From sequence record OQ349392.1: a stretch of DNA of 64,000 nt, one strand, 5' to 3'. Every line of letters starts with the position of its first letter. Within the stretch, counting starts at the first letter, position 1. Below the pieces are notes generated by a model that was given only the letters and a program-made list of their open reading frames with translations, made no database searches and was not told the origin of the DNA. Below, piece after piece: positions 1 to 64,000 of the stretch. The stretch is from Escherichia phage KIT06. Made by a program: the position numbers and the translations under genes.

Positions 1-347
1 CTCAAGAGTGTGAACAAGAAGCAGTTGATATTTTCATGGAAGTTAACCGCCAAGAAAAAGATTGGGCAGTTCATTTATTTAAAGATGGCGATGTTCCTGG
101 ATTAAATACAAATAGCATGTGGAGCTTTATTGATTACTTAACTGTATCTCGTATGAAACAGTGCGGTCTTCCATGCCCAATTACTGATGCTCCGGTTAAA
201 CATCCGTATCCTTGGATTCGTGAATACCTTAATTCTGATAATGTTCAATCCGCGCCGCAAGAAGTAGAACTGTCATCTTACCTTGTAGCACAGATTGATA
301 ATGATGTTGATGATAAAGTTATGATGAGTTTTAAAAAATATTTTTAA
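1..347 (+). CDS. nrdB: Probable ribonucleotide reductase small subunit (NrdB), C-terminal fragment; 5' end lies outside the window
   Basis: Frame is open from window start to stop at 345-347; position immediately upstream of denA matches T4 order nrdB-denA-rnlA. Identity is by synteny only. Confidence 0.5.
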   Translation, partial: QECEQEAVDIFMEVNRQEKDWAVHLFKDGDVPGLNTNSMWSFIDYLTVSRMKQCGLPCPITDAPVKHPYPWIREYLNSDNVQSAPQEVELSSYLVAQIDNDVDDKVMMSFKKYF

Positions 348-351
348 GGAG

Positions 352-374
352 TGGGCCGCAAGGCCCATTTTATT
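352..374 (+). terminator. Hairpin (TGGGCC-GCAA-GGCCCA) plus T-run between nrdB and denA
   Basis: 6-bp GC stem with GNRA tetraloop followed by TTTTATT. Confidence 0.5.
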
Positions 375-1962
<1,588 letters not shown>

Positions 1963-1965
1963 GCT

Positions 1966-2019
1966 GTTTACAAGTCCCTCGTGTTGTGTTACAGTAGTCT
2001 TACTGACATAACATGAGGA
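1966..2019 (+). repeat. 54-bp perfect direct repeat, copy 1 (rnlA-alc intergenic); GTTTAC...CATGAGGA cassette
   Basis: gtttacaagtccctcgtgttgtgttacagtagtcttactgacataacatgagga, identical to 17061-17114; flanks differ on both sides. Confidence 0.85.
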
Positions 2020-2026
2020 CTTTATG

Positions 2027-2530
2027 ATGGATTTACAGCTTATTACTACTGAAATGGTCGTTGAAGCATACGGTGATACTACAGATGGGATTTCTGTATT
2101 TAAAGGAAATCGTCGAGTTGGATATATCACCGATCTTAAGAAAGATTTAGCTAAGCAAGTCAAGCGGAAAACGACTATTAAAGAATATCGAAATCGTCGC
2201 CTTGAGCAAGCCCGTGATATGCTTCCTGATGCGGTTGAGGAGATGAAAGTCTTTTTAGAAAATCAGCTTGCGAAATATGATTGTGATGTGTTCATTAATC
2301 AGACTCAACCTAATGTTCATATTAATAGCTGTAAATGCTACATCATCGTTAATCCTTTGACGGGAAAACATCGTCTTGGAATTAGTAATCCAAATCGTAG
2401 TGCATCAGATATGGCAGAAGATGTTGAGGCATGCTTTAAAATTTCTAAATCTCCGGCTGAACATCATATTTTAATTAACGGTCTTTCTCAAGACGATATT
2501 GTAGAGGTTATTAAAACTTTATGCATGTAA
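2027..2530 (+). CDS. alc: Alc (host transcription shutoff protein), 167 aa
   Basis: ORF 2024..2530 starts ATGATG; second ATG gives MDLQLITTEMVV as remembered for T4 Alc; lies directly downstream of rnlA as in T4. Confidence 0.8.
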   Translation: MDLQLITTEMVVEAYGDTTDGISVFKGNRRVGYITDLKKDLAKQVKRKTTIKEYRNRRLEQARDMLPDAVEEMKVFLENQLAKYDCDVFINQTQPNVHINSCKCYIIVNPLTGKHRLGISNPNRSASDMAEDVEACFKISKSPAEHHILINGLSQDDIVEVIKTLCM

Positions 2531-2874
2531 GTAATTTTACAGCTGGATTGCTATTACTTGTAATAGCATTTGGTGGAACATCTATTATTTTAAAAAATAA
2601 GGTAGAAAGATTAGAAACATCGGTTACTGAAATTACAAAAACGGCCAATGAAAACGCTTTAGCATTAGATAATTTGCGAATTCAGTATAATTATATTGAT
2701 GCGATGAATAATAAAAATCGTGAGGCAATTGCTGCTATTGAGCGTGAAAATGAAAAACTGCGCAAAGATGCAAAGAAGGCGGATGTGGTGGCTCATAAGC
2801 CAGGATTGGTTGAAAAACAAATCAACAACTCCTTCAACAAGTTCGCAGAAGACATCCAGGACCTTTCTAAATGA
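2521..2874 (+). CDS. Hypothetical membrane protein (pseT.3 position), 117 aa
   Basis: ORF track; ATG start overlapping alc stop; N-terminal hydrophobic helix FTAGLLLLVIAFGGTSIIL. Confidence 0.6.
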   Translation: MHVSNFTAGLLLLVIAFGGTSIILKNKVERLETSVTEITKTANENALALDNLRIQYNYIDAMNNKNREAIAAIERENEKLRKDAKKADVVAHKPGLVEKQINNSFNKFAEDIQDLSK

Positions 2875-3170
2875 TTAAACTATCGGCAGTAATATTATCT
2901 ATTGGTCTTCTAGTTGGTTGTTCGACAAAGCCTCTAGAAGTAAAGAAAGAAACAGTTCATCCTAATTGGCCTGTGCAAATAAAGTCATATGATGAAGCTA
3001 AACTATCTTGGCAAGTTAAAGTTATTGATGGTAAAGCTTGGGTCGGTATGCCATTTGAAGATTCCCAGGAATTTCGTATTTGGCTTAATGATGTAAAACG
3101 ATATGTACATGACCAAAAAACTATGATATGTTATTATCGTCAAGAGCTAAAAGAGGATAAATGTAAATGA
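2871..3170 (+). CDS. Hypothetical lipoprotein-like protein (pseT.2 position), 99 aa
   Basis: ORF track; signal peptide with lipobox-like LLVGCS; ATGA overlap with upstream stop. Confidence 0.6.
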   Translation: MIKLSAVILSIGLLVGCSTKPLEVKKETVHPNWPVQIKSYDEAKLSWQVKVIDGKAWVGMPFEDSQEFRIWLNDVKRYVHDQKTMICYYRQELKEDKCK

Positions 3171-3343
3171 TTTCATGGCATCAATTTGAACATCTCAAAG
3201 GATTGATTTATGAATCCGAGATGGCTGCAATGATTTATGGACGCCAGATTCAACGATTAGAATCTTTGCCTCCAACTAATGATGTTTTATTAGCTCAATC
3301 ACGCGCTAATCTTAAAAATGAATACCAAAATAAGTGGGGGTAA
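3167..3343 (+). CDS. Small hypothetical protein, 58 aa (below ORF-track cutoff)
   Basis: ATG at 3167 overlaps the TGA stop of the upstream ORF (ATGA coupling); open to TAA at 3341-3343; fills an otherwise empty gap in a tightly packed early operon. Confidence 0.4.
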   Translation: MISWHQFEHLKGLIYESEMAAMIYGRQIQRLESLPPTNDVLLAQSRANLKNEYQNKWG

Positions 3344-3394
3344 AGCATCTAAAGACCTGCATGATTATATTCAATCATTGGTTGAGAAAAATAA

Positions 3395-4602
<1,208 letters not shown>

Positions 4603-4666
4603 TGGCTTGGCACCATGAAACTTTGTCTATTATTGATTGGCTTGAAGAAAATTATGTGAGGTAAAT

Positions 4667-4942
4667 ATGTTTCCGACTTACTCTAAAATCGTAGAAGTAG
4701 TGTTTAGTCAAATTATCGCTAATAACATGTTTGAAAAGCTTGATAATGCAGCTGAGCTTCGAATCCACGCTCAAGTGACTCATGTATTGAACGCTTTGCT
4801 TCCAGACCAAGTGGATTCTATTGCAATTACGCTGTATCCAGGTTCCGCGCATATCATTGTCGTATTTGGTCTTGATGCTGAGCTAGTCATCAAAGGCGAT
4901 ATTCGTTTTGAATCGCAGACATCAGAATTCAAAGCAATTTAA
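4667..4942 (+). CDS. Hypothetical protein, 91 aa
   Basis: ORF track; position in pseT-cd interval. Confidence 0.55.
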   Translation: MFPTYSKIVEVVFSQIIANNMFEKLDNAAELRIHAQVTHVLNALLPDQVDSIAITLYPGSAHIIVVFGLDAELVIKGDIRFESQTSEFKAI

Positions 4943-4944
4943 TA

Positions 4945-4975
4945 GTTTACTTTACGGTAGAGTTGTGATATTATA
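4945..4975 (+). promoter_or_regulatory. Early-type promoter candidate (GTTTAC -35, about 18 bp spacer, TATTAT -10) with embedded 7-bp stem-loop
   Basis: gtttac...ggtagag-ttgtgatattatag-ctctacc; upstream of ORF 5004. Confidence 0.45.
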
Positions 4976-5003
4976 GCTCTACCAAACAAATGAGGAAATT
5001 GAA

Positions 5004-5240
5004 ATGCTAAGTGAAAAACCAATTACTGTTAAAGAATTCCAAGAAAAAGTTAAACTATTTGCTCAGGAATTGGTAAATAAAGTTTCTGAACGATTTCCTG
5101 AAACATCGGTTCGTGTTATTACCGAAACTCCTCGTTCAGTATTAGTAATTGTGAATCCAGGTGATGGTGACCAAATAACACATCTCAAATTGGATTTTGA
5201 TGGATTAGTTGAAGCACAAAGGGTGTATGGCGTACTATGA
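5004..5240 (+). CDS. Hypothetical protein, 78 aa
   Basis: ORF track; ATG preceded by GAGGAA SD and an early-promoter-like element. Confidence 0.6.
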   Translation: MLSEKPITVKEFQEKVKLFAQELVNKVSERFPETSVRVITETPRSVLVIVNPGDGDQITHLKLDFDGLVEAQRVYGVL

Positions 5241-5575
5241 TGAATTTAACTGATATAATTGATAATTGTCTTGAAAATGATACTGGCGATCATAGAGCGC
5301 TTGACTCTGAAACAGCACAGTTCATTAGAATAACTTTAATGAATGATACTCTAGTGAATAGTATTCATCCTTCTGTGTATGATGCTATTATTGTGACGAA
5401 GTATCCAGTTGAGCTTCACAAAAAGATGGCTGGTGCAATTTTTATTGATAAGAAAAACCGCTTTAAAGATGGGCAGAATATAATTAGTTCTGTTATTAAA
5501 AGTATAACTAAACTTCGTCACGAAATTTATCGTGTTGAAACCGCTAAATCTGCTTATCTGGTGATTATGAAATGA
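5237..5575 (+). CDS. Hypothetical protein, 112 aa
   Basis: ORF track; start overlaps upstream stop (translational coupling). Confidence 0.6.
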   Translation: MMNLTDIIDNCLENDTGDHRALDSETAQFIRITLMNDTLVNSIHPSVYDAIIVTKYPVELHKKMAGAIFIDKKNRFKDGQNIISSVIKSITKLRHEIYRVETAKSAYLVIMK

Positions 5576-6153
5576 AAGCGAGTACAGTACTTCAAATTGC
5601 ATATTTAGTATCACAAGAATCCAAATGTTGCTCCTGGAAGGTAGGAGCAGTAATTGAAAAGAATGGACGTATTATTTCTACTGGATATAACGGTTCTCCG
5701 GCAGGTGGTGTGAATTGCTGTGATTATGCTGCCGAGCAAGGTTGGTTGTTGAATAAACCTAAACATACTATCATTCAAGGTCATAAGCCCGAATGTGTAT
5801 CATTTAGTTCAACTGAACGTTTTGTCTTAGCGAAAGAACACCGTAGTGCTCACTCTGAATGGTCGTCTAAAAATGAAATTCACGCTGAACTAAATGCAAT
5901 TTTGTTTGCTGCACGAAATGGTTCTTCAATTGAAGGCGCTACTATGTATGTAACACTTTCTCCTTGCCCAGATTGTGCAAAAGCAATAGCTCAATCTGGA
6001 ATTAAAAAGTTGGTTTATTGTGAAACGTACGATAAAAATAAACCTGGCTGGGATGATATTCTGCGAAATGCGGGTATTGAAGTGTTTAATGTTCCTAAGA
6101 AAAACTTGAATAAGTTAAACTGGGAAAATATCAACGAATTCTGCGGTGAATAA
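5572..6153 (+). CDS. cd: dCMP deaminase, 193 aa
   Basis: Zinc-binding cytidine/dCMP deaminase motifs HAELNAI and PCPDCAKAI; length and position as in T4. Confidence 0.9.
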   Translation: MKASTVLQIAYLVSQESKCCSWKVGAVIEKNGRIISTGYNGSPAGGVNCCDYAAEQGWLLNKPKHTIIQGHKPECVSFSSTERFVLAKEHRSAHSEWSSKNEIHAELNAILFAARNGSSIEGATMYVTLSPCPDCAKAIAQSGIKKLVYCETYDKNKPGWDDILRNAGIEVFNVPKKNLNKLNWENINEFCGE

Positions 6154-6389
6154 TGAAATTTCGTTTGGTACAACTCACAGCAATTAGTTCTTATTCTAAT
6201 GAGAACATTTCATTTGCTGTAGAGTATAAGAAGCATTTTTTCTCTAAATGGAAGCAGTATTATAAGTCAAACTGGGTTTGTATTGATAATCCACATAGTT
6301 GGAAATCTGATTTAGAAAAATGCCAAAAATTGCTTTCCACTCTTAAAGAACGTGGAACAACTCATATTAAAACTGTGATAGGTAAATAA
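6153..6389 (+). CDS. Hypothetical protein (31.2 position), 78 aa
   Basis: ORF track; coupled to cd stop. Confidence 0.6.
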   Translation: MKFRLVQLTAISSYSNENISFAVEYKKHFFSKWKQYYKSNWVCIDNPHSWKSDLEKCQKLLSTLKERGTTHIKTVIGK

Positions 6390-6698
6390 ATGAAACTGAC
6401 GACTGAACAGAAAGTAGCAATTCGTGAAATTTTGAAAACTAAATTGTCCATGGGTATTTCAAACGTAGTTTTTGAAAAGTCTGATGGTACTATTCGTACT
6501 ATGAAAGGCACTCGTGATGCAGACTTTATGCCAACCATGCAAACCGGTAAATTGACTGAATCGACTCGGAAAGAATCTACTGATATGATTCCAGTATTTG
6601 ATGTTGAGCTTGGTGCATGGCGAGGTTTTTCTATTGACAAATTGATTTCCGTTAATGGTATGAAAGTTGAGCATTTGCTTCAATTTATTGGTAAATAA
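6390..6698 (+). CDS. Hypothetical protein (31.1 position), 102 aa
   Basis: ORF track. Confidence 0.6.
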   Translation: MKLTTEQKVAIREILKTKLSMGISNVVFEKSDGTIRTMKGTRDADFMPTMQTGKLTESTRKESTDMIPVFDVELGAWRGFSIDKLISVNGMKVEHLLQFIGK

Positions 6699-6725
6699 AT
6701 GCTTTAAGAATTATTTGTTATTATT
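6697..6725 (+). promoter_or_regulatory. Middle promoter candidate for gene 31: MotA box TGCTTTA plus TATTAT -10
   Basis: aaaTGCTTtA at 6697-6706, TATTAT at 6719-6724 (about 12 bp between). Confidence 0.5.
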
Positions 6726-6754
6726 AATTCATCTGTTAACAAAAAGGAAAAACG

Positions 6755-7090
6755 ATGTCTGAAGTACAACAGCTACCAATTCGTGCTGTCGGTGAATATG
6801 TTATTTTAGTTTCTGAACCTGCACAAGCCGGTGATGAAGAAGTCACAGAATCAGGACTCATTATCGGTAAACGTGTTCAAGGTGAAGTTCCTGAACTGTG
6901 TGTAGTTCACTCTGTTGGTCCTGATGTTCCTGAAGGTTTCTGCGAAGTTGGTGATTTGACTTCTCTTCCAGTTGGTCAAATTCGAAACGTTCCGCATCCT
7001 TTTGTAGCTCTGGGTCTTAAGCAGCCAAAAGAAATTAAACAAAAATTCGTTACCTGTCACTATAAAGCTATTCCGTGTCTTTATAAGTGA
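6755..7090 (+). CDS. 31: Co-chaperonin gp31 (GroES analogue for capsid protein folding), 111 aa
   Basis: Sequence [22 protein letters not shown]... matches remembered T4 gp31; preceded by a MotA-box middle promoter. Confidence 0.9.
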
Positions 7091-7098
7091 TATAAATA
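7091..7098 (+). promoter_or_regulatory. TATAAATA late-promoter motif between gene 31 and rIII
   Basis: Exact TATAAATA right after gene 31 stop; lies 140 nt upstream of the rIII ATG, so its function is uncertain. Confidence 0.3.
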
Positions 7099-7237
7099 AT
7101 AATATGAATTGGGTGTCGGAATAATAAGTTAACCGAACAATTCTATGTGGTAGTCTACAACTGAGAGATCTGTCGAAAGAAGATGAAATTCAGAAGAACG
7201 TGACTACCGAGTTTTAATCTCTAACGAGAATTTTTAA

Positions 7238-7486
7238 ATGATTAAACAATTACAACACGCTCTTGAACTGCAACGAAACGCATGGAATAATGGTCACGAA
7301 AACTATGGCGCATCTATTGATGTTGAAGCCGAAGCTCTTGAAATCCTGCGTTATTTCAAACATCTGAATCCTGCTCAAACTGCATTAGCTGCTGAGCTCC
7401 AGGAAAAAGATGAACTTAAGTATGCTAAGCCTCTGGCTTCTGCTGCACGAAAAGCAGTTCGTCACTTTGTGGTAACACTGAAGTAA
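7238..7486 (+). CDS. rIII: rIII lysis inhibition accessory protein, 82 aa
   Basis: 82-aa ORF MIKQLQHALELQRNAWNNGHENYG matches remembered T4 RIII; position after gene 31. Confidence 0.85.
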   Translation: MIKQLQHALELQRNAWNNGHENYGASIDVEAEALEILRYFKHLNPAQTALAAELQEKDELKYAKPLASAARKAVRHFVVTLK

Positions 7487-7883
7487 TTTATTGGAGATTC
7501 ACTGCCTTAGTGTGAGCTAAAATCGAGGAGCCGTCGAACTGTCTGATTAATGATTTGCGAATCATTATAGTTTTAAGACCCCGGCAGTTTTACGGTGTAC
7601 CTCTTGAATGTTATTCTTATAGCGGCAAGTGCATGCTACCCCGAGGTGATGGCTAATCGGGAGTACGCCTCAAGGCCTATATATCCATCAGTATATATCT
7701 TATCCTCGAGAAATCGAACCCGGAACCTTTAAGCTAACGGTGTGCAACAGATAAGAGCTATAAGGTATGATGACGGGTTTATGGTTATCCTGTCGGTAAA
7801 TATTCAAAACCTAAGTACCCCTTTGAGGGCTTTCGCAGGCAATGCCAATAAGTCCTGCATTTTCATTTAAAAGAGAATTTATA

Positions 7884-8060
7884 ATGGCAAAACAAGCTAA
7901 AGCAAAGAAAGCAGTTGAAAAGAAAGTTGGTGATTCTAAACGCGCTGGCTACAAGCGTGGGTCGAACTCTCGTATCAATCAAACTGTTGAGAAGATCATG
8001 CGCCGAGCACGTGCGGTTCTTCGAGATGATGCTTCTCGTTTTGGTAAGCAGAAAGCATAA
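7884..8060 (+). CDS. Small lysine/arginine-rich hypothetical protein, 58 aa (30.9 position)
   Basis: ORF track 7842..8060; ATG at 7884 (MAKQAKAKKAVEKK...) preferred; followed immediately by a strong hairpin-plus-T-run terminator. Confidence 0.5.
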   Translation: MAKQAKAKKAVEKKVGDSKRAGYKRGSNSRINQTVEKIMRRARAVLRDDASRFGKQKA

Positions 8061-8064
8061 GTTG

Positions 8065-8094
8065 AGGACTCCTTCGGGAGTCCTTTTTTATTTT
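8065..8094 (+). terminator. Intrinsic terminator: 8-bp stem AGGACTCC-TTCG-GGAGTCCT plus TTTTTTATTTT
   Basis: Perfect stem, UUCG tetraloop, long T-run immediately after the 58-aa ORF stop. Confidence 0.65.
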
Positions 8095-8113
8095 CCAAAG
8101 ATTGCACAAAGTT

Positions 8114-8143
8114 GTTTACAGTATAGTTCCTTTGTGATAGTAT
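8114..8143 (+). promoter_or_regulatory. Early-type promoter candidate (GTTTAC ... TAGTAT) within a CACAAAG/CTTTGTG stem-loop
   Basis: gtttac at 8114-8119, -10-like tagtat about 18 bp downstream; upstream of ORF 8171. Confidence 0.45.
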
Positions 8144-8170
8144 TATCTTACACAAACAAAGGAGAATAAA

Positions 8171-8503
8171 ATGAAAACGATTAATCTGAACGCTACAGTT
8201 AAAACTAAATGCTTCAATGGTAAATATGATGAAACTATGTGGTTCTTAATGGCAGTTGAAGGTGATATTATTGAAGTAGAAACAACAGAAGGTATGGGAA
8301 CAGATTTCACCTTTACAATTCAAGTTCATAATTTCTTTACTGGTTGGATTTATGAATTGAATACAGTAATCGTTGGAAAAATTGAACAAAATGAATTGGG
8401 TGAATGGTATTATGTTACAGCTCGCCAGCGTGCCGAACGCTTAATTGAGAAGATGAAAAAAGTTGGTAAACTTGACATGCAGCACTGGAAAGTAGTAAAA
8501 TAA
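8171..8503 (+). CDS. Hypothetical protein, 110 aa
   Basis: ORF track; GGAGAATAAAATG ribosome-binding context; early-promoter-like element upstream. Confidence 0.65.
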   Translation: MKTINLNATVKTKCFNGKYDETMWFLMAVEGDIIEVETTEGMGTDFTFTIQVHNFFTGWIYELNTVIVGKIEQNELGEWYYVTARQRAERLIEKMKKVGKLDMQHWKVVK

Positions 8504-8505
8504 TT

Positions 8506-8535
8506 GTTTACTTTGGTACAGGATATGATATTATA
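8506..8535 (+). promoter_or_regulatory. Early-type promoter candidate (GTTTAC ... TATTAT) with GGTACAGG/CCTGTACC stem-loop
   Basis: gtttac at 8506-8511, tattat about 17 bp downstream inside hairpin loop; upstream of ORF 8572. Confidence 0.45.
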
Positions 8536-8571
8536 TACCTGTACCGCAATTAAACATCTCGGAGAATAAAA

Positions 8572-8937
8572 ATGAACTACATCAACTTTGAACGTAAATA
8601 TGTTTCTAATGGTATTGCAGGTTCTATTGATACTATCTGCCTTTGGAAACATCAAAATGGATCAGTATGCGAAATTGAACAGTATATGACTCCTAACTAC
8701 GTTTATATGCGATTTGAAAATGGCATCACGGTTTCAATCACGAAAGAAGGTTCTTCTTTTAAAATCGCATTAGATGATGATTTCCGTCAACGTGATTTAG
8801 GTACCCATCCTTGCTGGAACGGCGTTAATCGTAAGCTTCTGGTTAAAACTTGGATTCGTCATATTCTGAGTAACAGAGCTAAACCTGAGCATCTTGAAGC
8901 GATCTTTGATGTAGTTCTTAACGAATTTGATATTTAA
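8572..8937 (+). CDS. Hypothetical protein, 121 aa
   Basis: ORF track; same GGAGAATAAAAATG context as previous gene. Confidence 0.65.
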   Translation: MNYINFERKYVSNGIAGSIDTICLWKHQNGSVCEIEQYMTPNYVYMRFENGITVSITKEGSSFKIALDDDFRQRDLGTHPCWNGVNRKLLVKTWIRHILSNRAKPEHLEAIFDVVLNEFDI

Positions 8938-8977
8938 AATAAAACAGGGGCTTCGGCCCCTTACTGAGGAAAATACT

Positions 8978-9265
8978 ATGTTTATGACTACTTATTTTGA
9001 TACCCGTAAAAACTTCTGTGAAGTAGTTTTCTCTAAGGCGCCTAAAGACCTTCCTGCTCATTTGCAACCTACCAGTGAATCAATTAAAAACTACGTTAAT
9101 GTAGTCTGCCCTTTAGAGTTTCGTACTGTAAATGGGCGTGATACTCTAGCTATCACTAAACTTAATCGTGAAATTGACATTGACCCTTCAATTGCGCGTG
9201 AAATTAACATTTCTGATATTGGCGGCGGTAATGTTAAATCGCATGGTTTTCAGATGAGGTTCTAA
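8978..9265 (+). CDS. Hypothetical protein, 95 aa
   Basis: ORF track 8927..9265 starts at TTG inside a hairpin; trimmed to ATG at 8978 preceded by GAGGA. Confidence 0.6.
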   Translation: MFMTTYFDTRKNFCEVVFSKAPKDLPAHLQPTSESIKNYVNVVCPLEFRTVNGRDTLAITKLNREIDIDPSIAREINISDIGGGNVKSHGFQMRF

Positions 9266-9462
9266 TGAAATTCTTTTTAGGTCAAACTGTTGAATTAAAG
9301 GGAGTTGGTATACCTGGATTAATTTCTAAGGTTCTATCTCCATTTAAATGGAGTGGTATTCAAATAAAAGAGGCTTATATTGTTTCCTGGGTAGATGGAA
9401 ATGAAGACCTTCGTATGGGCGATGAATTATCTCCTATCTATGGATTAAAGGAATTAGTATGA
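9265..9462 (+). CDS. Hypothetical protein, 65 aa
   Basis: ORF track; TAATG overlap with upstream gene. Confidence 0.55.
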   Translation: MKFFLGQTVELKGVGIPGLISKVLSPFKWSGIQIKEAYIVSWVDGNEDLRMGDELSPIYGLKELV

Positions 9463-9665
9463 ATATAATTAATAAGATTTTTGGAATTCAGTACATTAAG
9501 GTCACATATAAAGTAACGTATAAAGGTCCGTATACCGATGAACATGAAGAGCCGCAAGTTAAGTCTATTATATTAGAAAAGGACCCTAACTGGCCAATTG
9601 AATTTCGTCTTCCTTGCTATGGTCATTGGGCTGATGTTGAAATTATAAGTATTGAAAATGTCTGA
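9459..9665 (+). CDS. Hypothetical protein, 68 aa
   Basis: ORF track; ATGA overlap with upstream gene. Confidence 0.55.
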   Translation: MNIINKIFGIQYIKVTYKVTYKGPYTDEHEEPQVKSIILEKDPNWPIEFRLPCYGHWADVEIISIENV

Positions 9666-10116
9666 GTTAGAGATTAGAAGCAATTTTAGATGGCCATCAT
9701 GTGCATTAAGTAATTTCGCCCAATGGCCTTTTGTTATGGATGGTATCCAATTTGGAGGTCTCGAAGGATTCCTCCAAGGATGCAAGGTGAAAAATGTTGA
9801 ACAACAGCGTCGTATATTTGGGTTATCCGGGCTTGCCGCCCAACAAGCTGGAAGGTCTTATGCAAGAGCTCAGGACCATGGCACGTTGTTCTGGCTTGGA
9901 ACTCCGTTTTCAAGATATTCCGAAGCATGGAAAGAATTATACACAAATGCATATTTTGAAGCCGCGATCCAAAACAAGGGGTTTCGTGATGCCTTACAAG
10001 CCTCTAAAGGAAAAATTTTGAAGCACAGCATGGCTAGCGGTCTAACAAAAGATGATACAATACTAACCGAAGCTGAATTTATTGATGTGTTAAACCTATT
10101 AAGAGACTCTCTATGA
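9658..10116 (+). CDS. NADAR/YbiA-like (DUF1768-type) protein, 152 aa (30.3 position)
   Basis: ORF track 9652..10116 starts at TTG; ATG at 9658. Segment ALSNFAQWPFVMDGIQFGGLEGFLQGCK resembles the remembered YbiA/NADAR core (SNFxxWP...DG...F...E..FQ..K). Family assignment is from memory of the motif only. Confidence 0.6.
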   Translation: MSELEIRSNFRWPSCALSNFAQWPFVMDGIQFGGLEGFLQGCKVKNVEQQRRIFGLSGLAAQQAGRSYARAQDHGTLFWLGTPFSRYSEAWKELYTNAYFEAAIQNKGFRDALQASKGKILKHSMASGLTKDDTILTEAEFIDVLNLLRDSL

Positions 10117-10943
10117 AGCCAACTATTTTGACTGATATTGATGGAGTATGTTTAAGCTGGCAATCAGGCCTTCCTTATTTTGCTCAGAAATATAATCTTC
10201 CGTTAGAACATATTTTAAAAATGATCCAAGATGAGAAATTTATTTCTCCAGGTAAACTCTTTAATTGTGACGAAGAACTTGGCGTCAAGTTAATTGAAAA
10301 ATACAATCGTTCAGATTTTATTCGTTACTTGTCTCCGTATAAAGATGCCCTGTGTGTAATTAACAAATTAAAAGAAGATTATAATTTTGTAGCTGTTACA
10401 GCATTGGGTGATTCTATTGACGCTCTGTTGAATCGTCAATTTAATTTGAATGCTCTTTTTCCTGGTGCTTTCTCGGAAGTAATGATGTGTGGTCATGATT
10501 CTTCAAAAGAAGAGCTGTTCAAAAAGGCAAAAGAGAAATATAACGTAATTTGTTATATTGACGATCTCGCTCATCACTGCGATCATGCGAGTGAAATATT
10601 AAATGTTCCTGTTTATTGGATGGCTCGAGGGGAGCGTGATAATATTCCAAAAACTGCTCAGCGAGTTTATACATGGAATGATGTAGAAAATAAGCTTTTT
10701 TCGCCGAAGGAAAATAAAGAAAGTTTTGATAGTGAAAAAGCTATAAAAGATTTAATTGAGAAGATGGTTAAAAACGATTCTTTTCCTTGGAACACTACCT
10801 GGAGAACGCCTGGATTAAATCCTTATAATCATCCATATCAGACACATCCGTTTCAGACATGGAACTATATTAAACCTGGTGGCATAGAGTATTTGTATAA
10901 TAGACCTACTAGTGGTGATAATATTTTTCAAGGAGCATTCTAA
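10113..10943 (+). CDS. HAD-superfamily-like hydrolase, possible nucleotidase, 276 aa (30.2 position)
   Basis: N-terminal ILTDIDGV (HAD motif I DxDGx), later VAVTA and YIDDLAHH consistent with HAD motifs II and IV. Confidence 0.65.
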   Translation: MKPTILTDIDGVCLSWQSGLPYFAQKYNLPLEHILKMIQDEKFISPGKLFNCDEELGVKLIEKYNRSDFIRYLSPYKDALCVINKLKEDYNFVAVTALGDSIDALLNRQFNLNALFPGAFSEVMMCGHDSSKEELFKKAKEKYNVICYIDDLAHHCDHASEILNVPVYWMARGERDNIPKTAQRVYTWNDVENKLFSPKENKESFDSEKAIKDLIEKMVKNDSFPWNTTWRTPGLNPYNHPYQTHPFQTWNYIKPGGIEYLYNRPTSGDNIFQGAF

Positions 10944-11209
10944 TGTTTGTTGTTCATACTATTTATGAAAATGAAGGTAATACTACACGTGATTACGGTC
11001 ACGTAAATCAATTTTTTAGATGCAATCCAGAATTCCGTGCTCAAAAAGACGAACGAATTTTTAAAAAATGTGTAGAACAAGGTTTCATTTACGTCAAGCA
11101 CTGGATGCAAGGAAATAAAGTTAGAACTACATATCATAAGTCTTTGCCTGAGCTTAATGATGAATTGATTTATAATAGAGCTGTAAACCAAACCTTGAAG
11201 GATGAATAA
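10943..11209 (+). CDS. Hypothetical protein, 88 aa (30.1 position)
   Basis: ORF track; AAGGAG SD; stop overlaps ligase start. Confidence 0.6.
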   Translation: MFVVHTIYENEGNTTRDYGHVNQFFRCNPEFRAQKDERIFKKCVEQGFIYVKHWMQGNKVRTTYHKSLPELNDELIYNRAVNQTLKDE

Positions 11210-12669
11210 TGATTCTTAAAATTCTGAATGAAATAGCATCTATTGGTTCAACTAAGCAGAAGCAAGCAATTCTTGAAAAGAATAAAGATAATGAATTGCT
11301 TAAACGAGTATATCGTCTGACTTATTCTCGTGGGTTACAGTATTATATCAAGAAATGGCCTAAACCTGGTATTGCTACCCAGAGTTTTGGAATGCTGACT
11401 ATTACCGATATGCTTGACTTCATTGAATTCACGTTAGCTACTCGGAAATTAACTGGCAATGCAGCAATTGAGGAATTAACTGGATATATCACCGATGGTA
11501 AAAAGGATGATGTTGAAGTTTTGCGTCGAGTTATGATGCGAGACCTTGAATGCGGTGCTTCAGTATCTATTGCAAACAAAGTTTGGCCAGGTTTAATTCC
11601 TGAACAACCTCAAATGCTGGCAAGTTCTTATGATGAAAAAGGCATTAGTAAGAATATCAAGTTTCCAGCTTTTGCGCAGTTAAAAGCAGATGGAGCTCGG
11701 TGTTTTGCTGAAGTCCGAGGTGATGAATTAGATGATGTTCGTCTTTTATCACGAGCTGGCAATGAATACCTAGGATTAGATCTTCTTAAGGAAGAGTTAA
11801 TCAAAATGACTGCTGAAGCCCGCCAGATTCATCCAGAAGGTGTGTTAATTGATGGCGAATTGGTATACCATGAGCAAGTTGAAAAGGAACCAGAAGGCCT
11901 AGATTTTCTTTTTGATGCTCCTGAAATCAGTAAAGCTAAAGAATTCGCCGAAGTAGCTGAATCACGTACTGCTTCTAATGGAATCGCCAATAAATCTTTA
12001 AAGGGAACTATTTCAGAAAAAGAAGCCAAATGTATGAAGTTTCAGGTCTGGGATTATGTTCCGTTGGTAGAAATATACGGTCTTCCGGCGTTTCGTTTAA
12101 AATATGATGTACGTTTTTCTAAACTAGAACAAATGACATCAGGATATGATAAAGTAATTTTAATTGAAAACCAAGTAGTAAATAACCTAGATGAAGCTAA
12201 GGTAATTTATAAAAAATATATTGACCAAGGTCTTGAAGGTATTATTCTCAAAAATACCGATGGATTGTGGGAAAATGCTCGTTCAAAAAATCTCTATAAA
12301 TTTAAAGAAGTAATTGATGTTGATTTAAAAATTGTAGGAATTTATCCTCACCGTAAAGACCCTACTAAAGCAGGTGGATTTATTCTTGAGTCAGAGTGTG
12401 GAAAAATTAAAGTAAATGCTGGTTCAGGCTTAAAAGATAAAGCCGGTGTAAAATCACATGAACTTGACCGTACTCGCATTATGGAAAACCAAAATTATTA
12501 TATTGGAAAAATTCTAGAGTGCGAATGCAACGGTTGGCTAAAATCTGATGGCCGCACTGATTACGTAAAATTATTTCTTCCAATTGCGATTCGTTTGCGT
12601 GAAGATAAAACAAAAGCTAATACATTCGAGGATGTATTTGGTGATTTTCATGAGGTAACTGGTCTATGA
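11209..12669 (+). CDS. 30: ATP-dependent DNA ligase, 486 aa
   Basis: Adenylation motif KADGAR; MILKILNEIASIGSTKQKQAILEKNKDNELL matches remembered T4 gp30. Confidence 0.95.
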   Translation: MILKILNEIASIGSTKQKQAILEKNKDNELLKRVYRLTYSRGLQYYIKKWPKPGIATQSFGMLTITDMLDFIEFTLATRKLTGNAAIEELTGYITDGKKDDVEVLRRVMMRDLECGASVSIANKVWPGLIPEQPQMLASSYDEKGISKNIKFPAFAQLKADGARCFAEVRGDELDDVRLLSRAGNEYLGLDLLKEELIKMTAEARQIHPEGVLIDGELVYHEQVEKEPEGLDFLFDAPEISKAKEFAEVAESRTASNGIANKSLKGTISEKEAKCMKFQVWDYVPLVEIYGLPAFRLKYDVRFSKLEQMTSGYDKVILIENQVVNNLDEAKVIYKKYIDQGLEGIILKNTDGLWENARSKNLYKFKEVIDVDLKIVGIYPHRKDPTKAGGFILESECGKIKVNAGSGLKDKAGVKSHELDRTRIMENQNYYIGKILECECNGWLKSDGRTDYVKLFLPIAIRLREDKTKANTFEDVFGDFHEVTGL

Positions 12670-12854
12670 AAGCTTACTTAGAAACAATTGTCATTGCTCA
12701 AAAAGAAGGTGGAGATGTTTCTACTTCTGTATCACAAGTCATTCTCGAATTTGTAGATGCATATGCTTATAATAAATTTACAGAAACATTTGATGCCTAC
12801 GAAAAAGGTCCAAAGTTTGAAATATATCGTACTCTCTTACCATTAGATTATTAA
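12666..12854 (+). CDS. Hypothetical protein, 62 aa
   Basis: ORF track; coupled to ligase stop; followed by hairpin terminator. Confidence 0.55.
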   Translation: MKAYLETIVIAQKEGGDVSTSVSQVILEFVDAYAYNKFTETFDAYEKGPKFEIYRTLLPLDY

Positions 12855-12855
12855 A

Positions 12856-12871
12856 GGCCTTCGGGCCTTTA
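12856..12871 (+). terminator. Hairpin AAGGCC-TTCG-GGCCTT after the gene 30 operon
   Basis: 6-bp stem, UUCG loop, followed by TTTAATTTTA. Confidence 0.5.
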
Positions 12872-12875
12872 ATTT

Positions 12876-12883
12876 TATAAATA
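12876..12883 (+). promoter_or_regulatory. Late promoter TATAAATA for alt
   Basis: Exact TATAAATA about 20 nt upstream of the alt ATG; Alt is a late, head-packaged protein in T4. Confidence 0.6.
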
Positions 12884-12903
12884 GAATAAACACTAGAGAG
12901 GAT

Positions 12904-15000
12904 ATGATGGAACTCATTACAGAATTATTTGACGAAGATACTACTCTTCCGATTACAAACTTAAATCCAAAGAAGAAAATACCGCAAATTTTTTCAGTTC
13001 ATGTTGATGACGCAATTGAACAACCAGGCTTTCGTTTATGTACCTATACATCTGGAGGTGATACTAACCGTGATCTAAAGATGGGCGATAAAATGATGCA
13101 CATTGTTCCTTTTACATTAACTGCTAAAGGTTCAATTGCTAAATTGAAAGGTCTCGGTCCAAGCCCAATTAATTACATCAATTCAGTTTTTACTGTTGCG
13201 ATGCAAACGATGCGTCAGTATAAAATTGATGCCTGCATGCTTCGTATTCTTAAGTCTAAAACTGCCGGTCAAGCTCGACAAATTCAAGTTATTGCTGATA
13301 GACTTATCCGTAGTCGTTCGGGTGGCAGATACGTCCTTCTTAAGGAACTCTGGGATTACGATAAAAAGTACGCATATATTCTTATACATCGCAAAAATGT
13401 ATCACTAGAAGACATTCCAGGAGTTCCGGAAATTAGTACCGAGCTCTTTACTAAAGTTGAATCGAAAGTCGGCGATGTTTATATCAATAAAGATACTGGA
13501 GCTCAAGTAACTAAAAATGAGGCAATTGCTGCATCTATTGCGCAAGAAAATGATAAGCGTTCTGACCAAGCTGTAATCGTTAAAGTTAAAATTTCCCGTA
13601 GAGCAATTGCGCAAAGTCAGTCATTGGAATCTTCTAGATTTGAAAGCGAATTATTCCAGAAATATGAATCTACCGCAGCTAATTTCAATAAACCCGCTAC
13701 AGCTCCTTTAATTCCCGAAGCAGAAGAAATGAAGCTTGGAATTAATTCATTAGCTTCTAAAACTAAGGCAGCAAAAATTATTGCTGAAGGAACTGCAGAT
13801 GAACTTCACTATGACTATAAATTCTTTTCAAAAAGTGAGGTTAATGAAGTTTCTGAAAAAATTAAAGACGTAATTCTTAATGCGATTAAAAATGAACCAA
13901 CTACTTCAATAAAATGTTTAGAGAAGTATGCAGCAGCTATTAATAAATTCTTTGAAGAATATAAAGATACTTGGCTTGATAAACATAATAAAACCCGTAA
14001 AGGACAGCCAGATGAAGTCTGGGAAGAAATAACTAAAAATTCCTGGAACGCAGCAAAAACTAAATTCCTCAAACGAATGATTTATAGCTTTTCTGGAATT
14101 GGTGCAGGTCCAATGATTGATATTACTATTGCCCGTGATGGTTCTAAATATACTCCATCACAAAAGCGCGGCATTAGAGAATATTGTGGTTCAGGATATA
14201 CTGACATCAATAATCTTCTTTTAGGACGCTACAATCCAGAACGATATGATGTAATGAGTGAAAAAGAAATTGAATCTGCGATAAATAATTTAGATTCAGC
14301 CTTTGAAAATGGTGACCGTATACCAGAAGGCATTACAGTTTATCGTGCTCAAAGTATGACTGCTCCTATATACGAAGCGCTAGTTAAAAATAAAGTGTTC
14401 TATTTCAGAAATTTTGTATCTACTTCTTTAACTCCTATCATTTTTGGACGTTTTGGAATTACACATGCTGGTATCGGTCTTTTAGAACCAGAAGCTCGTA
14501 ATGAATTAACAGTTGATAAAAATGAAGAAGGAATAACTATTAATCCGAACGAAATAAGAGCGTATAAAGAAAATCCTGAATACGTTAAAGTTCAAATAGG
14601 ATGGGCAATTGATGGAGCTCATAAAGTTAATGTTGTATATCCAGGGAGTCTCGGAATAGCAACAGAAGCTGAAGTAATTCTACCACGCGGATTGATGGTC
14701 AAAGTTAATAAAATAACTGATGCTTCTAATAATGACGGAACAACATCTAATAACACAAAACTCATTCAAGCTGAAGTTATGACTACGGAAGAACTCACCG
14801 AATCAGTAATTTATGACGGTGACCGTCTAATGGAAACTGGTGAAGTAGTTGCAATGACAGATGATATTGAAATAGAAGACAGAGTTGACTTTGCATCATT
14901 TGTTTCATCAAATGTTAAACAGAAAGCAGAATCATCTCTCGGAATTATTGCGTCTTGCATAGATATTACAAACATGCCTTACAAGTTCGTTCAAGGATAA
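12904..15000 (+). CDS. alt: Alt-family mono-ADP-ribosyltransferase (head-packaged), 698 aa
   Basis: N-terminus MELITELFD (LxE-type prohead-protease site); R-S-E ADP-ribosyltransferase triad context (YRAQS, FVSTSLTP, ATEAEVILPRG); late promoter TATAAATA about 25 bp upstream. May start at the second ATG (12907). Confidence 0.85.
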   Translation: MMELITELFDEDTTLPITNLNPKKKIPQIFSVHVDDAIEQPGFRLCTYTSGGDTNRDLKMGDKMMHIVPFTLTAKGSIAKLKGLGPSPINYINSVFTVAMQTMRQYKIDACMLRILKSKTAGQARQIQVIADRLIRSRSGGRYVLLKELWDYDKKYAYILIHRKNVSLEDIPGVPEISTELFTKVESKVGDVYINKDTGAQVTKNEAIAASIAQENDKRSDQAVIVKVKISRRAIAQSQSLESSRFESELFQKYESTAANFNKPATAPLIPEAEEMKLGINSLASKTKAAKIIAEGTADELHYDYKFFSKSEVNEVSEKIKDVILNAIKNEPTTSIKCLEKYAAAINKFFEEYKDTWLDKHNKTRKGQPDEVWEEITKNSWNAAKTKFLKRMIYSFSGIGAGPMIDITIARDGSKYTPSQKRGIREYCGSGYTDINNLLLGRYNPERYDVMSEKEIESAINNLDSAFENGDRIPEGITVYRAQSMTAPIYEALVKNKVFYFRNFVSTSLTPIIFGRFGITHAGIGLLEPEARNELTVDKNEEGITINPNEIRAYKENPEYVKVQIGWAIDGAHKVNVVYPGSLGIATEAEVILPRGLMVKVNKITDASNNDGTTSNNTKLIQAEVMTTEELTESVIYDGDRLMETGEVVAMTDDIEIEDRVDFASFVSSNVKQKAESSLGIIASCIDITNMPYKFVQG

Positions 15001-15003
15001 ATC

Positions 15004-17061
15004 ATGGAACTTATTACAGAATTATTTGACGGCGCTTCGGCGCCGGTTGTTAACTTAAATCCTAAGCATAAAATACCTCAAATTTTTGCTATTCAAGCCG
15101 GCGAAGAAAGTGTGCTTCCTGGATTTAGATTTTGTACATACACCTCTGGCGGTGATACAAATAAAAACGTTAAGCCAGGCGATAAAATGATGCATATCGT
15201 AATGATAGGTGTTAATGAGAAACTATCATTAGTTAAACTTAAAAACTTGGGTGGAAATCCAATTGGTGTCATTAATGCAGTTTTTGATACTGCTCTTCAA
15301 ACAATGAAACAGTATAAAATTGACGCATGCTTATTCCGCGTACTAAAGAGTAAAACAAATGGCGCTGCTCGTCAAATGCAAGTTATTGCCGACCGTTTAG
15401 TACGTACTAAAGGAGCAGGTCGATATGTTCTTTTAAAGGAAATCTGGGACTATGATAAGAAATATGCATATATTATGGTTTACCGTAAAAATGCCAATTT
15501 AGAAGACATTCCAGGTGTACCTCCTATTTCAACTGAGTTATTCACAAAAGTTGAATCAAAGGTTGGTGATGTTTATGTAGATGTTAAAACAGGTAATGCT
15601 GTTCCTAAAGCTGTTGCTGTTGCTGCTTCTATTGCTTTAGAAAATGATAAGCGTACGGATCAAGCTGTTATTCAGAAAACTAAAATTAGCCGTCGATTAG
15701 CAGCTCAGGCTCAATATTCTACTGTCGATGCTTCACTTCAGGGTGATAGCTTCGCTGCTAAGAAATATCAAGAGTTTGAATCTAAAGTTCCGGTATATAA
15801 AGCAGAAGGACCAATGAACTCTGGCGTTATTCAGGTTGGTTCAAACTTCAGTAAAGGAGCTATCGGTGGTATGAGAAGTGCTTCTCGTTTTAAATCTAGT
15901 GATTATGAACTAGAAAGCTTCAGAAATCATATTGCATTGGCTCATGCACGTTTACGTGATCCATCTATCAAGTTACAGAGCGATATAACATATCAAGGTT
16001 CTCAGGAATATTTAAAGAATAAAGAATTTTTTGATTATAAAACTGATAAAATTTTAAGCGATCTCGCTGACATTAATATTTCTAATAGCTTTGATGTTAT
16101 TAAGAAAATTATCAATGATTTAGTTAAAGGTTCTAAAGCCACGCCAGATGAAAAGGTAGCTATTGTTCAATTTGTCATGAATGGCATTTATAAATTGATT
16201 AATGAGTCTGCTTCTCAAGCGTATGAATATGCAAGTACTGAAGTACCCCCAAAAGGATTAACTCGGGCTGAGTCTGATGTAATTGAAGATTATTGCGCAG
16301 ATTCATATGTTGAAATGAACTCGTTCCTTTTAGGTAAACCAGATTCTACTCGTGAAGAATACATGGAACGAGCTATTAAACACATCGAGACAATGGATTC
16401 TGCCTTTGCCAAAGGATCAGTTCTTCCTCCAGGAACTACGCTTTATCGTGGACAAGAAGTTACTTTTAAAACTTTACGCCATAATATTGAAAATAAAATG
16501 TTCTATTTCAAGAACTTCGTATCAACATCGCTTAAACCAAATATCTTCGGTGAGTATGGTAAAAACTATATGGCCCTAGATGATTCTGGTGCAGTATTTT
16601 CTGGTGAAGGAGAAGGTTCAGTTGATGCTGAAGATTTAATGCATATGGGCAGTCACTCTGCTTACGCGAATGAAGATGCTGAAACTAGCGTGGGTATGGT
16701 AATTAAAGGGGCTGAGCGAATCAAAGTTATCGTTCCAGGTCATTTATCAGGATTTCCATCAGAAGCTGAAGTTATTCTACCGCGCGGAATTTTACTGAAG
16801 ATTAATAAAGTAAGTACGTACTTTATGAAAGAAACTGCTTATAACAAGTATCTAATAGAAGGTACAATCGTTCCTCCTTCTGAACAATTAGAGGAATCGG
16901 TATATGATGGCGAGCATCTAATGGAAACTGGCGAAGTTCGTCCAATGGCTGGATTTAATCAATTCCTTGTAGAAGAATCAAAAGAAGAGGAAAACGAAGT
17001 TTCTCAAATCTTGGCTTCTTTGGTTAACATCAACGGAATGTCTAAAAAGTTCAAAATGTAG
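15004..17061 (+). CDS. Second Alt-family ADP-ribosyltransferase paralog, 685 aa
   Basis: Same N-terminal MELITELFD, conserved first ~230 aa, diverged middle, conserved ART motifs (YRGQE, FVSTSLKP, PSEAEVILPRG) and C-terminal ESVYDGEHLMETGEV; starts 3 nt after the first alt stop. Confidence 0.85.
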   Translation: MELITELFDGASAPVVNLNPKHKIPQIFAIQAGEESVLPGFRFCTYTSGGDTNKNVKPGDKMMHIVMIGVNEKLSLVKLKNLGGNPIGVINAVFDTALQTMKQYKIDACLFRVLKSKTNGAARQMQVIADRLVRTKGAGRYVLLKEIWDYDKKYAYIMVYRKNANLEDIPGVPPISTELFTKVESKVGDVYVDVKTGNAVPKAVAVAASIALENDKRTDQAVIQKTKISRRLAAQAQYSTVDASLQGDSFAAKKYQEFESKVPVYKAEGPMNSGVIQVGSNFSKGAIGGMRSASRFKSSDYELESFRNHIALAHARLRDPSIKLQSDITYQGSQEYLKNKEFFDYKTDKILSDLADINISNSFDVIKKIINDLVKGSKATPDEKVAIVQFVMNGIYKLINESASQAYEYASTEVPPKGLTRAESDVIEDYCADSYVEMNSFLLGKPDSTREEYMERAIKHIETMDSAFAKGSVLPPGTTLYRGQEVTFKTLRHNIENKMFYFKNFVSTSLKPNIFGEYGKNYMALDDSGAVFSGEGEGSVDAEDLMHMGSHSAYANEDAETSVGMVIKGAERIKVIVPGHLSGFPSEAEVILPRGILLKINKVSTYFMKETAYNKYLIEGTIVPPSEQLEESVYDGEHLMETGEVRPMAGFNQFLVEESKEEENEVSQILASLVNINGMSKKFKM

Positions 17062-17114
17062 TTTACAAGTCCCTCGTGTTGTGTTACAGTAGTCTTACTG
17101 ACATAACATGAGGA
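17061..17114 (+). repeat. 54-bp perfect direct repeat, copy 2 (after alt paralog, before 96-aa ORF)
   Basis: Identical to 1966-2019; first base is the last base of the upstream TAG stop; ends in GAGGA 7 nt before the ATG at 17122. Confidence 0.85.
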
Positions 17115-17121
17115 ACACAAA

Positions 17122-17412
17122 ATGAAATCTTCTTTACGCTTTTTAGGTCAAGAACTTGTAGTTGAAGGCGTTATTCCTGCTGATAATGCTTTTAATGAAG
17201 CAGTTTACGATGAATTTATTAAAATTTTTGGAACAGATAAAAAGTTCGGAATTTTTCCTTCTGAAAATTTTTCAAAGCCAGAACAGACTGAAAGCATTTT
17301 CCAAGGTGTAGTAACAGGCAAATTTGAGTCAGAAGCTCCGGTAAAAATTGAAGTTTATATTGAAGACAGTTTAGTTGCTTCAGTTGCTGCTTTTATTTCA
17401 TTCCGTAAATAA
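17122..17412 (+). CDS. Hypothetical protein, 96 aa
   Basis: ORF track; preceded by the 54-bp repeat cassette providing GAGGA SD. Confidence 0.6.
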   Translation: MKSSLRFLGQELVVEGVIPADNAFNEAVYDEFIKIFGTDKKFGIFPSENFSKPEQTESIFQGVVTGKFESEAPVKIEVYIEDSLVASVAAFISFRK

Positions 17413-17418
17413 AAACAT

Positions 17419-17436
17419 GGGGACCGAAAGGTCCCC
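17419..17436. terminator. Bidirectional hairpin GGGGACC-GAAA-GGTCCCC between convergent 96-aa ORF and gene 54
   Basis: 7-bp GC stem with GAAA tetraloop between two convergent stops. Confidence 0.55.
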
Positions 17437-17440
17437 GTTG

Positions 17441-18406
17441 TTATATTGCTCCTAATATTTTACTCTGCGAATTGACAATCCCTGTCATAGTATTAATGTT
17501 TGAAATGCTTCCCGCAGTTCCTCCTAATCTACTAAGTCGTGAAAGCGAATTAGATAGTCCAGTAACACCTCCGCTATTTCCGAGAACGCTTTGAATGCCA
17601 TTTATAGCAGCAGATTCAAGCCATTCAAGCGCAGCTTGTCTATCAACCGACCCAGCCTGCATGACTCTATACGCAAAAGTAACATCAAATGTAGTTATTT
17701 GGTTATCTCCATCATATGATAACTCAGGAGCGCTCACTGACACTGGAATGCATCCGGTGAACATCACCGCAGTATGAGGCAATCCATTGCGAGCATGAAG
17801 ATTAACTTGAATATCTGCCTCGACATCTTGTGGCAAAGCACGCAATCCAGTTACTGGGTCTTGAACAGCGTTAACCCAGTCTTGCATTGCACGATAGTTA
17901 CATGCTTCTGAATCCATTCTAAATGAAATAACCAAAGGGTCTAATTCTCTTCCGGTTATGCGAATATTAGGAGAATTGTAGTTCCAGTCAGTTTCATAGG
18001 ATAATCTATTCTCTGGCATTTTTACAGAATATATCATCAATCCAGATGAGTTATATGCCATGTTAAAGAAGTCAATTAAATATGTACCAACTGTAAATGA
18101 GCCCAATAAACTTTGAACCGTACGTTGACTCATGGCACCAATAAGATATTTACTAACCCCTGATTTTCTTATCAGTTTTTGTGTGCCAGCTGTAATTAGC
18201 GTAGTAATTCCCTGATTAATATCACCTTGAGTTAATCCTAACCAATCTGAATTTAGGCCCAAGTTATTATAAGAAAAGTTGCTAATTGAACTTATCAACG
18301 AAGAGCTTTTAGTTGATGGAGTTGTTGCAAAAACGCAGCTAAACATATTATTACGTTGGAAATCTGCGTTTATTGCTTGATTATTAAATTCCTCTAAAGA
18401 ATACAT
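17441..18406 (-). CDS. 54: Baseplate tail-tube initiator gp54
   Basis: 321-aa ORF MYSLEEFNNQAINADFQRNN... as remembered for T4 gp54; last gene of the 51-27-28-29-48-54 late operon. Confidence 0.9.
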   Translation of the reverse strand: MYSLEEFNNQAINADFQRNNMFSCVFATTPSTKSSSLISSISNFSYNNLGLNSDWLGLTQGDINQGITTLITAGTQKLIRKSGVSKYLIGAMSQRTVQSLLGSFTVGTYLIDFFNMAYNSSGLMIYSVKMPENRLSYETDWNYNSPNIRITGRELDPLVISFRMDSEACNYRAMQDWVNAVQDPVTGLRALPQDVEADIQVNLHARNGLPHTAVMFTGCIPVSVSAPELSYDGDNQITTFDVTFAYRVMQAGSVDRQAALEWLESAAINGIQSVLGNSGGVTGLSNSLSRLSRLGGTAGSISNINTMTGIVNSQSKILGAI

Positions 18407-19500
18407 TAAAAAGTCCCCGCATATAAAGAAGCACGGTTTAACGTGATAATTTCTCTCATAGTAATCTCGAGAGTAAATGTACTAGGGAGGTTTGGAGCAA
18501 TAGCTAATCCGTTAAAGTTACCATTAGGTGTTTTATCAAATCTAATGCTCTGTATTTGGCATGGACCAAATATTTCCGTTTTTCCATCAAACTTAGATGT
18601 TGCACCAAAGTTTTTCACCATCCAAACTGTCGGGTTTGAAACTACAAGAACGTTCGTTAAACTTGCTGTCATTTTCTCAAATAGTGTTTTATTTTTAGCT
18701 GCGTCTTCCGGAGATAAAGGTTCAATTAATGTAGAACGATACCAATCATCTAAATACCCCTTTATTTCAGCAGCATATTGAGATTTGCCAGTTTCACCAT
18801 AAGAAAAATAGTTAAAATATTGATAGATATTGATAATAGCCATCAAATCTTCTGTTGAACGTGGAGTCAAATCCCATGTAAACACTTTAGTTCTATTTTC
18901 AGCACCACCATACATACTTCTGGCTGTCGTATAAATCTGCTCATTATTATCAGCCATTATACCTTGTGTTATACTTTCCAGTGCCCCAAATACTGCGGTT
19001 GAAGCAATATTACTTAGCACACCAGTAGCAGTACCTCCGCCTCTACTAATAAGACTTTCTTGAACATCATTAAATCTATGTGATGATGTGTCAACATCAG
19101 ATTTAGATCTCGGTAAAAGAATGTTTGCGACAGGAGCTTTACTTATTGTTCCTGAATTGTTATTTGATATTAATCCATTTGATAGTTTTGATACTGTACT
19201 ACTAATAGTGTTTCTAGCTGTACTTAAAATACTCGAAGATGAAGAAGAGTAGTTAGATCTCATCGATCTAAGACTTCCAGAATCCCTAGATGACATATTG
19301 TATGCAGTAAATAATAATCCATTCTTATATAGATCTGTTACCTGGAAGTCCCCTGTAGTGTCATTACCACTAGCACGCCCAGTTGGAAACTGGGCGGTGT
19401 ATGTTTTAGTTGCTACTTCTGATTTAGTACTCTGTCCGGCTGAAATTTTCTCACCGGACTTTTTAATTAAATCAGCAGTTATTTCTTTAACAATTGCCAT
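18406..19500 (-). CDS. 48: Baseplate tail-tube cap gp48
   Basis: 364-aa ORF, length and synteny as T4 gp48; stop overlaps gene 54 start. Confidence 0.9.
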   Translation of the reverse strand: MAIVKEITADLIKKSGEKISAGQSTKSEVATKTYTAQFPTGRASGNDTTGDFQVTDLYKNGLLFTAYNMSSRDSGSLRSMRSNYSSSSSSILSTARNTISSTVSKLSNGLISNNNSGTISKAPVANILLPRSKSDVDTSSHRFNDVQESLISRGGGTATGVLSNIASTAVFGALESITQGIMADNNEQIYTTARSMYGGAENRTKVFTWDLTPRSTEDLMAIINIYQYFNYFSYGETGKSQYAAEIKGYLDDWYRSTLIEPLSPEDAAKNKTLFEKMTASLTNVLVVSNPTVWMVKNFGATSKFDGKTEIFGPCQIQSIRFDKTPNGNFNGLAIAPNLPSTFTLEITMREIITLNRASLYAGTF

Positions 19501-19508
19501 ATTATTCC

Positions 19509-21281
19509 TTAATTAACTCCAGTCGCATCAAATACACCAGGAGCAGTTGTACTCGTAACAGGTGTCATATTATGAACGACAGTATTTTTCTTAACAACAT
19601 TATTAGTATTATTGATCGAAGGAGATGCTTGTTGAACAGGAGCTTGTTGTGCTTTGTTCTTTTCAATAACCTGGACCTGTTTAGCTTCTGGTGATTTAGC
19701 AGAAGTTTCAGGTTTGGCATTAGGCTGATTTTTCTTGAGCTCTTGATAAGTAGCATCAATTTTAGAAAATCTAGCAGCAAGTTCTTTTTTAACTGCCGGT
19801 GAATTATTTAAATCAGGGTCATCCATCCGTTTTTTAAGGTCTTCATAGGCAGCTTCAACTGATTTAACTGTTGAGTCTTTACTCATATCAGCCGAATCAG
19901 CATATTTTTCAAAGCGAATCATTGCGGCACGGGCTTCATTAGCCTTCATTAAAGCATTTTTTCTTTCTTCTGGTGAAAGTTGCTTTAATTTTTCTTCTTC
20001 TGCTGCACGTTCTTCGTCGGTAGTTAGTGCTTCTTTATTATCAACGCCACGAATCCAGTTAGATGCACGAGTTTTCCAATTAGCAATTTTATCTAATCCT
20101 TTTGCTATCGGACCAAGGTCTCCGTTCATTCGTTTATCTTGATAATTTGCAACTTTTTCCTGGTCTTCTTTATTGAGAGATGCTCCAGTAGAATTTTGGA
20201 AATTTTCTAGTGCTCTTCCTTCTACTTCATCAGCAGTATCCTTCATACCAGGAATGACTCGAAGAATTGCCGCAGATAATTTAGCCATACCTAATTGAAT
20301 AAGTTCACCTAAATTGTAAAGAACCTTTCCAAGCCCTTCTACAATAGCTACCGTCAAACCACCCCAATCTCCCTCTTCCCAGAATTTTTTAATTTCATCA
20401 ATAGAACTAAAGATGCTCTGTAATAAAGGACCCCATGTTCCGGTTTCGCTAGAGAATTTAGTAAAGTTTGAACTAAACAAATCCCAAGCCTGCGAAAATT
20501 TATCTGACCAATATTTAAAGTGAACCATCAGCAGATCTATTCCAACAACAACAGCCAATATCATTGCAGTCATTTTAGCGGCTTCAATAGCAGCACTGAC
20601 AGTATACTTAAATAACATGCTTGATATTTTATCAGTAATTGAAATGGATTTCTTAAATCCAAAATCAACAGTCTTTGTTAATTTATCTAAAGCTTGAGAT
20701 AATTTTAAGTTAAATGCGTCTTTTTTCTGTTTTTCTTCTGGCGATTCTTGTTTGGGCTCAACTGGCTGAGGGGTAGGGAAAAAATCAGCATCAGGATCAT
20801 TATTAACTGCTTCAGGAGCTGGTAATAAAGGACCAACAGATTCAGCTGTATCATCCTCAACAACTTTAACAGGAATAGCGCTTTCAACCGTGGCTAAACT
20901 AGTTCCTGTTTGTTGAATTCCGGCTGTCTGAATTTTTTGCTCTAGTAAACTCGTTAATTTATCTAATTTGCTCCCGAGTGATTCACCGATTTCTTTATTA
21001 ATATTATTGCCAATTTCGACAGTTTCAGCAATTAACTCAGAACCAGCAGTAGTATCACTCACTGCGTTTTCTACGCTGTCAATTGCTCCAATTATTTCAT
21101 TCGATTTTTCTTCGACAGTTTGAGCAATTAACTCAGAAGCAGCTTGAGCATCATCCAATTTCGTAGATATATCGTTAAGTCCAGATAAAGTGTTAGAAGC
21201 GGATTTAGCCGCTTCCTGTGTTGGTTTATTATCTGAAATAACTTTTCTACGCATCGTTTGCATTTCTTGTGGCTTTTTCAT
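19509..21281 (-). CDS. 29: Baseplate hub / tail length tape-measure protein gp29
   Basis: 590-aa ORF, synteny and length as T4 gp29. Confidence 0.9.
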   Translation of the reverse strand: MKKPQEMQTMRRKVISDNKPTQEAAKSASNTLSGLNDISTKLDDAQAASELIAQTVEEKSNEIIGAIDSVENAVSDTTAGSELIAETVEIGNNINKEIGESLGSKLDKLTSLLEQKIQTAGIQQTGTSLATVESAIPVKVVEDDTAESVGPLLPAPEAVNNDPDADFFPTPQPVEPKQESPEEKQKKDAFNLKLSQALDKLTKTVDFGFKKSISITDKISSMLFKYTVSAAIEAAKMTAMILAVVVGIDLLMVHFKYWSDKFSQAWDLFSSNFTKFSSETGTWGPLLQSIFSSIDEIKKFWEEGDWGGLTVAIVEGLGKVLYNLGELIQLGMAKLSAAILRVIPGMKDTADEVEGRALENFQNSTGASLNKEDQEKVANYQDKRMNGDLGPIAKGLDKIANWKTRASNWIRGVDNKEALTTDEERAAEEEKLKQLSPEERKNALMKANEARAAMIRFEKYADSADMSKDSTVKSVEAAYEDLKKRMDDPDLNNSPAVKKELAARFSKIDATYQELKKNQPNAKPETSAKSPEAKQVQVIEKNKAQQAPVQQASPSINNTNNVVKKNTVVHNMTPVTSTTAPGVFDATGVN

Positions 21282-21811
21282 TCAAATAATCCAATAATAT
21301 TGCCAATTCCGGTTATTGGACCATTAGGGCCAGGAATTGCTAAAGTTGTAAAAATATCATTTGCCCATTTTAAAACGAATGCTGGCATCTCAAGAAAATT
21401 AATTTCTTTAACTTCATCATTGACCTTAAGCAAGCATTTGGATAACATATCGCTCACCGTTAAAAATTGTTCAAATTTTCCAGGAGGTCTAAAATAAAAT
21501 GTATTTCCTTGGTATTGAAATTCTAATCTTTGGCACACATAAACATCATTAATGTCATAAGTATAACCATCTATTTCTTTACGAGATTTAATCTTTCCAT
21601 TAAATTCCAATAAATGAATAGAAACGAAATCAACTTCTGCCGGTGATAAATTCGGACAAATAGAATCAATAAGAAGTTTTAAATTTTCATCAGGACCTTT
21701 AACATCTTTTAAAATGTTATAGTGTTTAAGACCCATTTTAGGAATAGAAACTTCTTTATTGCTTATTGGAAGAACTACTTTCTTCAGTGGTAGTATCAGA
21801 TTTAAATTCAT
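21278..21811 (-). CDS. 28: Baseplate hub distal subunit gp28
   Basis: 177-aa ORF, synteny and length as T4 gp28. Confidence 0.85.
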
Positions 21812-22931
21812 TTTTAACCTTAACTGGGTCTATTGTTTCCAGTTTCGTTGCATTAGTGAACATATATAGATGAGTTACTGAATTATTATTGGATAATTCA
21901 TGGATGACTTCATCAACGTAAAATTCTGTTTTAAATTGGTTTTTACTATCATTAAAAATAATTTTAACGCCAGGTGTCAAGTTAAAATTACCGACAGTGG
22001 AACATTTAGCATAGCCGTCATATTGCGCCATAGTTTGAAGACGAATAGCTTCTTCATATCCATTCCTATAAGTCATTTCAGAATAAGCACCTGACCTTGA
22101 CACTACAATAGAGTTTTCTCCCTTTCCTGTAGTAATCATTGGCAATGAAGAATCTAAAAATGAATGCGCGTAGATAGTAGCGTTTTTCATTGGGTCGCGT
22201 TTGTGAGGATTCGATTTAGTCAACCAAACGAAATCATATGCTAATGGATATTTTAATTCTTGGATGAATTGACCTATTAAAGATGGCTCACCGACAATCA
22301 TTGGATACGGTTCTTGATTTATCATCATATCATAGTCCATCATGTTAACTCCCATGATGTCTTGCCACACAAATACAAATTTGTCACTTCCTACAGCTAG
22401 AGCAACTTCTCTAACATACGACAAATAGTTTTCAAATGTGCTAGTCCATGGAATATCAGGAACATAAGCATTTATAGCATTTATTGCTGGAGTTAATAAC
22501 GTGCGATCTTGATAAATGACGCCAAGCATTTCCTTTATAGATTCACCTGCATCAGGGAAAAACGGTCTGCCAAATTTAAGATTTTCTATAGAATGAATAG
22601 TTCCCAATTCAATAGCAATGATGTTATCACCCTTTGAATCTACTGACACGGAAAAATGCTTACATCCATAAATTCGTGTTTTAACATTATTAATATCGTT
22701 TGCATTAGCTACAGAAATCTGAATTATTTCATTTCCATCCATTTTTGTATGGATATTTTTAGAATCATAAAACTGCAGCATTCCTTCATTTCGACCATAA
22801 AGAGAATCCCGCATAGTTAATGTGGTAATAGTAGCAGCTAATTCAACAAATCTATTATTACTCCAAGCGTCGTAGCTATCAAATAATTTAACGCTGAGAT
22901 TTGGATATCCTGGGCGTTGCAACATACTCAT
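21756..22931 (-). CDS. 27: Baseplate hub subunit gp27
   Basis: 391-aa [20 protein letters not shown]...; synteny and length as T4 gp27. Confidence 0.9.
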
Positions 22932-23680
22932 TATTGTTTATCCTTCTCAATCAGTTTTAATACGAATCCGCGCTCGGCAGGAATCATTTTCATTATTGAA
23001 TTTAAGCTATAATTACTTTTTACGAGTGTGTGATTAATTTGATAAAAAGTAAATATTTCATCTGGGTTAACTAATAGCTTAAATACATCTACTATATCAG
23101 TGTATTTTTTTACATACTTATTACAACACGACATATGCAATGTTAAATTAATAGGATTCATTGCATCGAGAATTTTTTCTAATGTTTCTATCTCGATTGC
23201 ATCAACAAGTTCTATTTGACTTGATTCGCTAATTTCCTTCCAATCATACCATGTTTCATCTACTTGAACAGAATGAATATTTTCAGTAATCATCTTTGCT
23301 TTATTTTCATAAAACTCAGAAGGAAACTTTAATTTAATTTTAACATTAGCTACATCAAAAACAGGTTCCTTTAATTCTTTTTGATATATTTCAAATGGAA
23401 CTGTCTTTTCTTTTTTACATTTTGGACATACAAATGTGACCGGTACTTTAGTTTTACCTATTGACCCTACAAATACCTGCAAAAATATAAATGGTTGCCA
23501 AGTCTTCGGATAGTCTCCAAAATAATCGGCAATTAAATCAGCAATTATTTCTTTTTGTTCTTGTGGTGACCGATGTTCTATATCGTTTCGAACTAACAAA
23601 AAATCTCGATAATCTTCTACCGTAAATGGTTTAAAACGATGAACACCATCTGGTAATTTACAACGAATAATGTTTGCCAT
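22931..23680 (-). CDS. 51: Baseplate hub assembly catalyst gp51
   Basis: 249-aa ORF with CxxC pairs; first gene after divergent late promoter. Confidence 0.85.
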
Positions 23681-23697
23681 AGATGCTCCTTTTATTC

Positions 23698-23709
23698 TAT
23701 TTATAAATA
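23698..23709. promoter_or_regulatory. Overlapping divergent late promoters (TATAAATA on both strands) between gene 51 (-) and gene 26 (+)
   Basis: tctaTTTATAAATAtga: minus-strand TATAAATA at 23698-23705, plus-strand TATAAATA at 23702-23709. Confidence 0.6.
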
Positions 23710-23730
23710 TGATAAATAAAGGAGCTAAAT

Positions 23731-24357
23731 ATGTATGAATACAAATTTGATGTGAGAGTTGGTTCTAAAATAATCAACTGTCGCGCATTTACTCTTAAAG
23801 AATATCTAGAACTTATTACTGCTAAAAAGAACGGTTCAGTAGAAGAGATCGTTAAAAAGCTAATCAAAGAATGCACAAATGCAAAAGATTTAAACCGCCA
23901 AGAATCAGAACTACTATTGATTCATTTATGGGCACATTCTCTTGGAGAAGTTAATCACGAAAACTCCTGGAAGTGCACCTGCGGAACTGAAATACCAACC
24001 CATATAAATCTATTACATACACAAATAGATGCACCAGAAGACCTCTGGTATACACTGGGTGACATTAAAATTAAGTTCCATTACCCTAAAATTTTTGATG
24101 ATAAAAATATAGCCCACATGATAGTATCATGTATAGAAACGATTCATGCTAACGGTGAAAGCATTCCAATTGAAGACTTGAATGAAAAAGAGTTGGAAGA
24201 TTTATATTCTATCATCACAGAGTCAGATATTGTAGCTATAAAAGATATGCTTTTAAAGCCTACTGTTTATTTGGCTGTTCCAATTAAATGTCCAGAGTGT
24301 GGAAAATCTCACGCTCATGTAATAAGAGGACTCAAAGAATTCTTTGAGCTATTGTAA
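23731..24357 (+). CDS. 26: Baseplate hub subunit gp26
   Basis: 208-aa ORF; late promoter TATAAATA about 22 bp upstream; synteny. Confidence 0.85.
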
Positions 24358-24755
24358 TGGCAAATATTAATAAGCTTTATTCTGACATTGACCCAGAAAT
24401 GAAAATGGATTGGGACAAAGACGTTTCCAGATCTCTTGGATTAAGGTCAATTAAAAATAGTCTTTTAGGAATTATTACAACCAGGAAAGGGTCAAGGCCA
24501 TTTGACCCGGAATTTGGATGTGATTTATCTGACCAGCTTTTTGAGAATATGACTCCTCTTACTGCTGATACTGTTGAGCGTAACATTGAAAGCGCAGTAA
24601 GAAACTACGAGCCACGTATTGATAAATTAGCAGTTAATGTAATACCAGTTTATGATGATTATACTCTGATAGTAGAAATACGCTTTTCAGTCATCGATAA
24701 CCCTGATGATATTGAGCAGATAAAACTACAACTGGCTTCCAGTAACAGAGTATAA
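24357..24755 (+). CDS. 25: Baseplate wedge subunit gp25 (lysozyme-fold, 132 aa)
   Basis: 132-aa ORF; synteny; ATGG/TAATG coupling to gene 26. Confidence 0.9.
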   Translation: MANINKLYSDIDPEMKMDWDKDVSRSLGLRSIKNSLLGIITTRKGSRPFDPEFGCDLSDQLFENMTPLTADTVERNIESAVRNYEPRIDKLAVNVIPVYDDYTLIVEIRFSVIDNPDDIEQIKLQLASSNRV

Positions 24756-24782
24756 TGCTTCACGTATAAACGTGGTATAATG
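24753..24782 (+). promoter_or_regulatory. uvsY middle promoter (MotA box taaTGCTTcA plus TATAAT -10); corresponds to the remembered T4 oriF(uvsY) replication-origin region
   Basis: TGCTT at 24756-24760 and TATAAT at 24776-24781, about 40 nt upstream of the uvsY ATG. Confidence 0.6.
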
Positions 24783-24821
24783 AATCTAAGTCCATCCAAT
24801 AACAATTGAATAGAGAACAAT

Positions 24822-25235
24822 ATGAAATTAGAAGATCTTCAAGAAGAATTGAAGAAAGATGTGTTTATAGATTCGACTAAATTACAGTATGAAGCAGCTA
24901 ATAATGTGATGTTATATAGTAAATGGCTTAATAAGCATTCAAGTATTAAAAAGGAAATGCTTAGAATTGAAGCACAGAAAAAAGTTGCTCTTAAAGCTAA
25001 ATTAGACTACTACTCGGGACGAGGAGATGGTGATGAATTTAGTATGGATCGTTATGAAAAATCAGAAATGAAGACAGTTCTATCAGCTGATAAGGATGTT
25101 TTAAAAGTTGATACTTCATTACAATATTGGGGAATTTTATTAGATTTCTGTAGCGGAGCTCTTGATGCTATTAAATCACGCGGATTTGCTATTAAGCATA
25201 TTCAAGACATGCGAGCATTTGAGGCTGGAAAATAA
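24822..25235 (+). CDS. uvsY: Recombination mediator UvsY, 137 aa
   Basis: 137-aa ORF downstream of classic MotA-box middle promoter; synteny with 25 and uvsW. Confidence 0.9.
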   Translation: MKLEDLQEELKKDVFIDSTKLQYEAANNVMLYSKWLNKHSSIKKEMLRIEAQKKVALKAKLDYYSGRGDGDEFSMDRYEKSEMKTVLSADKDVLKVDTSLQYWGILLDFCSGALDAIKSRGFAIKHIQDMRAFEAGK

Positions 25236-25459
25236 TGAGATATAGCATTGATGATGCTTTTAATTATGAAGAAGAATTTGAAACGGAAATTCAATTCTTA
25301 ATGAAAAAGTATAATCTCAAGCGTCAGGATATTCGTATCCTGGCCGACCACCCATGCGGTGAAGATGTCCTTTATATTAAAGGAAAATTTGCCGGATATC
25401 TTGATGAATATTTTTATTCTAAAGATATGGGCATTGATATGCATATGAGAGTTATATAA
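25235..25459 (+). CDS. Hypothetical protein (uvsY.-1 position), 74 aa
   Basis: ORF track; coupled to uvsY stop. Confidence 0.6.
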   Translation: MRYSIDDAFNYEEEFETEIQFLMKKYNLKRQDIRILADHPCGEDVLYIKGKFAGYLDEYFYSKDMGIDMHMRVI

Positions 25460-25462
25460 ATA
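25455..25462 (+). promoter_or_regulatory. TATAAATA late promoter upstream of the 55-aa Cys-rich ORF
   Basis: Exact motif overlapping the upstream stop codon, 26 nt before ATG 25488. Confidence 0.45.
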
Positions 25463-25487
25463 GATATATAATTTAGAGGAGACAATC

Positions 25488-25655
25488 ATGTCAGATAAGA
25501 TTTGTGTTGTCTGTAAAACTCCAATCGATTCTGCATTGGTTGTTGAAACAGACAAAGGTCCTGTGCATCCTGGGCCTTGTTATAATTACATTAAAGAACT
25601 ACCAGTTTCAGAAAGTTCGGAAGAACAATTAAATGAAACACAACTTTTGCTATAG
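25488..25655 (+). CDS. Small Cys-rich hypothetical protein (uvsY.-2 position), 55 aa
   Basis: ATG at 25488 after AGAGGA SD, open to TAG 25653-25655; contains CVVC...GPCYNY (possible zinc ribbon); followed by terminator hairpin. Below ORF-track size cutoff. Confidence 0.5.
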   Translation: MSDKICVVCKTPIDSALVVETDKGPVHPGPCYNYIKELPVSESSEEQLNETQLLL

Positions 25656-25678
25656 TGTGACCTTTAGTCTATAGTTTT

Positions 25679-25712
25679 GGCCCTTCCTTTTTGGTTGGGC
25701 CTTTTTTAATTT
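25679..25712 (+). terminator. Intrinsic terminator: GGCCC...GGGCC hairpin plus TTTTTTAATTT at end of uvsY operon
   Basis: 5-bp GC stem, 13-nt loop, 6-T run. Confidence 0.55.
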
Positions 25713-25941
25713 AAAAGCTTTCTTCTACTTCATCGTCTGAATCTTCTAATTCAGCTCTTTTTCCTGCCAAAGCATCTCTCACAGAGATGTCATCAGTATC
25801 TTTTAATTCAGTTTCTTTAACTCTTTTCTTGTAATAAGCTTCAAGTTCTTCTAGACCTTCTAATGTTTGACAAGAGGCAATTTTACCCATAAATTCATCA
25901 ATAGAAGCTTCATAAAGAAATTGTTTAAATTCTAGTAACAT
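25711..25941 (-). CDS. UvsW.1 small helicase-associated protein, about 76 aa
   Basis: ORF track 25711..25953 starts at TTG; ATG at 25941 with GGAG SD; sits immediately downstream of uvsW. Confidence 0.65.
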   Translation of the reverse strand: MLLEFKQFLYEASIDEFMGKIASCQTLEGLEELEAYYKKRVKETELKDTDDISVRDALAGKRAELEDSDDEVEESF

Positions 25942-25966
25942 CTTTTTCTCCAAAGGGCCGGAGCCC

Positions 25967-27478
25967 TTATAAATTAACTGTTTTCATTACGTAATTAAAT
26001 TTTTCATCTGCGTAGCGCTGAATACGATCAATGCCGTGTTTTAAAAGATAGTTCAAATGAACGTATTTCTTTTTCGTATTAGCAGATTTTGGTCTAACGC
26101 CCGCGTCATCTATAAGATCCCAGACCGTTGCGATTGTTTTAGAACCATGCTTACGTAATACGCGACCTATTGTTTGCAATACAATAATTTTAGATTTAAC
26201 ACCGTGTGCTAAAACAACGTGATGCAGATTTTTAACTGAAATACCGGTAGAAAATACACCATAACTAGCTACTATAATTATTCCTTTACCGTTTTCAGCT
26301 AAGGTTTTCATTACGTTGCGTGTTTCGGTATCAACTTCCCCTGATACGTAATAAACTTTATCGTATTCATTTTTAATTAAATCGAAAATAGCTTTACCGT
26401 GCGATACGTGTTTAAACATGACAAAAGCGTTTTCATCTTTTTGCGCAAGTTTAATAGCTAATTTAGCGATCCATTTATTTCTTTTACTGAGCCCAGTAAT
26501 AATTTTTATTTCTTCTTGGTAAGTTTTTCCCTTTAATTTAGTAGTGAACTCATCGGGATAGCGAAGAAAAATACTATTAATTTTTAACTCAGTTACTTGT
26601 CCATCTTCCATTAATTTAGAAGTCGTTACTGGCTTAAATATTTCACCAAACATTCCAACATACTGCATGATATTAGCTTTGCCATCACGTAATGAACCAG
26701 ACAAACCAAATTTAAACATACAGTTATTTAAACCTGATATGATAGATGAAATACTTTTTCCTGTAGCAAGATGGCATTCATCATTCATCATCATTCCAAA
26801 CTGTGAGAACCATTCTTTTGGTTGTTTTACTACAGTTTGCCATGTACCAACAACGACTGGTGCATCATTTTTATATTTATCATCTTTTGATGCTCCACCA
26901 CCGATTTTCTTTATCATTGCATGACTGAATAAACGATAGTCAACAAAGTCATCAGCCATCTGAGTTGTCAGAGCAGTTGTTGGAACAATGATAAGAATTT
27001 TACCTTCATAATTTTCCAAATAATAACGTGCAAGCAAAGCTTGAATTAAAGATTTACCTGCGGATGTTGGAAGATTAAGAATTCTACGACGATTAACTAA
27101 TCCTTCGAACACTGCATCTTTTTGATACCAGTGTGGTTCAATTCTTTTATTTCCTGAATAGATTTCTAATTTAGAAAGCCATTCATCAAAATCTTTTCTT
27201 GATAATTCTTCTTTTTCGTTAATCTGTGGGTCAATCCAAGCTTTATAGCCAAAGTTATCGCAGAACTTTTTAATTTGCCCGACTAAGCCGAATGGAAGAA
27301 GGCGATTATAATCTAAAAGACGGATTCGTCCATCCCAGTGGCCATATTTGTACTTCGGATTAAAACGATACCCATCAGCTTCAAAGCTAAAGAAATCACG
27401 GAGTTCATGAAATGTACTTTCTTCACAATCAATTCTCACGTGACTAAAATCATAAAAATGTACTTTAATGTCAGTCAT
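25967..27478 (-). CDS. uvsW: UvsW SF2 DNA/RNA helicase, 503 aa
   Basis: Walker A LPTSAGKSLI, DECH box (MMNDECHLATG); length and synteny as T4 UvsW. Confidence 0.9.
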   Translation of the reverse strand: MTDIKVHFYDFSHVRIDCEESTFHELRDFFSFEADGYRFNPKYKYGHWDGRIRLLDYNRLLPFGLVGQIKKFCDNFGYKAWIDPQINEKEELSRKDFDEWLSKLEIYSGNKRIEPHWYQKDAVFEGLVNRRRILNLPTSAGKSLIQALLARYYLENYEGKILIIVPTTALTTQMADDFVDYRLFSHAMIKKIGGGASKDDKYKNDAPVVVGTWQTVVKQPKEWFSQFGMMMNDECHLATGKSISSIISGLNNCMFKFGLSGSLRDGKANIMQYVGMFGEIFKPVTTSKLMEDGQVTELKINSIFLRYPDEFTTKLKGKTYQEEIKIITGLSKRNKWIAKLAIKLAQKDENAFVMFKHVSHGKAIFDLIKNEYDKVYYVSGEVDTETRNVMKTLAENGKGIIIVASYGVFSTGISVKNLHHVVLAHGVKSKIIVLQTIGRVLRKHGSKTIATVWDLIDDAGVRPKSANTKKKYVHLNYLLKHGIDRIQRYADEKFNYVMKTVNL

Positions 27479-27507
27479 GTCTAAATACCATGTAATAAAT
27501 ATATCTA

Positions 27508-27515
27508 TATTTATA
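27508..27515 (-). promoter_or_regulatory. Late promoter TATAAATA (minus strand) for uvsW
   Basis: Plus strand reads TATTTATA about 30 nt upstream of the uvsW start. Confidence 0.5.
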
Positions 27516-27528
27516 CTGAGGAAATATT

Positions 27529-28209
27529 ATGATAGATAAAGATTATATTGCAGAGCTGAAGGCTCTTGATGATAATAAAGAAGCTAAGGCTAAATTAGCT
27601 GAATATGCTGAACAGTTTGGTATAAAGGTCAAAAAGAATAAATCTTTTGATAATATCGTTAATGATATTGAAGAAGCCCTCCAGAAGCTCGCTAGTGAAC
27701 CTATGCCAGAGACTGATGGGTTATCTATTAAAGACTTAATCAATGCTGCTGATGCTGCAGAGGGATTAAAATATGACGATGAAGAAGTCAATCCAGAGGC
27801 AGCACTTCTGATTGATTCTCCGGTTAAATCTGATATTAAAATTGAAGTAGTCGAAACGGATAAAATTCCTGAAAATACCGATGTTTTGATTGAAGATACT
27901 CCTTTTGTTGAAGAAAAATTCGAACAGGCTGTAGCTGAGATTATTGAATCTGAAAAGCCGTCTGTATTTACTCTTCCGGAAAACTTTAGTCCGAATCTTC
28001 AGCTGATTGGAAAAAATCCAGGATTCTGCACTGTTCCTTGGTGGATTTACCAGTGGATTGCTGAAACTCCGGATTGGAAATCTCACCCAACTAGTTTTGA
28101 ACACGCGTCGGCACATCAAACTTTATTTAGCTTAATTTATTACATTAATCGCGACGGATCAGTTCTAATTCGTGAAACACGCAATTCTTCTTTCGTAACA
28201 TTAAAATAA
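27529..28209 (+). CDS. inh: Inh-like protein (inhibitor of prohead protease), 226 aa
   Basis: 226-aa acidic ORF directly upstream of hoc, as in T4; identity by synteny and length. Confidence 0.75.
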   Translation: MIDKDYIAELKALDDNKEAKAKLAEYAEQFGIKVKKNKSFDNIVNDIEEALQKLASEPMPETDGLSIKDLINAADAAEGLKYDDEEVNPEAALLIDSPVKSDIKIEVVETDKIPENTDVLIEDTPFVEEKFEQAVAEIIESEKPSVFTLPENFSPNLQLIGKNPGFCTVPWWIYQWIAETPDWKSHPTSFEHASAHQTLFSLIYYINRDGSVLIRETRNSSFVTLK

Positions 28210-28218
28210 GGATAACTT

Positions 28219-29070
28219 ATGGCTTTTACAGTTGATATAACTCCTAAAACACCTACTGGAGTTATAGATCAGACTCAGCAGTTTACTGCTACACCCAGTG
28301 GTGAAACTGGAGGTGGAACTATTACCTATGCTTGGACTGTAGACGATGTTCCACAGGATGGAGCTGAAGCAACTTTTAGTTATGTACTAAAAGGACCTGC
28401 CGGTCAAAAGACTATTAAAGTAGTTGCAACAAACACAGTTCCAGATACTGATGCTGAAACAGCAGAAGCTACTACAACTATCACGGTTCAAAATAAGACA
28501 CAGACAACTACCTTAGCTGTAACTCCTGATAGTCCTGCTGCTGGAGTGATTGGAACTCCTGTTGAATTTACTGCTGCTTTAGCTTCTCAACCATCAGGCG
28601 CATCTGCTACGTATCAATGGTATGTAGATGATTCACAAGTTGGTGGAGAAACTAACTCTACATTTAATTACACTCCTTCCACAAGCGGAGTTAAAACAAT
28701 TAAGTGTGTGGCTCAAGTAACCGCGACAGATTATGATGCAAAGGAAGTTACTTCGAATGAAGTATCACTGACTGTGACTGATAAAGTTGCTCCAGAACCA
28801 GAAGGTGAACTACCTTATGTTCATCCTCTTCCACATCGTACTTCAGCTTATATCTGGTGCGGTTGGTGGGTTATGGATGAAATCCAAAAAATGACTGAAG
28901 AAGGTAAAGATTGGAAAACTGAAGATCCAGATAGTAAATACTACCTGCATCGTTACACTCTTCAGAAGATGTTGAAAGACTATCCAGAAGTTGATGTTCA
29001 AGAATCACGTAATGGATACATCATTCATAAAACTGCTTTAGAAACTGGTATCATCTATACCTATCCATAA
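28219..29070 (+). CDS. hoc: Hoc outer capsid decoration protein, short form (two Ig-like repeats plus capsid-binding domain), 283 aa
   Basis: Two tandem Ig-like repeats (TPKTPTGVIDQTQQFTATPSG... and TQTTTLAVTPDSPAAGVIGTPVEFTAALAS...) followed by VAPEPEGELPYVHPLPHR...GIIYTYP capsid-binding tail as remembered for T4 Hoc. Confidence 0.85.
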   Translation: MAFTVDITPKTPTGVIDQTQQFTATPSGETGGGTITYAWTVDDVPQDGAEATFSYVLKGPAGQKTIKVVATNTVPDTDAETAEATTTITVQNKTQTTTLAVTPDSPAAGVIGTPVEFTAALASQPSGASATYQWYVDDSQVGGETNSTFNYTPSTSGVKTIKCVAQVTATDYDAKEVTSNEVSLTVTDKVAPEPEGELPYVHPLPHRTSAYIWCGWWVMDEIQKMTEEGKDWKTEDPDSKYYLHRYTLQKMLKDYPEVDVQESRNGYIIHKTALETGIIYTYP

Positions 29071-29074
29071 TCTA

Positions 29075-29100
29075 AGGGGCTTCGGCCCCTTTCTTCATTT
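29075..29100 (+). terminator. Terminator hairpin AGGGGC-TTCG-GCCCCT plus T-rich tail after hoc
   Basis: 6-bp GC stem, UUCG loop, followed by TTCTTCATTTT. Confidence 0.6.
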
Positions 29101-29158
29101 TGAAAGCACACAAAACACAATCAGAAAACGATGTATATAATGGCACCAACTCGATAAC

Positions 29159-29374
29159 ATGAGATTGATTATGAGAACTGAGGTTGTGGTGTTTACACTC
29201 CATGAGTCTGGAAAGTCATTCATTGAAATTGCTCGTGAATTGAACTTACAGGCAAAAGAAGTGGCTGTATTATGGGCTCGAGCTATGACTGCTAAGAATA
29301 AATTTGAGACTCGAGAAAAAGTTGTCTATAGAAAAAGACATATTAATAAAAAGGTGAAAAATGGAACAGTATGA
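29159..29374 (+). CDS. Hypothetical small protein with helix-turn-helix-like segment, 71 aa
   Basis: ORF track; segment GKSFIEIARELNLQAKEVAVLW resembles an HTH. Confidence 0.55.
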   Translation: MRLIMRTEVVVFTLHESGKSFIEIARELNLQAKEVAVLWARAMTAKNKFETREKVVYRKRHINKKVKNGTV

Positions 29375-29639
29375 TCTTTATGAAAATGAATCTTTTGCTA
29401 ATCAATTACGCGAAAAAGCGCTTAAAAGTAAACAGTTTAAACTAGAGTGTTTTATCAAAGATTTTTCGGAACTTGCTAATAAAGCAGCTGAGCAAGGTAA
29501 AACATATTTTAGTTATTATTGTACCGCTCGTGATAAATTGATTACTGAAGAAATTGGTGATTGGCTGAGAAAAGAAGGATTTAGCTTTAAAGTCAATAGT
29601 GACCAGCGTGATGGTGATTGGTTAGAAATTACATTTTGA
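29361..29639 (+). CDS. Hypothetical protein, 92 aa
   Basis: ORF track; overlaps upstream stop. Confidence 0.6.
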   Translation: MEQYDLYENESFANQLREKALKSKQFKLECFIKDFSELANKAAEQGKTYFSYYCTARDKLITEEIGDWLRKEGFSFKVNSDQRDGDWLEITF

Positions 29640-29648
29640 GGATTAATT

Positions 29649-30653
29649 ATGTTTAAAAAGTATAGCAGTCTTGAAAATCATTATAATTCTAAATTCATTG
29701 AAAAACTTTATAGTTTAGGATTGACTGGCGGCGAATGGGTAGCTCGTGAAAAGATTCATGGTACAAATTTCTCACTGATTATTGAGCGTGATAAAGCAAC
29801 TTGTGCTAAACGTACTGGACCGATTCTTCCTGCTGAAGATTTCTTTGGGTATGAAATTATTCTAAAGAATTACGCTGATTCCATTAAAGCAGTACAAGAT
29901 ATTATGGAAACTTCGGCAGTTGTATCTTATCAAGTCTTCGGCGAATTCGCTGGACCTGGCATTCAGAAGAATGTCGATTATGGTGATAAAGATTTTTATG
30001 TATTTGACATTATTGTTACTACAGAAAGTGGTGATGTGACTTATGTCGATGATTATATGATGGAATCATTCTGTAATACATTCAAATTTAAAATGGCTCC
30101 ACTTTTAGGTCGCGGTAAATTTGAAGAGCTTATTAAATTGCCAAATGATTTAGATTCTGTCGTCCAAGATTATAATTTTACAGTAGACCATGCCGGATTA
30201 GTTGATGCAAATAAATGCGTCTGGAATGCCGAAGCAAAAGGCGAAGTATTTACCGCTGAAGGTTATGTATTGAAACCTTGTTATCCTTCTTGGATGCCTA
30301 ATGGCAATCGTGTAGCTATTAAATGCAAGAACTCTAAATTTAGCGAAAAGAAAAAGTCTGATAAGCCTATTAAAGCTAAAGTTGAACTGTCAGAAGCTGA
30401 TAACAAGCTGATGGGAATTTTAGCTTGTTACGTTACACTGAACCGAGTAAATAACGTTATTTCTAAAATTGGCGAAATTGGTCCAAAAGATTTTGGAAAG
30501 GTGATGGGACTAACTGTTCAAGATATTTTGGAAGAAACTTCTCGTGAAGGTATTACTCTAACTCAAGCGGATAATCCTTCTTTAGTTAAAAAGGAATTAG
30601 TTAAAATGGTACAAGATGTACTTCGTCCGGCTTGGATTGAATTGGTAAGTTAA
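29649..30653 (+). CDS. rnlB: RNA ligase 2, 334 aa
   Basis: [21 protein letters not shown]... with ligase motif I KIHGTN; matches remembered T4 Rnl2. Confidence 0.95.
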
Positions 30654-30660
30654 ATAAAAA

Positions 30661-30687
30661 GGGACCTTTCGGTCCCTTTGTTTTATT
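30661..30687. terminator. Bidirectional terminator GGGACC-TTTC-GGTCCC between convergent rnlB and gene 24
   Basis: 6-bp stem followed by TTTGTTTTATT on plus strand and A/T-rich on minus. Confidence 0.6.
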
Positions 30688-31966
30688 CATCAACGATAAT
30701 TTTTGGTAGCTTAACACCTAATAAAACAGACAAATCTGAACGACCCGCCATTTTATCCATGTCTCCGCCATCAATTATTCTTGCTTCTTTTTCGTCTTTT
30801 GCTACAGTGTAAGGATTTGCAGATAAAGCATATCTAACCAATAAACCGATAGATGGCTGCAAACTTTCTGGATCAACTACAACTTTAAATGCACCTACAT
30901 GTTCAGGGTCATCTAAGTCAAGACCTTCTGTATACGGAGCATAGAAAATTGATCCGACAATTTCTTTTTCACCAATATTTTCTACTACACCAACGATTAC
31001 ATAATCTAATGGGCTGTTAGTATCGCAATAAAGCGGTAAACCATTAGCTAAGAACCCGTAGGCATTTTGTGAAAGATATTTATCATCTTCTGGTTTATGT
31101 TTTAACCAACCTGATGCAGCAAGAATCGCAGCGGCACGAGCTGAAGCAACACAGAACGTTGCTGTATAAGTTGATTCTTTTTGGATATGCGAAACCATTT
31201 CACATACCATTCGGTATAATGAACGACCGGCTTCAGGTGCAGATGCATAACTCAAATCAATGAATCCGGTATCAGTAATTCCTGTAACTTTATAGCGTTT
31301 TGACACTGTAATCAAAGACTGTAGAATATCTTTATTGATTTCATCCGCCATTTCAGTTGCAAGCAAATCTTCCAAGAAATTAGGAGCATCGAATCCATTT
31401 GCTTCTAAATCTTGTGCTAATTCAACTGTGATGCCAGTTTTAAGTTTACGAGATTTGACTGAAGTTTGCCATTTATTAATCTGGAATCTAGCATCAGCAA
31501 TTTCGCTATCAGAGCTTTCAAATTTGCTCGTTGACGCTGCATCAGAAAATAGACGAACCTTTAAAAGAACAATTGCAATCTGAAGAGCTAGTTCTAAATC
31601 GCTTTCTTCAATGGTAGCAAATGGTGTATCTTCTAATACTTTATAAACGATATTATTGTATTTGAATAAATCGCCTTTATTGAGAGTTAATTTAGACTCT
31701 TCTGTTAATTCTGTGATTTGTTCTCGGTCTACATATCCAGCTTCGCCAGCGTAAGTAGCACCAGTTTTAAATGTAAATTCATTATCTGGGTTAAGGTATT
31801 TGATACCATAAAAAGCAGCAACAGGTTGATTAGTTCTTTGCGTTGCTACAATGTCAGAATATATTAATTTAGTGGTAGCGCGAGTCAAAGCAACGAGATT
31901 TGGGCGACCGATTGAGTTGCTATTCGTTGTGGTTGATTCGCGCAGAAGTTCGTTGATTTTAGCCAT
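30683..31966 (-). CDS. 24: Head vertex protein gp24, 427 aa
   Basis: 427-aa paralog of major capsid protein; late promoter upstream; synteny. Confidence 0.9.
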   Translation of the reverse strand: MAKINELLRESTTTNSNSIGRPNLVALTRATTKLIYSDIVATQRTNQPVAAFYGIKYLNPDNEFTFKTGATYAGEAGYVDREQITELTEESKLTLNKGDLFKYNNIVYKVLEDTPFATIEESDLELALQIAIVLLKVRLFSDAASTSKFESSDSEIADARFQINKWQTSVKSRKLKTGITVELAQDLEANGFDAPNFLEDLLATEMADEINKDILQSLITVSKRYKVTGITDTGFIDLSYASAPEAGRSLYRMVCEMVSHIQKESTYTATFCVASARAAAILAASGWLKHKPEDDKYLSQNAYGFLANGLPLYCDTNSPLDYVIVGVVENIGEKEIVGSIFYAPYTEGLDLDDPEHVGAFKVVVDPESLQPSIGLLVRYALSANPYTVAKDEKEARIIDGGDMDKMAGRSDLSVLLGVKLPKIIVDE

Positions 31967-31994
31967 TGCGCTTTCCTTGTTGAGAGTATATGTT

Positions 31995-32002
31995 TATTTA
32001 TA
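31995..32002 (-). promoter_or_regulatory. Late promoter TATAAATA (minus strand) for gene 24
   Basis: Plus strand TATTTATA about 29 nt upstream of gene 24 start. Confidence 0.55.
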
Positions 32003-32007
32003 AAAGT

Positions 32008-32038
32008 TGTTTACAGCAAGGTTATCACATGTTACTAT
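32008..32038 (+). promoter_or_regulatory. Early-type promoter candidate (GTTTAC ... TACTAT) for the 88-aa ORF
   Basis: gtttac at 32008-32013, -10-like tactat about 19 bp downstream; ends ...aacatgaggag like the 54-bp repeat cassette. Confidence 0.4.
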
Positions 32039-32068
32039 AGACCTATCAAAAACATGAGGAGATTAAAA

Positions 32069-32335
32069 ATGAACAAGTTAAACTTTATTCGTACTACTCT
32101 GTCCGCTCTTGATAAAGACATCAAAGCCCTGGTAGAAAAATATGGTTCCAATCCTAACGGTAATGCAGTGAATGCCCTAGTTAAGAAATATGAAACCATG
32201 GCTTATGCTACTGACTTCTGGTGGAACGGTGAATATTCTACCCATACCAAAGACAAATCTGGTAACTGGCTGAAAATCCAAGAAAATCGTATTGACTTCC
32301 GTGACATCATCAACCGTCGAGTTAAGATTGCGTAG
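32069..32335 (+). CDS. Hypothetical protein in the 23-24 intergenic gap, 88 aa
   Basis: ORF track 32054..32335; ATG at 32069 has GAGGAG SD; early-like promoter upstream; strong hairpin downstream. Confidence 0.5.
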   Translation: MNKLNFIRTTLSALDKDIKALVEKYGSNPNGNAVNALVKKYETMAYATDFWWNGEYSTHTKDKSGNWLKIQENRIDFRDIINRRVKIA

Positions 32336-32350
32336 TATAGAAACAAGAAT

Positions 32351-32368
32351 GGGAGACCGAAGTCTCCC
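32351..32368. terminator. Hairpin GGGAGAC-CGAA-GTCTCCC downstream of gene 23 (minus) and the 88-aa ORF (plus)
   Basis: 7-bp stem; T-rich tail on the minus strand, consistent with termination of the abundant gene 23 transcript. Confidence 0.55.
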
Positions 32369-32384
32369 ATAATAAGGTTATATC

Positions 32385-33950
32385 TTAGATACCTTTAACA
32401 TATACACGGCGGAAGTAAGCGTTTTTACCAAGGCTATTCAGAATAGAAGGCATACCGCTCTGGATGCGAGAAGCCGGAGCCTGAGCAGCGGATTCTGCAA
32501 ATGGGTTGATACCGATACCGTAACGAGTTTTGAATCCCATTACTGGTTGGAAGTTCTTCGGATCGGAACCACGCAGCGGAGTCAGAGCTACATATGGAGA
32601 ATAGTAAATACCTGCATCCATTTCGTTCGGACCTTTATAACCTACGGTGAAATAATCCTGTTTAGCATACTGGTCGATATATACACGGTATTTACCACCC
32701 AGAACACCAGCAAATACTGACTTGGTAGTATCAGTGTTAAAGCCGGTAGCCAGACCCTGTGCAGCATAAGAAATGCCAGTATCAACTGAAGCCAGAACGT
32801 TAACTACGTTACGGGAAGCGATAATGAAGTTACCTTCACCGCGACCGGTCTGACGAGCAATTTCAACTGCTTCTTTGTCAATCTGGAACAACAGAGCTTT
32901 AAAGGATTCACCTGCCCAGCGAGCGCCACGAATATCGATTGGGTCCTGGAAGTCAAATACACCAGCTTTAGAACCCGGAGTCAGGGTCATACCAGATTTA
33001 CCAACCTGAGCTGAGTAGTTAATCCAATCAACAACTTCACGGTTGATTTCCAGCATAATTTCTGTAGCCAGAATACCAGACAGTTCAGCATCAGCATCCA
33101 TACCGTGAACAGCGCGGAGGTCTTGTGCTAATTCGATAGAGTAAGCAGCTTTCAGCTGGCGAGATTTAGCTTCGATAACTTGTTTATCGATACGGAAGCC
33201 CATTTCATTCCATGGGTTATCTGTAGAACCGTTGAAACCTTCCTGAAGTTCAGCAATAGAAGTAGCCATACCTTCAGCGATTTCTACCAGTGCACCAGCT
33301 TCCATTTGTTTCTTAATTTCAGCATCTAATTTAGCTGCATCAGTTGCGCTTGCACTAATTGTTACTTGAACAGAAGCTTGCAGATACACAGTACCAGTGT
33401 CCTGGAAGAAGTGAGTATAGATATCACCTACTGTGGTTTGTGTGCTAGCAGCCAGAGCTGGGAATTTCTTAGCAGCACCCTGACCAGAGAACATTGCATC
33501 TGGACCATACATTGGGTGGAATGCTTCTTTAGCACCGGCAGCGATCGGATCTTTACCATATACCGCGCGGAGTGCGAATACCTGACCGGTTGGGCTGCTC
33601 ATCGGTTGAACACCGCAAATATCGAAAGCAATCAGGTTAGGAATAGCACGACGTACCATACCCATAACAGCCGGGCCAATCTGAGTTACTGCGCCAGAAG
33701 TCTGACCTGCAGCGATGTTGGTAGCATTGTAACCATGGTCACCACCGATTTCAGCTTCTGTTAAGAAAGAACCGAACGCCTGAGCGATTTTTTCGTCTTT
33801 GTACTCTGGAGCTGTCTGGAAATCTTTTTCCTGGTTTTCAAAGATTTTAGCGATAATCGCTTGTTTGCTATTAGCAATTTCCGGTAAACCTTCACCTTCC
33901 AGTAATGGCTTCCATTTGTTCAAAAGTTCAGCTTTAGTTTTGATAGTCAT
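32385..33950 (-). CDS. 23: Major capsid protein gp23, 521 aa
   Basis: MTIKTKAELLNKWKPLLEGEGLPEIANSKQAII... matches remembered T4 gp23. Confidence 0.95.
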   Translation of the reverse strand: MTIKTKAELLNKWKPLLEGEGLPEIANSKQAIIAKIFENQEKDFQTAPEYKDEKIAQAFGSFLTEAEIGGDHGYNATNIAAGQTSGAVTQIGPAVMGMVRRAIPNLIAFDICGVQPMSSPTGQVFALRAVYGKDPIAAGAKEAFHPMYGPDAMFSGQGAAKKFPALAASTQTTVGDIYTHFFQDTGTVYLQASVQVTISASATDAAKLDAEIKKQMEAGALVEIAEGMATSIAELQEGFNGSTDNPWNEMGFRIDKQVIEAKSRQLKAAYSIELAQDLRAVHGMDADAELSGILATEIMLEINREVVDWINYSAQVGKSGMTLTPGSKAGVFDFQDPIDIRGARWAGESFKALLFQIDKEAVEIARQTGRGEGNFIIASRNVVNVLASVDTGISYAAQGLATGFNTDTTKSVFAGVLGGKYRVYIDQYAKQDYFTVGYKGPNEMDAGIYYSPYVALTPLRGSDPKNFQPVMGFKTRYGIGINPFAESAAQAPASRIQSGMPSILNSLGKNAYFRRVYVKGI

Positions 33951-33968
33951 TTGTGTTAACCTTTAAAA

Positions 33969-34778
33969 TTAGAAACGAGATGCGACTTTCGCATATACAC
34001 TTACAATATCTTCTGCACCAGGTGCAGTTTTATCTTCTACAGCTTCAGTGACGAAATTCAGTCCGGCTGCTTCAGTATCAGGAGTATTTATACCCTCAGT
34101 AATAGTGCTTTCATCTTTATTAGACTTCTTCACCATTTCTACGATGGCACTCAATTTATTTGAGAATTCATCTGAATAATCCATACCTTCGACCAGAGCA
34201 GAGACTTTTTCTTTTTGAGACTCAGTCAGATCTTTAGTACTTTCGCTCAATGCCACTTCACGCTGCACATAATTGATATATGCGTCGCGCATATTGAGTT
34301 CTTCGAACAGACGAGCTGATTCTTCTTTATGTTCTTGCAGCTCTTCTTCCATTTCAGCCACAACATCAACTGATTCTTCTGGAACAACAACGTTGTGTTC
34401 AACAAAGAGCTCTTTTAATCCACCAAGCATGGATTCAAACAGTTCGGCTTTGATGCCTTTATCAACTGCTAATTTATTTTCAGCGAGCCATTCTTTCGCA
34501 AGATGGTCAATGAATTTAGAAGCTTGCTCAGCGATTTTCTTCTCAGCTTTTTCTTCTGCTTCTTCTTTATTTTTTTCTACTTCTTCTTCTGCTTTTTCAG
34601 CAATTTTAGCGATATGAGATTCAGCTAATTTAACGGCGTGCTGCTTGACGGTAGCTTCGAATACAGTGCCGAAAGTTTCTTTTGCTTCCGGAGAAATATT
34701 AACTGATTCGAAAATACTATCAAGAGCAACGGAAGCATCAATTTTTTGCGCTTCAGCAATCAGTTGTTCTTTAAGCAT
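33969..34778 (-). CDS. 22: Prohead core scaffold protein gp22, 269 aa
   Basis: Highly charged coiled-coil-like 269-aa ORF; synteny; late promoter upstream. Confidence 0.9.
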   Translation of the reverse strand: MLKEQLIAEAQKIDASVALDSIFESVNISPEAKETFGTVFEATVKQHAVKLAESHIAKIAEKAEEEVEKNKEEAEEKAEKKIAEQASKFIDHLAKEWLAENKLAVDKGIKAELFESMLGGLKELFVEHNVVVPEESVDVVAEMEEELQEHKEESARLFEELNMRDAYINYVQREVALSESTKDLTESQKEKVSALVEGMDYSDEFSNKLSAIVEMVKKSNKDESTITEGINTPDTEAAGLNFVTEAVEDKTAPGAEDIVSVYAKVASRF

Positions 34779-34805
34779 TTTGTAGTCCTGTTGTTTAGAT
34801 AATAA

Positions 34806-34813
34806 TATTTATA
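34806..34813 (-). promoter_or_regulatory. Late promoter TATAAATA (minus strand) for gene 22, overlapping gene 21 stop
   Basis: Plus strand TATTTATA about 28 nt upstream of gene 22 start. Confidence 0.5.
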
Positions 34814-35447
34814 ACGCTTTTTTCATGGCCTCTGCGAGAGCCATATAGGCGTCATCGGCACTTGTATCGGCTTCCGCCGTCTGTGATTCGGTAATTTCCT
34901 TAGGAGTTACCCATGCATCTGGAGCACTTGGACCCCATACTGCATCAACACCTACAGTTAATTTGAATCCTTCGTTTACGATACGATAACCTTTATTTGT
35001 GTCAGTCAATGAACCTAATCCACGAGAAGAAACTCCTGGAATCCATCCGGCACGAATATTAGCTGCTAATTTATCTCCAGGACCGTGGTCACCTTCAATA
35101 ACACGAGCTCGTCCGTATACGTCATTTCCTTTCCACCACATATCTTCTATAATGATAGCGGCTTGCATCGGGTCAACATTAGCGCGTGGAGGATGATTTA
35201 ATTCTCCGAGAGCTTGTTTTGTTAAAACTTGCTCATTGATATAGTCTTTTACCGCTTTTTCTAATATGCGTTTTGGATAAAGACGTTTATTTCTATTGAC
35301 GACTTCTGCTTGCATGAATATTCCTTCGATGTATAAACCCGGTTTTAAACCTAGGTCTTTTCCATCGTGGGATTCAAGCATTGGCACACCATCAATAATT
35401 TCGCCAGGTTGACCCCAAGTTTCAATTAGTAATTGGGGTTCATTCAT
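34809..35447 (-). CDS. 21: Prohead core protease gp21, 212 aa
   Basis: 212-aa ORF; synteny between 68 and 22. Confidence 0.9.
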   Translation of the reverse strand: MNEPQLLIETWGQPGEIIDGVPMLESHDGKDLGLKPGLYIEGIFMQAEVVNRNKRLYPKRILEKAVKDYINEQVLTKQALGELNHPPRANVDPMQAAIIIEDMWWKGNDVYGRARVIEGDHGPGDKLAANIRAGWIPGVSSRGLGSLTDTNKGYRIVNEGFKLTVGVDAVWGPSAPDAWVTPKEITESQTAEADTSADDAYMALAEAMKKAL

Positions 35448-35872
35448 TAGCTTAATCCTAATGCTTTACGGCGTTTAAGAGCTTTTTTACGCTTACGCTG
35501 AGCACGAGATTGACCTGCTGGATTGGCAATCTTCGTTTTGGTAGCTTTGCGAGCAATTTGTCTACGTTTTGCTTTAGACAGCCCAGTGGTTTGAAATGCA
35601 TTACGTTCGCGTGTTTTGCGGTCTTTAGTGCGTGTAATTTCACCACGAGCTGAAACGTGCTTAACAATGAATTCATTTAACGGCATATTTTCATTAATAG
35701 AAGCTAATGCAACTGCTAAATCAGTTTCATCGTCAAGCATATTCTCGACAATTGTATTTATATCGTCTTTATTTAAAGCAGAAGACAATTCGTCAAAGCG
35801 ACCCTGTGCTTCAGGAATAAGTGCTTCGACATTCTCGAGAACTAATTCATGAGTTTCAGGGATCAGAAGCAT
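35447..35872 (-). CDS. 68: Prohead core protein gp68, 141 aa
   Basis: 141-aa ORF with basic C-terminus; synteny. Confidence 0.8.
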
Positions 35873-36104
35873 TATTCATCATCCTCGTCTTCGTCAGAGT
35901 CTTTGTCTTTTTTGTCGTCTTTATCATCACCATCTTCGTCATCATCCTCGTCTTCAGGTTCTTCACCTTCGATTAAGAAATTACGAGCGATAGCGATTTT
36001 TTCTTCTTTAATTAAATCAATCGTTCTTGCAGCCATGGCTTCAGCAAATAATTTACGAGCGGCTACGAGGTCGTTTGATTTAATAGCTTCAATTAAACCT
36101 TCCA

Positions 36105-36105
<1 letters not shown>
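35872..36105 (-). CDS. 67: Prohead core protein gp67 with poly-acidic tail, 77 aa
   Basis: 77-aa ORF ending in [27 protein letters not shown]; synteny. Confidence 0.8.
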
Positions 36106-37756
<1,651 letters not shown>

Positions 37757-37762
37757 TTCATT

Positions 37763-38254
37763 TTATTCCCAATAATCGAGAGCGAGAGTTACTTCAAAGG
37801 TTTGGATTTCATTGTTTGAATCCCAATCTAATTGAAGTTCACCCACGTTAGTAGGCCACAGGCCTTTAATTTCGACTTCTTTTGTTACAGTTTTAGCGTC
37901 ACGAGCATATTGGCGTACAATAGCGCTCTTTTTATACTCTGCTGGTTTTCCACCAGTAATTTCGTTCCCTTGCCCAGCCGCAATGCTTTGCCAGTCAACA
38001 AACTTCTGACGTGCATCATGAGCCTCATCATTCATTACTGTAATAGTCCAGTCATCGAATGTACGATCGCCTGCTACGTTAATTTTACGGTTCATAAACC
38101 CGACTGGAATTTTTTCTACAATACCAGCTGGTAAAGCAGTGGCTTTACACTGAAACGTAAAATTTTGTCCAAGATAAGAAATTTCTACTTGGAACAAGTT
38201 AGGTCGAGCAAAATCACCAGATTCAAACGCTCGTGTTACATCATCTACAAACAT
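37763..38254 (-). CDS. 19: Tail tube protein gp19, 163 aa
   Basis: 163-aa ORF; synteny; late promoter upstream. Confidence 0.9.
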   Translation of the reverse strand: MFVDDVTRAFESGDFARPNLFQVEISYLGQNFTFQCKATALPAGIVEKIPVGFMNRKINVAGDRTFDDWTITVMNDEAHDARQKFVDWQSIAAGQGNEITGGKPAEYKKSAIVRQYARDAKTVTKEVEIKGLWPTNVGELQLDWDSNNEIQTFEVTLALDYWE

Positions 38255-38268
38255 ATTAGCCTCTGTAG

Positions 38269-38276
38269 TATTTATA
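38269..38276 (-). promoter_or_regulatory. Late promoter TATAAATA (minus strand) for gene 19; a second copy lies at 38328-38335
   Basis: Two plus-strand TATTTATA motifs in the 18-19 intergenic region. Confidence 0.5.
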
Positions 38277-38336
38277 TCCCTATGTTTAACCTAGGGCATA
38301 TAGAATTAAAGAATTAAGGATATAGTGTATTTATAT

Positions 38337-38354
38337 GGCCTGCCGAAACAGGCC
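38337..38354 (-). terminator. Hairpin GGCCTG-CCGAAA-CAGGCC downstream of gene 18
   Basis: 6-bp GC stem just after gene 18 stop. Confidence 0.45.
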
Positions 38355-38370
38355 TTTAGAATGCACCGTA

Positions 38371-40350
38371 TTAACCTGCAAGACCAGTTAACTCATCGAA
38401 ATCTGCACCAGTAGCAGTTGCTACGAAGTTCAAGGTAATGTAGTTAATGCTTCTAGCCGGTTGGATGTAGAATGTTGCAACAAACTCATTTCTATCAATT
38501 ACTGACGGAGTGTTATTTGTTGTATCGCAAACTACACGATATTCATAAATTCCACCGAGAGCTTTAATTCCCTGCAAGTACTGGGAAGTTTCTGTGCGGA
38601 ACGATGAACGAGTAAACGCGTTGTTTAATTCGAACAAACGATATTTTGAACTACGTCCGATATTCGTTTTCAACATATTAAACAGACGACGAACGTTAAT
38701 ACGATCAAATGGAGAAGGAACAGAAGTAGCTGTTTTATCACCATACAATACGTAACCATCACCACCTGTACCAGTTACTGGGTTGATAGCTTCTTGGTAT
38801 AAACGGTCGCGCTGCGCCTGGCGAGTTTCAATAGCAAGTTTAATAACGTTAAGAATCTGGCCACGATTATAACCAGCTGGAGACATCCAAGTCTGAGAAA
38901 CGTTATCAGTTCTTGCGCATAAACCAGCAATATCAGCTGCTAATGGAACCCAACGATTCACATCATTATATTTGTCATACTGATACTTGTAGTTACCATC
39001 AATTGCTGCATAGGTTGAACTGATATTAAAGTTATTATCAGTGTATGAACCTGCTGCAGTTCTCCAATTGACTAAGTTATCAACAGCACGAGTTACAGGA
39101 ATTCCAACCACAGTTTCACGCGGTGGTGAGCACAATACCAAGCAATCTTGGCGAGCATCCCCGATTGAAACAACATGTTTTTGTACAGTAGATGCTGTTT
39201 CTAAAGATTCACCGGCACAAGAACCCGCAATAAACAACTGAACATCAACGGATTCACGGTCAGCAAAGAAGTCCCAAGCTTCCATCAAATCTCCTGCTGT
39301 TACTTCAGCATTTGATGATAATCCGCCAGACAGAGTTAAAATTCCAGAGAAGCCTTCTGGCCAGTTTTGTGCAGTTGCGAAAATATATTCTGAACCACCT
39401 TTTGCGAAAAAGTCATCAATATAGATGTTACTATCGTAAATATCTTTTTCACCACGCTTCGTTGAAAGAACAACGCTTTGAACAATAGCATCATTGCGAC
39501 GAACTATAATAGCGTATTGCGAATCAGTTTGTGGTCCATATCCAAACACAGCTTTAGCAGTAGATGCACGAGTACCACCGCCTGGATAAATTGGCAGTAA
39601 TGCAGAAGCCCCTTTTGCGTAGTCAGCTTTAGATACGATTTCAATTTCAATTTTATCGCCCAACTCACCTGGATAAAGAGCTACTACTCCTGGAATTCCG
39701 TATTTTTCGAGATTTGCTTGAAAGTCAACCGCTGTCATAGCAGCTTCAGCATTTTCAATTTCAGCTAATAAAATACCAGAATCAGTAATAATTTTTCCAA
39801 GAGTTATTACTGCAGCTAAACCAGAGGAAGATGAAGAAATTTCCGCAGTCCAGTTAGAACCTAGTGTTGGATATTCACCGACTTCTTTAGCTTTAGCGAT
39901 AATTTTTGCAGTAGGAATATTAATTTTCTTAATTTTTCCATCTGTGTCTACTTCAGTAATTTTACCTTCAGTTTCAATAGCATCTGAAACATATTTGACC
40001 GTGATTTTATCTCCAACCGCATAGTTACTACCTGGGGTAGAAATAGTGTATTCAATATTACCAGCAATCGGAGATGAGTTTTTAGCGGTATCTCTATCGA
40101 CAGCACGCACAACTCGCAAATCATTTCCATATTGTAAGAAATTCATTGCAGACATAAAATAGTCAGCAGTTTCAGCTGTAGGTTGACCAAAAGTATTAAC
40201 TAAATCTACTTCATTTGTAACCTGTTTGATCTGAAAAGCAGGACCCCACTGGAATTTACCGGCCAAAGCTGCTGTACCAGTAGAGTTATTAACCACGGTG
40301 CTTTGAACCGTAGTTTCTTTGAGCTCAATGCCCGGAGATAATAAAGTCAT
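38371..40350 (-). CDS. 18: Contractile tail sheath protein gp18, 659 aa
   Basis: 659-aa ORF; synteny; late promoter overlapping gene 17 stop. Confidence 0.95.
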   Translation of the reverse strand: MTLLSPGIELKETTVQSTVVNNSTGTAALAGKFQWGPAFQIKQVTNEVDLVNTFGQPTAETADYFMSAMNFLQYGNDLRVVRAVDRDTAKNSSPIAGNIEYTISTPGSNYAVGDKITVKYVSDAIETEGKITEVDTDGKIKKINIPTAKIIAKAKEVGEYPTLGSNWTAEISSSSSGLAAVITLGKIITDSGILLAEIENAEAAMTAVDFQANLEKYGIPGVVALYPGELGDKIEIEIVSKADYAKGASALLPIYPGGGTRASTAKAVFGYGPQTDSQYAIIVRRNDAIVQSVVLSTKRGEKDIYDSNIYIDDFFAKGGSEYIFATAQNWPEGFSGILTLSGGLSSNAEVTAGDLMEAWDFFADRESVDVQLFIAGSCAGESLETASTVQKHVVSIGDARQDCLVLCSPPRETVVGIPVTRAVDNLVNWRTAAGSYTDNNFNISSTYAAIDGNYKYQYDKYNDVNRWVPLAADIAGLCARTDNVSQTWMSPAGYNRGQILNVIKLAIETRQAQRDRLYQEAINPVTGTGGDGYVLYGDKTATSVPSPFDRINVRRLFNMLKTNIGRSSKYRLFELNNAFTRSSFRTETSQYLQGIKALGGIYEYRVVCDTTNNTPSVIDRNEFVATFYIQPARSINYITLNFVATATGADFDELTGLAG

Positions 40351-40378
40351 TTTTAATCCTCTTTAATATGCTTTAATA

Positions 40379-43519
<3,141 letters not shown>

Positions 43520-43560
43520 GATTTCTCCTAATCTGGGCTTTAATTAGTTTATAATATTTA

Positions 43561-45262
<1,702 letters not shown>

Positions 45263-45275
45263 TTAAAAATCCTTT

Positions 45276-45291
45276 GGGGCCTTACGGCCCC
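45276..45291 (-). terminator. Terminator hairpin GGGGCC-TTAC-GGCCCC between wac and gene 13
   Basis: 6-bp GC stem followed on the minus strand by AAAGGATTTTT. Confidence 0.55.
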
Positions 45292-45294
45292 ATG

Positions 45295-46758
45295 TTATGC
45301 TGGTGATAAAAAGGTAGAAAGTAATACCCATTCGCCGTCTTTACGAACGTAAGCTTGACCATCTTTTGGAGCTTCAGGAATATAACCTGCTTCTTGTAGA
45401 GCTTGAACATCACCTTGCAGAGAAGATATACTGCCTTTGGCTGTATTCACTTCTTGCGTAACTGATGCAATGTTGGTTTCGTTAGCTTTTATTGAATTGG
45501 TTAATCCGCGTTCTTCGACAGTTGAACCGTTTGGATTAGTTCCATTTACTAAAGTATTTAACGCTACAACTTGCCCTTTAATTCCTGTGCTGTTATTACC
45601 AATCTCTACTTGTAGGTTTTGAACATCGTTGTTCAAGCTTGAAACAGAAGTTTCAATTGTAGAAACTCGGTTTAAAAGAGACCCAGGAGGAGAAGGTTGT
45701 CCACCGCTAGAATCAGTTCCAACAATTTGGTTTAACCACGAAACATTCGCTCTTAAACCAGATGAAGTGTTTTCGCCGACGATTCCATTTAGAGCTTCGA
45801 TTGAAGTTGTATTATCTTTGATTTGACCTTTAATACTCGAAGGAATATCATCTGAACCAATAGAAGTTTCAATAACGGTTAAACGCTGTTTAATACCTCC
45901 ACTTTGATTTAGCTCTAAATTAATAGATGCAATATTATCAGTGTTTGTATTAACACTCGTGATAATCGAATTATTTCCTGGATATCCTATTGAGGTCTTA
46001 ATAGCACTAATGTCAGACTCAACTGTTGTCTGTTTAGTGTCAATTTCATTTAAGCGACTATAAACGGTTTGTGAAAACGATGGTGGTTTTGGTCCAAGCT
46101 CTTCACGAAGATTACCAACTTCAATAGTTAAAGAACCTACATCAGATTCAATAAATTTTGTTTCTAATTCGCTTAAACGTATTCCCTGTGAAGTGATGAC
46201 ATCAGTATTATTAATAATGCGATGCTTCATTCCTGTGCTAGGATTTCCTACAACAGGAAGACCATTAATATCTTGGCCTGTATATTGCCCAAGTTCACGC
46301 TTTATCCACAGTAAATCATTTCTGATCGTTCTGTATACAGAGTTGGCCTCGGAGTTAAATGGACCAATATCAGCAAGAATGCTGTCAACCGTACTATTAG
46401 TCCCATTTAATATTTCTGTATGTTCACTGGTTAGCGTTTTAAGGTCAGAAATATCCTTTTTATTGATACTTATTTGGGCCAAAGCTTCAATATCACCAGA
46501 TACATCTAAGATGCCCTGAATTGTTTTAATATCACTATTCGCGGATTCTAAAGATGTTTTGAGTATTCCAATGTTTTTATCAAGAACTTCAACATTTCTT
46601 AGTACAGAAACTGTAGGTCTATTCATTGAACCTTCACTTCCGTACTGTGTGTCAGCTCCTAATATTTCTTCGCCGTTTTTAATCCAGGAAATGCGGCTCT
46701 GGCCCTCTGCAGGAGGGCCGTCAACGAATGGTAAGTCATTCAGTACAATATCTGTCAT
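45295..46758 (-). CDS. wac: Fibritin (whisker antigen control), 487 aa
   Basis: C-terminal foldon [27 protein letters not shown]; long segmented coiled coil. Confidence 0.9.
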
Positions 46759-48338
46759 TCTTTTACCTTAATTATGTAGTTTAAAGAAATGTTCCATGGA
46801 CGTGTTTCATTTCCAATTAATTCAGGACGATTTAATGTATATTTGGAATTTCGTTGTGATGCTGGGTCAATTTCATATCCATCATTGGTGAAGTATGAAC
46901 GGTTATCCCAGTCAAGTCCTTTACGTGTACCAACAAAATTTGATCTACGGGTATTACCGAATGCTCCAGAATCATCATGCTCACCAAATCCGCCAGCGTG
47001 TTTATGATAAGACATCTGTTGTTTTTGTACTTCACCAACATATCCACCGGTACAACCTACACCTAATCTAGGTTTACCGAATTGGTCATTACCATTAACA
47101 TTTGGATTTGTTAAGTGAGAGCCACGACCAGAACCACGAACAAAAAGACCACGCATATCAGGTAATCCAGGATTTGATGAGCTTCCGCCGTATCTTGTTC
47201 CAATTCTAGAAGCATATAATGGGCAATCCGACGCTGAAACAGTTCCACCATGACAGAAGCGCCAAGCATCACTAGGAAGACTATCTGCCGCCCACATCAT
47301 AATAGCTCCGACAGGAATAGTTCTATCTATTTCATTCTGTGTTACAACACGCTTACCCTGAATATAACCACCGGTCATGTTAACTGTTCCGGTAATATTT
47401 GCTCCGCCTGAAGCTATTGTGAGCGTATTATTAATGCGAAGTGTTCCATTAATCGTTTGACCACCTCTTTGGTGGATAACGTCAGCATTCCAAGCTAGTG
47501 CTGATGAAGCATCACCCCCACTCTGTGAGCCGGCGGTTGTAGTTAATTTAACTACGCCTCTCATTGACGTTGTAGAACCACGACCATTAAGAGTTGCGCC
47601 AGTAACCGCAACAGAAGCATTATTCGAGTTAACTTCTGATTGTGTTCCTAATTTAATTACGCCTTTATATTCTTCAGTAGCAGTAGAATTCATTAGCGTA
47701 TAAGGAGAAATTGCATAGCCTTCTCTTAATGTTCCTTGACGAACTTGAGCTACTGTCGCTAATTGAACAACACCTTGGGCCGATTCGGTAGCTGTGGATT
47801 CAGAAGGAGCGATTTGCGCAATTAGTTTAATAGCTAACTGCTGTGTTTTTAATGGAGTCATTGCAGTAGTATCATCAGCACCTGCCAATGCTTGTGGCAA
47901 TGACGAAATTTTAATAACTCCATTCTTTGATTCAGTTGAAACGCGTGTTTCAAAGGCGTTATTAAGGGCAACAGTAAATTTAGCAGGAGTTATAGAAGAT
48001 TCATTATTAACTCCGGCAATTGCTTCATCATTGGTTGAATATCTTGTTAATCCGTAAACGGTTTCAGTTGCGTTTGGATAAGATAATCTTGTTGCCAATG
48101 TTGCGGGTGTAACTGCTTTGGTATTATCAGTTCCGTCGATAACTTCCTGTTCAGTGGCAAGAAATAAAATTCCTTTTGTTGTTGATGATGCATCAGGAAC
48201 TCCATTTACACCAGCAGGAGAAATGGCTGCTATAGCAGCCTGAACATCAGTAATCTCTGCCGGAAAATTTGTACCAGTTGGATCAAATTTTACATAGCGA
48301 GATTCATTAGAAACGTGTTGATATGTATTATTACTCAT
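46755..48338 (-). CDS. 12: Short tail fiber gp12, 527 aa
   Basis: Length and synteny. Confidence 0.9.
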
Positions 48339-48994
48339 GCTGTTCTCTCAAAATGATAAAGTACTATTGGAGTTTGCTGATTATCTAAAGTTACAGTTTG
48401 TGCACCAAGCAAATTCCATGTGCCATATCCAGGCTTAGATTCTGAAATAATTTCTTGGGAAATAGTTATTCCATATGTGGAATATGTGCTTAATACATGT
48501 TTTTGATTATCTAAATAAGTAACTTCTAATTTACTACCGTCAGTTGGATGGTCTTTATATGAATTGATAGCAGTAAATGACGCAATAGCTTCTTGCAGTG
48601 CAACACGAACTTTGGCGACAAACTCAATAGCTGTCATTCCAGTTGTTGCTGAAACTGGAAGACCAAATACTAATACAGTAACAGGAGAACCAGGAGGAAG
48701 CGAATCATCTGTCACAGTTCCTGAAAATGCCCAATAATCAGTTTGAGAAACACCCTCAGGAGAAACACCAGTTTTATTAGTAATAATTGTACCAACGTCT
48801 TTTATAGAAAAATTATGAACGTCATTAATAGCTGATTCTACGTTTGGTTCATAAAATCCTTTAGCTAATTGAGAAATTGTCACTGACCCAACTGATTGAC
48901 GATTCATTACATCGATGTCGCCAGTTTTAGGTCTAAAACCAAGAAAATCGGCTAAGCGGGAAATAACTCCCGCTTTATTATTAAGTAAACTCAT
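48335..48994 (-). CDS. 11: Baseplate wedge / short tail fiber attachment protein gp11, 219 aa
   Basis: ORF track 48335..49012 trimmed to [20 protein letters not shown] as remembered for T4 gp11; start overlaps gene 10 stop. Confidence 0.9.
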
Positions 48995-50802
48995 TATGCA
49001 ATCCTTATCCAACGATAAACTGTAATATATGGTTGAATGTTAGTTATTGATGTTGGCGGAGTGTGAGTAGAGTTAGTAGATGCTTTAGCTTCACGGTATT
49101 TCGTGTAAACTGGACCGGATTCATCTGGGTCGTATTGACATCCACCAACAATGACTGATCCATTTTCATCAACTATTAGAACTTCTTCATCCGTTTCAGT
49201 TGCAGGAAGATTAGCATTTTCCAATGTAACAGAAGTAGAACCGCCTGTTCCACCCGCAGTATGTGAAGGATTTCCACCCGAATCTAAATCGTTGTTATTT
49301 AGAGCAAAGTTAGGGTCCGAAATATCTTCATTCCATCCAACTAAAACTTTTCCTTGCCCAAATAATTTCCATGAGCCGAATCCCATATATGTAACAGGGT
49401 TATTTGGATTAACAGCGTTTTCATATATAGTTCCAATAGGATAAATCGTATCAAAGATATTTGAAACAGCATTAAATTCGCGTTGATAGGATTGAACTGC
49501 TTCTACATTTGGCCAACCAATTTTATCGAAGTCTGTTAAATTTACATCACCGGAAATATCTACTCCCGGTCCTTGTGATACATAAAGATTATCAGTTTCA
49601 TCAATAATCTCATCTTTTGTTAATAATGTACCTAAATCATTATTAAACCAGGTGATATTGATAATGTCACCATGCTCAAATACTCTATCGAAATGTAAAA
49701 TTTCCGGTATGCCGTTTTCATCAGTTTCAACTGAATAATCGGTATGAGACTGTTCCCAAGTTCCACCTAGAACAGCGCATTCTACTTCATCGTCTGAATC
49801 AGCACCAACACAATGAAATAATGGCATTCCAACTGTTCCAGCCAATTCTTGTAAAATTCCATTAAAACGAACCTCAAGAGAATTAGGATTAATAGGTTCA
49901 CCTGGAATTAATCCAAAAGCTGAAAATGGAATTGATTTCATTGTTGATAAATCAGTAACGTAAATGCTTCCTTCTAAAGAAGTTTTTGACGTTAATTTTG
50001 AATCTAACAGTCTAATTTGGCGTCTTGTATATGAACTTCTCCATTGTGATACACCATCCATAAATGTTTCAATTTGAACAGTGTCACCAATATTACAAGG
50101 CTGTCTTAATCGAATATTAAATCCATCAAGAGGAACCAGTTCTCCTTCATTTTCGCCCGGAGAGCCAAAATCGCTGTTTTCACTAAATACATCGCCGTAA
50201 TACAATTCGTTACCACGATGTTTTACTCTGATGTTATTTACATTATAACTAGTTCCACGGAAAACATCTAAAAAGTCTGTTTGTCCTTGGACTTCGACTA
50301 AAAATTCTTTACGAGCTACATTACTAATGTCTGAACTGGTAATTTTGTCAATTTGCTTATTTTTGACATATTCCCAACGTCCTGGGGCGCAATACACTAA
50401 TTCCAAATCGCTGAATTGAACATTAATTTCAACTGGTACTGCAGACCCTTTAATCGTATCGCCGGAAGCAGCTACTAATGTAACTGGGTTGACGTTCCAT
50501 GTAGCAAATACGTCTCTAGCTCTAATTACCTTGTTGTAATCATTGACAGTTCCTTTTGGAAGATTTATAGTTACTCTTCCAGAAGAGGTATTAATAGCGT
50601 ATGATTTTCCCCACTCAGCTTTTAGTGTTTGGCCAGATGAAGCATCATAAGTTTTCCAGGCACCGGCTGAATATGGAACATCTCCATCACCAAGCTCGTA
50701 ATAAAGCTCATCAAAGTTTTCATTTATTTTTATACCACCTTTACGCAGGTAGTCACCGGTACCATCATCAACAACATTACCGATATTAATATTTTGTTTC
50801 AT
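48994..50802 (-). CDS. 10: Baseplate wedge protein gp10, 602 aa
   Basis: Length and synteny. Confidence 0.9.
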
Positions 50803-51668
50803 TATTGAGCCACCCCGATTTTCTGCGTAGCGATAACTTTAACTGCTGCTCTCATACCGACAGTTGAAGAACTTATAGTCGCCGTTACATAATTTTCTTT
50901 AATACTAAATGCAATGTTAGCGATTTCGTCTTCTTCGGTTTCATTCCCAACTCGCATGACAGCATATTCAGAAGAAATGACCTCTGAATTAACAGTATCC
51001 ACAAGAATATTTATTTCTGCCGTTTTAATTTTTCTTCCATCTACTGATTGGCATGTAACTAACAATTTAGCCATGTTATATTCAGTACGATGAAATAGTG
51101 GAATATCAACTGATCCGGATGTAGAAATATTCCATGTACCTTCAGCTGGCGATTCCTTTTGACCAAACATACTTTCAATAGAATAATTCCAAACTGATGT
51201 AGAATTATCAGATGAAATACAACGTAAAGTTACTTTACTATATGGGCTAGTTACTACCAAATTACCTGAAACACCTTTAATTGAATCAATAGCTTGAATC
51301 GTTAAAGGATTAGTAACTGATATTGATCCATTTGAGTTAATAAATTCAACGCAGTCGCCAAGTTCGCCTCTTTCAATGATAACTTTAACACCTACAGTAG
51401 AGGTATCAATATCATGTCTAGTGCCAACTTTTACTGGAGTTGCGTACTCTGCGATAGAGTGTTTTTGATAATATCCAGTAGCATGGATAATTTGGCCATC
51501 TGCTCCAGTGCCATTTGCTACTGCCATTTTACGTTGATCGCCAAACGCATTATAAATTGCGTTAAAATCACTATTAATTTTATTACCACCGTCGAATAAG
51601 ATATCACCAGTAGAAGCGTTACCAATTTCGCCGGTATCAATCAATTTCTTTGGTTCTTGAATGAACAT
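50802..51668 (-). CDS. 9: Baseplate wedge protein gp9 (long tail fiber socket), 288 aa
   Basis: Length and synteny; late promoter upstream. Confidence 0.9.
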   Translation of the reverse strand: MFIQEPKKLIDTGEIGNASTGDILFDGGNKINSDFNAIYNAFGDQRKMAVANGTGADGQIIHATGYYQKHSIAEYATPVKVGTRHDIDTSTVGVKVIIERGELGDCVEFINSNGSISVTNPLTIQAIDSIKGVSGNLVVTSPYSKVTLRCISSDNSTSVWNYSIESMFGQKESPAEGTWNISTSGSVDIPLFHRTEYNMAKLLVTCQSVDGRKIKTAEINILVDTVNSEVISSEYAVMRVGNETEEDEIANIAFSIKENYVTATISSSTVGMRAAVKVIATQKIGVAQ

Positions 51669-51692
51669 AGCGGTTTCCTTATGAGTTTATAG

Positions 51693-51700
51693 TATTTATA
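51693..51700 (-). promoter_or_regulatory. Late promoter TATAAATA (minus strand) for gene 9
   Basis: Plus strand TATTTATA about 25 nt upstream of gene 9 start. Confidence 0.55.
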
Positions 51701-51708
51701 AAGAAAAA

Positions 51709-51726
51709 GGGAGCCCATGGGCTCCC
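51709..51726 (-). terminator. Perfect palindrome GGGAGCCC-AT-GGGCTCCC after gene 8, followed (minus strand) by TTTTCTTT
   Basis: 8-bp GC-rich stem plus U-run on the minus strand: intrinsic terminator. Confidence 0.6.
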
Positions 51727-51731
51727 TTAAT

Positions 51732-52736
51732 TTAAAATGTAAACAGAATATTGATTTCTTCTGTTTGATCCATTGCCATGATAATAGGTGGCCTATTTTC
51801 CATATAAATCATTTCGCCCGAATGCCTCATTAAATCTTCCGGATCATAATAATCCTTTTCAGCTTTAACGTTTGGGTCATTTGGATGAGCTTTAGCTTCA
51901 AGAGGATTCGTGATTATTGATATTTGTCTAAATCCTTTATTTCCTGGCAATGCAGCTTCAGGAAAATAAACTGAATCTAAATATGCTTTAAAACGGATAG
52001 TATTTGCCTTAACCCGATAAATTAATCCAAAATCGTCTTGTTGCCAAGTGAGATTATCTTCATATCCCCATCTAGTCGGGTCTTCTTTTAATTCCTCAGG
52101 CCAAGGAACCACGATATATTCATTCGTACATCTATTTATAGATACATCAGGCGGAATCTCAAATAGATATTCCCACACATACCCGTCTCCGGGTTCAATT
52201 GTTCCTTCAGCATCTCCTCGACCTTCAGGAGGAGTCATTGACCTAGCAGAAGGAGTCCATTTTCCACCTAACTTAAGGCATTCATCCTTATCAGTTAAAG
52301 ATGCTATTGAACACATTCCTGTGTCAGGAACATCTAAACAACGATATACTAACCAGCCTGCGCCTGATTCGGTAGCATTGTAAGGAGCTGAGTTACACAC
52401 TACAATATCATTAATTCTAAATGTGTATGGATCCGGATATCTAGTATCTCCCCAATCTCTGCGAGGAATAACTGCATCAAGCATTGATGGAAGAACTTTT
52501 ACTGTTCCCATCATATGAGTCCACATGTCAGTTACACCTAATACAGAATCGGTAGGATAAGGTGGGGCAAAGCCCACCTCATTTTCATTTGATGACCACG
52601 GTTCTGATCTTCCAAATGTGATAAAGATAGTGTTTTTATCCGGACCACTTCCAATTGAATTATAAAAATTCAACATTTTTTCTGTTCTAAATTTTGAAGT
52701 AACTATCGCACGATAGATAACACTTGAATCATTCAT
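51732..52736 (-). CDS. 8: Baseplate wedge protein gp8, 334 aa
   Basis: Length and synteny; followed by perfect palindromic terminator. Confidence 0.9.
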   Translation of the reverse strand: MNDSSVIYRAIVTSKFRTEKMLNFYNSIGSGPDKNTIFITFGRSEPWSSNENEVGFAPPYPTDSVLGVTDMWTHMMGTVKVLPSMLDAVIPRRDWGDTRYPDPYTFRINDIVVCNSAPYNATESGAGWLVYRCLDVPDTGMCSIASLTDKDECLKLGGKWTPSARSMTPPEGRGDAEGTIEPGDGYVWEYLFEIPPDVSINRCTNEYIVVPWPEELKEDPTRWGYEDNLTWQQDDFGLIYRVKANTIRFKAYLDSVYFPEAALPGNKGFRQISIITNPLEAKAHPNDPNVKAEKDYYDPEDLMRHSGEMIYMENRPPIIMAMDQTEEINILFTF

Positions 52737-53808
52737 CTATTTTAACCTGTGTTGGATTTTCAGGGTCTCTTGGATTTCCTATATCGTCTTTTAGACGTTT
52801 ATTAACTAAATCCCTAAATTGTGCAAATGTTGTTCCAGATGCATCAAATAAAGGACTCATTAATTTACGTCGTTCAGACGGCAATTGACCTTGAAATATT
52901 GAATTATTATTTTCAGCATTATAGTCATCAGGAAGAGGATATTTTACACCAGCCATTGGGCCAGGTTCATAAATTGCTTCGCCTGTTACCGAATCATGCT
53001 CAATTTCACCAGCTGGAGTCAATTTAGCTACTCTATCAGCATATTCAGTAGGCAATCCAGAATCCCATTTATAGTTTTTGTATTTATTAATTATAGTCTC
53101 TGTATGTTTAAGAGTTAAACCAACATTAATAAACATCGTTAAAAGAGTAATTGCTATAAATCCAAATCCTACTGGATGAACAAAACGAATAACGTCGGAT
53201 TTCCAGCGGGAAGAAGGCAAATTGGATTTAATTTTCATTACATAATATGATCGACTTCTATTAATATAGTCTATATTATTTTGAAGCAAATCCTTCCCTT
53301 TAACTCCACGAATAATTTCGCCTTCAAAACTAGGGAGTCTTTCTGCTTTAACTTCTTGACCGGCAATTAATCTTCCTAAAAGATTATGAATAGTTACAGT
53401 CCATTGCAATTTACCGTTAGAATAACTTCTTTCTATATAAGTAACATTACATCTTCCTGTGGCTGTATAAATCGTTTGTCCTACTAAGTCTTCAGTCAAA
53501 GAATCAGATTGAACGATTATATCATATTCAGTACCAGCCCCAGATTCAATTTCAATTTCAACCTCTTCATTATAAAGAACTTTAAAAAGAAATTTGTATG
53601 ATGCTTCAATTCCTTTAGTAGAATAAAAATCATAGCTACGTGATTCGAAAAATCTTGGTACCAGCCCCAGATTCAATTTCAATTTCAACCTCTTCATTAT
53701 AAAGAACTTTAAAAAGAAATTTGTATGATGCTTCAATTCCTTTAGTAGAATAAAAATCATAGCTACGTGATTCGAAAAATCTTGCAACAGCATCACGTTT
53801 GTCAGCAT
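52729..53808 (-). CDS. 7: Baseplate wedge protein gp7, C-terminal portion in the other frame (no independent start expected)
   Basis: 359-aa ORF whose residues 52 onward (RFFESRSYDFYSTKGIEASYKFLFKVLYNEEVEIEIESGAGTEYDIIVQ...) continue the gp7 sequence; first 51 residues are out-of-frame read-through of the duplicated unit. Confidence 0.8.
   Translation of the reverse strand: MLTNVMLLQDFSNHVAMIFILLKELKHHTNFFLKFFIMKRLKLKLNLGLVPRFFESRSYDFYSTKGIEASYKFLFKVLYNEEVEIEIESGAGTEYDIIVQSDSLTEDLVGQTIYTATGRCNVTYIERSYSNGKLQWTVTIHNLLGRLIAGQEVKAERLPSFEGEIIRGVKGKDLLQNNIDYINRSRSYYVMKIKSNLPSSRWKSDVIRFVHPVGFGFIAITLLTMFINVGLTLKHTETIINKYKNYKWDSGLPTEYADRVAKLTPAGEIEHDSVTGEAIYEPGPMAGVKYPLPDDYNAENNNSIFQGQLPSERRKLMSPLFDASGTTFAQFRDLVNKRLKDDIGNPRDPENPTQVKIDE
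53531..53784 (-). repeat. Perfect tandem duplication, 2 x 127 bp (53531-53657 and 53658-53784), inside gene 7
   Basis: Both units read base by base and found identical; 127 is not a multiple of 3, so the second unit shifts the gp7 frame. Confidence 0.9.
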
Positions 53809-55954
53809 TTAAATAAATGTTTCTTTTATATATCTCTGACCACAAATATTCCCATGCATGCTCTTCTCGTGGATATTTGTTACGAATTAAATTTCGTAAA
53901 TTGTTATATTGGGTTCCATATCCATCAGAAAGATATTGAATATATGCTTCGCAAAATGCCTCAAAATTCGAATCCTGTAACAAATAAGAATCAGGCATCA
54001 TTGTGCCAATCAATGGTCTTAAATCAGGGTCAGCTAATCCACGCTCTTCTTCAGGCGACCAAGGAGTTTCATGCTCTTGGTTTTGTAAAAATGCTTTTAA
54101 AAATACTTCAGTTGGCTTCCAAATAATTTCTACAGTGTCTCTAACACGATAGTTAAAATCATAGTAAGAAATTATTTCACCAGAAGCTTTATAGAAAAGC
54201 ATCCCAGATGCATATTTTTTAAATCCAGTGAATTTAACATTTGGCATTACTATAGTGCAATCGCCATCGTCCCAATATTCATGAACTAATCTATCTGGTG
54301 ATGTTTCCGGAATATTTTCTATAACTTTAGTGTATTTTAAATCAGCATAAACTACTACAACCCTATCAGAGTTGTTTATCCAACAACGTGTGTTAGATTT
54401 TTTAGACCAGTTAAAGAATGGTTCAGCGTAGTATTTCATCGGCTGAGGAGTAAAAGTTTCCCAATCAGACTTTTCATCTGCTATAAATGCCATCATATGA
54501 TAATGCTTATCAGCTAGCCATTCACGAGGAAATTCATATTTAACGGCACCGATTAACTGATATTTTGCTGCAGTTTCAGGGTCATTAACAACATTATCAC
54601 TTAAAAATTTAAAATTACTCGATGATAGAGAAACTAATTTACCATCAGTTGACATATTCGCATACCCTGGTTGAATACGTCTTCTTTCTTCTTCAGTGTT
54701 GCCAAAAACTCTTTTCCATGTTTTTGTGTCATGATTTAAAACATATATTCCTTTATCAGCAGAATCAATTATTTTTGATGTTCTAGGATTAGCATTTAAT
54801 GTTTCAACTTCACCAATAATAAGAGCAAAAACTTTATCACCGACAGAATCCATTTTATAGCATACTGCTTTAGGATTTCCGGTTATAGTCATAGTATCAG
54901 GTTCAAAAAGTCTTTCCGAATATGTCGGAGATAATGGATCAGAATCTATAGGTGCATTACTCGTTTTTATGTATCTAACTTTGTCTCTGGCGACAACGTA
55001 AATGTAATCATCGGTGCAAGTAATAGCTTCTGCAATGCGATATACATTAGCTGGTAAAGTCGCGTAAGTGGCAAAAATTTCTACATCAAATCCTAGATGT
55101 AATTGGTCACCGAGTTTAGCGAATGTTATATCCTGCGAACTAAATCTGACATCATCAGCTGACCATCTAACATCAGTCGATTTGCGGCCATAGAAAATCT
55201 TGTCGTATCCTAGAACGTATGTTGTGTTCGCAGATTGGTAATATACTGTCTTAGATAAAGGATATCCTACGCGGTCATTGAAGAGCTTTACAGCTTTCCA
55301 GGTTTGTCCTTTATCATTAGATACTTTAACTACAGGTTGATAACGCTCAAAAAGATATAGAATCCCTTCTGATTCCATCAAATAAACTCGGTTAATATCC
55401 TTACATACTTGCTGAATAGAACCTTGTATTTCATGATACTCATTTTCACCAATAATAAAATTACTTATTGATGAAACATCAACATATGATGGGCTGAATT
55501 GAAACGATTCATTCATCAATGCAGCCATTATAGTGTCATTGTTAAAATTGACATAATCAGAATTATTAAGAGTAAATTTTTCCTGAATGAATTTATTAGC
55601 TAATTGCATTTCAATCATGTTTTGAAATGTATAAGCATTTGTAGCAAAAGTTTCAAACTCTTCGGTATAAATCCAATCAGACTGCTCAAAATCTTGTGCA
55701 GCTGTAGCTACTCTAATAACGTATGATGTCAATGGGTCAGCATCATCAAAAAAGAAGCTGTTATTTGCAGTATATCCTAAGTTAATCCATCTGTATTGAT
55801 TACTCGGGAGATTTTCCCCCGAGTTTGTTTTTGTCTCAGCGATTTCTACAAAATAGTAGAAATTAGCACCAACGTCATCCCAGCGTACTTGCACCTGATT
55901 TGCGGATAACTTGGAAATTCTGAGACTAGTGACTGAAGGTGCTTTTACTGTCAT
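53636..55954 (-). CDS. 7: Baseplate wedge protein gp7, N-terminal portion truncated by frameshift (765 native residues plus 7 out-of-frame residues)
   Basis: 772-aa ORF ending ...ESGAGTKIFRIT; the last in-frame residues are the second copy of a duplicated 42-aa peptide; removing 127 bp restores one 1032-codon ORF, the remembered length of T4 gp7. Confidence 0.85.
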   Translation of the reverse strand: MTVKAPSVTSLRISKLSANQVQVRWDDVGANFYYFVEIAETKTNSGENLPSNQYRWINLGYTANNSFFFDDADPLTSYVIRVATAAQDFEQSDWIYTEEFETFATNAYTFQNMIEMQLANKFIQEKFTLNNSDYVNFNNDTIMAALMNESFQFSPSYVDVSSISNFIIGENEYHEIQGSIQQVCKDINRVYLMESEGILYLFERYQPVVKVSNDKGQTWKAVKLFNDRVGYPLSKTVYYQSANTTYVLGYDKIFYGRKSTDVRWSADDVRFSSQDITFAKLGDQLHLGFDVEIFATYATLPANVYRIAEAITCTDDYIYVVARDKVRYIKTSNAPIDSDPLSPTYSERLFEPDTMTITGNPKAVCYKMDSVGDKVFALIIGEVETLNANPRTSKIIDSADKGIYVLNHDTKTWKRVFGNTEEERRRIQPGYANMSTDGKLVSLSSSNFKFLSDNVVNDPETAAKYQLIGAVKYEFPREWLADKHYHMMAFIADEKSDWETFTPQPMKYYAEPFFNWSKKSNTRCWINNSDRVVVVYADLKYTKVIENIPETSPDRLVHEYWDDGDCTIVMPNVKFTGFKKYASGMLFYKASGEIISYYDFNYRVRDTVEIIWKPTEVFLKAFLQNQEHETPWSPEEERGLADPDLRPLIGTMMPDSYLLQDSNFEAFCEAYIQYLSDGYGTQYNNLRNLIRNKYPREEHAWEYLWSEIYKRNIYLNADKRDAVARFFESRSYDFYSTKGIEASYKFLFKVLYNEEVEIEIESGAGTKIFRIT

Positions 55955-57933
55955 TGTGATATAGGCTCCAAATCGATAGTTAAGTATTGTGGACGTAAGT
56001 CATTTTCAAATACAATCAGTGAACCATCGCGAGTAAAGATAACATCATCGGTTGGGTCAGAATATAATTCAATAGTCTGAACTTCAAATTTTTCAGATGT
56101 TAAATTAATTTTAGCGATATTCCAATAAATCACATCAGCTGGATAATTTATTTCACCGATAACATAGTATTTGTCGCGTCCATCAGAATTTGCTAATTTG
56201 TTAAAATCGTTGCCTGTATACGGCTGAATGTTTTCATTTTCTGTAACATCGCCAGAAGCAAATGGACCAATAATAACTTTACCAATTCCTTTAGAATCTC
56301 GGTCTGTTGATACTATGCGAACGTCATATAATACATCTTCTTCTAAACCAGTATCAGGATTTACAACCTTTCGTCCAGAATTAAATGAAAACGTATTAGA
56401 TTCCATAGAACGATCTTTTATTTGATTATTGTATTTAATACCTGCTTCAGGCGTTTTATAGAAGTTTTGTACTTCACGAACAATTTGAATTGTCGCTGAT
56501 GAACCAATGATAGAATGATCTGCATCATCTACATATGTCAACATCTTAGATTTAGCGAAAGATGAGTTAAAAATTTCTACGTCTTCGGTATAATAACGAT
56601 CAATTTTATCAATTATTTGACCTTCAAGCCACTGTTCGGATTCTTGCAGCTTATTTAAAGCATATGTGACTTTTAAATTAGTCTTAATAAAAAGATAATT
56701 AGGAGAAATAATTGATGGCGTAATAGGAGCTAAATTATAGTCTTTGAGATAATTTTTAATATCTTCGCGTTGTACAGTAGTTAAATACAACCCTGATTTA
56801 GGTTTAGCAGCAATAAATGCATAACCAGGTTTAGTAGAATCAGTGAAAGTCTGAACTGCTTGAATAATAGAACCAAATCTCTCTGAAACGAATGTATCAT
56901 AGTCAGTCGCAGTTACGCAGCGTTGCTGGGTTTCACGTTTAATAGTACCCAATTCGCGAATACGTTCAATATCTTCTGGGTCACCGCCGCCATCTGCCCC
57001 AACAAAATCTGGGTCATCGTTTGGATTTTCATTAATGTTGATGACAGTTATATTTGTTAATGTATCTGCGTATGAAAATCCGACTGCGCCATTCGCATCG
57101 GCACCGTTAGTACTGATGTACTCAATAACAATCGTAGAGTTCTGGGTAGGTTTAAGACCTCCAATGTAATTAGCGGTCAATGCTCCTTCTGCCGCATTAA
57201 CAGAAATCTCACCTTCACCAAAATAAAATTCAGTATTTCCATCAATAGTTTCACGCATGTAGTAAATTGTTGATGTAGAACCAGCATGAACCATTGACTT
57301 TCTTGTCCAGTTAATCCATTCTGCTCCATCAACATACAGCTTAACTTGGTTTCTATCTATATTTTTGTCATAAATGATAATAGGTGTTAATTTATCATAA
57401 ATGATTTCAGTTCTTACTATACGTCCCTGGGCTAATTTTAAACGCGGAAAATATTGGTTATTTTTATCGCGAATAGCAATAACATCTTCGGTAGAGACAA
57501 AGTTATAAGGATTAACAGAAGTATCCTTTGCATATGCTAAAAAGCGAGTACCACGAGGAATAGTAATGTAATTTCTATTCAATGCGTCTGTACAAGTTAG
57601 CATAATTTCAGTTTGAGCAGCTGATTTTGAAGTAGGTAAATATCCATTATCTTGTGCAGCTTGAACTACTGAACTACGTAAGTTAGCAGTACGCATAAAG
57701 CTTTCATACACGGCAGCATTACCAAACTGCTGAATGTATAATGTGTTATAAGCCAAAAGGTCGCACAGAACGTTTAATCTTGAGCCTTCAAAATCATAAT
57801 CCAAAAATTCATTTTGACCATTAAGCCATTCAATGAGGTTTTGTTTTATTTCAGCAAATGTACCCCCGACGAATATCTCGGGAATAGCATTTGCTGTTCT
57901 TGTTAATTGATAATTTACAGGGGTATTTGCCAT
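55951..57933 (-). CDS. 6: Baseplate wedge protein gp6, 660 aa
   Basis: Length and synteny; start overlaps gene 7 stop region. Confidence 0.9.
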   Translation of the reverse strand: MANTPVNYQLTRTANAIPEIFVGGTFAEIKQNLIEWLNGQNEFLDYDFEGSRLNVLCDLLAYNTLYIQQFGNAAVYESFMRTANLRSSVVQAAQDNGYLPTSKSAAQTEIMLTCTDALNRNYITIPRGTRFLAYAKDTSVNPYNFVSTEDVIAIRDKNNQYFPRLKLAQGRIVRTEIIYDKLTPIIIYDKNIDRNQVKLYVDGAEWINWTRKSMVHAGSTSTIYYMRETIDGNTEFYFGEGEISVNAAEGALTANYIGGLKPTQNSTIVIEYISTNGADANGAVGFSYADTLTNITVININENPNDDPDFVGADGGGDPEDIERIRELGTIKRETQQRCVTATDYDTFVSERFGSIIQAVQTFTDSTKPGYAFIAAKPKSGLYLTTVQREDIKNYLKDYNLAPITPSIISPNYLFIKTNLKVTYALNKLQESEQWLEGQIIDKIDRYYTEDVEIFNSSFAKSKMLTYVDDADHSIIGSSATIQIVREVQNFYKTPEAGIKYNNQIKDRSMESNTFSFNSGRKVVNPDTGLEEDVLYDVRIVSTDRDSKGIGKVIIGPFASGDVTENENIQPYTGNDFNKLANSDGRDKYYVIGEINYPADVIYWNIAKINLTSEKFEVQTIELYSDPTDDVIFTRDGSLIVFENDLRPQYLTIDLEPISQ

Positions 57934-57941
57934 TTTAAATC

Positions 57942-58235
57942 CTATTTAATGAATACTTTAGATGATGCCTGAGCCACAGTATCACCGCATGATATTGGAT
58001 CAGCCATTTGAACAGCTTTCTTTCCAGTGACATATACCTTAGAAGTTCTAGGTTGTGTCACTCCGCCATGTGTTTCATATGGCTTTTTAATTTCTGTATG
58101 TTCTGTAATTGGATCACCTGCTACGAGAACAGCAATTCCTCCAGTGAATACTTTACTTTGTGTAGCATTTACAACCGTTGGAGGCCATGCTTCATGGCCG
58201 GCAGTAACACACTTATCATAACTTAATCCTGACAT
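57942..58235 (-). CDS. 5.4: PAAR-repeat spike tip protein gp5.4, 97 aa
   Basis: 97-aa ORF; length and position between gene 5 and gene 6; PAAR fold assignment is from remembered T4 gp5.4. Confidence 0.85.
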
Positions 58236-58793
58236 TTATGGCCTCTCATACACATAGCTTCTCAATTTATTAGCCCAACGACTCCAATTTCCAACTATAG
58301 TTTTTGTGTAATTTTTAACAAGAGTTTTTCTTATTGGAGCTGGAGGATTCGTTGGTTCAGTAGTATCAGAAGATGACCTAGAATTACTGCCAGAACCTCC
58401 AGATTCACCTTGTTCTTGGTAGTCATATATTAATGTTACTTCGTAAGTGAATGTCTTCTGGAGGTTTTGAGGAGCTTTCCACAAATATAACTGAGTATTA
58501 GAATCAGTTGGAAGGTCTTCCCATGAAGCAGCAGTTTTAAATTCATTATCTAAACGATATTTCAGCGCATCATTTCCAAATCCAAATACAGATTCATACG
58601 TTCCATATAAACGATTTTCTTCTACTAAAACCCCAGGAGTTTCTTCGTAACTAGTTATATTTATAGATACTAACGTTTCACCCGTTTCTAATTGAGCGGT
58701 AAAGGTGACGTCGATAGAAGAACCTTCCATGGATTCTCCTAAATCAGCGCTCATTGGAAGTATATTAGCCAATGTCAATCCTCGATCCATCAA
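58236..58793 (-). CDS. Hypothetical protein (5.1 position), 185 aa
   Basis: ORF track; overlaps gene 5 stop by 29 nt. Confidence 0.65.
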
Positions 58794-60492
58794 TTGTGTA
58801 TTGACCAGATGAAATAGAACTCATAGATGCCATTTTTTCTGTCCAATCACCACCAACGTCCCAGTCAACCGTCCCAGCAACTTTCCAAGAAAGATTTCCA
58901 TTTACTGTATTAGTCTGATTTCCTTCAACTAAAGTGGTAGCATCCCCTTTAACTGTAATGTCAGCATTACCTTCAACTACAATAGTAACATTACCTTTGA
59001 CTAGGATAGTTCCATTACCTTCAACCGTCTTAGTTTCATCGCCACGCACAAATATTGTGTTGCTTCCATCTATTTGGTGAAGACGATTATCCATGTTGTA
59101 ATAAATTTCTGATCCACCGACGTTAGTCTTTTTATCGCCGGCTACTAAAAAATTACCATCAGCATTTGTTATATCATACAAATTATCAACAGTTTTTCTT
59201 GTTCTTCTTCCTGACGGTGATACTTCCTCATATGTTCCAGTCGGATGAACTAATCTGTATCGTTCTTGTCCCGGGGTATCGTCAAATTCCTGAATATGAC
59301 CGCTTTCAGTTTCCATTGTATGAACATACGGATATTCACCTTTATATGAAGAAACAGGTTCTTTGAATAAAATTCTCGAATCATTCGGAATAGGAGGATC
59401 AGCTGGATCAGAAGACTTTGCTACAGTAGCAGCCATTGCAGACAAAGACCTAGCTGGCGTTTTCACTTCAATACCGTATGATTCCAAATTCCCGGTAAGA
59501 ATAATCATGGTAACACGGGATGCACGGCCTTTTGTTTGTTGATACCACAATGAATCACGACCGGCTTTATATGCTTTTTCCCAATCTCCGGCTAACATAG
59601 CAGTTAACATTGTGTTAAATTTAGCTACACCGCCAACACCCATCTGAAATGCCATATTTTCTAATGCCATTTGACGAGAACGATTAACTGCCTGCCAAAC
59701 TGGGCCAACTTTAGAATGTGATTTAATGTCACGTTGCATATCAGCCAAATCACGTTCAAATAAAGTTACCGCTTCTTCCATTGTAATAGAACCTGGATTT
59801 CCGGTAATTTCACGACCAACTTGTTTTGATAAAACTTTATTAATTTGGGCCATATCACGAACTGGCTGCTTCATGATAAGATGACCAATACCAATTGTCG
59901 GATATCCTTCGGTATCCCAATAAACTTTTAGTCTTAATCCTTCATCACGGCGAAGCATTTCAGCCATTGACATATTTGGATTATCATCAGTTGGAATCTC
60001 TGATAGTGGTCTATCATCGGGATTTATCGCAGTATCTAAATTACTATCTTGGATAATATTAGAAGACGAATCATATCCTACTTCTCCGCCTTGGTTTAAT
60101 ACGTTAGTATCATTTCCTAGACGTCTAGGATACTGTCCAGTCGGGTCAGAAAATCCTTCAAGTCTATTAGGCTTTTCGCGAACTATTCCGCCATATGTGC
60201 CAAGAACAATTCCGTTAGTTTTCCATTTGTCTAAAAAATGACCATAAACTCTAGTTCCTTCTACTGGCCCTGTAACAGAACCTCCAATTCCAGACATTGC
60301 TGCAGAAGTTATAGGTTGAATAACTGACATCCAAGGCAATTTATCAGTTGGAATACCCATTACATCGCCTTGCGCTCTTTGAGGTGGATGCAGACCAACT
60401 ACACGAACACGAACACGACCTAATTTTAATGGGTCCATTCTATCTTCAACAACACCAACAAACCAATTAAGATTATTACTTATCATTTCCAT
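58765..60492 (-). CDS. 5: Baseplate central spike with lysozyme domain gp5, 575 aa
   Basis: Internal T4-lysozyme-like segment LKVYWDTEGYPTIGIGHLI; C-terminal beta-helix repeats (VEGN, VKGN); 575 aa. Confidence 0.95.
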   Translation of the reverse strand: MEMISNNLNWFVGVVEDRMDPLKLGRVRVRVVGLHPPQRAQGDVMGIPTDKLPWMSVIQPITSAAMSGIGGSVTGPVEGTRVYGHFLDKWKTNGIVLGTYGGIVREKPNRLEGFSDPTGQYPRRLGNDTNVLNQGGEVGYDSSSNIIQDSNLDTAINPDDRPLSEIPTDDNPNMSMAEMLRRDEGLRLKVYWDTEGYPTIGIGHLIMKQPVRDMAQINKVLSKQVGREITGNPGSITMEEAVTLFERDLADMQRDIKSHSKVGPVWQAVNRSRQMALENMAFQMGVGGVAKFNTMLTAMLAGDWEKAYKAGRDSLWYQQTKGRASRVTMIILTGNLESYGIEVKTPARSLSAMAATVAKSSDPADPPIPNDSRILFKEPVSSYKGEYPYVHTMETESGHIQEFDDTPGQERYRLVHPTGTYEEVSPSGRRTRKTVDNLYDITNADGNFLVAGDKKTNVGGSEIYYNMDNRLHQIDGSNTIFVRGDETKTVEGNGTILVKGNVTIVVEGNADITVKGDATTLVEGNQTNTVNGNLSWKVAGTVDWDVGGDWTEKMASMSSISSGQYTIDGSRIDIG

Positions 60493-61066
60493 AAGATTTC
60501 TCCATTATACGTATAAGGTCGTTCATAAATGAATTGATGTCTGATTTTGCTATTATTTTTATTTGACGAAGTTTTTCATTTTCAAGAACAGCAGCTTCAT
60601 ACGTATCGACCGCAGCAAGTGCTCCTTCGTATTGAGGATATTTTCTAGCTTTATCGCCTTTGTCATACCAAACATACGGATTATCATCGTATGATATTAA
60701 ATTATAAAATTTTTCACCATTCTCATTCACGTGATATACTATTTGGTCTCCACCTACATTTTTGTATTTTTGTATAGATGCTTGATAAGCAGCTTCTTGC
60801 GAAGTAATCCATCCATAATACGGATCGTAATTATCATTACACATCAATAAAACCCAATACAACTGCGGATTTCCATATATAGCATTTGCTAATTCTTCCG
60901 GGCGTGGTGAACCTTTAATATAATAAGTACGTAAGCGATATCCCGCAAGAGCGCGTTTGAAATAGTCTTTATAGTTTCTAAAAATATCTGTCATAGGAAT
61001 AGTCGGCGCGTTTTTATTCACCGTTTTGGCCGCATATTCAATCGGATCAAAAAATGTAAAGAGCAT
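60476..61066 (-). CDS. 53: Baseplate wedge protein gp53, 196 aa
   Basis: Length and synteny; late promoter upstream. Confidence 0.9.
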   Translation of the reverse strand: MLFTFFDPIEYAAKTVNKNAPTIPMTDIFRNYKDYFKRALAGYRLRTYYIKGSPRPEELANAIYGNPQLYWVLLMCNDNYDPYYGWITSQEAAYQASIQKYKNVGGDQIVYHVNENGEKFYNLISYDDNPYVWYDKGDKARKYPQYEGALAAVDTYEAAVLENEKLRQIKIIAKSDINSFMNDLIRIMEKSYGNDK

Positions 61067-61079
61067 GGGCCCTCCTGTT

Positions 61080-61102
61080 TATAAATATATTATCTATTTA
61101 TA
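61080..61102. promoter_or_regulatory. Divergent late promoters: TATAAATA (+) for gene 4 at 61080-61087 and TATAAATA (-) for gene 53 at 61095-61102
   Basis: gtTTATAAATAtattatcTATTTATAagg in the 47-bp gap between divergent late genes. Confidence 0.6.
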
Positions 61103-61113
61103 AGGAGAATCCA

Positions 61114-61566
61114 ATGGCATATTCTGGAAAATGGGTTCCTAAAAATATATCAAAATATAGAGGTGACCCTAAAAAAATTACGTATAGATCAAATTGGGAA
61201 AAATTCTTTTTTGAATGGTTAGATAAAAATCCAGAAATTATTGCATGGGGTAGTGAAACAGCAGTAATTCCTTATTTTTGTAATGCAGAAGGGAAAAAAC
61301 GTAGATACTTCATGGATATTTGGATGAAAGATTCTTCTGGACAAGAATTTTTTATTGAAATAAAACCTAAAAAAGAAACACAACCACCAGTTAAACCGGC
61401 ACATCTAACAACTGCAGCGAAGAAAAGATTTATGAATGAAATTTATACATATTCCGTTAATACCGACAAATGGAAAGCAGCACAATCTTTAGCTGAAAAG
61501 CGCGGAATAAAATTTAGAATTCTAACAGAAGATGGATTACGAGCTCTTGGCTTTAAGGGGGCATAA
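61114..61566 (+). CDS. 4: Head completion protein gp4, 150 aa
   Basis: 150-aa ORF; late promoter TATAAATA about 27 bp upstream; synteny 4-2-3-1. Confidence 0.85.
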
Positions 61567-62390
61567 TGGCTATTTTTCAAATAATTAATGAAAGCACTCC
61601 CCAAGTTCCAAAGGTTAAGCAATCATTAAACGAAAAGAAATGGATTCAGATAGGTCTTGAATACAGAAAGGCCAAAGCAAAAGGAATGACAGGAAAGCAA
61701 TTTGCTGAAGAAAGAGGAATTAAATATTCTACGTTTACTTCGGCAATGTCAAAATATGCTTCAGGAATTAAAACGGCTGAAAAGATTCAAAAGCTTGAAT
61801 CAAAACCAATGAATAAACTCAATAAGCAAGAAAGACAACTGCTTATGATAAATTCATTCAGACAAACGTTGCGTGATAAAATTCGTAATGAAGGTGCAGC
61901 AATTAATAATAAAACCAGAAAGTGGTTTGCTGAAACTATTAAGCAAGTAAAAGGACATAAAGTTGTTCGCCCGCAGCCGGGACGAATATATGCTTTTGCT
62001 TACGATGCTAAACACAAAGAAACTCTTCCTTATTGGGATAAATTTCCTTTGATAATTTACCTCGGTTTAGGTAAACATAATTTAATGTACGGATTGAACT
62101 TGCACTATATTCCACCTAAAGCTCGTCAGCAATTTCTAGAAGAGCTTTTAAAGCAATATTCAAATACACCTACTATTACTAATAAAACGAAATTAAAAAT
62201 TGATTGGAGCCAAGTGAAAGGATTTAGGGGTGCAGACCAAATGATTAAGGCATATATACCTGGTAATATTATGGGTAGCCTTGTTGAAATCGCCCCGAAA
62301 GACTGGGCGAACGTTGTGTTGATGCCACTTCAGCAGTTCGTTTCAAAAGGAAAACGTTTCTCTGCAAACAAAGTCTGGTCAAATATCTAA
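61566..62390 (+). CDS. 2: DNA end-protector protein gp2, 274 aa
   Basis: Length and synteny; coupled to gene 4 stop. Confidence 0.85.
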
Positions 62391-62496
62391 TTCTATTATC
62401 TTCCATTCTTTTCTATTGTTTGTTCTAATTGGAATTGAATGGAAGGGACTTAGACCCATTATACCACCAACACTTATAAAGCATTATGAGGAATAT

Positions 62497-63027
62497 ATGT
62501 CGCAAGCACTACAACAAATTTTTAACCAAGCAAATACAACTAACTTTGTAGTATCAATACCACATAGTAATACTACATCTGCTTTTACTTTAAATGCTCA
62601 GTCAGTTCCTATTCCGGGAATTAGGATACCTGTTACTGATACCGTGACTGGGCCGTTTGGACTAGGCCGTGCACAGCGTCCAGGAGTTACATTTGAGTAC
62701 GACCCACTCATTGTGAGATTTATAGTTGATGAAGAGCTTAAGTCATGGATAGGAATGTATGAATGGATGCTAGGAACTAGTAACTATCTTACAGGCGAAA
62801 ATACTGCCCAAAAAACAGGTCCTGAATACATTACGCTTTACATTTTAGATAACAGTAAAACTGAAATCGTGATGTCAATAAATTTTTATAAGCCTTGGGT
62901 TTCTGACCTGTCTGAAGTAGAATTTAGCTACACGGAAGATTCAGACCCAGCTTTAGTATGTACAGCAACGATTCCTTATACGTATTTTCAAGTAGAAAAA
63001 GATGGTAAAATTATAGCAGAAGTTTAA
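62497..63027 (+). CDS. 3: Tail completion / sheath stabiliser gp3, 176 aa
   Basis: ORF track 62416..63027 starts at TTG; trimmed to ATG at 62497 after GAGGAA SD. Confidence 0.85.
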   Translation: MSQALQQIFNQANTTNFVVSIPHSNTTSAFTLNAQSVPIPGIRIPVTDTVTGPFGLGRAQRPGVTFEYDPLIVRFIVDEELKSWIGMYEWMLGTSNYLTGENTAQKTGPEYITLYILDNSKTEIVMSINFYKPWVSDLSEVEFSYTEDSDPALVCTATIPYTYFQVEKDGKIIAEV

Positions 63028-63051
63028 TGCTTCAGTTTTGTGTGTTATAAT
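63025..63051 (+). promoter_or_regulatory. Middle promoter candidate for gene 1: MotA box taaTGCTTcA plus TATAAT
   Basis: TGCTT at 63028-63032, TATAAT at 63046-63051; same stop-codon-plus-MotA-box arrangement as at uvsY. Confidence 0.5.
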
Positions 63052-63076
63052 CTTAACTAAATTTGAGGAGAAACAT

Positions 63077-63790
63077 ATGAAACTAATCTTTTTAAGTGGT
63101 GTAAAGCGTAGTGGAAAAGATACTACTGCAGATTTTATCATGAATAATTATTCTGCAGTTAAATATCAACTTGCTGGTCCTATTAAGGATGCATTGGCTT
63201 ATGCATGGGGCGTATTTGCAGCAAACACTGACTATCCTTGTTTAACTCGTAAAGAGTTTGAAGGAATTGACTATGATCGCGAGACTAATTTAAATCTGAC
63301 TAAATTAGAAGTAATTACGATTATGGAACAAGCATTTTGCTATCTTAATAGTAAAAGCCCAATTAAAGGTGTGTTTGTTTTTGATGACGCAGTTAATTTC
63401 GTAGCATTTAACAAGATTGCTGACGTTATAAATAATATTGAAGATCAATGGTCAGTCCGTCGTCTGATGCAAGCCCTAGGTACGGATTTGATTGTTAATA
63501 ACTTCGACCGCATGTATTGGGTAAAATTATTTGCTTTAGATTATCTTGATAAATTTAACTCAGGTTATGATTATTATATCGTTCCTGATACTCGTCAAGA
63601 TCATGAAATGGATGCGGCTAGGGCGATGGGTGCTACAGTAATTCATGTAGTTCGTCCTGGTCAAAAATCCAATGATACTCATATTACAGAAGCTGGATTG
63701 CCAATTCGTGATGGTGATTTAGTAATTACAAACGATGGTTCTCTTGAAGAACTTTTTTCTAAAATTAAAAATACACTAAAGGTACTATAA
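63077..63790 (+). CDS. 1: Deoxynucleoside monophosphate kinase gp1, 237 aa
   Basis: ORF track 63038..63790 starts at TTG; ATG at 63077 (MKLIFLSGVKRSGKDT, P-loop); MotA-box middle promoter upstream. Confidence 0.9.
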   Translation: MKLIFLSGVKRSGKDTTADFIMNNYSAVKYQLAGPIKDALAYAWGVFAANTDYPCLTRKEFEGIDYDRETNLNLTKLEVITIMEQAFCYLNSKSPIKGVFVFDDAVNFVAFNKIADVINNIEDQWSVRRLMQALGTDLIVNNFDRMYWVKLFALDYLDKFNSGYDYYIVPDTRQDHEMDAARAMGATVIHVVRPGQKSNDTHITEAGLPIRDGDLVITNDGSLEELFSKIKNTLKVL

Positions 63791-64000
63791 TGTCTGAACA
63801 AACTATTGAACAAAAACTGTCTGCTGAAATCGTAACTCTGAAGTCTCGTATCCTTGATACGCAGGACCAGGCGGCTCGTCTGATGGAAGAATCCAAAATT
63901 CTGCAAGGAACTTTGGCTGAAATTGCTCGTGCAGTAGGTATCACTGGCGATACTATCAAAGTTGAAGAAATCGTTGAAGCTGTCAAAAATCTTACTGCTG
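63790..64000 (+). CDS. 57A: Tail-fiber assembly chaperone gp57A, N-terminal part (3' end outside window)
   Basis: ATG overlapping gene 1 stop (TAATG); MSEQTIEQKLSAEIVTLKSRILDTQDQAARL... coiled-coil; position after gene 1 as in T4. Confidence 0.75.
   Translation, partial: MSEQTIEQKLSAEIVTLKSRILDTQDQAARLMEESKILQGTLAEIARAVGITGDTIKVEEIVEAVKNLTA

Follow-up and report, generated by a model that had tools for sequence, protein, structure and literature searches.

A repeated 54-bp early promoter cassette before alc and alt.-3 of a T4-like phage, with a hairpin predicted to hide the ribosome-binding site in read-through RNA

The window, that is, the whole stretch of 64,000 nt of Escherichia phage KIT06 that was analyzed, is Tequatrovirus (T4-like phage) DNA with the plus strand as the early-gene strand. 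The 54-nt sequence GTTTACAAGTCCCTCGTGTTGTGTTACAGTAGTCTTACTGACATAACATGAGGA occurs on this strand at positions 1966-2019 (copy A) and at 17061-17114 (copy B). Exact matching over the whole window found these two copies and no others, and no third copy appeared in the window with up to three mismatches; the number expected by chance was none, and a match was produced by 0 of 100 shuffled sequences. Copy A is situated between rnlA (838-1962) and the gene that it serves, alc, the inhibitor of host transcription (2024-2530, plus strand), identified by the Pfam family PF17527 ALC (E = 1e-92) and by the annotations of relatives. Copy B is situated between the second of two alt paralogs (15004-17061) and the homologue of T4 alt.-3 (17122-17412, plus strand), a 96-aa ORF of the Pfam family DUF5498, which is the gene served by this copy. 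The flanks are unlike on both sides, and the shared block runs from the G of GTTTAC to the point where the Shine-Dalgarno (SD) motif GAGGA ends. Upstream, copy A begins 3 nt past the rnlA stop codon (1960-1962), and copy B overlaps the alt-paralog stop TAG (17059-17061) by 1 nt, its first G being also the third base of that codon. Downstream, the GAGGA of alc (2015-2019, plus strand) is separated by 4 nt from the ATG at 2024 and by 7 nt from the one at 2027; in copy B, 7 nt lie between the GAGGA (17110-17114) and the ATG at 17122. A first-pass annotation made from the letters of the window had claimed the identity of the two copies, their unlike flanks, the closeness to the upstream stop codon and the distance of 4-7 nt to the next ATG; the positions above bear all of this out, and the gene names given there (rnlA and alc, with a second alt paralog and the 96-aa ORF) agree with the annotated relatives.

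The alc gene opens with ATGATGG. The T4 annotation uses the second ATG (2027), and the Pfam ALC match starts at residue 2; taken to that ATG, the spacing between the SD and the start is 7 nt, equal to that of alt.-3. The two alt (ADP-ribosyltransferase) paralogs are full-length genes in tandem (12904-17061) coding for 698 and 685 aa, with ~71-80% identity over the repeated DNA stretches. T4 retains the second paralog only as the remnants alt.-1 and alt.-2, and the T4 alt.-2 ORF terminates at the TAG within the -10 hexamer (TATAGT) of the cassette. Elsewhere in the window, we observed that a 127-nt segment is duplicated perfectly in tandem (53531-53657 and 53658-53784) in the minus-strand gene of the baseplate wedge initiator, the homologue of T4 gene 7. 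The unit length, 127, does not divide by 3, and the gene falls into two overlapping ORFs, 52729-53808 and 53636-55954. The unit is single in the eight related records listed among the 498 matching ones, where a 501-nt query maps to 374 nt. Either the assembly is at fault here, or an essential gene carries a genuine duplication that shifts its frame.

That each 54-bp copy contains a T4 early sigma-70 promoter is well supported. In copy A (1967-1995, plus strand), the -35 hexamer TTTACA (1967-1972) is followed by a 17-nt spacer with a TG at 1987-1988 and by the -10 hexamer TACAGT (1990-1995). The corresponding positions in copy B (17062-17090, plus strand) are 17062-17067, 17082-17083 and 17085-17090, and in the numbering of the element 2-7, 22-23 and 25-30; both a consensus scan and a separate scan gave this assignment. 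The generic sigma-70 scan, uninformative overall with 73 sites found and 71 expected, served only to confirm the hexamers. The first-pass annotation had proposed GTTTAC as the -35-like hexamer of the early-type promoters in the window; it is the -35 motif of T4 early promoters, and a more fitting reading of the promoter is TTTACA-N17-TACAGT with a TG that extends the -10. In comparison with canonical T4 early promoters, the cassette has the GTTTAC, the spacing of 17 nt, a stretch rich in G and T ahead of the -10, the TGn and the CTTAC; it differs in its -10, TACAGT being a weaker variant than TATAGT in T4 or TATAAT in copy B of T2, and in its A-rich UP region, which is weak at copy A and lies outside the repeat. 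The T4 early consensus sets GTTTAC at -36 to -31 (PMC1524935), and the predicted start is therefore element position 37, the A of CTTAC (A2002 in copy A, A17097 in copy B). The same start-region motif recurs at the same place in most related genera, with TCTAC, CATAC or ATTAC in some. The exact position of the start should be read as a prediction from this consensus: in the literature searched, we found neither mapped T4 5' ends nor a published early promoter before alc or alt.-3, and promoter features are absent at these sites from the GenBank records of T4. Predicted features are annotated, independently, in two relatives, an early promoter at the spot of copy A in fPS-65 and an early promoter with an overlapping predicted terminator at copy B in ASO78A.

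The spacer of the promoter together with the -10 (element 12-31) is complementary to the leader together with the SD (element 36-53). The predicted hairpin pairs positions 12-24 with 41-53 and 27-31 with 36-40, which makes 13 + 5 bp, or 15 contiguous pairs counting G-U. At copy A it spans 1977-2018 (plus strand), with the 5' arm at 1977-1996 carrying the anti-SD CCUC and the -10, the loop at 1997-2000 and the 3' arm at 2001-2018 carrying the SD GAGG; at copy B (17072-17113, plus strand) the arms are 17072-17091 and 17096-17113. The folding energy is -23.3 kcal/mol (z = -4.56 versus shuffles), and the SD is fully paired, GAGG with CCUC. Both the hairpin and this pairing had been suggested in the first-pass annotation, and the computed helix is stronger than was estimated there. 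A further point, absent from that annotation, comes from the geometry of the element: the promoter is predicted to start transcription inside the hairpin, so that its own RNA would lack the 5' arm. The RNA from element position 37 folds at only -3.2 kcal/mol and is essentially unstructured. Since the predicted start is past the 5' arm, only RNA that reads through from upstream would be able to hide the ribosome site.

We expressed this difference as the cost of opening the SD; the pairing probability of the SD was ambiguous at site B, where a weak alternative hairpin is predicted to pair the SD in the short promoter-started RNA, and the opening energy was used instead. For copy A, the cost was 7.9 kcal/mol in read-through RNA versus 1.6 in RNA starting at 2002; for copy B, it was 11.3 kcal/mol versus 1.7 in the promoter's own RNA. 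Among the 17 SD-bearing ORF starts on the plus strand of the first 17.4 kb of the window, the three highest costs belonged to copies A and B and a third, non-identical cassette of like layout at 8114-8173, and all other sites were at or below 4.2 kcal/mol. This third cassette (plus strand) has GTTTAC, an anti-SD arm, TGnTAGTAT and the SD AGGAG, and precedes a 110-aa ORF (8171-8503), which is probably 30.8. Its hairpin pairs UUCCUUUGUG with CACAAACAAAGGAG at -12.1 kcal/mol, with four of the four SD positions paired, and opening of the SD costs 7.9 kcal/mol in read-through RNA compared to 0.2 in the promoter's own RNA.

The window has two more GTTTAC promoters, at 4945-5006 and 8506-8574, where hairpins of -16 and -19 kcal/mol enclose the -10 and leave the SD free. 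These are classic cases like the promoter-early stem-loop (PeSL) cassettes described in T4-like phages (Arbiol et al. 2010, PMC2839356; Comeau et al. 2014, PMC4122927). At the homologue of 4945-5006, the annotation of ASO78A has a promoter overlapping a terminator. Just before the third cassette, the segment 8016-8099 gave a sub-threshold Rfam match to the Rhizobiales sRNA Atu_C8 (31 bits versus a gathering score of 50, E = 0.007); it overlaps a terminator-like hairpin at 8064-8085 and is most likely a chance match.

Two other roles for the hairpin were considered and rejected. An intrinsic terminator should be followed by a T-run, and none comes after the stem, where the tails are CTTTATGA in copy A and ACACAAAA in copy B; the element is also absent from the 13 terminator-like sites of a scan that does flag the true terminator at 17417-17438. 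An RNA-processing site for RegB, which the first-pass annotation had listed for testing, did not hold up, as the SD AUGAGGA contains neither GGAG nor GGAU. In several other genera GGAG does occur in the corresponding 3' arm. RegB cleavage is inhibited by secondary structure (PMC3014915).

The conservation of the layout was assessed in the rnlA-alc spacer of ten other Tevenvirinae genera. The same arrangement was found before alc in Moonvirus, Karamvirus, Jiaodavirus, Winklervirus, Dhakavirus, Gelderlandvirus and Kanagawavirus CIP9 (eight sequences): GTTTACA, directly after it the anti-SD arm, TGnTAnnAT in the loop, and a 3' arm that ends on the SD. The 3' flank of the stem is A-rich in the other genera, with no T-run. 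The stem sequences themselves vary between genera, for example AUCUCCGUUUAGUU/AACUAAACGGAGAU and UCCUCAUUUCGUUG/UAACGAAAUGAGGA. With lengths of 9-14 bp, the helices are equalled by at most 3 of 2000 arm shuffles in five of the eight sequences; the results were weaker for Karamvirus CC31 (46/2000) and Dhakavirus Bp7 (85/2000), and the helix of Karamvirus AS6 is given by folding alone. Across all genera the arms are shifted by 1-4 nt and there is no single register; therefore, columns were counted in the seven sequences that share one, and the register-free helix test was used for the rest. In the structure-blind MAFFT alignment of these seven sequences, 96.7% of the cells were paired, compared to 35-55% when the partner was slid. 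Four pairs had changed on both sides, and pair 17-45 was seen as GC, AU, CG and UA; the covariation score was reached by none of 500 shuffles. We also observed that the stems hold G-U pairs, and C-to-U and G-to-A changes, that keep the pairing only on the plus (mRNA) strand, which argues for an RNA structure rather than a structure of the DNA.

The pattern has exceptions. In Mosigvirus, Tegunavirus and Kanagawavirus KLB31, the alc site combines a promoter with a hairpin that does not take in the SD, so alc does not strictly require sequestration of its SD. In Gaprivervirus VR7, another ORF intervenes between rnlA and alc, and the hairpin is GGGG...CCCC. The anti-SD/SD layout at alc is thus widespread and not universal, with the hairpin kept by compensatory change in eight genera. 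In Karamvirus CC31, more GTTTACA cassettes akin to its alc cassette stand before small ORFs (9804-9868 and 10093-10157), and one of them partly retains the anti-SD/SD pairing. The same design may be found at more early genes in other genera.

Published T4 RNA-seq data taken 5 min after infection (PMC6024815, Table S1), with counts converted here to reads per kb, cover both sites. In the DdksA host infected with motAam phage, the density was 6.9k at denA and 3.9k at rnlA, and it rose to 25.6k at alc, with 17.6k at pseT.3. For the wild-type host and phage, the values at rnlA, alc and pseT.3 were 21.2k, 12.9k and 10.0k. At the second site, the wild-type density went from 4.6k at alt.-1 and 9.6k at alt.-2 to 15.6k at alt.-3, and in the DdksA host with motAam phage from 5.5k and 10.5k to 32.1k. 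The read density of alt.-3 was thus higher by a factor of 1.6-3 than at alt.-2, and by a factor of 3.4-6 than at alt.-1. With motAam phage compared to wild-type phage, alc was up 1.61-fold and alt.-3 up 2.38-fold, and rnlA was down to 0.68-fold (PMC6024815). The rise of alc and alt.-3 resembles that of early-promoter genes such as goF and motB. The jumps at alc and alt.-3, which are jumps of read density and not mapped 5' ends, fit a MotA-independent start in each spacer.

The explanation that we favor, with moderate confidence, is that the cassette acts as an early promoter combined with a translational insulator, so that alc and alt.-3 would be translated from the RNA of their own promoter. 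Read-through RNA coming from rnlA or from the alt paralog carries both arms; it would fold at about -23 kcal/mol, bury the GAGGA, and give poor translation of alc or alt.-3. The promoter-started RNA would begin past the 5' arm, have no hairpin, and offer an open ribosome-binding site. Alc and Alt.-3 would then be made mainly from their own immediate-early transcripts and be insulated from middle and late read-through. Translational repression was among the roles suggested in the first-pass annotation; the cross-genus compensatory changes and the opening energies make it the best reading for the read-through RNA, and it is from these that we infer the block itself.

The hairpin could instead act mainly on the upstream rnlA or alt mRNA, as an attenuator, a terminator or a 3'-end stabilizer, with the SD falling into the stem incidentally to the tight spacing. 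Such a role was proposed for the PeSL stem-loops, and in RB49/phi1 a PeSL stem-loop cut downstream lacZ as much as the rrnB T1 terminator did (PMC2839356). The terminator call at copy B in ASO78A comes from WebGeSTer, and the density in wild-type T4 drops by ~40% from rnlA to alc, a fall that fits an extra attenuator or 3'-end role of the hairpin. The hairpins of the GTTTAC promoters at 4945 and 8506, which enclose the -10 and do not touch the SD, point the same way. However, neither the two copies nor the other genera have the T-run, and the terminator scan passes over the element. Moreover, in eight genera the stem has the anti-SD in its 5' arm and closes with the SD at the end of its 3' arm, which a terminator would not need. 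We therefore consider it unlikely that the effect on the upstream transcript is the main one; an attenuator role can, besides, coexist with the promoter-plus-insulator explanation.

The history of the element was followed in other T4-like genomes, a search for the 54-mer having been suggested at the outset as a check. Blastn with short words found 997 copies in 499 Tequatrovirus records, essentially two per record, at the same two sites and with 92-100% identity; a megablast count of 150 records fell short through its seeding, as the common T27 allele has no 28-mer in exact agreement. T4 has both copies, with one difference from the window between rnlA and alc (TATAGT for TACAGT) and two differences between alt.-2 and alt.-3. 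The first-pass annotation had offered recent copying as one explanation of the perfect identity. For the duplication this does not stand: two copies are present in essentially all of the 499 records, T4 included, so the duplication is old and has been kept by selection. What is left of the claim concerns the rarer allele C27, shared by the two copies in the window, which hints at a recent local conversion from A to B. C27 was present in at least one copy of all 114 records with the exact 54-mer. It is common at site A and, among the matches listed, most instances are at the rnlA-alc position; at copy B it was seen in this window and in few other records, and the window's copy B with its flanks has a 100% match in only one other record. 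Within a genome, copies A and B differ at 0, 0, 0, 1, 1, 2, 3, 5 and 6 positions in the nine genomes where both could be read. As the alleles suggest, the perfect identity in the window is most likely due to a recent local A-to-B conversion or to parallel change.

Some alleles look specific to one site, C27 at site A and, recurrently, G29A and G32A at site B; the 3' arm (element 41-54) is invariant in all of the sampled Tequatrovirus copies. The variation of the stem within the genus is too small for a test of pairing (no better than shuffles; three of nine stem substitutions break a pair). Scans of collections added seven IMG/VR and eight metagenome stretches, which are too few for statistics on concerted evolution.

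Before the alt.-3 homologue, the Jiaodavirus JD18 and the Karamvirus CC31 have a GTTTAC promoter with a small, different hairpin and a free SD; among the three genera examined at this site, the alc-type cassette is thus found at alt.-3 only in Tequatrovirus. The free SD and the different hairpin in JD18 and CC31 indicate that the anti-SD/SD layout is ancestral at alc. The homology between copies A and B stops at the -35 and at the SD, motifs common to all such modules, and these ends may be a trace of conversion between PeSL-type modules, by analogy with the model of PMC2839356 and PMC4122927. An alc-type cassette would have replaced the resident early promoter before alt.-3 in the ancestor of Tequatrovirus, via conversion of homologous promoter/RBS modules, and a later A-to-B conversion in the lineage of this window would have made the copies equal again.

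It could be argued from this history that the element matters only as DNA, a repeated promoter module serving as a patch of homology for recombination, with a hairpin that has no regulatory role. PeSLs do mediate exchanges and the formation of mini-circles (PMC2839356, PMC4122927), and besides the exact limits of homology and the apparent copying to alt.-3 only in Tequatrovirus, the region beside copy B is plastic, with a full second alt paralog here versus the alt.-1/alt.-2 remnants in T4. But recombination between the direct repeats would delete 15 kb including ligase (30), 31, cd and pseT; the compensatory changes and the G-U pairs valid on the mRNA strand only point to selection on an RNA helix; and a homology patch alone would not keep the anti-SD/SD helix in eight genera with a single copy. 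This makes the reading improbable.

Very improbable, finally, is a hairpin that serves as an RNase III or RNase E site or as an operator for a phage RNA-binding protein co-regulating alc and alt.-3 in trans: it would explain why one leader of the same sequence is kept at two unrelated genes, with a helix of ~18 bp and an invariant 3' arm in the sampled Tequatrovirus copies, but an Rfam scan of positions 1-20000 gave no family match at either copy at E ≤ 1, only the pairing and not the loop or stem sequence is conserved between genera, the SD GAGGA is without the RegB motif GGAG, and the sampled Jiaodavirus and Karamvirus genomes have no cassette common to both genes.

The promoter-plus-insulator explanation is best placed by comparison with two known kinds of elements. 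With the PeSL cassettes, the 54-mer shares a sigma-70-type early promoter, TTTACA-N17-TACAGT fitting the PST/T4 PeSL consensus TTTACW-N17-TAYWAT at 11 of 12 positions, a stable stem-loop that overlaps the -35/-10 spacer and the -10, and an SD with a start codon at the 3' end. It also shares the intergenic placement, tight against the rnlA stop in the case of copy A, and the repetition within a genome, with possible signs of exchange between the copies in the allele C27 and in the cassette at alt.-3. The differences concern the hairpin and the surroundings. In the 54-mer the ribosome-binding site doubles as the 3' arm, and transcription is predicted to start within the hairpin; in the PeSL papers, the roles given to the stem-loop are those of terminator or attenuator and of a site for recombination, and no gating of translation is ascribed to it; the stem-loops of the PST type are described just upstream of the promoter; and the sites of the 54-mer flank conserved genes, compared to ORFan clusters for PeSLs.

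The second kind is represented by the T4 genes e, soc, 49 and I-TevI, where SD-sequestering hairpins are relieved by a promoter inside the hairpin, with a 100-fold effect for e (PMC3014915); the cases covered in that review include none of alc, alt.-3 and 30.8. In both, a helix of the read-through RNA covers the SD or the AUG (the SD, by prediction, in the 54-mer), the promoter is in the DNA of the 5' arm and its own RNA is without that arm (for the 54-mer, a prediction from geometry), and the structure is kept in related phages. However, the promoter of e, soc, 49 and I-TevI is the gp55 late promoter TATAAATA, a motif absent from the 54-bp element, and their translation is confined to late times. 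The promoter of the 54-mer is of the sigma-70 early type and the predicted effect is reversed: with an early internal promoter, translation is predicted to be confined to immediate-early transcripts. By these likenesses, we would place the 54-mer with the PeSL cassettes, with a mode of action like that of the T4 promoter-in-hairpin switches but built on an early promoter, the translational block being the predicted part.

A wider and more tentative proposal, in which our confidence is a little short of even, is that such promoter-licensed translation is a conserved design of the early region of Tevenvirinae, present at alc in at least eight genera and at alt.-3 and 30.8 in Tequatrovirus, in which the promoter spacer doubles as the anti-SD, and conversion, made possible by ends that are the common -35 and SD motifs, can bring the cassette from one gene to another. 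Every component is of a known kind, and no new field is opened. On the practical side, a self-contained 54-bp part with a promoter, an insulator and an RBS could be of use in phage engineering. If the proposal is true, the cassette is mobile and moves the timing of transcription and of translation as one unit, an early-phase mirror of the late switch of e, soc and 49, and the PeSL stem-loops gain a translational role so far unassigned to them. The genes immediately upstream of alc and alt.-3 continue to be transcribed later, and the cassette would explain how Alc, a potent host-shutoff protein, and Alt.-3, a conserved protein of unknown function, are tied to the first minutes of infection.

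Follow-up and report, generated by a model that had tools for sequence, protein, structure and literature searches.

A predicted complex-fold RNA domain in the spacer between rIII and gene 30.9 of T4-like phages

Results

A long non-coding spacer lies between rIII and gene 30.9

The window analyzed here is a stretch of 64,000 nucleotides of Escherichia phage KIT06 (sequence record OQ349392.1). Between 5.5 and 9 kb, its plus strand carries the genes cd, 31.2, 31.1, 31, rIII, 30.9, 30.8 and 30.7 in this order. The phage is T4-like, and the region with the spacer between rIII and 30.9, referred to as the island in the following, is 99% identical to Escherichia phage ACG-C40. The features of the locus are:

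7238-7486, plus strand: rIII, upstream neighbor of the island and on the same strand
7487-7883, plus strand: the island, a non-coding spacer between rIII and gene 30.9
7884-8060, plus strand: gene 30.9, encoding a 58-aa basic protein (phrog_1427, function not assigned there)
8064-8085, plus strand: intrinsic terminator after 30.9, which ends the transcription unit containing the island

The product of gene 30.9 gave no match in Pfam. When both strands were scanned, positions 7487-7841 (355 nt) formed the longest run within the window without an open reading frame (ORF) of at least 60 aa, in agreement with the absence of such ORFs noted in the original prediction; the runner-up stretches in the 64-kb window measured 224, 155 and 147 nt. 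The biggest ORFs within 7487-7841 comprise 45 and 42 aa (both starting with GTG on the plus strand) and 35 aa (minus strand). The longest plus-strand frame starting with ATG is indeed short, as had been stated, but by hand count it encodes 27 aa (MANREY...RNL) rather than 26. An ORF of 58 aa appears to lie in the 224-nt 'gap' (3171-3394), again as read by hand. Other intergenic gaps of this early region had been put at 0-110 bp, which is slightly off, as the gap between gene 31 and rIII spans 147 nt (7091-7237). A late-promoter-like TATAAATA is located at 7091-7098, upstream of rIII.

The GC content amounts to 58.3% at 7621-7680, compared to 35.0% at 7561-7620, 40% at 7681-7740 and 36.3% for the whole window, so that the GC-rich core described beforehand (about 58% against about 35% nearby) was reproduced by computation. 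At the downstream end, the ATG at 7884 (MAKQAK...) is kept as the start of 30.9 in seven genera, whereas an upstream extension from the ATG at 7842 is not conserved. Gene 30.9 thus starts at 7884 and the non-coding spacer spans 7487-7883, which bears out the end that had been proposed for it. In T4, 30.9 is annotated from the upstream ATG, a start for which the comparison gives no support.

The GC-rich core belongs to a conserved block that is absent from T4

Using blastn, the island was found in about 990 phage records. In T4 and many of its relatives only 61% of it is covered, in two pieces; the middle block at 7610-7762 is absent from T4, which lacks exactly this block. The block occurs in 411 records, essentially as one copy each, all of which belong to T4-like phages of Enterobacterales; a 19-nt match in a microvirus was attributed to chance. 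The carriers represent at least ten genera and infect Escherichia, Klebsiella, Enterobacter, Serratia, Erwinia, Yersinia, Salmonella and Kosakonia. The island, conserved in about 990 phage records with its core in 411, is therefore not a chance feature.

In phages of other genera, the block likewise sits between rIII and a homolog of 30.9, within flanking spacer sequence that cannot be aligned. It is 91-96% identical in phages of Klebsiella, Enterobacter and Kosakonia, and 84-85% identical in those of Serratia and Erwinia. Within the block lies the unit that we call module A (7618-7762; homologs of 142-154 nt). Against the same genomes, the DNA identity of module A (84-96%) compares with 68-74% for rIII and 73-89% for 30.9, which indicates that selection on module A is stronger than that on the adjacent proteins.

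Covariation supports a defined fold for module A

To define the structure of module A, eight sequences from eight genera were aligned using MAFFT and folded by RNAalifold. This gave a multi-helix fold with compensatory changes in 14 of 44 pairs, and a covariance model built from it recovered module A in 29 of 57 loci, with divergent members scoring 82-104 bits. Four RB43-type phages were matched later by covariance model at 76-82 bits. The parts of the fold in the window are:

7618-7762, plus strand: module A, a 145-nt complex-fold RNA with the GC-rich core, covariance-model score 175 bits
7619-7623/7757-7761, plus strand: helix P1, which closes a four-way junction with zero linker bases
7624-7626/7675-7677, plus strand: arm 1, helix H2 (GGC/GCC)
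7627-7634/7669-7674, plus strand: arm 1, asymmetric internal loop (AAGUGCAU/CUCAAG), nearly invariant
7635-7644/7657-7668, plus strand: arm 1, helix H3, a long hairpin with loop L3 at 7645-7656
7647-7652, plus strand: L3 half (UGAUGG) of the kissing loop, pairing with CCAUCA of L5
7678-7684/7691-7697, plus strand: arm 2, hairpin H5 with loop L5 at 7685-7690
7685-7690, plus strand: L5 half (CCAUCA) of the kissing loop, identified by covariation and mutual information
7698-7704/7750-7756, plus strand: arm 3, helix H6 (UCUUAUC/GAUAAGA), enclosing H7, H8 and the junction GCAACA
7706-7709/7714-7717, plus strand: arm 3, helix H7 with a GAAA loop
7718-7722/7738-7743, plus strand: arm 3, helix H8 (ACCCG/CGGUGU)
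7744-7749, plus strand: arm 3, junction GCAACA; the third arm carries a three-way junction

Among 26 distinct homologs, 98.2% of the cells form standard pairs, and 32 of the 44 pairs show changes on both sides, with 147 double-change cells in total; the alignments used for these counts were fitted to the model and hence lean towards the structure, but the independent MAFFT/RNAalifold run gave the same helices. In controls in which the 3' partners were slid by 1-3 columns, only 26-42% of the cells were paired and 4-8 pairs had double changes, and none of 500 column shuffles reached any of the observed pairing measures. The centroid fold of the window copy as a single sequence is the same structure. 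As the thermodynamic z-score of module A is unremarkable (-0.6), the case for structure is wholly a comparative one. The cells of the alignment contain 38 G-U and U-G combinations versus no A-C or C-A combination, indicating that the folded strand is the plus strand, the sense strand of the neighboring genes.

About 40 unpaired bases of module A are invariant or almost so, among them the single-stranded runs GGCAAG-GCAU, ACCCGGAMCC and GCUAACGGUGUGCAACAG. The loop of H7 is usually GAAA or GUAA but also UAAA and AUAAUU, and it does not always conform to GNRA.

The columns of L3 and L5 are the top mutual-information pairs beyond the nested structure. The complementarity between both loops spans 6-8 bases across homologs and occurs in six covarying versions (CGAUGG/CCAUCG, UGAUGG/CCAUCA, CUAUGG/CCAUAG, CAAUGA/UCAUUG, GUUGUAUU/AAUACAAU and UGCAUU(U)/(G)AAUGCA). 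In all of the 11 loop combinations, L3 forms a duplex of at least 6 bp with its own L5, and the sequences fit a kiss within one molecule as well as between molecules. A 3-bp helix that was predicted inside L3 ('H4') showed only wobble variation and was dropped because its bases covary better with L5.

The covariation thus strongly supports the structured non-coding RNA that the original prediction had named as one candidate, and comparative folding across T4-like phages, one of the checks suggested there, revealed the shared fold with its compensatory changes. Taken together, the comparative data indicate that module A is a self-contained RNA domain with a defined tertiary contact and constitutes a new family.

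Module A is one of several structural units in the island

The remainder of the island also contains putative structural units, which are arranged around module A as follows:

7499-7515, plus strand: module E, hairpin UCAC-UGCCUUAGU-GUGA, identified by eye and by regular expression
7523-7537, plus strand: module G, hairpin UCGA-GGAGCCG-UCGA with GGAG in the loop, identified by eye
7547-7566, plus strand: perfect 8-bp hairpin UAAUGAUU-UGCG-AAUCAUUA, read from the sequence and present in the minimum free energy (MFE) fold
7763-7825, plus strand: module B, an H-type pseudoknot with the conserved linker GUAAAUAUUCAAAA
7772-7777/7789-7794, plus strand: stem S1 of module B (GACGGG/CCUGUC)
7783-7786/7808-7811, plus strand: pseudoknot stem of module B (loop GGUU/AACC)
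7818-7829, plus strand: module C0, GC hairpin CCCC-UUUGA-GGG preceded by GUA, with the motif GUACCC..GGG conserved in both genomic contexts of module A (see below)
7835-7858, plus strand: stem C, GCAGG...CCUGC, from alignments between phages
7860-7877, plus strand: Shine-Dalgarno (SD) hairpin, UUUUC (7860-7864)/GAGAA (7873-7877), covering the Shine-Dalgarno sequence of 30.9, identified by eye

Modules E and G and the 8-bp hairpin were assigned by visual inspection only. Module E recurs in many spacers, also beside module A in Yersinia phage JC221, and its stem varies from UCAC/GUGA to UCGC/GCGA. Module G is conserved in Tequatrovirus-type spacers; its loop carries GGAG, which we take to be the motif of the RegB endoribonuclease, a putative link. 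A variant of the 8-bp hairpin (AUCGAUU-UACG-AAUCGGU) occurs in locus L044.

Module B is present in nearly all of the rIII-30.9 spacers examined and as a single copy in the window (model R3). S1 is 100% paired and has two covarying pairs; for the pseudoknot stem, an imperfect MAFFT alignment gave 75% pairing and four covarying pairs. Double-change cells numbered 36, compared to 5-14 in slid controls. Hence, the loop of module B pairs downstream and both stems show covariation, as expected for an H-type pseudoknot, although the imperfect alignment makes its support weaker than that of module A.

On the minus strand, C0 scored as a weak terminator-like site. Phages of Klebsiella and Enterobacter have a much longer stem-loop domain (about 80 nt in those of Klebsiella), of which stem C in the window is the short version; in other genera, the position of stem C is taken by GGGAGC...GCUCCC. 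The counterpart of the SD hairpin in other genera is UUCUCC...GGAAGA. We read pseudoknot B, stem C and the SD hairpin, which make up the 3' third of the island, as the putative translational leader proper of 30.9. A long regulated leader of 30.9 had been among the earlier suggestions, and such a role fits the 3' part of the island with module B, stem C and the SD hairpin. For the GC-rich core this explanation is insufficient because the core also occurs without a downstream gene (see below).

Module A is optional and occurs in two genomic contexts

We then compared the order of the units in spacers from about 40 phages. At the junction between CTTGAATGT and TATGATGACG, either module A, an unrelated hairpin cassette (D) or nothing is found, depending on the phage. 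The orders of units include E-G-A-B-C (window), E-G-D-B-C, E-G-B-C (T4), B-A-C (Jiaodavirus), A-B-C (Karamvirus, Kanagawavirus), C0-B-D and C0-A-B. For 22 of the 26 distinct sequences, the distance from module A to the downstream gene 30.9 is 105-155 nt.

A second context was found in Yersinia phage JC221, Enterobacter phage phi5 and two IMG/VR contigs. In these RB43-type phages, module A follows uvsY, uvsY.-2 and a small ORF and faces the convergent genes uvsW.1 and uvsW. A GC hairpin with a T run, terminator-like as read by eye, follows 170-350 nt downstream of module A, and no same-strand ORF of at least 60 aa precedes it, the only frames there being 36-53 aa in length. The RB43-type copies retain every helix with further compensatory changes, such as ACCUG/CAGUGU in H8, and carry their own kissing-loop pair. 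In RB43 itself, this intergenic region lacks module A. As module A is present where there is no downstream gene, it is not tied to 30.9 and is not simply a riboswitch of this gene. A 'B-like' pseudoknot suspected at the RB43-type locus was not confirmed by model R3. Ahead of module A in phi5 and JC221, TATAAT- and TAAGAT-like hexamers were noticed by eye; as they are not conserved in the rIII-30.9 context, we do not claim a promoter of its own for module A.

With the broader model R2, no further copy was detected in the window, and none in loci of T4, RB43, CC31-type or Aeromonas-type phages. A conserved 18-mer gave three chance matches in bacterial and archaeal genomes (n = 185,579), all of which were rejected by the covariance model, and blastn found neither similar nor complementary sequence in 5,426 E. 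coli genomes. In metagenomes, 14 of 19 matches were real, and those on long contigs were all on contigs of phage size (about 165-175 kb). One further match, of 21 bits, was located in L084, a bacterial contig from a metagenome; the conserved core is missing from it, and it was attributed to chance. Its presence or absence at a precise site among close relatives, its changing position relative to the other units and its second locus indicate that module A behaves as an optional, portable cassette in the transcription units of T4-like phages.

Module A matches none of the RNA families searched

Rfam 15 (4227 covariance models) gave no match inside 7487-7883 even at E values up to 10, and none across the whole window at gathering thresholds; the JC221 locus was without a relevant match as well. 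Partial matches to Atu_C8 and Phe_leader at 8016-8099 were judged spurious because the terminator after 30.9 is located there. ARAGORN predicted no tRNA or tmRNA gene in the window. There was no match to Intron_gpI, and whether or not a phage carries the block, its rIII and 30.9 are complete, separate genes. Known self-cleaving ribozymes (hammerhead, twister, twister-sister, pistol, hatchet, HDV-like, hairpin, glmS, VS), families that are among the models of Rfam, gave no Rfam match either. Thus, the Rfam scan that had been proposed returned no family for the island, and the earlier view that no tRNA or group I intron core is recognizable in it stands. Resemblances to RNase P RNA (GUGCAACAGA, GAACCCGG, UAAGAGC), to the Tetrahymena P4-P6 domain (UAAGCUGACGG) and to the 11-nt GAAA receptor were regarded as chance, as the corresponding Rfam models gave no match.

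Full-text searches of the literature, including one with a conserved 16-mer, returned no description; a catalog of about 10,000 viral RNA candidates (PMC10690425) lay outside that search. A T4 omics paper does not mention the rIII-30.9 region.

Discussion

Module A may act as an autonomous RNA domain

Our comparison suggests how the island may be used. It is non-coding and made up of several self-contained RNA structural units. Promoters located upstream would drive its transcription by read-through, on the plus strand and jointly with rIII and 30.9. Module A would then be supplied by the carrier mRNA, possibly after processing at AU-rich linkers; no processing sites were identified. Its conserved junctions may bind a hypothetical protein or small-ligand partner in trans. 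Given its behavior as an optional, portable cassette, we tentatively propose, at somewhat less than even confidence, that module A works as an autonomous protein- or ligand-binding RNA domain that acts in trans. Two unrelated contexts, one of which lacks a downstream gene, favor such an autonomous role over that of a cis sensor specific to 30.9. The position 105-155 nt upstream of 30.9 speaks against the autonomous role insofar as it would also suit a function in cis.

A cis-acting role, in which module A would serve as a sensor within the 5' leader of 30.9, either as a riboswitch or as a site for a phage or host protein, appears unlikely, if still worth serious consideration. The binder might then be the basic 30.9 protein itself, and the translation or stability of the 30.9 message would be set via pseudoknot B and the SD hairpin. 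In all Tevenvirinae-type members, module A lies on the same strand upstream of 30.9 at the above distance, and the 30.9 Shine-Dalgarno sequence is able to pair into a conserved hairpin. The gene itself is small, very basic in its product and unusually well conserved. The multi-way junction, kissing loop and invariant junction bases would moreover correspond to the architecture of riboswitch aptamers; lysine and purine riboswitches have aptamers of this kind. However, the four RB43-type members have no downstream same-strand gene, and T4 and many other phages keep 30.9, pseudoknot B and the SD hairpin without module A. In addition, the units between module A and the start codon vary by genus, as B may precede or follow A and stem C comes in a long and a short form, so that no conserved expression platform abuts P1. 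Accordingly, of the properties that characterize a riboswitch, module A shows an aptamer with covariation-supported helices and invariant junction bases, but it neither keeps to one place ahead of a regulated gene nor has an identifiable expression platform next to it.

Still less probable, in our view, is a self-cleaving or otherwise catalytic RNA that separates rIII from 30.9 or trims the 3' end of the uvsY operon. Such an activity would be independent of the downstream gene and would suit both genomic contexts, and it is the junctions and internal loops, not the helices, in which the invariant bases are concentrated. By analogy, the setting may also be suitable, as small ribozymes were reportedly found by Weinberg et al. 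in 2015 to be often located in phage intergenic regions near other structured units. On the other hand, module A has no match among the ribozyme families of Rfam 15, a candidate cleavage site could not be pointed out, and with 145 nt and three arms it is bigger than most small self-cleaving RNAs. A catalytic role therefore fits the data equally well in kind, yet lacks positive support.

It is highly improbable that the block acts as DNA, for example as a replication origin, a recombination or homing site or a cluster of protein-binding sites, or that it is conserved through recent transfer only. The precise boundaries of its presence and absence, the short repeats at the junctions (GAATG/TATG) and the very high identity between genera would be in line with this idea. 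But compensatory changes keep eight helices and a loop-loop contact, which is not required of double-stranded DNA, and the 38 G-U cells against no A-C cell point to a single-stranded, plus-strand molecule. Divergent members (76-104 bits) keep the fold while their sequence drifts, which argues against recent transfer as the only cause, and no homing endonuclease gene is adjacent to the block.

A decayed or frameshifted protein-coding gene, as had also been considered for the island, can be practically dismissed: small ORFs are annotated over the block in ACG-C40 (64 aa), COW86c_228, PhiKpNIH-6 and many Klebsiella phage records, but these vary in frame and extent between records, neither strand has a frame that is open in all members (stops occur nearly everywhere, the sole exception being one frame in JC221, and open stretches reach at most 11-50 codons, according to frame and member), the length differences among members (142-154 nt) are not multiples of three, and the substitutions are paired and compensatory in stems rather than codon-like. 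The 'hypothetical proteins' annotated over module A in several records are thus best read as artifacts.

Comparison with known RNAs and cassettes

Among the closest parallels are rnaC and rnaD of T4, the species 1 and 2 RNAs of the tRNA cluster. Like module A, they are phage-encoded, of similar size (120-140 nt), without an assigned function and without a promoter of their own, and they lie in a region that is variable among T4-like phages; rnaC and rnaD are cut from a longer transcript. They resemble module A neither in sequence nor in structure, their genomic location is different, and rnaC has a tRNA-like T arm and acceptor end (read by eye), which module A does not possess. When model R1 was run against 69.5-74.5 kb of T4 with filters off, the best match reached 6.6 bits and was located at neither rnaC nor rnaD.

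With riboswitch aptamers (lysine, purine, cobalamin), module A shares parallel arms held by a 6-bp kiss, invariant junction bases, a closing P1 and, in most members, the position in an untranslated leader. It differs in having neither an Rfam match nor an identifiable expression platform, and its gene association is broken in the RB43-type phages. The orphan complex-fold RNAs raiA, ROOL, GOLLD and OLE, which came from comparative genomics, are likewise defined only by covariation, have many conserved unpaired bases and are in part carried by phages, but module A is far smaller (145 nt), unrelated in sequence and restricted to T4-like phages of Enterobacterales. In some of these orphan RNAs, loop-loop complementarity reportedly builds RNA-only multimers (bioRxiv 10.1101/2024.12.08.627333). 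The pRNA of phi29 is also a phage RNA of similar size with two complementary, covarying loops; the pairing of these loops is intermolecular and yields a ring on the portal, and sequence and junction type are dissimilar from module A. To our knowledge, no packaging RNA is known in T4-type phages.

For module B only, the operator pseudoknot in the gene 32 mRNA of T-even phages offers a parallel, as both are H-type pseudoknots in a 5' leader with a weakly exposed start site and as 30.9 resembles a small nucleic-acid-binding protein; no sequence similarity of this operator with module B was established. Autoregulation by 30.9 via module B would be a speculation by analogy.

Short non-coding cassettes bordering insertions, deletions or replacements in variable regions are also represented in T4-like phages by the PeSL elements, which consist of an early promoter and a terminator stem-loop and work at the level of DNA and transcription (PMC2839356, PMC4122927). 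In the latter paper, rIII and 30.9 are not mentioned. In contrast to PeSLs, the island has neither a sigma-70-type promoter nor a plus-strand terminator, as judged by a consensus scan, and its units are conserved as RNA folds; a typical promoter/terminator pair is instead found at 8064-8143, outside the island. It is this negative scan that bears on the cluster of regulatory sites offered earlier as another candidate for the island.

Significance for T4-like phages

Module A is an orphan complex-fold RNA, akin in spirit to riboswitch aptamers, raiA and ROOL but a member of none of these groups. Its fold bears the hallmarks of RNAs that bind something specific or catalyze a reaction. We know of rnaC and rnaD as the only catalogued non-tRNA stable RNAs of T4-like phages. 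In this intensively studied group, module A would be the third such RNA and far more intricately folded. It may have been overlooked because the reference phage T4 lacks it. The comparison further corrects the annotation of many phage genomes, as it concerns numerous 'hypothetical protein' calls over module A in GenBank as well as the start of 30.9 in T4.

Many of the carrier phages are used in phage-therapy work. With a natural knockout (T4 and its close kin), a replacement cassette and a transposition to another locus, nature has provided material that makes genetic tests straightforward. It is conceivable, although we regard it as rather unlikely, that module A represents a new functional class of phage RNA, as its first known example, be it a self-cleaving or ligand-sensing fold or a trans-acting accessory weapon, for example an RNA that binds and neutralizes a host defense protein or a signaling nucleotide. 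If true, this would explain why module A is optional among close relatives and portable from one locus to another, and nonetheless subject to very strong constraint on its sequence.

Coding potential in and around the island

Module A, the 145-nt structured RNA within the non-coding spacer between rIII and gene 30.9 (the island), is overlain by small CDSs labelled 'hypothetical protein', both at the loci given here and, likewise, in many records of Klebsiella phages.

Small 'hypothetical protein' CDSs over module A, each in the coordinates of its own phage locus
L004:1557-1751, ACG-C40_0208a
L006:595-729, COW86c_228
L010:583-687, PhiKpNIH-6
L007:603-779, minus strand, JC221_170

Such CDSs disagree in frame and strand between the records. 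Because no conserved reading frame was found across the module A members, they are probably annotation artefacts. Nor does a peptide account for conservation of the string UAUGAUG, which precedes pseudoknot B in most phages (window 7766-7798), since the short ORFs starting there vary among phages in both sequence and length, with 10 aa in the window and 1-17 aa elsewhere.

For the choice of the 30.9 start codon, sequences from seven genera were compared. The annotated T4 protein comprises 72 aa and begins at an upstream ATG (T4T record, L001:1703-1744; window equivalent 7842-7883), which is contained in RNA stem C, one of the structured units of the island. The resulting 14-aa N-terminal extension showed no conservation across these genera, and the comparison supports the ATG at 7884 as the start, giving a predicted protein of 58 aa (MAKQAK...). 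Elsewhere in the window, the stretch 3171-3394, second in length among those free of ORFs of at least 60 aa, reads by hand as a 58-aa ATG ORF (3168-3344), which looks like an ordinary small gene rather than a second non-coding island.

Sequence elements upstream and downstream of module A

The left flank of module A (7573-7609, AAGACCCCGGCAGUUUUACGGUGUACC) is also present in T4. Its sequence is similar to that of the module's helix H8 (ACCCGG...CGGUGU); a part of module A may have left a relic or have a paralogue here, or the likeness may be chance. Further upstream, the hairpin at 7523-7537 (UCGA-GGAGCCG-UCGA) shows in its loop GGAG, the motif at which the T4 endoribonuclease RegB cuts. Just upstream of this hairpin sits rIII, which is reported to modulate RegB via ribosomal protein S1 (PMC9409239).

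The T4 late-promoter consensus, TATAAATA, occurs at 7091-7098, beginning one base past the stop codon of gene 31 and heading the 147-nt spacer upstream of rIII (7091-7237), the fourth-longest window stretch without an ORF of at least 60 aa. At the other end, a strong terminator with a UUCG loop lies 3' of 30.9, and between it and 30.8 comes an early promoter of the T4 type (TTTACA, 17 nt, TAGTAT with TG); the two form a typical promoter-terminator (PeSL-like) junction (8064-8143). Partial Rfam matches to Atu_C8 and Phe_leader were produced by this terminator junction and rejected as spurious.

Alternative RNA units in related phages

In other Tequatrovirus-type phages (L029:1875-1925, L034, L035, L040, L044), the exact site of module A is occupied by cassette D, an unrelated hairpin some 60 nt long in which the inner sequence GCGUCAG(A/C)AAAAGGUUA(U/G)CUGUCUAAG is conserved. 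A CC31-type phage (L046:1830-1875) carries cassette D after pseudoknot B instead, and GGUUA is common to the loops of both elements.

In RB43-type phages, the interval from uvsY.-2 to uvsW.1 is ORF-poor and spans 250-730 nt (L007:500-1232, L101:1486-1828, L102:1487-1740). Module A is present there in some of these phages, not all; a GUACCCC..GGGG hairpin occurred in all four loci checked, and JC221 additionally has a copy of hairpin E, another island unit. Slopekvirus-like Klebsiella phages match parts of this region at two or three places per genome, which suggests that further small RNA units are scattered through these genomes.

Follow-up and report, generated by a model that had tools for sequence, protein, structure and literature searches.

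Organization of the locus

The window analyzed here, that is, the whole stretch of 64,000 nucleotides of phage DNA, comes from a T4-like phage of the genus Tequatrovirus. The ORF under study extends from position 9658 to position 10116 on the plus strand, with an ATG at 9658 and a TGA at 10114 to 10116, and corresponds to gene 30.3 (adfN). Its product of 152 amino acids would be, by analogy with that of T4, a DNA ADP-ribosylglycohydrolase of the phage NADAR subfamily. Initiation at the in-frame TTG found at 9652 would lengthen the protein by two residues; the T4 annotation uses the same ATG as that at 9658. The order of the genes is that of T4 (31, rIII, 30.9 to 30.4, 30.3, 30.2, 30.1, 30, alt.1, and alt), and the 2.3 kb around the ORF are approximately 97% identical to many T4-like phages of Escherichia, Salmonella, and Yersinia.

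The ORF overlaps both of its neighbors. Its start codon is contained in the 3' end of 30.4, whose stop codon occupies positions 9663 to 9665, and the resulting ATGTCTGA overlap (9658 to 9665, plus strand) suggests translational coupling between the two genes. At the other end, an ATGA overlap (10113 to 10116, plus strand) is formed by the stop codon of 30.3 and the start codon of 30.2 (10113 to 10115), as is also the case in T4. Farther downstream in the 30.x block lies gene 30, encoding the ligase (11209 to 12669), and beyond it there are two Alt-type genes (12904 to 15000 and 15004 to 17061). The original prediction had described a 152-amino-acid ORF next to a ligase and two Alt enzymes, and both the ORF and its context were confirmed; the motif string that it had cited, ALSNFAQWPFVMDGIQFGGLEGFLQGCK, corresponds to residues 16 to 43 of the protein (window positions 9703 to 9786).

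Genes 30.7 through 30 are closely packed or overlapping, with a single weak terminator-like site between them (9225 to 9242, with a stem of 5 pairs). Among the sigma-70-like sites in this region, the best is located just upstream of 30.7, at positions 8472 to 8501 of the plus strand (TTGACA and TAAAAT separated by an 18-nt spacer, 11 of 12 matches), and ahead of it there is a strong terminator-like hairpin with a T-run (8064 to 8085, plus strand). The promoter and terminator scan, which covered positions 6500 to 13000, gave site counts no higher than those of shuffled sequences and yields this site as a candidate upstream promoter only. Such a promoter, together with the tight packing from 30.7 to 30, would make adfN part of an early operon that also includes the ligase gene.

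Identity with T4 gp30.3

The deduced protein and T4 gp30.3 (NP_049816) are equal in length and share 147 of their 152 residues (97%) in a gap-free alignment. The substitutions relative to T4 (R74H, V82T, P89E, V120I, and I125M) all fall outside the catalytic motif. At the nucleotide level there are 29 differences between the two genes, 21 synonymous and 8 nonsynonymous in the 30.3 frame, and the predominance of synonymous changes therefore identifies this frame as the one under protein-level selection.

The protein matches the whole length of the Pfam profile PF08010 (Phage_30_3, "Bacteriophage protein GP30.3"; profile positions 1 to 138 of 138, E = 9.5e-69, 230 bits versus a cutoff of 36), and a homologue was found in 1510 of 50,697 phage records, with 601 at 95 to 99% identity. 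Because of this match and these homologues, the ORF is, judged from its sequence, a conserved gene rather than a fortuitous reading frame. The hosts of the phages carrying homologues include Escherichia, Klebsiella, Aeromonas, Acinetobacter, and Vibrio, among others. Orthology with T4 30.3 follows from the near identity of the proteins and from the syntenic slot between 30.4 and 30.2, the neighboring 30.2 being 97% identical as well. By sequence and synteny, then, the ORF is the Tequatrovirus copy of T4 gene 30.3, which is now called adfN (for anti-DarT factor NADAR).

A second ORF annotated in T4, 30.3' (75 amino acids), is also open here in the +1 frame within 30.3 (9794 to 10021, plus strand), and it was considered as an alternative gene. 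However, its identity to T4 is only 79%, versus 97% for the main frame, and the changes over its span (5 synonymous and 16 nonsynonymous in the 30.3' frame versus 14 and 7, respectively, in the 30.3 frame) form a pattern without protein-level constraint. Thus, 30.3' was discarded as probably not a genuine gene.

Relationship with the NADAR family

The original prediction had assigned the protein to the NADAR/YbiA family on the basis of motif resemblance. A direct profile match to PF08719 (NADAR/DUF1768) failed, since an hmmscan of Pfam with the single protein reported PF08010 alone, even at E ≤ 10. NCBIfam, PADLOC, and a phmmer search of the sequences of solved structures gave nothing for the single window protein either, and a scan of PHROGs returned only the unnamed family phrog_652. 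The family link therefore rests on comparisons of profiles and folds.

A total of 102 homologues were collected, and 74 full-length ones, down to approximately 35% identity, were aligned (alignment A1). Thirteen of the 74 members match PF08719 individually (best E = 1.5e-7), and, conversely, matches to PF08010 are present in several bona fide YbiA-type proteins. When the A1 profile was compared with 177,635 sequences of solved structures, the best match was Escherichia coli YbiA (2b3w), with an E value of 0.0074, across the SNF...E..Q..K motif. Similarly, hhalign of A1 against an alignment of 40 YbiA-family proteins (A2) gave a probability of 97.1% and an E value of 5.3e-11 over 124 columns. 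An AlphaFold2 model obtained with A1 (pLDDT, 93.6; pTM, 0.89) has YbiA as a close fold match, with an identity of about 20 to 24%. The motif resemblance was also borne out, ALSNFAQWPFVMDGIQFGGLEGFLQGCK aligning to FSNFAAWPIKVDGKTWPTSEHYFQAQKF of YbiA. The relationship, although remote, is solid by profile, transitive, and fold methods, all of which concur in making the protein a NADAR.

Catalytic residues and C-terminal helix

The conserved NADAR core motif (residues 16 to 43, plus strand), recognized in A1 and in the alignment with YbiA, contains the ADP-ribose-contacting residues E36 and K43. Residues A16, L17, S18, N19, F20, F25, E36, G37, F38, and Q40 are invariant in the 74 members of A1. 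The catalytic glutamate, E36 (codon GAA, 9763 to 9765, plus strand), is aligned to YbiA E48, and the catalytic lysine, K43 (codon AAG, 9784 to 9786, plus strand), which shows a conservation of at least 90% in A1, is aligned to YbiA K55, so that both the Glu and the Lys of the ADP-ribose-contacting E-x6-K motif are present in the window protein. Mutagenesis of T4 AdfN and of other NADARs has established the role of these residues (PMC11825919; PMC11543638); in T4 AdfN, E36A loses activity and K43A is impaired (PMC11825919).

H123 (codon CAC, 10024 to 10026, plus strand), which follows the last beta-strand of the model (residues 120 to 122) and is invariant in the 74 proteins, marks the phage (gp30.3) NADAR subfamily. 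The last-strand residue separates the subfamilies, being Glu in the YbiA type, Asp in the DarT1-associated (BC4488/DarG1) type, and His in phage gp30.3 (PMC11125620; PMC11543638). In the hhalign comparison, H123 is paired with YbiA H126 and E125 faces a gap, which is one position off the equivalence between H123 and the Glu given in the literature. Catalytic residues are thus not missing from the protein, as expected from the original prediction: E36, K43, and H123 are all present and conserved.

The C-terminal alpha-helix (residues 138 to 151; 10069 to 10110, plus strand) is intact in the high-confidence model, and residues 126 to 152 are identical to those of T4. RB69 lacks the last 15 residues of the 30.3 product owing to a frameshift, which makes this phage sensitive to DarTG1 (PMC11825919).

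Shortened 30.3 products of 83 to 154 amino acids, with 26 to 72% query coverage, were also observed in several T4-like phages (P0008, P0014, P0015, P0016, P0052, and P0101), and some of them match PF11097, PF06919, PF06019, or PF26911 in addition. From their sequences, these alleles suggest deletions or rearrangements of the 30.x cluster that, like the RB69 frameshift, would leave AdfN inactive.

Neighboring genes

Gene 30.2 (10113 to 10943, plus strand; 276 amino acids) carries an N-terminal DIDGV motif typical of phosphatases of the HAD superfamily, and is called "phosphatase" in some GenBank records. Among PHROGs it matches phrog_420 only, apart from a weak match (E = 0.002) to the polynucleotide kinase PHROG, with a weak resemblance to the phosphatase domain of that enzyme. 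No match was found in Pfam, NCBIfam, or PADLOC, nor any meaningful one among the sequences of solved structures. Being adjacent and ATGA-coupled, 30.2 was the obvious candidate for a conserved partner that could account for the dependence of AdfN on a T-even context, but it was rejected: a tblastn search with gp30.2 found no match within 6 kb on either side of the gene in three distant 30.3-family loci, all of them on large metagenomic phage contigs, and the 254-amino-acid gene downstream in one of them (L002) is unrelated to gp30.2. For its part, the transposon screen with DarTG1 makes no mention of 30.2 (bioRxiv 10.1101/2025.11.20.689424).

No neighbor was common to the three distant loci or to these and the window, the 91-amino-acid upstream ORFs of L002 and L008 being unrelated. 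Given the lack of co-conserved neighbors at these loci, the phage-type NADAR behaves like an independent module. In the metagenomic contigs of up to 308 kb grouped as L002 to L004, which are jumbo-phage-like, a 39%-identical 30.3-family gene lies near positions 6001 to 6468, with genes for a NUDIX hydrolase and a Thg1-like protein within approximately 4 kb and an AAA ATPase gene upstream; NUDIX and NADAR enzymes both process ADP-ribose.

The two genes at 12904 to 15000 and 15004 to 17061 (plus strand) are tandem full-length genes for Alt-type ADP-ribosyltransferases, both with PF03496 and with a mutual identity of 41%. The former is the orthologue of T4 alt (70% identity), while the latter is an intact version of a gene of which T4 retains only the remnants alt.-1 and alt.-2, to which it is 95 to 98% identical over its first 116 residues. 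In the gap between the ligase gene and alt, alt.1 (12666 to 12854, plus strand) matches the Pfam family PF24647, "Phage blade protein" (E = 1.9e-29); in T4 it is labeled a conserved hypothetical protein.

Proposed function of AdfN

Work published between 2022 and 2025 has already described the gene and its family, along with its enzymology and its role in counter-defense. Iyer et al. (2022) noted that the NADAR genes of T4-like phages are expressed early, together with ADP-ribosyltransferases (PMC9503650), and Schuller et al. (2023) reported that NADARs hydrolyze the guanine-N2-ADP-ribose made by DarT1 and that those of phages are the His variant (PMC11543638). In 2024, a gp30.3-type NADAR of an E. 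coli phage was described in Toxins as stripping guanine-ADPr, not thymine-ADPr, in vitro, and as giving cells no rescue from DarT1 (PMC11125620); this enzyme is T4 gp30.3 according to PMC11825919. Johannesman et al. (2025, Nat Commun) identified 30.3 as the gene that makes T2 and T4 resistant to DarTG1, renamed it adfN, found it necessary and sufficient for DarTG1 resistance in T-even phages, observed that truncation of the C terminus impairs the protein, and demonstrated de-ADP-ribosylation of DNA (PMC11825919). In a transposon screen of 2025, insertions in T4 30.3 were lost specifically on DarTG1 hosts (bioRxiv 10.1101/2025.11.20.689424). T4 AdfN fails to save uninfected E. coli cells from DarT1 and is poor at protecting phages other than T-even ones, its full function being seen only in T-even infection (PMC11825919; PMC11125620).

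In the window, the evidence consists of the identity with T4 gp30.3, the NADAR fold, the remote homology, and the intact catalytic residues and C-terminal helix; the activity, the specificity for guanine, and the counter-defense phenotype are ascribed to the window protein by extension from the experiments with the T4 orthologue. The five substitutions would be neutral, and the allele is expected to behave like T4 AdfN. On this analogy, the ORF very probably encodes a stand-alone N-glycohydrolase of the NADAR fold that frees phage DNA of the ADP-ribose added by DarT1. According to this model, AdfN would be a small enzyme presumably made early in infection. The DarT1 of the host would attach ADP-ribose to the N2 amino group of guanine in single-stranded phage DNA, with the consequent block of replication, and AdfN would cut the bond between ribose and guanine, releasing ADP-ribose and restoring the base. 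The restored phage DNA could then be replicated on DarTG1 hosts, and AdfN would in effect act as a phage-carried orphan antitoxin of the DarG1 kind. Reversal of the host ADP-ribosylation of phage DNA, which the original prediction had put forward as a possible counter-defense role, is supported by the published finding that the 97%-identical T4 enzyme carries it out.

A different reading is that the enzyme mainly degrades soluble signals derived from ADP-ribose (for instance, the cyclic ADPr variants of host immunity) or NAD metabolites instead of repairing DNA. This was the general prediction made for phage NADARs from their genomic context, prior to the biochemistry (PMC9503650), and it would suit early expression beside the NAD-using Alt enzymes. 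We consider it highly unlikely, however, since the T4 enzyme strips guanine-ADPr from DNA and its loss specifically sensitizes T4 to DarTG1, no activity on soluble substrates has been reported, and the distant homologues stand alone, without conserved NAD salvage neighbors in the loci examined.

The position of 30.3, with two intact alt genes approximately 2.8 kb farther downstream that are transcribed in the same direction, and the coexpression with ARTs noted for T4-like NADARs (PMC9503650) would be compatible with an enzyme that tempers the ADP-ribosyltransferases of the phage itself (the two Alt enzymes, ModA, and ModB), clearing nucleic acids or proteins of self-inflicted or off-target ADP-ribose. 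The unexplained need of T4 AdfN for T-even infection also leaves room for such a phage-specific role. Alt, however, targets arginine on proteins, while every NADAR tested acts on guanine-ADPr. In addition, no phenotype of adfN deletion has been reported without DarTG1, and no ART lies near the distant 30.3 homologues in the loci examined, all of which renders this interpretation extremely improbable.

Finally, a housekeeping N-glycosidase of the YbiA type acting on riboflavin pathway intermediates has a negligible probability: although, among solved structures, YbiA gives the best match to the sequence profile and has a closely matching fold, and relatives are labeled "N-glycosidase YbiA" or "ribA/ribD-fused" in some databases, the low identity to YbiA, the His of the 30.3 family in place of the diagnostic Glu, and the phage-specific nature of the gene, with its demonstrated anti-DarT phenotype, all argue against it.

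The removal of DarT1-made ADP-ribose from phage DNA is thus the function that we favor for AdfN. A second, phage-specific role or partner of the T-even protein is rather unlikely, and is considered because T4 AdfN works fully only in T-even infection and because two intact Alt genes lie just downstream in the window. A protein of T-even phages might bring AdfN to the phage DNA as it replicates, or AdfN might also remove ADP-ribose that the transferases of the phage itself have placed on guanine.

The main use of these results is the correction of annotations, given that a plain Pfam, NCBIfam, or PADLOC scan misses the link to NADAR and that nearly all of the 1510 phage records label the homologue "hypothetical protein." An intact allele like that of the window predicts resistance to DarTG1 hosts, which matters for the choice of T4-like phages in therapy or biocontrol, whereas truncated or fused alleles (RB69 and several database fragments) predict sensitivity. 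The scientific addition is small, the function being already published and the feature an ordinary one.

Comparison with known systems

AdfN has its counter-defense logic in common with two other anti-DarT factors of T-even phages, AdfA (gp61.2) and AdfM (the Tk.4 macrodomain), both unrelated to it in sequence. AdfA binds DarT1 rather than repairing DNA (PMC11825919), and AdfM is a macrodomain directed against the thymine-modifying DarTG2 (bioRxiv 10.1101/2025.11.20.689424). YbiA (PF08719; 2b3w) and the Phytophthora NADAR (8bau) are related to the window protein at approximately 20% identity, and this protein remains below the PF08719 threshold; the diagnostic last-strand Glu of YbiA is replaced by His, and other biological roles have been proposed for YbiA.

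The NADARs of the DarG1 type (BC4488 subfamily, such as that of G. lovleyi [8bat] and the E. coli C7 NADAR) use Asp where the phage protein has His123, and are longer (about 190 to 220 amino acids versus 152). Furthermore, the phage protein is an orphan: no DarT partner was found that would make it a member of a DarTG1 system, its neighbors being 30.4 and 30.2, and PADLOC gave no match. The T4 enzyme cannot stand in for DarG1 in uninfected cells (PMC11825919; PMC11125620). AdfN works like DarG1, yet it is an orphan and not a component of a toxin-antitoxin system.

The known protein to which that of the window corresponds is T4 AdfN, with which it shares the length, the genomic slot, the overlaps with 30.4 and 30.2, the catalytic residues, and the C-terminal helix. 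The window allele differs from it at just the five residues outside the catalytic motif and, by analogy, would have the same function.

Follow-up and report, generated by a model that had tools for sequence, protein, structure and literature searches.

The tandem pair of intact, full-length Alt-family ADP-ribosyltransferases at positions 12,904-17,061 of the analysed window, a 64,000-nucleotide stretch of Escherichia phage KIT06 (OQ349392.1), was confirmed as real. As a whole, the best explanation, to which we assign a probability of about 0.7, is that ORF1 and ORF2 are two functional T-even mono-ADP-ribosyltransferases of the Alt family, carried by one late operon. The integrity of the genes, their motifs, selection, the deletion in T4 and mosaicism were observed directly, and we infer that the pair is co-expressed late, packaged, processed, injected and active, with differing targets. 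The finding is already known, tandem alt paralogues having been noted in 2006 and this pair reported in 2026, and such a tandem is the usual, already annotated arrangement among T4 relatives.

The two genes and their domains

The coordinates given in the earlier note were confirmed, i.e. 12904-15000 (698 aa) for ORF1 and 15004-17061 (685 aa) for ORF2, with a gap of 3 nt (ATC, 15001-15003). Its statement that both products begin with MELITELFD is true of ORF1 only from the second ATG, at 12907, the product from 12904 being MMELITELFD. Since a GAGG Shine-Dalgarno sequence (12898-12901) lies 5 nt from ATG 12907 and just 2 nt from ATG 12904, and since the alt start annotated in T4, T2 and T6 is the second ATG, the ORF1 product is likely to be 697 aa long, beginning MELITELFD. 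The genes and their domains are as follows:

12907..15000, + strand: ORF1, alt, T2/T6-type allele, 697 aa (698 from 12904), from ORF calls and homology
12925..13620, + strand: ORF1 N-domain, residues 7-238, basic (pI 9.5), alpha/beta, Tevenvirinae_ADPRT region
13621..14151, + strand: ORF1 central helical domain, residues 239-415, ORF1/T2/T6 type
14152..14802, + strand: ORF1 ART domain, residues 416-632, catalytic R480, S505-T-S507 and E587-A-E589, C-terminal limit at L-T-E632 (predicted gp21 site)
15004..17061, + strand: ORF2, second Alt paralogue, 685 aa, intact form of T4 alt.-1/alt.-2
15022..15717, + strand: ORF2 N-domain, residues 7-238, pI 9.7, 67% identical to the ORF1 N-domain
15718..16248, + strand: ORF2 central helical domain, residues 239-415
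16249..16896, + strand: ORF2 ART domain, residues 416-631, with R482, S507-T-S509, E587-A-E589 and ARTT F584, ending at L-E-E631 (predicted gp21 site)
17122..17412, + strand: alt.-3 (DUF5498), downstream neighbour, given as context outside the ART pair

ORF1 and ORF2 share 41% identity at full length (BLASTP, E 2e-156), both match PF03496 ADPrib_exo_Tox in Pfam (1.6e-37 and 1.3e-19, respectively) and both are included in PHROG 802, 'Alt-like'. The likeness of about 70% estimated earlier for the first 230 residues was measured as 67% over residues 1-238 (ORF2 numbering), and identity is 14% over residues 239-415, 37% over 416-520, 17% over 521-572, 38% over 573-622 and 34% over the final 63 residues. 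No homology of the ORF2 central domain to the ORF1/T4-type central domain was detected profile-to-profile (hhalign probability 0.2%). Structure models of both proteins, built on shallow 19-sequence alignments (pLDDT 74-75), predict a like helix pattern for the two central domains, which may be an artefact of the single mixed alignment used for both. As for T4 Alt, the ORF1 N-domain is 100% identical to it, and the ORF1 central domain is 31% identical to it and 66% to WG01 gp200. The family-specific N-domain is presumed to be a head-core anchoring module. The alt.-3 protein is 100% identical to T4 Alt.-3.

Concerning catalysis, the motifs quoted in the earlier note are exact, namely YRAQ (R480), FVSTSL (S505/S507) and EAEVILPRG (E587/E589) in ORF1, and YRGQ (R482), S507/S509 and E587/E589 in ORF2; neither paralogue has lost catalytic residues, the alignment keeping all of them in both. 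The R, S, S, E and E positions are invariant in 19 out of 19 family members and kept in 56-57 of 59 diverse members, and phmmer places TVYR and EAEV of ORF1 on the Arg and the ExE that are catalytic in CdtA and iota toxin Ia. T4 Alt 'E577A' is catalytically dead (PMC11404850). Residue E577 of T4 Alt would be the second Glu of the ExE motif, corresponding to E589 in both ORF1 and ORF2. The ARTT position is occupied by I584 in ORF1, F584 in ORF2 and Pro in T4 Alt, and ORF1 and ORF2 also differ in the insert that separates the S-T-S strand from the ARTT loop. Both differences would be compatible with different targets for the two proteins, the role of the ARTT position in Alt being assumed here by transfer from the C3 and iota toxins.

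Expression signals and predicted prohead protease sites

The signals and propeptides of the pair are the following:

12845..12872, + strand: terminator-like hairpin AAAGGCCTTCGGGCCTTT, GC-rich and with a T-run, in the gap between alt.1 and alt, read from the sequence
12876..12883, + strand: T4 late-promoter motif TATAAATA, upstream of ORF1, 21-24 nt from its start
14993..14997, + strand: ORF2 Shine-Dalgarno sequence AAGGA within the final ORF1 codons, 6 nt before the ATG
12907..12924, + strand: ORF1 N-terminal propeptide MELITE, predicted gp21 cut after E6 (I-T-E), identical in T4 Alt
14803..14997, + strand: ORF1 acidic C-terminal propeptide, 65 aa, pI 4.1
15004..15021, + strand: ORF2 N-terminal propeptide MELITE, predicted gp21 cut after E6
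16897..17058, + strand: ORF2 C-terminal propeptide, acidic (pI 4.6), 54 aa, disorder predicted

The hairpin upstream of alt, found in the same arrangement in T4, was left unflagged by the terminator scan. The late-promoter motif at 12876..12883 is the sole one between 7,098 and 23,698 (20 observed vs. 8.75 expected across the window), and the late-motif and terminator scans found no promoter or + strand terminator between ORF1 and ORF2. The late promoter at 12876 would drive both genes, with ORF2 translated from its own Shine-Dalgarno sequence inside the end of ORF1.

T4 Alt is cleaved at ITE-6 and LTE-619 to a 68.2 kDa product, the sites having been mapped experimentally (PMC5694885), and recomputing the mature mass from these sites reproduced the 68.2 kDa. 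By sequence comparison, both T4 Alt gp21 sites are kept in ORF1 and in ORF2. Of the LxE-type N-terminal site proposed in the earlier note, the presence of a cleavage motif in both proteins stands, but the actual motif is I-T-E, an I-x-E variant. Because the L/I-x-E motif is short and frequent (7 sites in ORF2, 10 in ORF1), it is weak evidence by itself, and the argument therefore rests on positional conservation: among 59 aligned diverse members, P3 is L/I in 52 and P1 is E in 56 at the N-terminal site, vs. 48 and 58, respectively, at the C-terminal site. The latter site had no place in the earlier account. In the structure models, the low-confidence tails predicted for ORF2 (1-11 and 629-685) begin at the predicted cleavage sites, and the C-terminal one predicted for ORF1 begins at 652, 20 residues past E632; ORF1 residues 652-697, the C-terminal ~45, are predicted to be disordered.

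For ORF1 and ORF2 alike, the T4-type late promoter, the N-domain of the family and the two putative gp21 sites are consistent with head packaging. The predicted masses are 78.0 kDa for the ORF1 precursor and 70.1 kDa for its mature form (residues 7-632), and 76.0 and 69.1 kDa (residues 7-631), respectively, for ORF2. Both precursors (78 and 76 kDa) would go into the prohead core, where gp21 would cut each of them after I-T-E6 and after L-x-E632/631, taking off the 6-residue N-propeptide and the acidic, largely disordered C-propeptide of 54-65 residues. The mature enzymes of ~70 and 69 kDa would remain in the head, be injected along with the DNA and, in the host, use NAD+ to ADP-ribosylate arginines (E-x-E type). 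Since the central helical domain, the STS-ARTT insert and the ARTT residue differ, ORF1 and ORF2 probably act on partly different sets of host proteins. Packaging, activity and distinct targets of ORF2 are putative.

Selection, loss in T4 and module exchange

Strong purifying selection acts on ORF2 (dN/dS about 0.04), which is a working gene. Among the copies of the window, T2, T6 and fD1, dN/dS is 0.036-0.048 and ranges by domain from 0.03 to 0.06, with the N-domain lowest (0.027) and the central domain at 0.06. At 90% protein identity or above, ORF2 is present in 401 phage records, its 90%-identity cluster counting 772 member sequences; it is intact in T2, T6 and fD1, the last carrying both genes as g200/g201. 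The virion proteome available for fD1 also counts proteins that are plainly non-structural.

Whether T4 has a second full-length paralogue had been left as a question, and the answer is negative: T4 alt.-1/alt.-2, hypothetical ORFs of 61 and 67 aa, are a deletion remnant that sits where ORF2 would, downstream of alt, and comprises its first 116 codons. Amino-acid identity is 95% between alt.-1 and ORF2 residues 1-56 and 98% between alt.-2 and residues 62-116, and the PHROG families built on these two ORFs match ORF2 (2e-40 and 3e-38). The gene left in T4 as this remnant has its ancestral, intact form in ORF2. In T4, a 1-nt frameshift accompanies the out-of-frame loss of 1,699 bp between 9-bp direct repeats, with the consensus CTAAA(A/G)AGT:

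15343..15351, + strand: left direct repeat CTAAAGAGT at the T4 deletion junction (CTAAAAAGT in T2 and T6)
17042..17050, + strand: right direct repeat CTAAAAAGT at the T4 deletion junction

The 1,699 bp missing from T4 equal the distance between the two repeat starts. The T4 record presents alt.-1/alt.-2 as a duplication of the first part of alt, and the T6 record presents the intact gene as an 'apparent insertion in alt.-2'; in both cases the junction shows a deletion in T4 instead. The T4-type junction is common to 91 records, and ~18% of the relatives, T4 among them, are without ORF2.

From the earlier idea that a target-recognition region diverged after a duplication, the duplicated pair is retained; the duplication, however, is old, ORF1 is a mosaic, and the central domain is conserved among ORF2 orthologues. 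A role of the central 180-250 residues as target-recognition element is not supported. The duplication is older than the Tequatrovirus/Dhakavirus split; the positional orthologue of ORF2 in WG01 is gp199, and synonymous sites between the two are saturated in all domains. Given a dN/dS of 0.06 among ORF2 orthologues, the ORF2 central domain is not diverging fast. For ORF1 vs. T4, dS is 0.17 in the N-domain and 0.19 in the C-propeptide, as in the genome background (ligase, 0.16), but 1.44 in the central domain and 1.04 in the ART domain. The ORF1 ART domain is 94-96% identical to that of WG01 gp200, a Dhakavirus paralogue, with a dS of 0.50 vs. about 2 for flanking genes of the same two phages, whose values run from 1.15 to saturation. 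The payload of ORF1 has a history different from that of its N-domain and C-propeptide, and module exchange accounts for much of the ORF1/ORF2 contrast.

The alt allele types are found in every combination with ORF2 present or absent, some phages retain only an ORF2-type payload, WG01 has three Alt copies at the corresponding locus, and in one single fused gene (P0005, locus L003) the crossover falls within the conserved KVESKVGDVY stretch. The locus evolves through recombination, payload segments being swapped between phages, even across genera; the pair is fused into one gene when its homologous N-domains cross over unequally, and a microhomology-mediated deletion took out ORF2 in T4 and about one fifth of its relatives.

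Alternative explanations and known relatives

ORF2 could be a redundant dosage duplicate, packaged and active on what Alt already modifies (RNA polymerase alpha R265, among others), raising the injected dose or buffering loss. The shared architecture, catalytic motifs and processing sites would fit, as would the promiscuity of T4 Alt, with at least 27 targets (PMC8120803), and the occurrence of relatives without ORF2 (~18%) or with its payload type only is the pattern expected of interchangeable genes. We nevertheless consider redundancy unlikely, given paralogues distinct since before the Tequatrovirus/Dhakavirus split (saturated synonymous sites between ORF2 and WG01 gp199), each under strong purifying selection, central domains without detectable homology, an unlike ARTT residue and adjacent insert, and two diverged copies long co-retained in about 400 genomes. 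A simple tandem duplication in this lineage, with drift or positive selection in the central region and without recombination, is improbable. It would agree with tandem genes of collinear domains, 67% identical in the N-domains and 14% in the central regions; as the whole story, it is contradicted by the dS discontinuities vs. T4 (0.17-0.19 against 1.0-1.4), and also at odds with it are the dS of 0.50 between the ORF1 ART domain and a Dhakavirus gene whose flanks reach 1.15 to saturation, the existence of all allele and presence/absence combinations, the conserved ORF2 central domain (dN/dS 0.06) and the three copies already in WG01.

That Alt is also described as itself a protein of the head core (PMC11404850) leaves a small chance that ORF2 is packaged yet not injected, e.g. 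as a structural core component, or that it is no virion protein at all and acts late in the cytoplasm. Against absence from the virion, the conserved gp21 sites, N-domain and C-propeptide make sense only inside the prohead, dN/dS within the protein is at its lowest in the N-domain (0.027), and the late promoter is common to ORF2 and alt. Finally, at least two different losses, the T4-type deletion (91 records) and the fusion genes, could point to a decaying gene or pseudo-enzyme heading for the T4 state, a reading refuted for practical purposes by the intact frame, the full catalytic set, the dN/dS of about 0.04 and hundreds of near-identical full-length copies.

The preferred reading, that of two functional Alt enzymes, places the pair beside several known systems. 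T4 Alt (gpAlt, NP_049811), a head-packaged NAD+--arginine ADP-ribosyltransferase, lies at the same locus, between alt.1/gene 30 and alt.-3/gene 54, and shares with the pair the late promoter, four-part architecture, R-S-ExE motifs and both gp21 sites. ORF1 is the alt allele of T2 and T6, differing from T4 Alt, to which it is 89% identical in the C-propeptide and 68-73% in the ART domain; for ORF2, identity to T4 Alt is 41% overall and 8% in the central domain. Tandem Alt genes are known at the corresponding locus in Tevenvirinae (PMC1524935). These arrays differ in copy number, with 1-3 genes (WG01 gp201/200/199, 44RR ORF187c/188c, RB49 ORF183c). WG01 gp199 is 42-65% identical to ORF2 in most domains and 29% in the ART insert, whereas WG01 gp200 combines an ART domain near-identical to that of ORF1 with a different N-domain (46% identity).

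T4 ModA and ModB have the R-S-E ART core with ExE and are arginine-specific, acting on host transcription and translation proteins, but they are of about 200 aa, consist of the ART core alone, without N-domain, central domain or propeptides, are made early post-infection, are not packaged, and are 12-14% identical to the ORF2 ART region. The bacterial toxins of the R-S-E clade (C3, iota Ia, CDTa, VIP2, Vis) show about 15-24% identity to the phage proteins; they enter by a binary-toxin pore or secretion, vs. head injection for phage Alt, and the Alt proteins are set apart from them by a long insert that follows the STS strand and precedes the ARTT loop. T4 IPI-IPIII are likewise packaged in the prohead core, trimmed by gp21 at L/I-x-E, co-injected with DNA and encoded at variable loci; their N-terminal capsid-targeting propeptide has 10-20 residues, whereas the Alt proteins shed 6 N-terminal residues and, unlike IPI-IPIII, have a C-propeptide of 54-65 residues and a conserved N-domain of 230 residues.

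Gene layout and catalytic residues of the tandem pair

KIT06 is a Tequatrovirus (T4-like), and its two Alt-like genes lie in tandem at the position characteristic of the Alt family, between gene 30/alt.1 and alt.-3/gene 54, with a late promoter upstream. The proteins encoded on either side are 90-100% identical to those of T4, or 97-100% if the small alt.1 is left out. The coordinates and the 3-nt gap that an earlier note had read from the sequence were borne out, and the locus is organised as follows:

11209-12669: gene 30, DNA ligase
12666-12854, + strand: alt.1, 62 aa, Pfam PF24647 'Phage_blade' (1.9e-29)
12876-12883: T4 late-promoter motif TATAAATA, just 5' of ORF1 and the sole one nearby
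12904-15000, + strand: ORF1, the T2/T6-type allele of alt
6 nt before the ORF2 ATG: AAGGA, ORF2's own
15004-17061, + strand: ORF2, the second Alt paralogue, 3 nt after ORF1
17122-17412, + strand: alt.-3, 96 aa, DUF5498/PF17602, 100% identical to T4 Alt.-3
after alt.-3, opposite strand: genes 54 and 48

The alt.1 gene and the ligase stop codon overlap by 4 nt, and an alt.1 homologue is labelled double-stranded DNA-binding protein in one phage record. As for the start of ORF1, the earlier note had the protein begin MELITELFD, which holds from 12907; from 12904 the reading is MMELITELFD. Since GAGG is placed at 12898-12901, favouring the second ATG (12907), and alt of T4, T2 and T6 is annotated from that ATG, the ORF1 product is most likely of 697 aa. 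Concerning expression, the only nearby late promoter stands 5' of ORF1, ORF2 has its own AAGGA, and the terminator scan found no + strand terminator after ORF1 before 17417-17438, i.e. beyond alt.-3, so that these signals support a single predicted late operon for both genes. The whole window has 20 exact TATAAATA motifs where shuffled sequence would give 8.75. The majority lie on the minus strand, from 23.7 to 58.7 kb, as fits a block of late structural genes.

ORF1 and ORF2 share 41% identity over their full length (E 2e-156), with percentages that vary greatly between segments: 67% for residues 1-238, 14% for residues 239-415, 37-38% where the ADP-ribosyltransferase (ART) domain is conserved, 17% in the insert 521-572 and 34% in the final 63 residues. 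The tandem, full-length but diverged Alt pair described in the earlier note is thereby confirmed. Both proteins belong to PHROG 802, "Alt-like RNA polymerase ADP-ribosyltransferase", and match Pfam PF03496 ADPrib_exo_Tox (1.6e-37 and 1.3e-19 for the two ORFs). The catalytic residues, on whose presence in both copies the earlier note had staked its reading, are retained on alignment: R480, S505, S507, E587 and E589 in ORF1, and R482, S507, S509, E587 and E589 in ORF2. An alignment of 19 members shows no variation at these R, S-T-S and E-x-E residues, and in a set of 59 diverse members of the family 56-57 have them. In phmmer alignments to CdtA and iota toxin Ia, TVYR and EAEV of ORF1 fall on the catalytic Arg and the E-x-E, and the predicted fold of the ART domain matches Vis and C3. 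Among solved structures searched by sequence, none was retrieved for ORF2 at E<=0.01; ORF1 had only weak CdtA/iota matches, confined to the ART core, and an Alt structure did not come up. When ModA and ModB were aligned, a check proposed in the earlier note, only the ExE region gave a convincing match (12-14% identity).

In T4, the Alt variant "E577A" is inactive by experiment (PMC11404850). The E-x-E of the 682-residue T4 Alt is E574-M-E576, and the published numbering thus appears to be offset by one; it fits only with a count from an upstream in-frame ATG (MMELITE...), which is also found in the window at 12904. The mutated residue would be the second Glu of ExE, equivalent to E589 in both ORFs. 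As a whole, the pair is real and intact and, judging from its sequence, almost certainly functional.

The T4 remnant and the distribution of the pair

In T4, two small ORFs, alt.-1 (61 aa) and alt.-2 (67 aa), come after alt (682 aa); the annotators of the T4 record took these ORFs for an ancient duplicate of the initial part of alt. Their products match ORF2 residues 1-56 and 62-116 with 95% and 98% amino-acid identity, collinearly and at the same position, vs. just 58-62% identity with ORF1. At the DNA level, the match between T4 and the window runs to 15351 (96% identity to the left) and resumes at 17042 (95% to the right), and the junction falls within a 9-bp direct repeat:

15343-15351: left 9-bp direct repeat, CTAAAGAGT in the window and CTAAAAAGT in T2 and T6
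17042-17050: right 9-bp direct repeat, CTAAAAAGT

By the position of the junction, T4 has lost 1,699 bp through an out-of-frame deletion between short repeats; alt.-1 is separated from alt.-2 by a further 1-nt deletion. The comparison identifies ORF2 as the orthologue of alt.-1/alt.-2, which are its deletion remnant. The ORF2 orthologues of T2 (AP018813, 5737-7794) and T6 (MH550421, 8302-10359) are both annotated 'hypothetical protein', the latter with the note "apparent insertion in alt.-2". Given the junction repeats, that note has the direction reversed, a deletion having occurred in T4 and not an insertion in T6.

The same pair, with equal gene lengths and spacing, is present in T2, T6 and Yersinia phage fD1 (g201, g200). 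In 401 phage records ORF2 was found at a protein identity of at least 90%, and in 278 the two-gene stretch is present over 80% or more of its length; the T4 junction is common to 91 records, wild isolates among them. In most records both genes are labelled Alt-like ADP-ribosyltransferases. Every combination of alt allele and deletion occurs among the relatives.

Combinations of alt allele and ORF2 state among relatives
ORF1-type alt, intact ORF2: occurs among the records
T4-type alt, intact ORF2: AR1, KNP5
ORF1-type alt, deletion: slur03, VEc20
T4-type alt, deletion: T4
Single fused gene: KAW1E185 (vB_EcoM_KAW1E185, NC_054922); protein cluster P0005 in locus L003, 6001-8055 (Logan SRR24155011)

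T4 therefore represents a minority genotype, having lost a second enzyme which is yet kept, under strong purifying selection, in T2, T6 and about four-fifths of the sequenced relatives. An Alt homologue in the form of two adjacent ORFs ('split RNA polymerase ADP-ribosylase') is recorded among Ec_Makalu_003, KFS-EC, Delraymugoa and the Acinetobacter phages ZZ1 and Henu6, and could correspond to real gene splitting or to frameshifts.

Part of this was already known. Nolan et al. (2006) listed T4 alt.-1/alt.-2, RB49 ORF183c and 44RR ORF188c as paralogous alt duplications and 44RR ORF187c as a full-length alt duplicate (PMC1524935), the only mention of alt.-2 retrieved from the searchable literature. 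A 2026 paper reported two Alt-like paralogues with 43% identity in Tequatrovirus 6phi13 and SHFML-11 and, like the earlier note, proposed functional divergence after duplication (PMC13600099). A search of the same literature for the second paralogue returned no functional study and no target or packaging evidence. The category of the finding is thus unchanged: the family is known, and the arrangement is widespread, carries annotation and has been described before. What is added here is the reading of alt.-1/alt.-2 as the ORF2 deletion remnant, the conservation of both cleavage sites of the prohead protease gp21 in ORF2, the strong purifying selection on this gene and the evidence of segmental exchange at the locus.

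Selection, age of the duplication and exchange of segments

Between the ORF2 copies of the window, T2, T6 and fD1, dS ranges from 0.12 to 0.24 and dN/dS from 0.036 to 0.048; per domain, dN/dS is 0.027 in the N-domain, 0.060 in the central domain, 0.037 in the ART and 0.060 in the C-propeptide. A pseudogene or decaying gene was considered for ORF2 and rejected on dN/dS and motif conservation. At 0.060, the central domain of the ORF2 lineage is conserved and not fast-diverging. Of the scenario put forward in the earlier note, duplication followed by divergence of the central region, the duplication stands, and within the ORF2 lineage a rapid divergence of the central region is not supported.

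The duplication itself is old. Phage WG01 (Dhakavirus, NC_031928) carries three tandem Alt-like genes (631, 693 and 707 aa) at the same locus, 2012-8124. The first, gp201, is the most divergent, its central domain sharing 4-13% identity with those of ORF1, ORF2 and T4 Alt. The last, gp199, is 42-65% identical to ORF2 in most domains and 29% in the ART insert, with synonymous sites saturated, as they are in the flanking genes (dS from 1.15 to saturation). ORF2 and gp199 are on these figures vertical orthologues, which makes the duplication older than the Tequatrovirus/Dhakavirus split.

As for ORF1, its divergence from T4 is at the ligase background (dS 0.16) in the N-domain (0.17) and the C-propeptide (0.19), while dS reaches 1.44 in the central domain (31% identity) and 1.04 in the ART (68-73% identity). 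Conversely, its ART is 94-96% identical to that of WG01 gp200 with a dS of 0.50, vs. an N-domain (46% identity) and a C-propeptide at or past saturation. The pattern is that of a mosaic gene. Since synonymous sites are out of reach of selection at the protein level, the ART segment has moved between the genera after their split. In the fused gene of locus L003, an ORF1-type N-domain extends to the conserved KVESKVGDVY stretch and is followed by an ORF2-type body, the expected product of a putative unequal crossing-over between the tandem N-domains. The evidence as a whole points to ART payloads moving between phage genera and to delivery parts remaining lineage-specific.

Predicted delivery and processing, and possible target choice

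T4 Alt is present in about 40 copies in the mature head and is injected with the DNA (PMC9026906; PMC5694885). By mass spectrometry, gp21 cuts it at ITE-6 and LTE-619, leaving a mature protein of 68.2 kDa (PMC5694885; PMC9026906), a mass also given by our site mapping. L/I-x-E motifs occur at the same aligned columns in the two paralogues, with predicted sites, by motif only, at ITE6 and LTE632 in ORF1 and at ITE6 and LEE631 in ORF2. Across 59 diverse members, the N-terminal site has L/I at P3 in 52 and Glu at P1 in 56, and the C-terminal site in 48 and 58, respectively. The low-confidence tails of the ORF2 model (1-11 and 629-685) begin at the predicted cleavage sites; in the ORF1 model the C-terminal tail starts at 652, 20 residues past E632. 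The predicted mature masses are 70.1 kDa for ORF1 (7-632) and 69.1 kDa for ORF2 (7-631), and the mature proteins have no tryptic peptides of 7-25 residues in common, 33 such peptides being predicted for ORF2. Given the late promoter, the AAGGA, the uninterrupted + strand and the gp21-site signals, ORF2 would be expressed, packaged, cleaved and injected. The published fD1 virion proteome lists ligase and helicase as particle-associated, which would make it weak evidence for the packaging of ORF2, and its text has no mention of g200 or g201.

The N-domain corresponds to PF26846 (Tevenvirinae_ADPRT, about 230 residues), a precomputed assignment for P0001, the cluster representative with 98% identity, and for every full-length relative listed; only truncated clusters in that listing, e.g. 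P0008 and P0010, are without it. With the ORF2 N-domain as sole query, a search of 1.84 billion representative proteins retrieved 69 clusters, which almost always have it at the N-terminus; of 59 carriers aligned, 57 also have the PF03496 ART, with no other Pfam family found. A generic, polymorphic-toxin-like delivery module for varied payloads was rejected on this last count. With so few clusters and one ART family, the N-domain is family-specific and not a general carrier, and the variation concerns the ART allele and the central domain and not the payload class; Alt was likewise placed outside genuine polyvalent proteins by Iyer et al. (2017). The N-domain is basic (pI 9.5-9.7) and the C-propeptide acidic (4.1-4.6). 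As the former also has the lowest dN/dS within the protein and follows the phage lineage, it may bind the phage's own prohead core, which fits these properties. A structure search with the N-domain gave no convincing relative.

Concerning the central domain, hhalign found no profile-profile similarity between the ORF2 type and the ORF1/T4 type (probability 0.2%). It did relate the ORF2 type to clusters P0013-P0016, a third class (96.9%). In the models, each central domain is a helical bundle, equal in size and with helix patterns that look parallel, a likeness that may stem from the one mixed alignment which fed both models. A search with only the ORF2 central domain retrieved a single short fragment and not even the full-length ORF2 cluster, and is hence uninformative on how widely the domain occurs. 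The paralogues further differ in the 17%-identity insert that separates the ARTT loop from the S-T-S strand. The residue three positions ahead of the first catalytic Glu, which contacts the substrate in the C3 and iota toxins, is F584 in ORF2, I584 in ORF1 and Pro in T4 Alt; 45 of the 59 family members have Y, F or H there. ORF1, ORF2 and T4 Alt alike have the arginine-specific form of E-x-E. T4 Alt ADP-ribosylates host proteins on arginine in an NAD+-dependent reaction; its substrates number at least 27, among them MazF, EF-Tu and RNA polymerase alpha, the last modified at R265 (PMC8120803). ORF1 and ORF2 may plausibly act on different sets of targets.

A tentative reading, to which we give a probability of about 0.3, is that the T-even alt locus is a payload-exchange cassette; ORF2 would then be a further injected effector acting on host targets of its own. 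The basic N-domain and acidic C-propeptide may form a lineage-specific delivery frame that evolves together with the prohead core and gp21 of the same phage, central and ART segments may be swapped between phages and between genera, and ORF2 might act on a component of a defence or toxin-antitoxin system, just as T4 Alt does on MazF. In that case T4, with ORF2 deleted, under-represents the injected effector repertoire of its genus, and whether a phage has ORF2 could account for part of the differences of T2/T6 vs. T4 on particular hosts. T4 is the source of almost all knowledge of injected phage ADP-ribosyltransferases. The practical value is modest but concrete: corrected readings of T4 alt.-1/alt.-2 and the T6 gene, mature masses and exact processing sites predicted for the two proteins, and evidence of exchange, which together make the second enzyme straightforward to test.

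Finally, downstream of the pair, a sigma-70 promoter scan of the region gave 18 matches vs. 17.8 expected, hence no overall signal. One sigma-70-like promoter (TTTACA, 17-nt spacer, TACAGT, upstream TG) lies directly past the ORF2 stop at 17062-17090 (+), and from this site alt.-3 may have its own early promoter. In T4, read-through mutations lengthening Alt.-3 to 110 or 117 aa lead to escape from the CmdTAC defence system (PMC11618068). A strong hairpin at 17417-17438, between alt.-3 and gene 54, has a terminator score on both strands.

Follow-up and report, generated by a model that had tools for sequence, protein, structure and literature searches.

A 54-bp promoter-to-Shine-Dalgarno repeat at the alc and alt.-3 genes of a T4-like phage

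A 54-bp sequence occurs twice, in the same orientation, at the two borders of a 15-kb block of early genes in the DNA of a phage that belongs to Tequatrovirus, the genus of T4. Such an arrangement raises the question of whether the repeats delimit a module that can be exchanged horizontally or give rise to variants with the block deleted or duplicated, as was supposed in a preliminary description of this DNA, or whether they are functional elements that became alike in some other way. The question was approached by computational analysis of the 64-kb window (by which the whole analysed stretch of DNA is meant) and of related genomes.

Position and composition of the repeated element

The sequence GTTTACAAGTCCCTCGTGTTGTGTTACAGTAGTCTTACTGACATAACATGAGGA is present both at 1966-2019 (copy A) and at 17061-17114 (copy B). 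The two copies are identical at 54 of 54 positions and both lie on the + strand with a spacing of 15,095 bp, so that the perfect direct repeat initially reported was reproduced in full. The identity ends abruptly on both sides, where the flanking DNA of copies A and B is unrelated. Since no third copy was found in the 64-kb window with up to 3 mismatches allowed, and 100 dinucleotide shuffles of the window gave 0 matches of this 54-bp kind, the pair is not accounted for by chance. The features considered below have the following positions in the window.

802..1962, + strand: rnlA (gene 63), directly 5' of copy A with no terminator between them; presumed source of read-through RNA
1966..2019, + strand: copy A, the 54-bp cassette extending from the promoter to the Shine-Dalgarno sequence, in the interval that separates rnlA from alc
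1966..1971 (copy A) and 17061-17066 (copy B), + strand: -35 hexamer GTTTAC
1977..2018 (copy A) and 17072-17113 (copy B), + strand: predicted hairpin, in copy A with the 5' arm (spacer and -10) at 1977-1996 and the 3' arm (leader and GAGG) at 2001-2018
1987..1995 (copy A) and 17082-17090 (copy B), + strand: TGn (extended -10) followed by the hexamer TACAGT (-10)
2002 (copy A) and 17097 (copy B), + strand: predicted +1 (an A), deduced from GTTTAC at -36 to -31
2015..2019 (copy A, for alc) and 17110-17114 (copy B, for alt.-3), + strand: Shine-Dalgarno sequence GAGGA, read from the sequence
2020..17060, + strand: bracketed 15-kb early-gene block, from alc to the second alt paralog
2027..2530, + strand: alc (inhibitor of host transcription), with an additional in-frame ATG at 2024
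6755-7090: essential gene 31, inside the block
11209-12669: essential gene 30, inside the block
15004..17061, + strand: second full-length alt paralog (alt.-2 homolog), directly 5' of copy B with no terminator between them
17061..17114, + strand: copy B of the cassette, 5' of alt.-3; the stop codon that ends the second alt paralog shares its final base with base 1 of this copy
17122..17412, + strand: alt.-3 (96 aa, non-essential)
17417..17438: bidirectional terminator hairpin from the terminator scan, ending the alt.-3 transcript and that of the convergent late gene 54

Genes of the block were named by matching ORF sizes to the annotation of T4, T2 and RB51, which gave alc, pseT.3-pseT, cd.x, cd, 31.2, 31.1, 31, rIII, 30.9-30.1, 30, alt.1, alt and the second alt paralog, in agreement with the gene content originally ascribed to this region. 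A terminator at 17417..17438 is also annotated in the DalCa record. Deletion of alt.-3 is viable (PMC11618068). Paralogy of alt.-3 with a 65-aa ORF (9265-9462), proposed on the basis of DNA similarity, was rejected when only a weak 15-residue protein match with E = 0.044 was obtained. In some database records, AV112 for instance, the start of alc is placed inside the promoter, and annotators should beware of such assignments.

In both places the element is correctly oriented and lies on the + strand directly 5' of an early gene, with GAGGA located 7 nt upstream of the T4-annotated ATG of alc (2027) and 7 nt upstream of the ATG of alt.-3 (17122). Its layout, which consists of TTTACA, 17 nt and TACAGT with TG upstream of the -10 element and a leader of 17 nt, fits the description of T4 early promoters (PMC1524935; PMC2988021), for which GTTTAC at -36 to -31 is the signature (PMC1524935). 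The sequence attributes of sigma70-dependent early (Pe) promoters of T4, a class that fires at once on infection and needs no phage protein, were found: GTTTAC, the spacer of 17 (±1) bp, TGn and a -10 hexamer in which -11 is A and -7 is T. Comparison with the canonical arrangement (UP, -35 GTTTAC, TGn, -10) reveals the same GTTTAC, 17-bp spacer, TGn and location upstream of early genes, but TACAGT of the window is a weaker -10 match than TATAGT or TATAAT present in most relatives. It is also unusual for canonical early promoters that the entire stretch from the promoter to the Shine-Dalgarno sequence is common to two genes, and there is no second such pair within the 64-kb window. As far as can be read from its letters, each copy is a T4-type early promoter joined to a ribosome-binding leader, and its promoter activity is predicted. 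A literature search with sequence strings of the element returned nothing relevant, no genome-wide map of T4 start sites came up when one was looked for, and the RB69 promoter supplement, looked through by coordinate, contained no match.

The same pair is a regular component of Tequatrovirus genomes. It was registered at 997 places in 499 records, with two copies at the alc and alt.-3 loci in nearly all of them, T4 and T2 included. In T4 (NC_000866) the orthologue of copy A occupies 136283-136336 (1 mismatch), and that of copy B 123040-123093 (2 mismatches). Copies belonging to one genome are identical in 4 of 15 Tequatrovirus genomes and differ at 1-6 positions in the remaining ones. All 30 Tequatrovirus copies examined agree in the -35 hexamer GTTTAC, at positions 17-26 and over the last 14 nt at the 3' end, the Shine-Dalgarno sequence GAGGA included, and free variation among genomes is seen at positions 9-16, 27, 29, 32 and 33 of the cassette. 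Variation between genomes amounts to 3.6-5.4% in the element versus 0.6-2% in the coding flanks.

A hairpin predicted to mask the Shine-Dalgarno sequence

The hairpin comprises 18 pairs, 2 of which are G·U, and folding of the isolated structure as DNA gives -11.4 kcal/mol with z of -4.1. In the predicted folds of 130-nt read-through RNAs it is found in both MFE and centroid structures, with GAGG buried. RNAs beginning at the predicted +1, which corresponds to position 37 of 54 and lies 3' of the complete 5' arm, fold no better than shuffles. The terminator scan revealed no terminator upstream of either copy A or copy B. The hairpin itself was tried as an intrinsic terminator and rejected: it is followed by CUUUAUGAUG in copy A and by ACACAAAAUG in copy B, has no U-tract and is missing from the list produced by the terminator scan. 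Cleavage by RegB was likewise dropped, as GAGGA of Tequatrovirus contains no GGAG.

Complementarity between the spacer and the Shine-Dalgarno sequence is kept with differing sequences in nine alc-locus lineages. Because MAFFT alignment of alc-type cassettes failed to bring the 3' arms into register from one genus to another, a permutation test with cognate and non-cognate duplexes was chosen instead of alignment-based pair counting. For these nine lineages the mean duplex energy was -14.4 kcal/mol with cognate arms versus -7.9 kcal/mol with non-cognate ones, and 0 of 100,000 permutations equalled the cognate value. The 3' arm always takes in the Shine-Dalgarno sequence, whether it is GAGGA, GGAGA or AAGGAA. 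Within Tequatrovirus most substitutions in the 5' arm (C13T, C15T, G16A and C27T) keep the pairing, as does G40A opposite T27; natural variants weakening the stem (C12A, C13A, G29A and G40T) also exist. Owing to G·U pairs the sense strand is 4-9 kcal/mol more stable than the antisense one in ten out of ten Tequatrovirus copies tested. Outside this genus the two strands fold with about the same stability, antisense being equal or better in five lineages. Covariation by itself does not tell whether a hairpin exists as RNA or as DNA.

Since pairing of the spacer with the Shine-Dalgarno sequence is kept by compensatory changes, one can assume that the latter should be masked in read-through RNA and should stay unmasked in RNA made from the cassette's own promoter, as the predicted folds suggest. 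RNA reading in from rnlA or from the second alt paralog would have both arms and would form the 18-bp hairpin with the Shine-Dalgarno sequence buried in it. RNA begun at the cassette's own +1 (2002 or 17097) would be devoid of the 5' arm and translatable. Given this difference between the two transcripts, translation of alc, and in Tequatrovirus of alt.-3 as well, would be tied to the firing of the gene's own immediate-early promoter.

It is known that in T4 genes e, soc, 49 and I-TevI the Shine-Dalgarno sequence is sequestered in read-in transcripts, the promoter resides within the DNA of the 5' part of the structure, and transcripts of this internal promoter do not contain the inhibitory arm (PMC3014915). 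The geometry predicted for the present cassette is the same, with the Shine-Dalgarno sequence paired in read-in RNA and the promoter inside the structure. However, internal promoters of e, soc, 49 and I-TevI are late (gp55) promoters and their expression is delayed, whereas that predicted for the alc/alt.-3 cassette is an immediate-early sigma70 promoter, so that gating of this kind would confine translation to the early period. Neither alc nor alt.-3 is among the cases listed in the review (PMC3014915).

Two types of cassette and their probable replacement

Cassettes of different genera were assigned to types on structural features, as sequence identity gave no separation: in the plain identity matrix the Tequatrovirus cassette had the same value, 0.66, with the cassettes that other genera carry at alc and with those they carry at alt.-3. 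In alc-type cassettes the duplex of the spacer with the Shine-Dalgarno sequence has an energy of -9.9 to -18.5 kcal/mol. In alt.-3-type cassettes it is -0.6 to -5.4 kcal/mol, and a CAC(A)AGGA(N)GTG hairpin is contained within the spacer. The alt.-3 locus carries the alt.-3-type in six phages of five other genera and the alc-type only in Tequatrovirus, and the alc locus of Mosigvirus holds an alt.-3-type cassette.

Evidently, if this distribution is taken as a guide, the cassette was copied between genes in the course of evolution. Presence of a different promoter type at alt.-3 in other genera implies that Tequatrovirus probably overwrote its alt.-3 promoter with an alc-type cassette, and it is in the direction from alc to alt.-3 that we infer the conversion to have proceeded. 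The gated alc-type cassette would then have served alc from the beginning in T-even-like phages, as its ancestral promoter. In the ancestor of Tequatrovirus a short ectopic conversion, anchored on the common GTTTACA and GAGGA ends, could have put a copy of it in place of the native alt.-3 promoter and so created the direct repeat. In Mosigvirus the reverse replacement, of the alt.-3-type to alc, appears to have taken place.

These features resemble concerted evolution, or ectopic gene conversion, of short dispersed repeats, in that paralogous copies are alike in genus-specific ways (the Tequatrovirus pair and the Mosigvirus pair) and the A29+A32 haplotype as well as other derived alleles are common to both loci. 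Homogenisation is weak here, however: the mean difference within Tequatrovirus genomes was 2.27 versus 2.55 between them (15 genomes, p = 0.18), and a test with 11 genomes of this genus was not significant either (p = 0.16). Derived alleles A29+A32, A16 and C27 were each found at both loci in different genomes, which suggests possible continuing low-level exchange. It can be proposed only tentatively, at somewhat less than even odds, that promoter-to-Shine-Dalgarno cassettes are transplantable units, that cassettes passed between the two loci at least twice, in opposite directions, and that low-level exchange may persist.

Stability of the bracketed block and alternative explanations

The expectation that 54 bp of perfect homology is enough for T4-type recombination holds, as this length is about the shortest homology that T4 recombination employs (Singer et al. 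1982, cited in PMC2839356). The copies in the window have the properties of recombinogenic repeats, being direct and uninterrupted over at least about 50 bp, though uninterrupted identity is retained in only 4 of 15 genomes. The supposed role in horizontal exchange implied that breakpoints of synteny should coincide with the element, and in the genera checked they do not. The order rnlA-alc…alt-alt.-3-54 is conserved, with full annotation, in Gaprivervirus, Mosigvirus, Dhakavirus and Marfavirus, its end junctions are also present in two Karamvirus phages, and within Tequatrovirus colinearity across copy A holds for 494 of 497 records. Near copy B the sole common indel truncates the second alt paralog; in T4 this truncation ends about 20 nt 5' of the element and not in it. 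Deletion or duplication variants were not found among deposited genomes: with coverage of at least 80%, either predicted junction was present in 0 of 499 Tequatrovirus records, a count that concerns finished genomes and is silent on low-frequency events in infected cells. The IMG/VR scan gave 10 element-bearing stretches and the metagenome scan 8, and no junction was seen in the latter, where so small a number leaves little power.

Genes 30 and 31 are essential, and the terminal redundancy of T4 is about 3%, which a 15-kb duplication exceeds. Of the two products of reciprocal crossover between the copies, the 15-kb deletion would lack both of these genes and the duplication would be over-length, and for these reasons both are expected to be dead ends that are not propagated, which would deprive the repeat pair of any role as a module boundary. 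Non-identity of the copies in most genomes should lower the crossover frequency further. What stands of the earlier interpretation is the direct repeat, the adequate homology and the movement of sequence between the two sites, while module boundaries and deletion or duplication variants find no support. The repeats are regulatory DNA of an ordinary kind rather than borders of a mobile 15-kb module; conversion of the cassette on a small scale is supported and the module-boundary reading is not.

That the repeats bound an exchangeable 15-kb module and regularly produce deletion or duplication variants looks quite improbable on this evidence. Direct orientation, the length close to the minimum for T4 recombination mentioned in PMC2839356, the exchange of sequence between both sites during evolution and the alleles common to both loci are all compatible with it, but it has against it the gene order conserved in every genus checked, the colinearity of 494/497 records across copy A, the alt paralog truncation ending about 20 nt away from the element in T4, the lack of either junction in all 499 records, the essential genes in the block, the headful margin surpassed by a 15-kb duplication, and the copies that differ in most genomes. 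Another class of elements to be considered is PeSLs, the promoter-early stem-loops of T4-like phages (Arbiol et al. 2010, Comeau et al. 2014), in which a terminator and an early promoter form a composite that mediates ORF shuffling and formation of mini-circles. Like the cassette they are short conserved early-promoter units ending in a Shine-Dalgarno sequence, and recombination among them has been proposed to rewire or shuffle genes, so that the putative transplantation between alc and alt.-3 is in the spirit of PeSL shuffling. The promoter of the element even fits the PeSL consensus of PST/T4, TTTACW-N17-TAYWAT, followed by a Shine-Dalgarno sequence, and there is a stem-loop in it. In PeSLs, however, the stem-loop is a functional terminator just 5' of the -35 element, circles are 0.4-1.4 kb long, and many dispersed copies are found in hyperplastic regions, next to indels and flanking single ORFans, which are not the same from one close relative to another (PMC2839356, PMC4122927). 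At both copies studied here nothing folds 5' of the -35 hexamer, and the single hairpin present, which has no U-tract, reaches from the spacer over the -10 element to the Shine-Dalgarno sequence. Exactly two copies, 15 kb apart, stand beside conserved genes (997 places in 499 records, 494/497 colinear, order conserved across genera). Because no terminator stem-loop precedes the promoter, the published definition of a PeSL does not cover the element, and we regard this assignment as highly improbable.

Near-identity of the copies might also reflect selection for identical regulation alone, for instance through a shared protein- or RNA-binding site, with no copying and with an incidental hairpin. 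Such constraint would agree with the parts invariant in 30/30 Tequatrovirus copies and with the immediate-early nature of both alc and alt.-3. Convergence, however, would not give 54/54 identity at positions that otherwise vary freely (9-16, 27, 29, 32, 33), other genera have a structurally different cassette at alt.-3, and compensatory changes have preserved the hairpin in nine lineages, all of which makes selection without copying unlikely. There is equally little chance that the hairpin acts as DNA, in cruciform or single-stranded form, providing a hotspot of recombination, replication or nuclease attack rather than control of translation. The significant DNA fold and antisense folds that are equal or better in five non-Tequatrovirus lineages would suit this idea, yet G·U pairs favour the sense strand by 4-9 kcal/mol in ten of ten Tequatrovirus copies, and inclusion of the Shine-Dalgarno sequence in the 3' arm whatever its sequence is expected for masking of a ribosome-binding site, not for a DNA signal. 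Most probably (we estimate roughly 0.6) the repeat is a self-contained gated early cassette, ectopically copied from alc to alt.-3, which has no module role. Points that weigh against this reading are the variants with a weakened stem, the variability of the element in excess of that of its coding flanks, the similar sense and antisense folds outside Tequatrovirus and the undecided identity matrix.

As first described, the finding carried very little significance: in T4-like genomes the pair is constant throughout the genus, and it points neither to a mobile 15-kb module nor to an unstable genome. Of more interest is the alc leader hairpin, which is supported by covariation, is predicted to mask the ribosome-binding site and has an early promoter within it, and which would extend to an immediate-early gene the principle known for e, soc, 49 and I-TevI. 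Acquisition of alt.-3 control in Tequatrovirus by cassette replacement would represent a clean natural case of regulatory rewiring with a conversion tract of about 50 bp. If whole cassettes are indeed transplantable units, short ectopic conversions would allow T-even phages to rewire their immediate-early expression with no gene being moved, and the repeated use of the alc/alt.-3 pair of loci would hint at selection for co-expression of Alc and Alt.-3.

Repeat pair and the promoter cassette

The 54-bp sequence GTTTACAAGTCCCTCGTGTTGTGTTACAGTAGTCTTACTGACATAACATGAGGA occurs in the window at 1966-2019 and 17061-17114, both times on the + strand, with 54/54 identity and a spacing of 15,095 bp. The perfect direct repeat bracketing a 15-kb early-gene block, reported in the preliminary description, was thus confirmed, as was the gene content of this block, since the bracketed ORFs agree with the annotation of T4, T2 and RB51 (alc, pseT, cd, 31, rIII, 30.x genes, DNA ligase gene 30, alt and a full-length second alt paralog). 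No third copy was found in the window at ≤3 mismatches, and dinucleotide shuffles gave 0 matches. Similarity of the two copies ends at the first and last base of the repeat, their flanks being unrelated.

Copies of the 54-bp element
1966-2019, + strand: copy A, begins 3 nt past the rnlA stop codon and ends 7 nt ahead of the T4-annotated alc ATG
17061-17114, + strand: copy B, its first base is the last stop-codon base of the second alt paralog; ends 7 nt ahead of the alt.-3 ATG

The 5' end of the element is GTTTAC, the -35 sequence of T4 early promoters, where it occupies -36 to -31 (PMC1524935); the predicted +1 therefore falls at element position 37 (2002 and 17097 in the window). Downstream of it there are a 17-bp spacer with TGn and the -10 sequence TACAGT, and the 3' end is the Shine-Dalgarno (SD) sequence GAGGA. 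As the limits of the repeat coincide with the -35 and the SD, it is, judged by sequence, exactly one predicted promoter-to-SD cassette. The same general layout was registered for further GTTTAC promoters of the window, at 4945, 8114, 8506 and 32009.

The window belongs to Tequatrovirus, and about 500 records of the T4 genus align with it at 95-99%. BLAST with the 54-mer returned 997 places in 499 phage records, i.e. a pair of sites in virtually every Tequatrovirus genome, T4 and T2 included, these counts carrying RefSeq/GenBank redundancy. The T4 copies (NC_000866) are located at 136283-136336, upstream of alc, and at 123040-123093, upstream of alt.-3. The pair is a fixed genus-wide trait and no peculiarity of the KIT06 genome. 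Within a genome the two copies show 0-6 differences and are identical in 4 of 15 (a small sample of genomes with both copies); between genomes the element varies more (3.6-5.4%) than the coding flanks (0.6-2%).

Two records deserve a remark. PV654520.1 ('Pseudomonas phage vB_PSGBLB0006', 142 kb) names Pseudomonas aeruginosa as its host and is about 25 kb below full length, but its sequence matches the window at 100% around copy B and is plainly that of a Tequatrovirus; contamination or wrong labelling may account for this. The window itself contains a perfect 127-bp tandem duplication (53531-53657 = 53658-53784) in the minus-strand homolog of gene 7 (baseplate wedge initiator), which is split by it into ORFs 52729-53808 and 53636-55954. 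A 501-nt stretch around the duplication aligns to 374 nt in 498 relatives, which therefore carry a single copy. Because it shifts the frame of an essential gene, the duplication points to an assembly artefact, or else to a genome that is defective or altered.

Predicted hairpin over the promoter and the SD

Element positions 12-31 (spacer and -10) are predicted to pair with 36-53 (leader and GAGG). The hairpin is estimated at -11.4 kcal/mol as DNA (z = -4.1) and at about -23 to -25 kcal/mol as RNA. In predicted folds of 130-nt read-through RNAs entering from the upstream gene (rnlA, second alt paralog) it is present in both the MFE and centroid structures, with the SD buried; RNAs that begin at the predicted +1 gave -3.2 and -3.6 kcal/mol, no better than shuffles, with the SD free. 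No terminator was found between either cassette and its upstream gene, so that read-through RNA should exist.

Cassettes upstream of alc were gathered from eight other lineages (Dhakavirus IME341, Karamvirus CkP1, Karamvirus AS6, Marfavirus PhiKpNIH-6, Gelderlandvirus STP4-a, Klebsiella phages Lion_ER11 and HMGUkp2, Winklervirus X20). In 8/8 of them the SD region finds its complement in the 10-12 nt past the -35, despite differing sequences.

Complementary arms of alc-upstream cassettes
CkP1: 5' arm TCTCCGTTTTTG, 3' arm CAAAAACGGAGA
Lion_ER11: 5' arm ATCCTCATCAG, 3' arm CTGATGAGGAT
HMGUkp2: 5' arm CCTCGTTTGTT, 3' arm AACAAACGAGG

The mean arm duplex was -14.4 kcal/mol for cognate versus -7.9 kcal/mol (sd 2.8) for non-cognate arms, and 0 of 100,000 permutations reached the cognate mean. 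Within Tequatrovirus most 5'-arm substitutions retain pairing (C13T, C15T, G16A, C27T), and G40A stands opposite T27 in the T4 alt.-3 copy; pair-breaking changes are few (C12A, C13A, G29A, G40T). The sense-strand fold exceeds the antisense fold in stability by 4-9 kcal/mol in 10/10 Tequatrovirus copies tested, owing to G·U pairs; for other genera the folds of both strands are similar. The conclusion drawn is that selection maintains the hairpin, most likely at the RNA level, where it would mask the ribosome-binding site.

Inverted repeats spanning the -10 are also present at the + strand promoters 4945 (GGTAGAG…CTCTACC), 8506 (GGTACAGG…CCTGTACC), 8114 (CCTTTGTG…CAAAGG, extending to the SD) and 32009, and such a hairpin may be a general trait of T4 early promoters.

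In T4 e, soc, 49 and I-TevI a promoter lying within the structure gives an unmasked transcript (PMC3014915). The geometry of the 54-bp cassette is the same, with the promoter nested in a hairpin predicted to mask the SD, but its nested promoter is predicted to be of the immediate-early type. From its sequence the element is a T4 early promoter-leader with a putative promoter-nested, SD-masking hairpin, apparently duplicated by conversion, and its kind is already known.

Promoter-early stem-loops (PeSLs) of T4-like phages are composite terminator-promoter cassettes with the stem-loop upstream of the -35, numerous and located in hyperplastic regions beside ORFan indels (PMC2839356, PMC4122927); their circles are 0.4-1.4 kb, about 1e-5 per virion (PMC2839356). 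The element resembles them in fitting the promoter consensus TTTACW-N17-TAYWAT, but has no upstream terminator, only two copies and a conserved neighbourhood, and on these three counts was rejected as a PeSL. In Gaprivervirus VR20 (2940-3270) an extra 77-aa alc-like ORF between rnlA and alc is preceded by a GGGG…CCCC hairpin with the -35-like GTGTAC in its loop and then a T-rich run, a terminator-promoter composite nearer the published PeSL layout.

Proposed recombination between the copies

The repeats had been proposed to mark module boundaries or to generate deletion and duplication variants. For Gaprivervirus, Mosigvirus, Dhakavirus and Marfavirus the annotation shows the order rnlA-alc…alt-alt.-3-54 over its whole length, both its end junctions are present in Karamvirus phages, and 494/497 Tequatrovirus records are colinear across copy A, which speaks against a boundary role. 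Coverage falls near copy B in about 95 records, probably because the second alt paralog is truncated; in T4 the deletion in this gene stops about 20 nt upstream of copy B and retains the A-rich stretch before the -35.

Predicted junctions were built for the deletion (rnlA end, element, alt.-3 start) and for the duplication or circle (second alt paralog end, element, alc start), and 0/499 records match across either. The deletion junction was also absent from a metagenome scan, a weak test, as the element occurs in just 8 stretches of that collection, each in normal context. Genes 30 and 31, located within the block, are essential in T4, and a 15-kb duplication exceeds the T4 terminal redundancy of about 3%, so that crossover products should not propagate. 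Conversion at the level of the cassette is supported; module boundaries and viable deletions or duplications are not.

Two other features of this region were registered. The full-length alt (ADP-ribosyltransferase) paralogs stand in tandem (12904-15000 and 15004-17061; DNA about 71% identical), the second being reduced in T4 to the remnants alt.-1 and alt.-2. A bidirectional GC-rich terminator hairpin (GGGGACC gaaa GGTCCCC, 17417-17438) follows alt.-3 and separates it from the convergent late gene 54.

Cassette types and their probable exchange

Dhakavirus, Marfavirus, both Karamvirus phages, Mosigvirus and Gaprivervirus carry at alt.-3 a cassette of another type, with a small spacer-internal hairpin (motif CAC(A)AGGA(N)GTG) and a spacer unpaired with the SD; the spacer:SD duplex is -0.6 to -5.4 kcal/mol in this alt.-3 type versus -9.9 to -18.5 kcal/mol in the alc type. 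Plain identity scores between cassettes are not decisive for type, and the classification therefore rests on structure. Among the genera compared, only Tequatrovirus has the alc type at alt.-3. Conversely, the alc locus of Mosigvirus (AV112, RB69) bears an alt.-3-type cassette and shares with its alt.-3 locus the genus-specific stretches GTTTACAAACAC, TACTAT and TATCAACAACAYGAGGA. This is most simply explained by two short ectopic conversions that would have taken place independently between the loci, anchored on the GTTTACA and GAGGA ends common to both cassettes. Such cassette-level exchange is in the spirit of PeSLs.

Within Tequatrovirus, copy differences inside a genome (2.27) are not significantly smaller than those between genomes (2.55; p = 0.18). 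Derived alleles A16, C27 and A32 and the A29+A32 haplotype are present at both loci in different genomes, and these common alleles are suggestive of occasional continuing conversion.

In native alt.-3 promoters of six phages from five genera the small spacer hairpin is conserved, with a covarying stem (CCAC/GTGG, GCAC/GTGC, ACACAT/ATGTGT) and an SD-like loop AAGGA(A/T). The alc start annotated in AV112 (OR352942, 3587-3650; ATGGTTTACAAACA…) falls within the -35 of this gene's promoter; in the RB69 annotation alc begins about 60 nt further downstream, after an SD, and the AV112 start codon is probably mis-annotated.

Alt.-3 is a non-essential 96-aa protein, C-terminal extensions of which let T4 escape the CmdTAC defence system (PMC11618068). 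The presence of an alc-type control cassette at Tequatrovirus alt.-3 (17122-17412) may bear on the timing of its expression.
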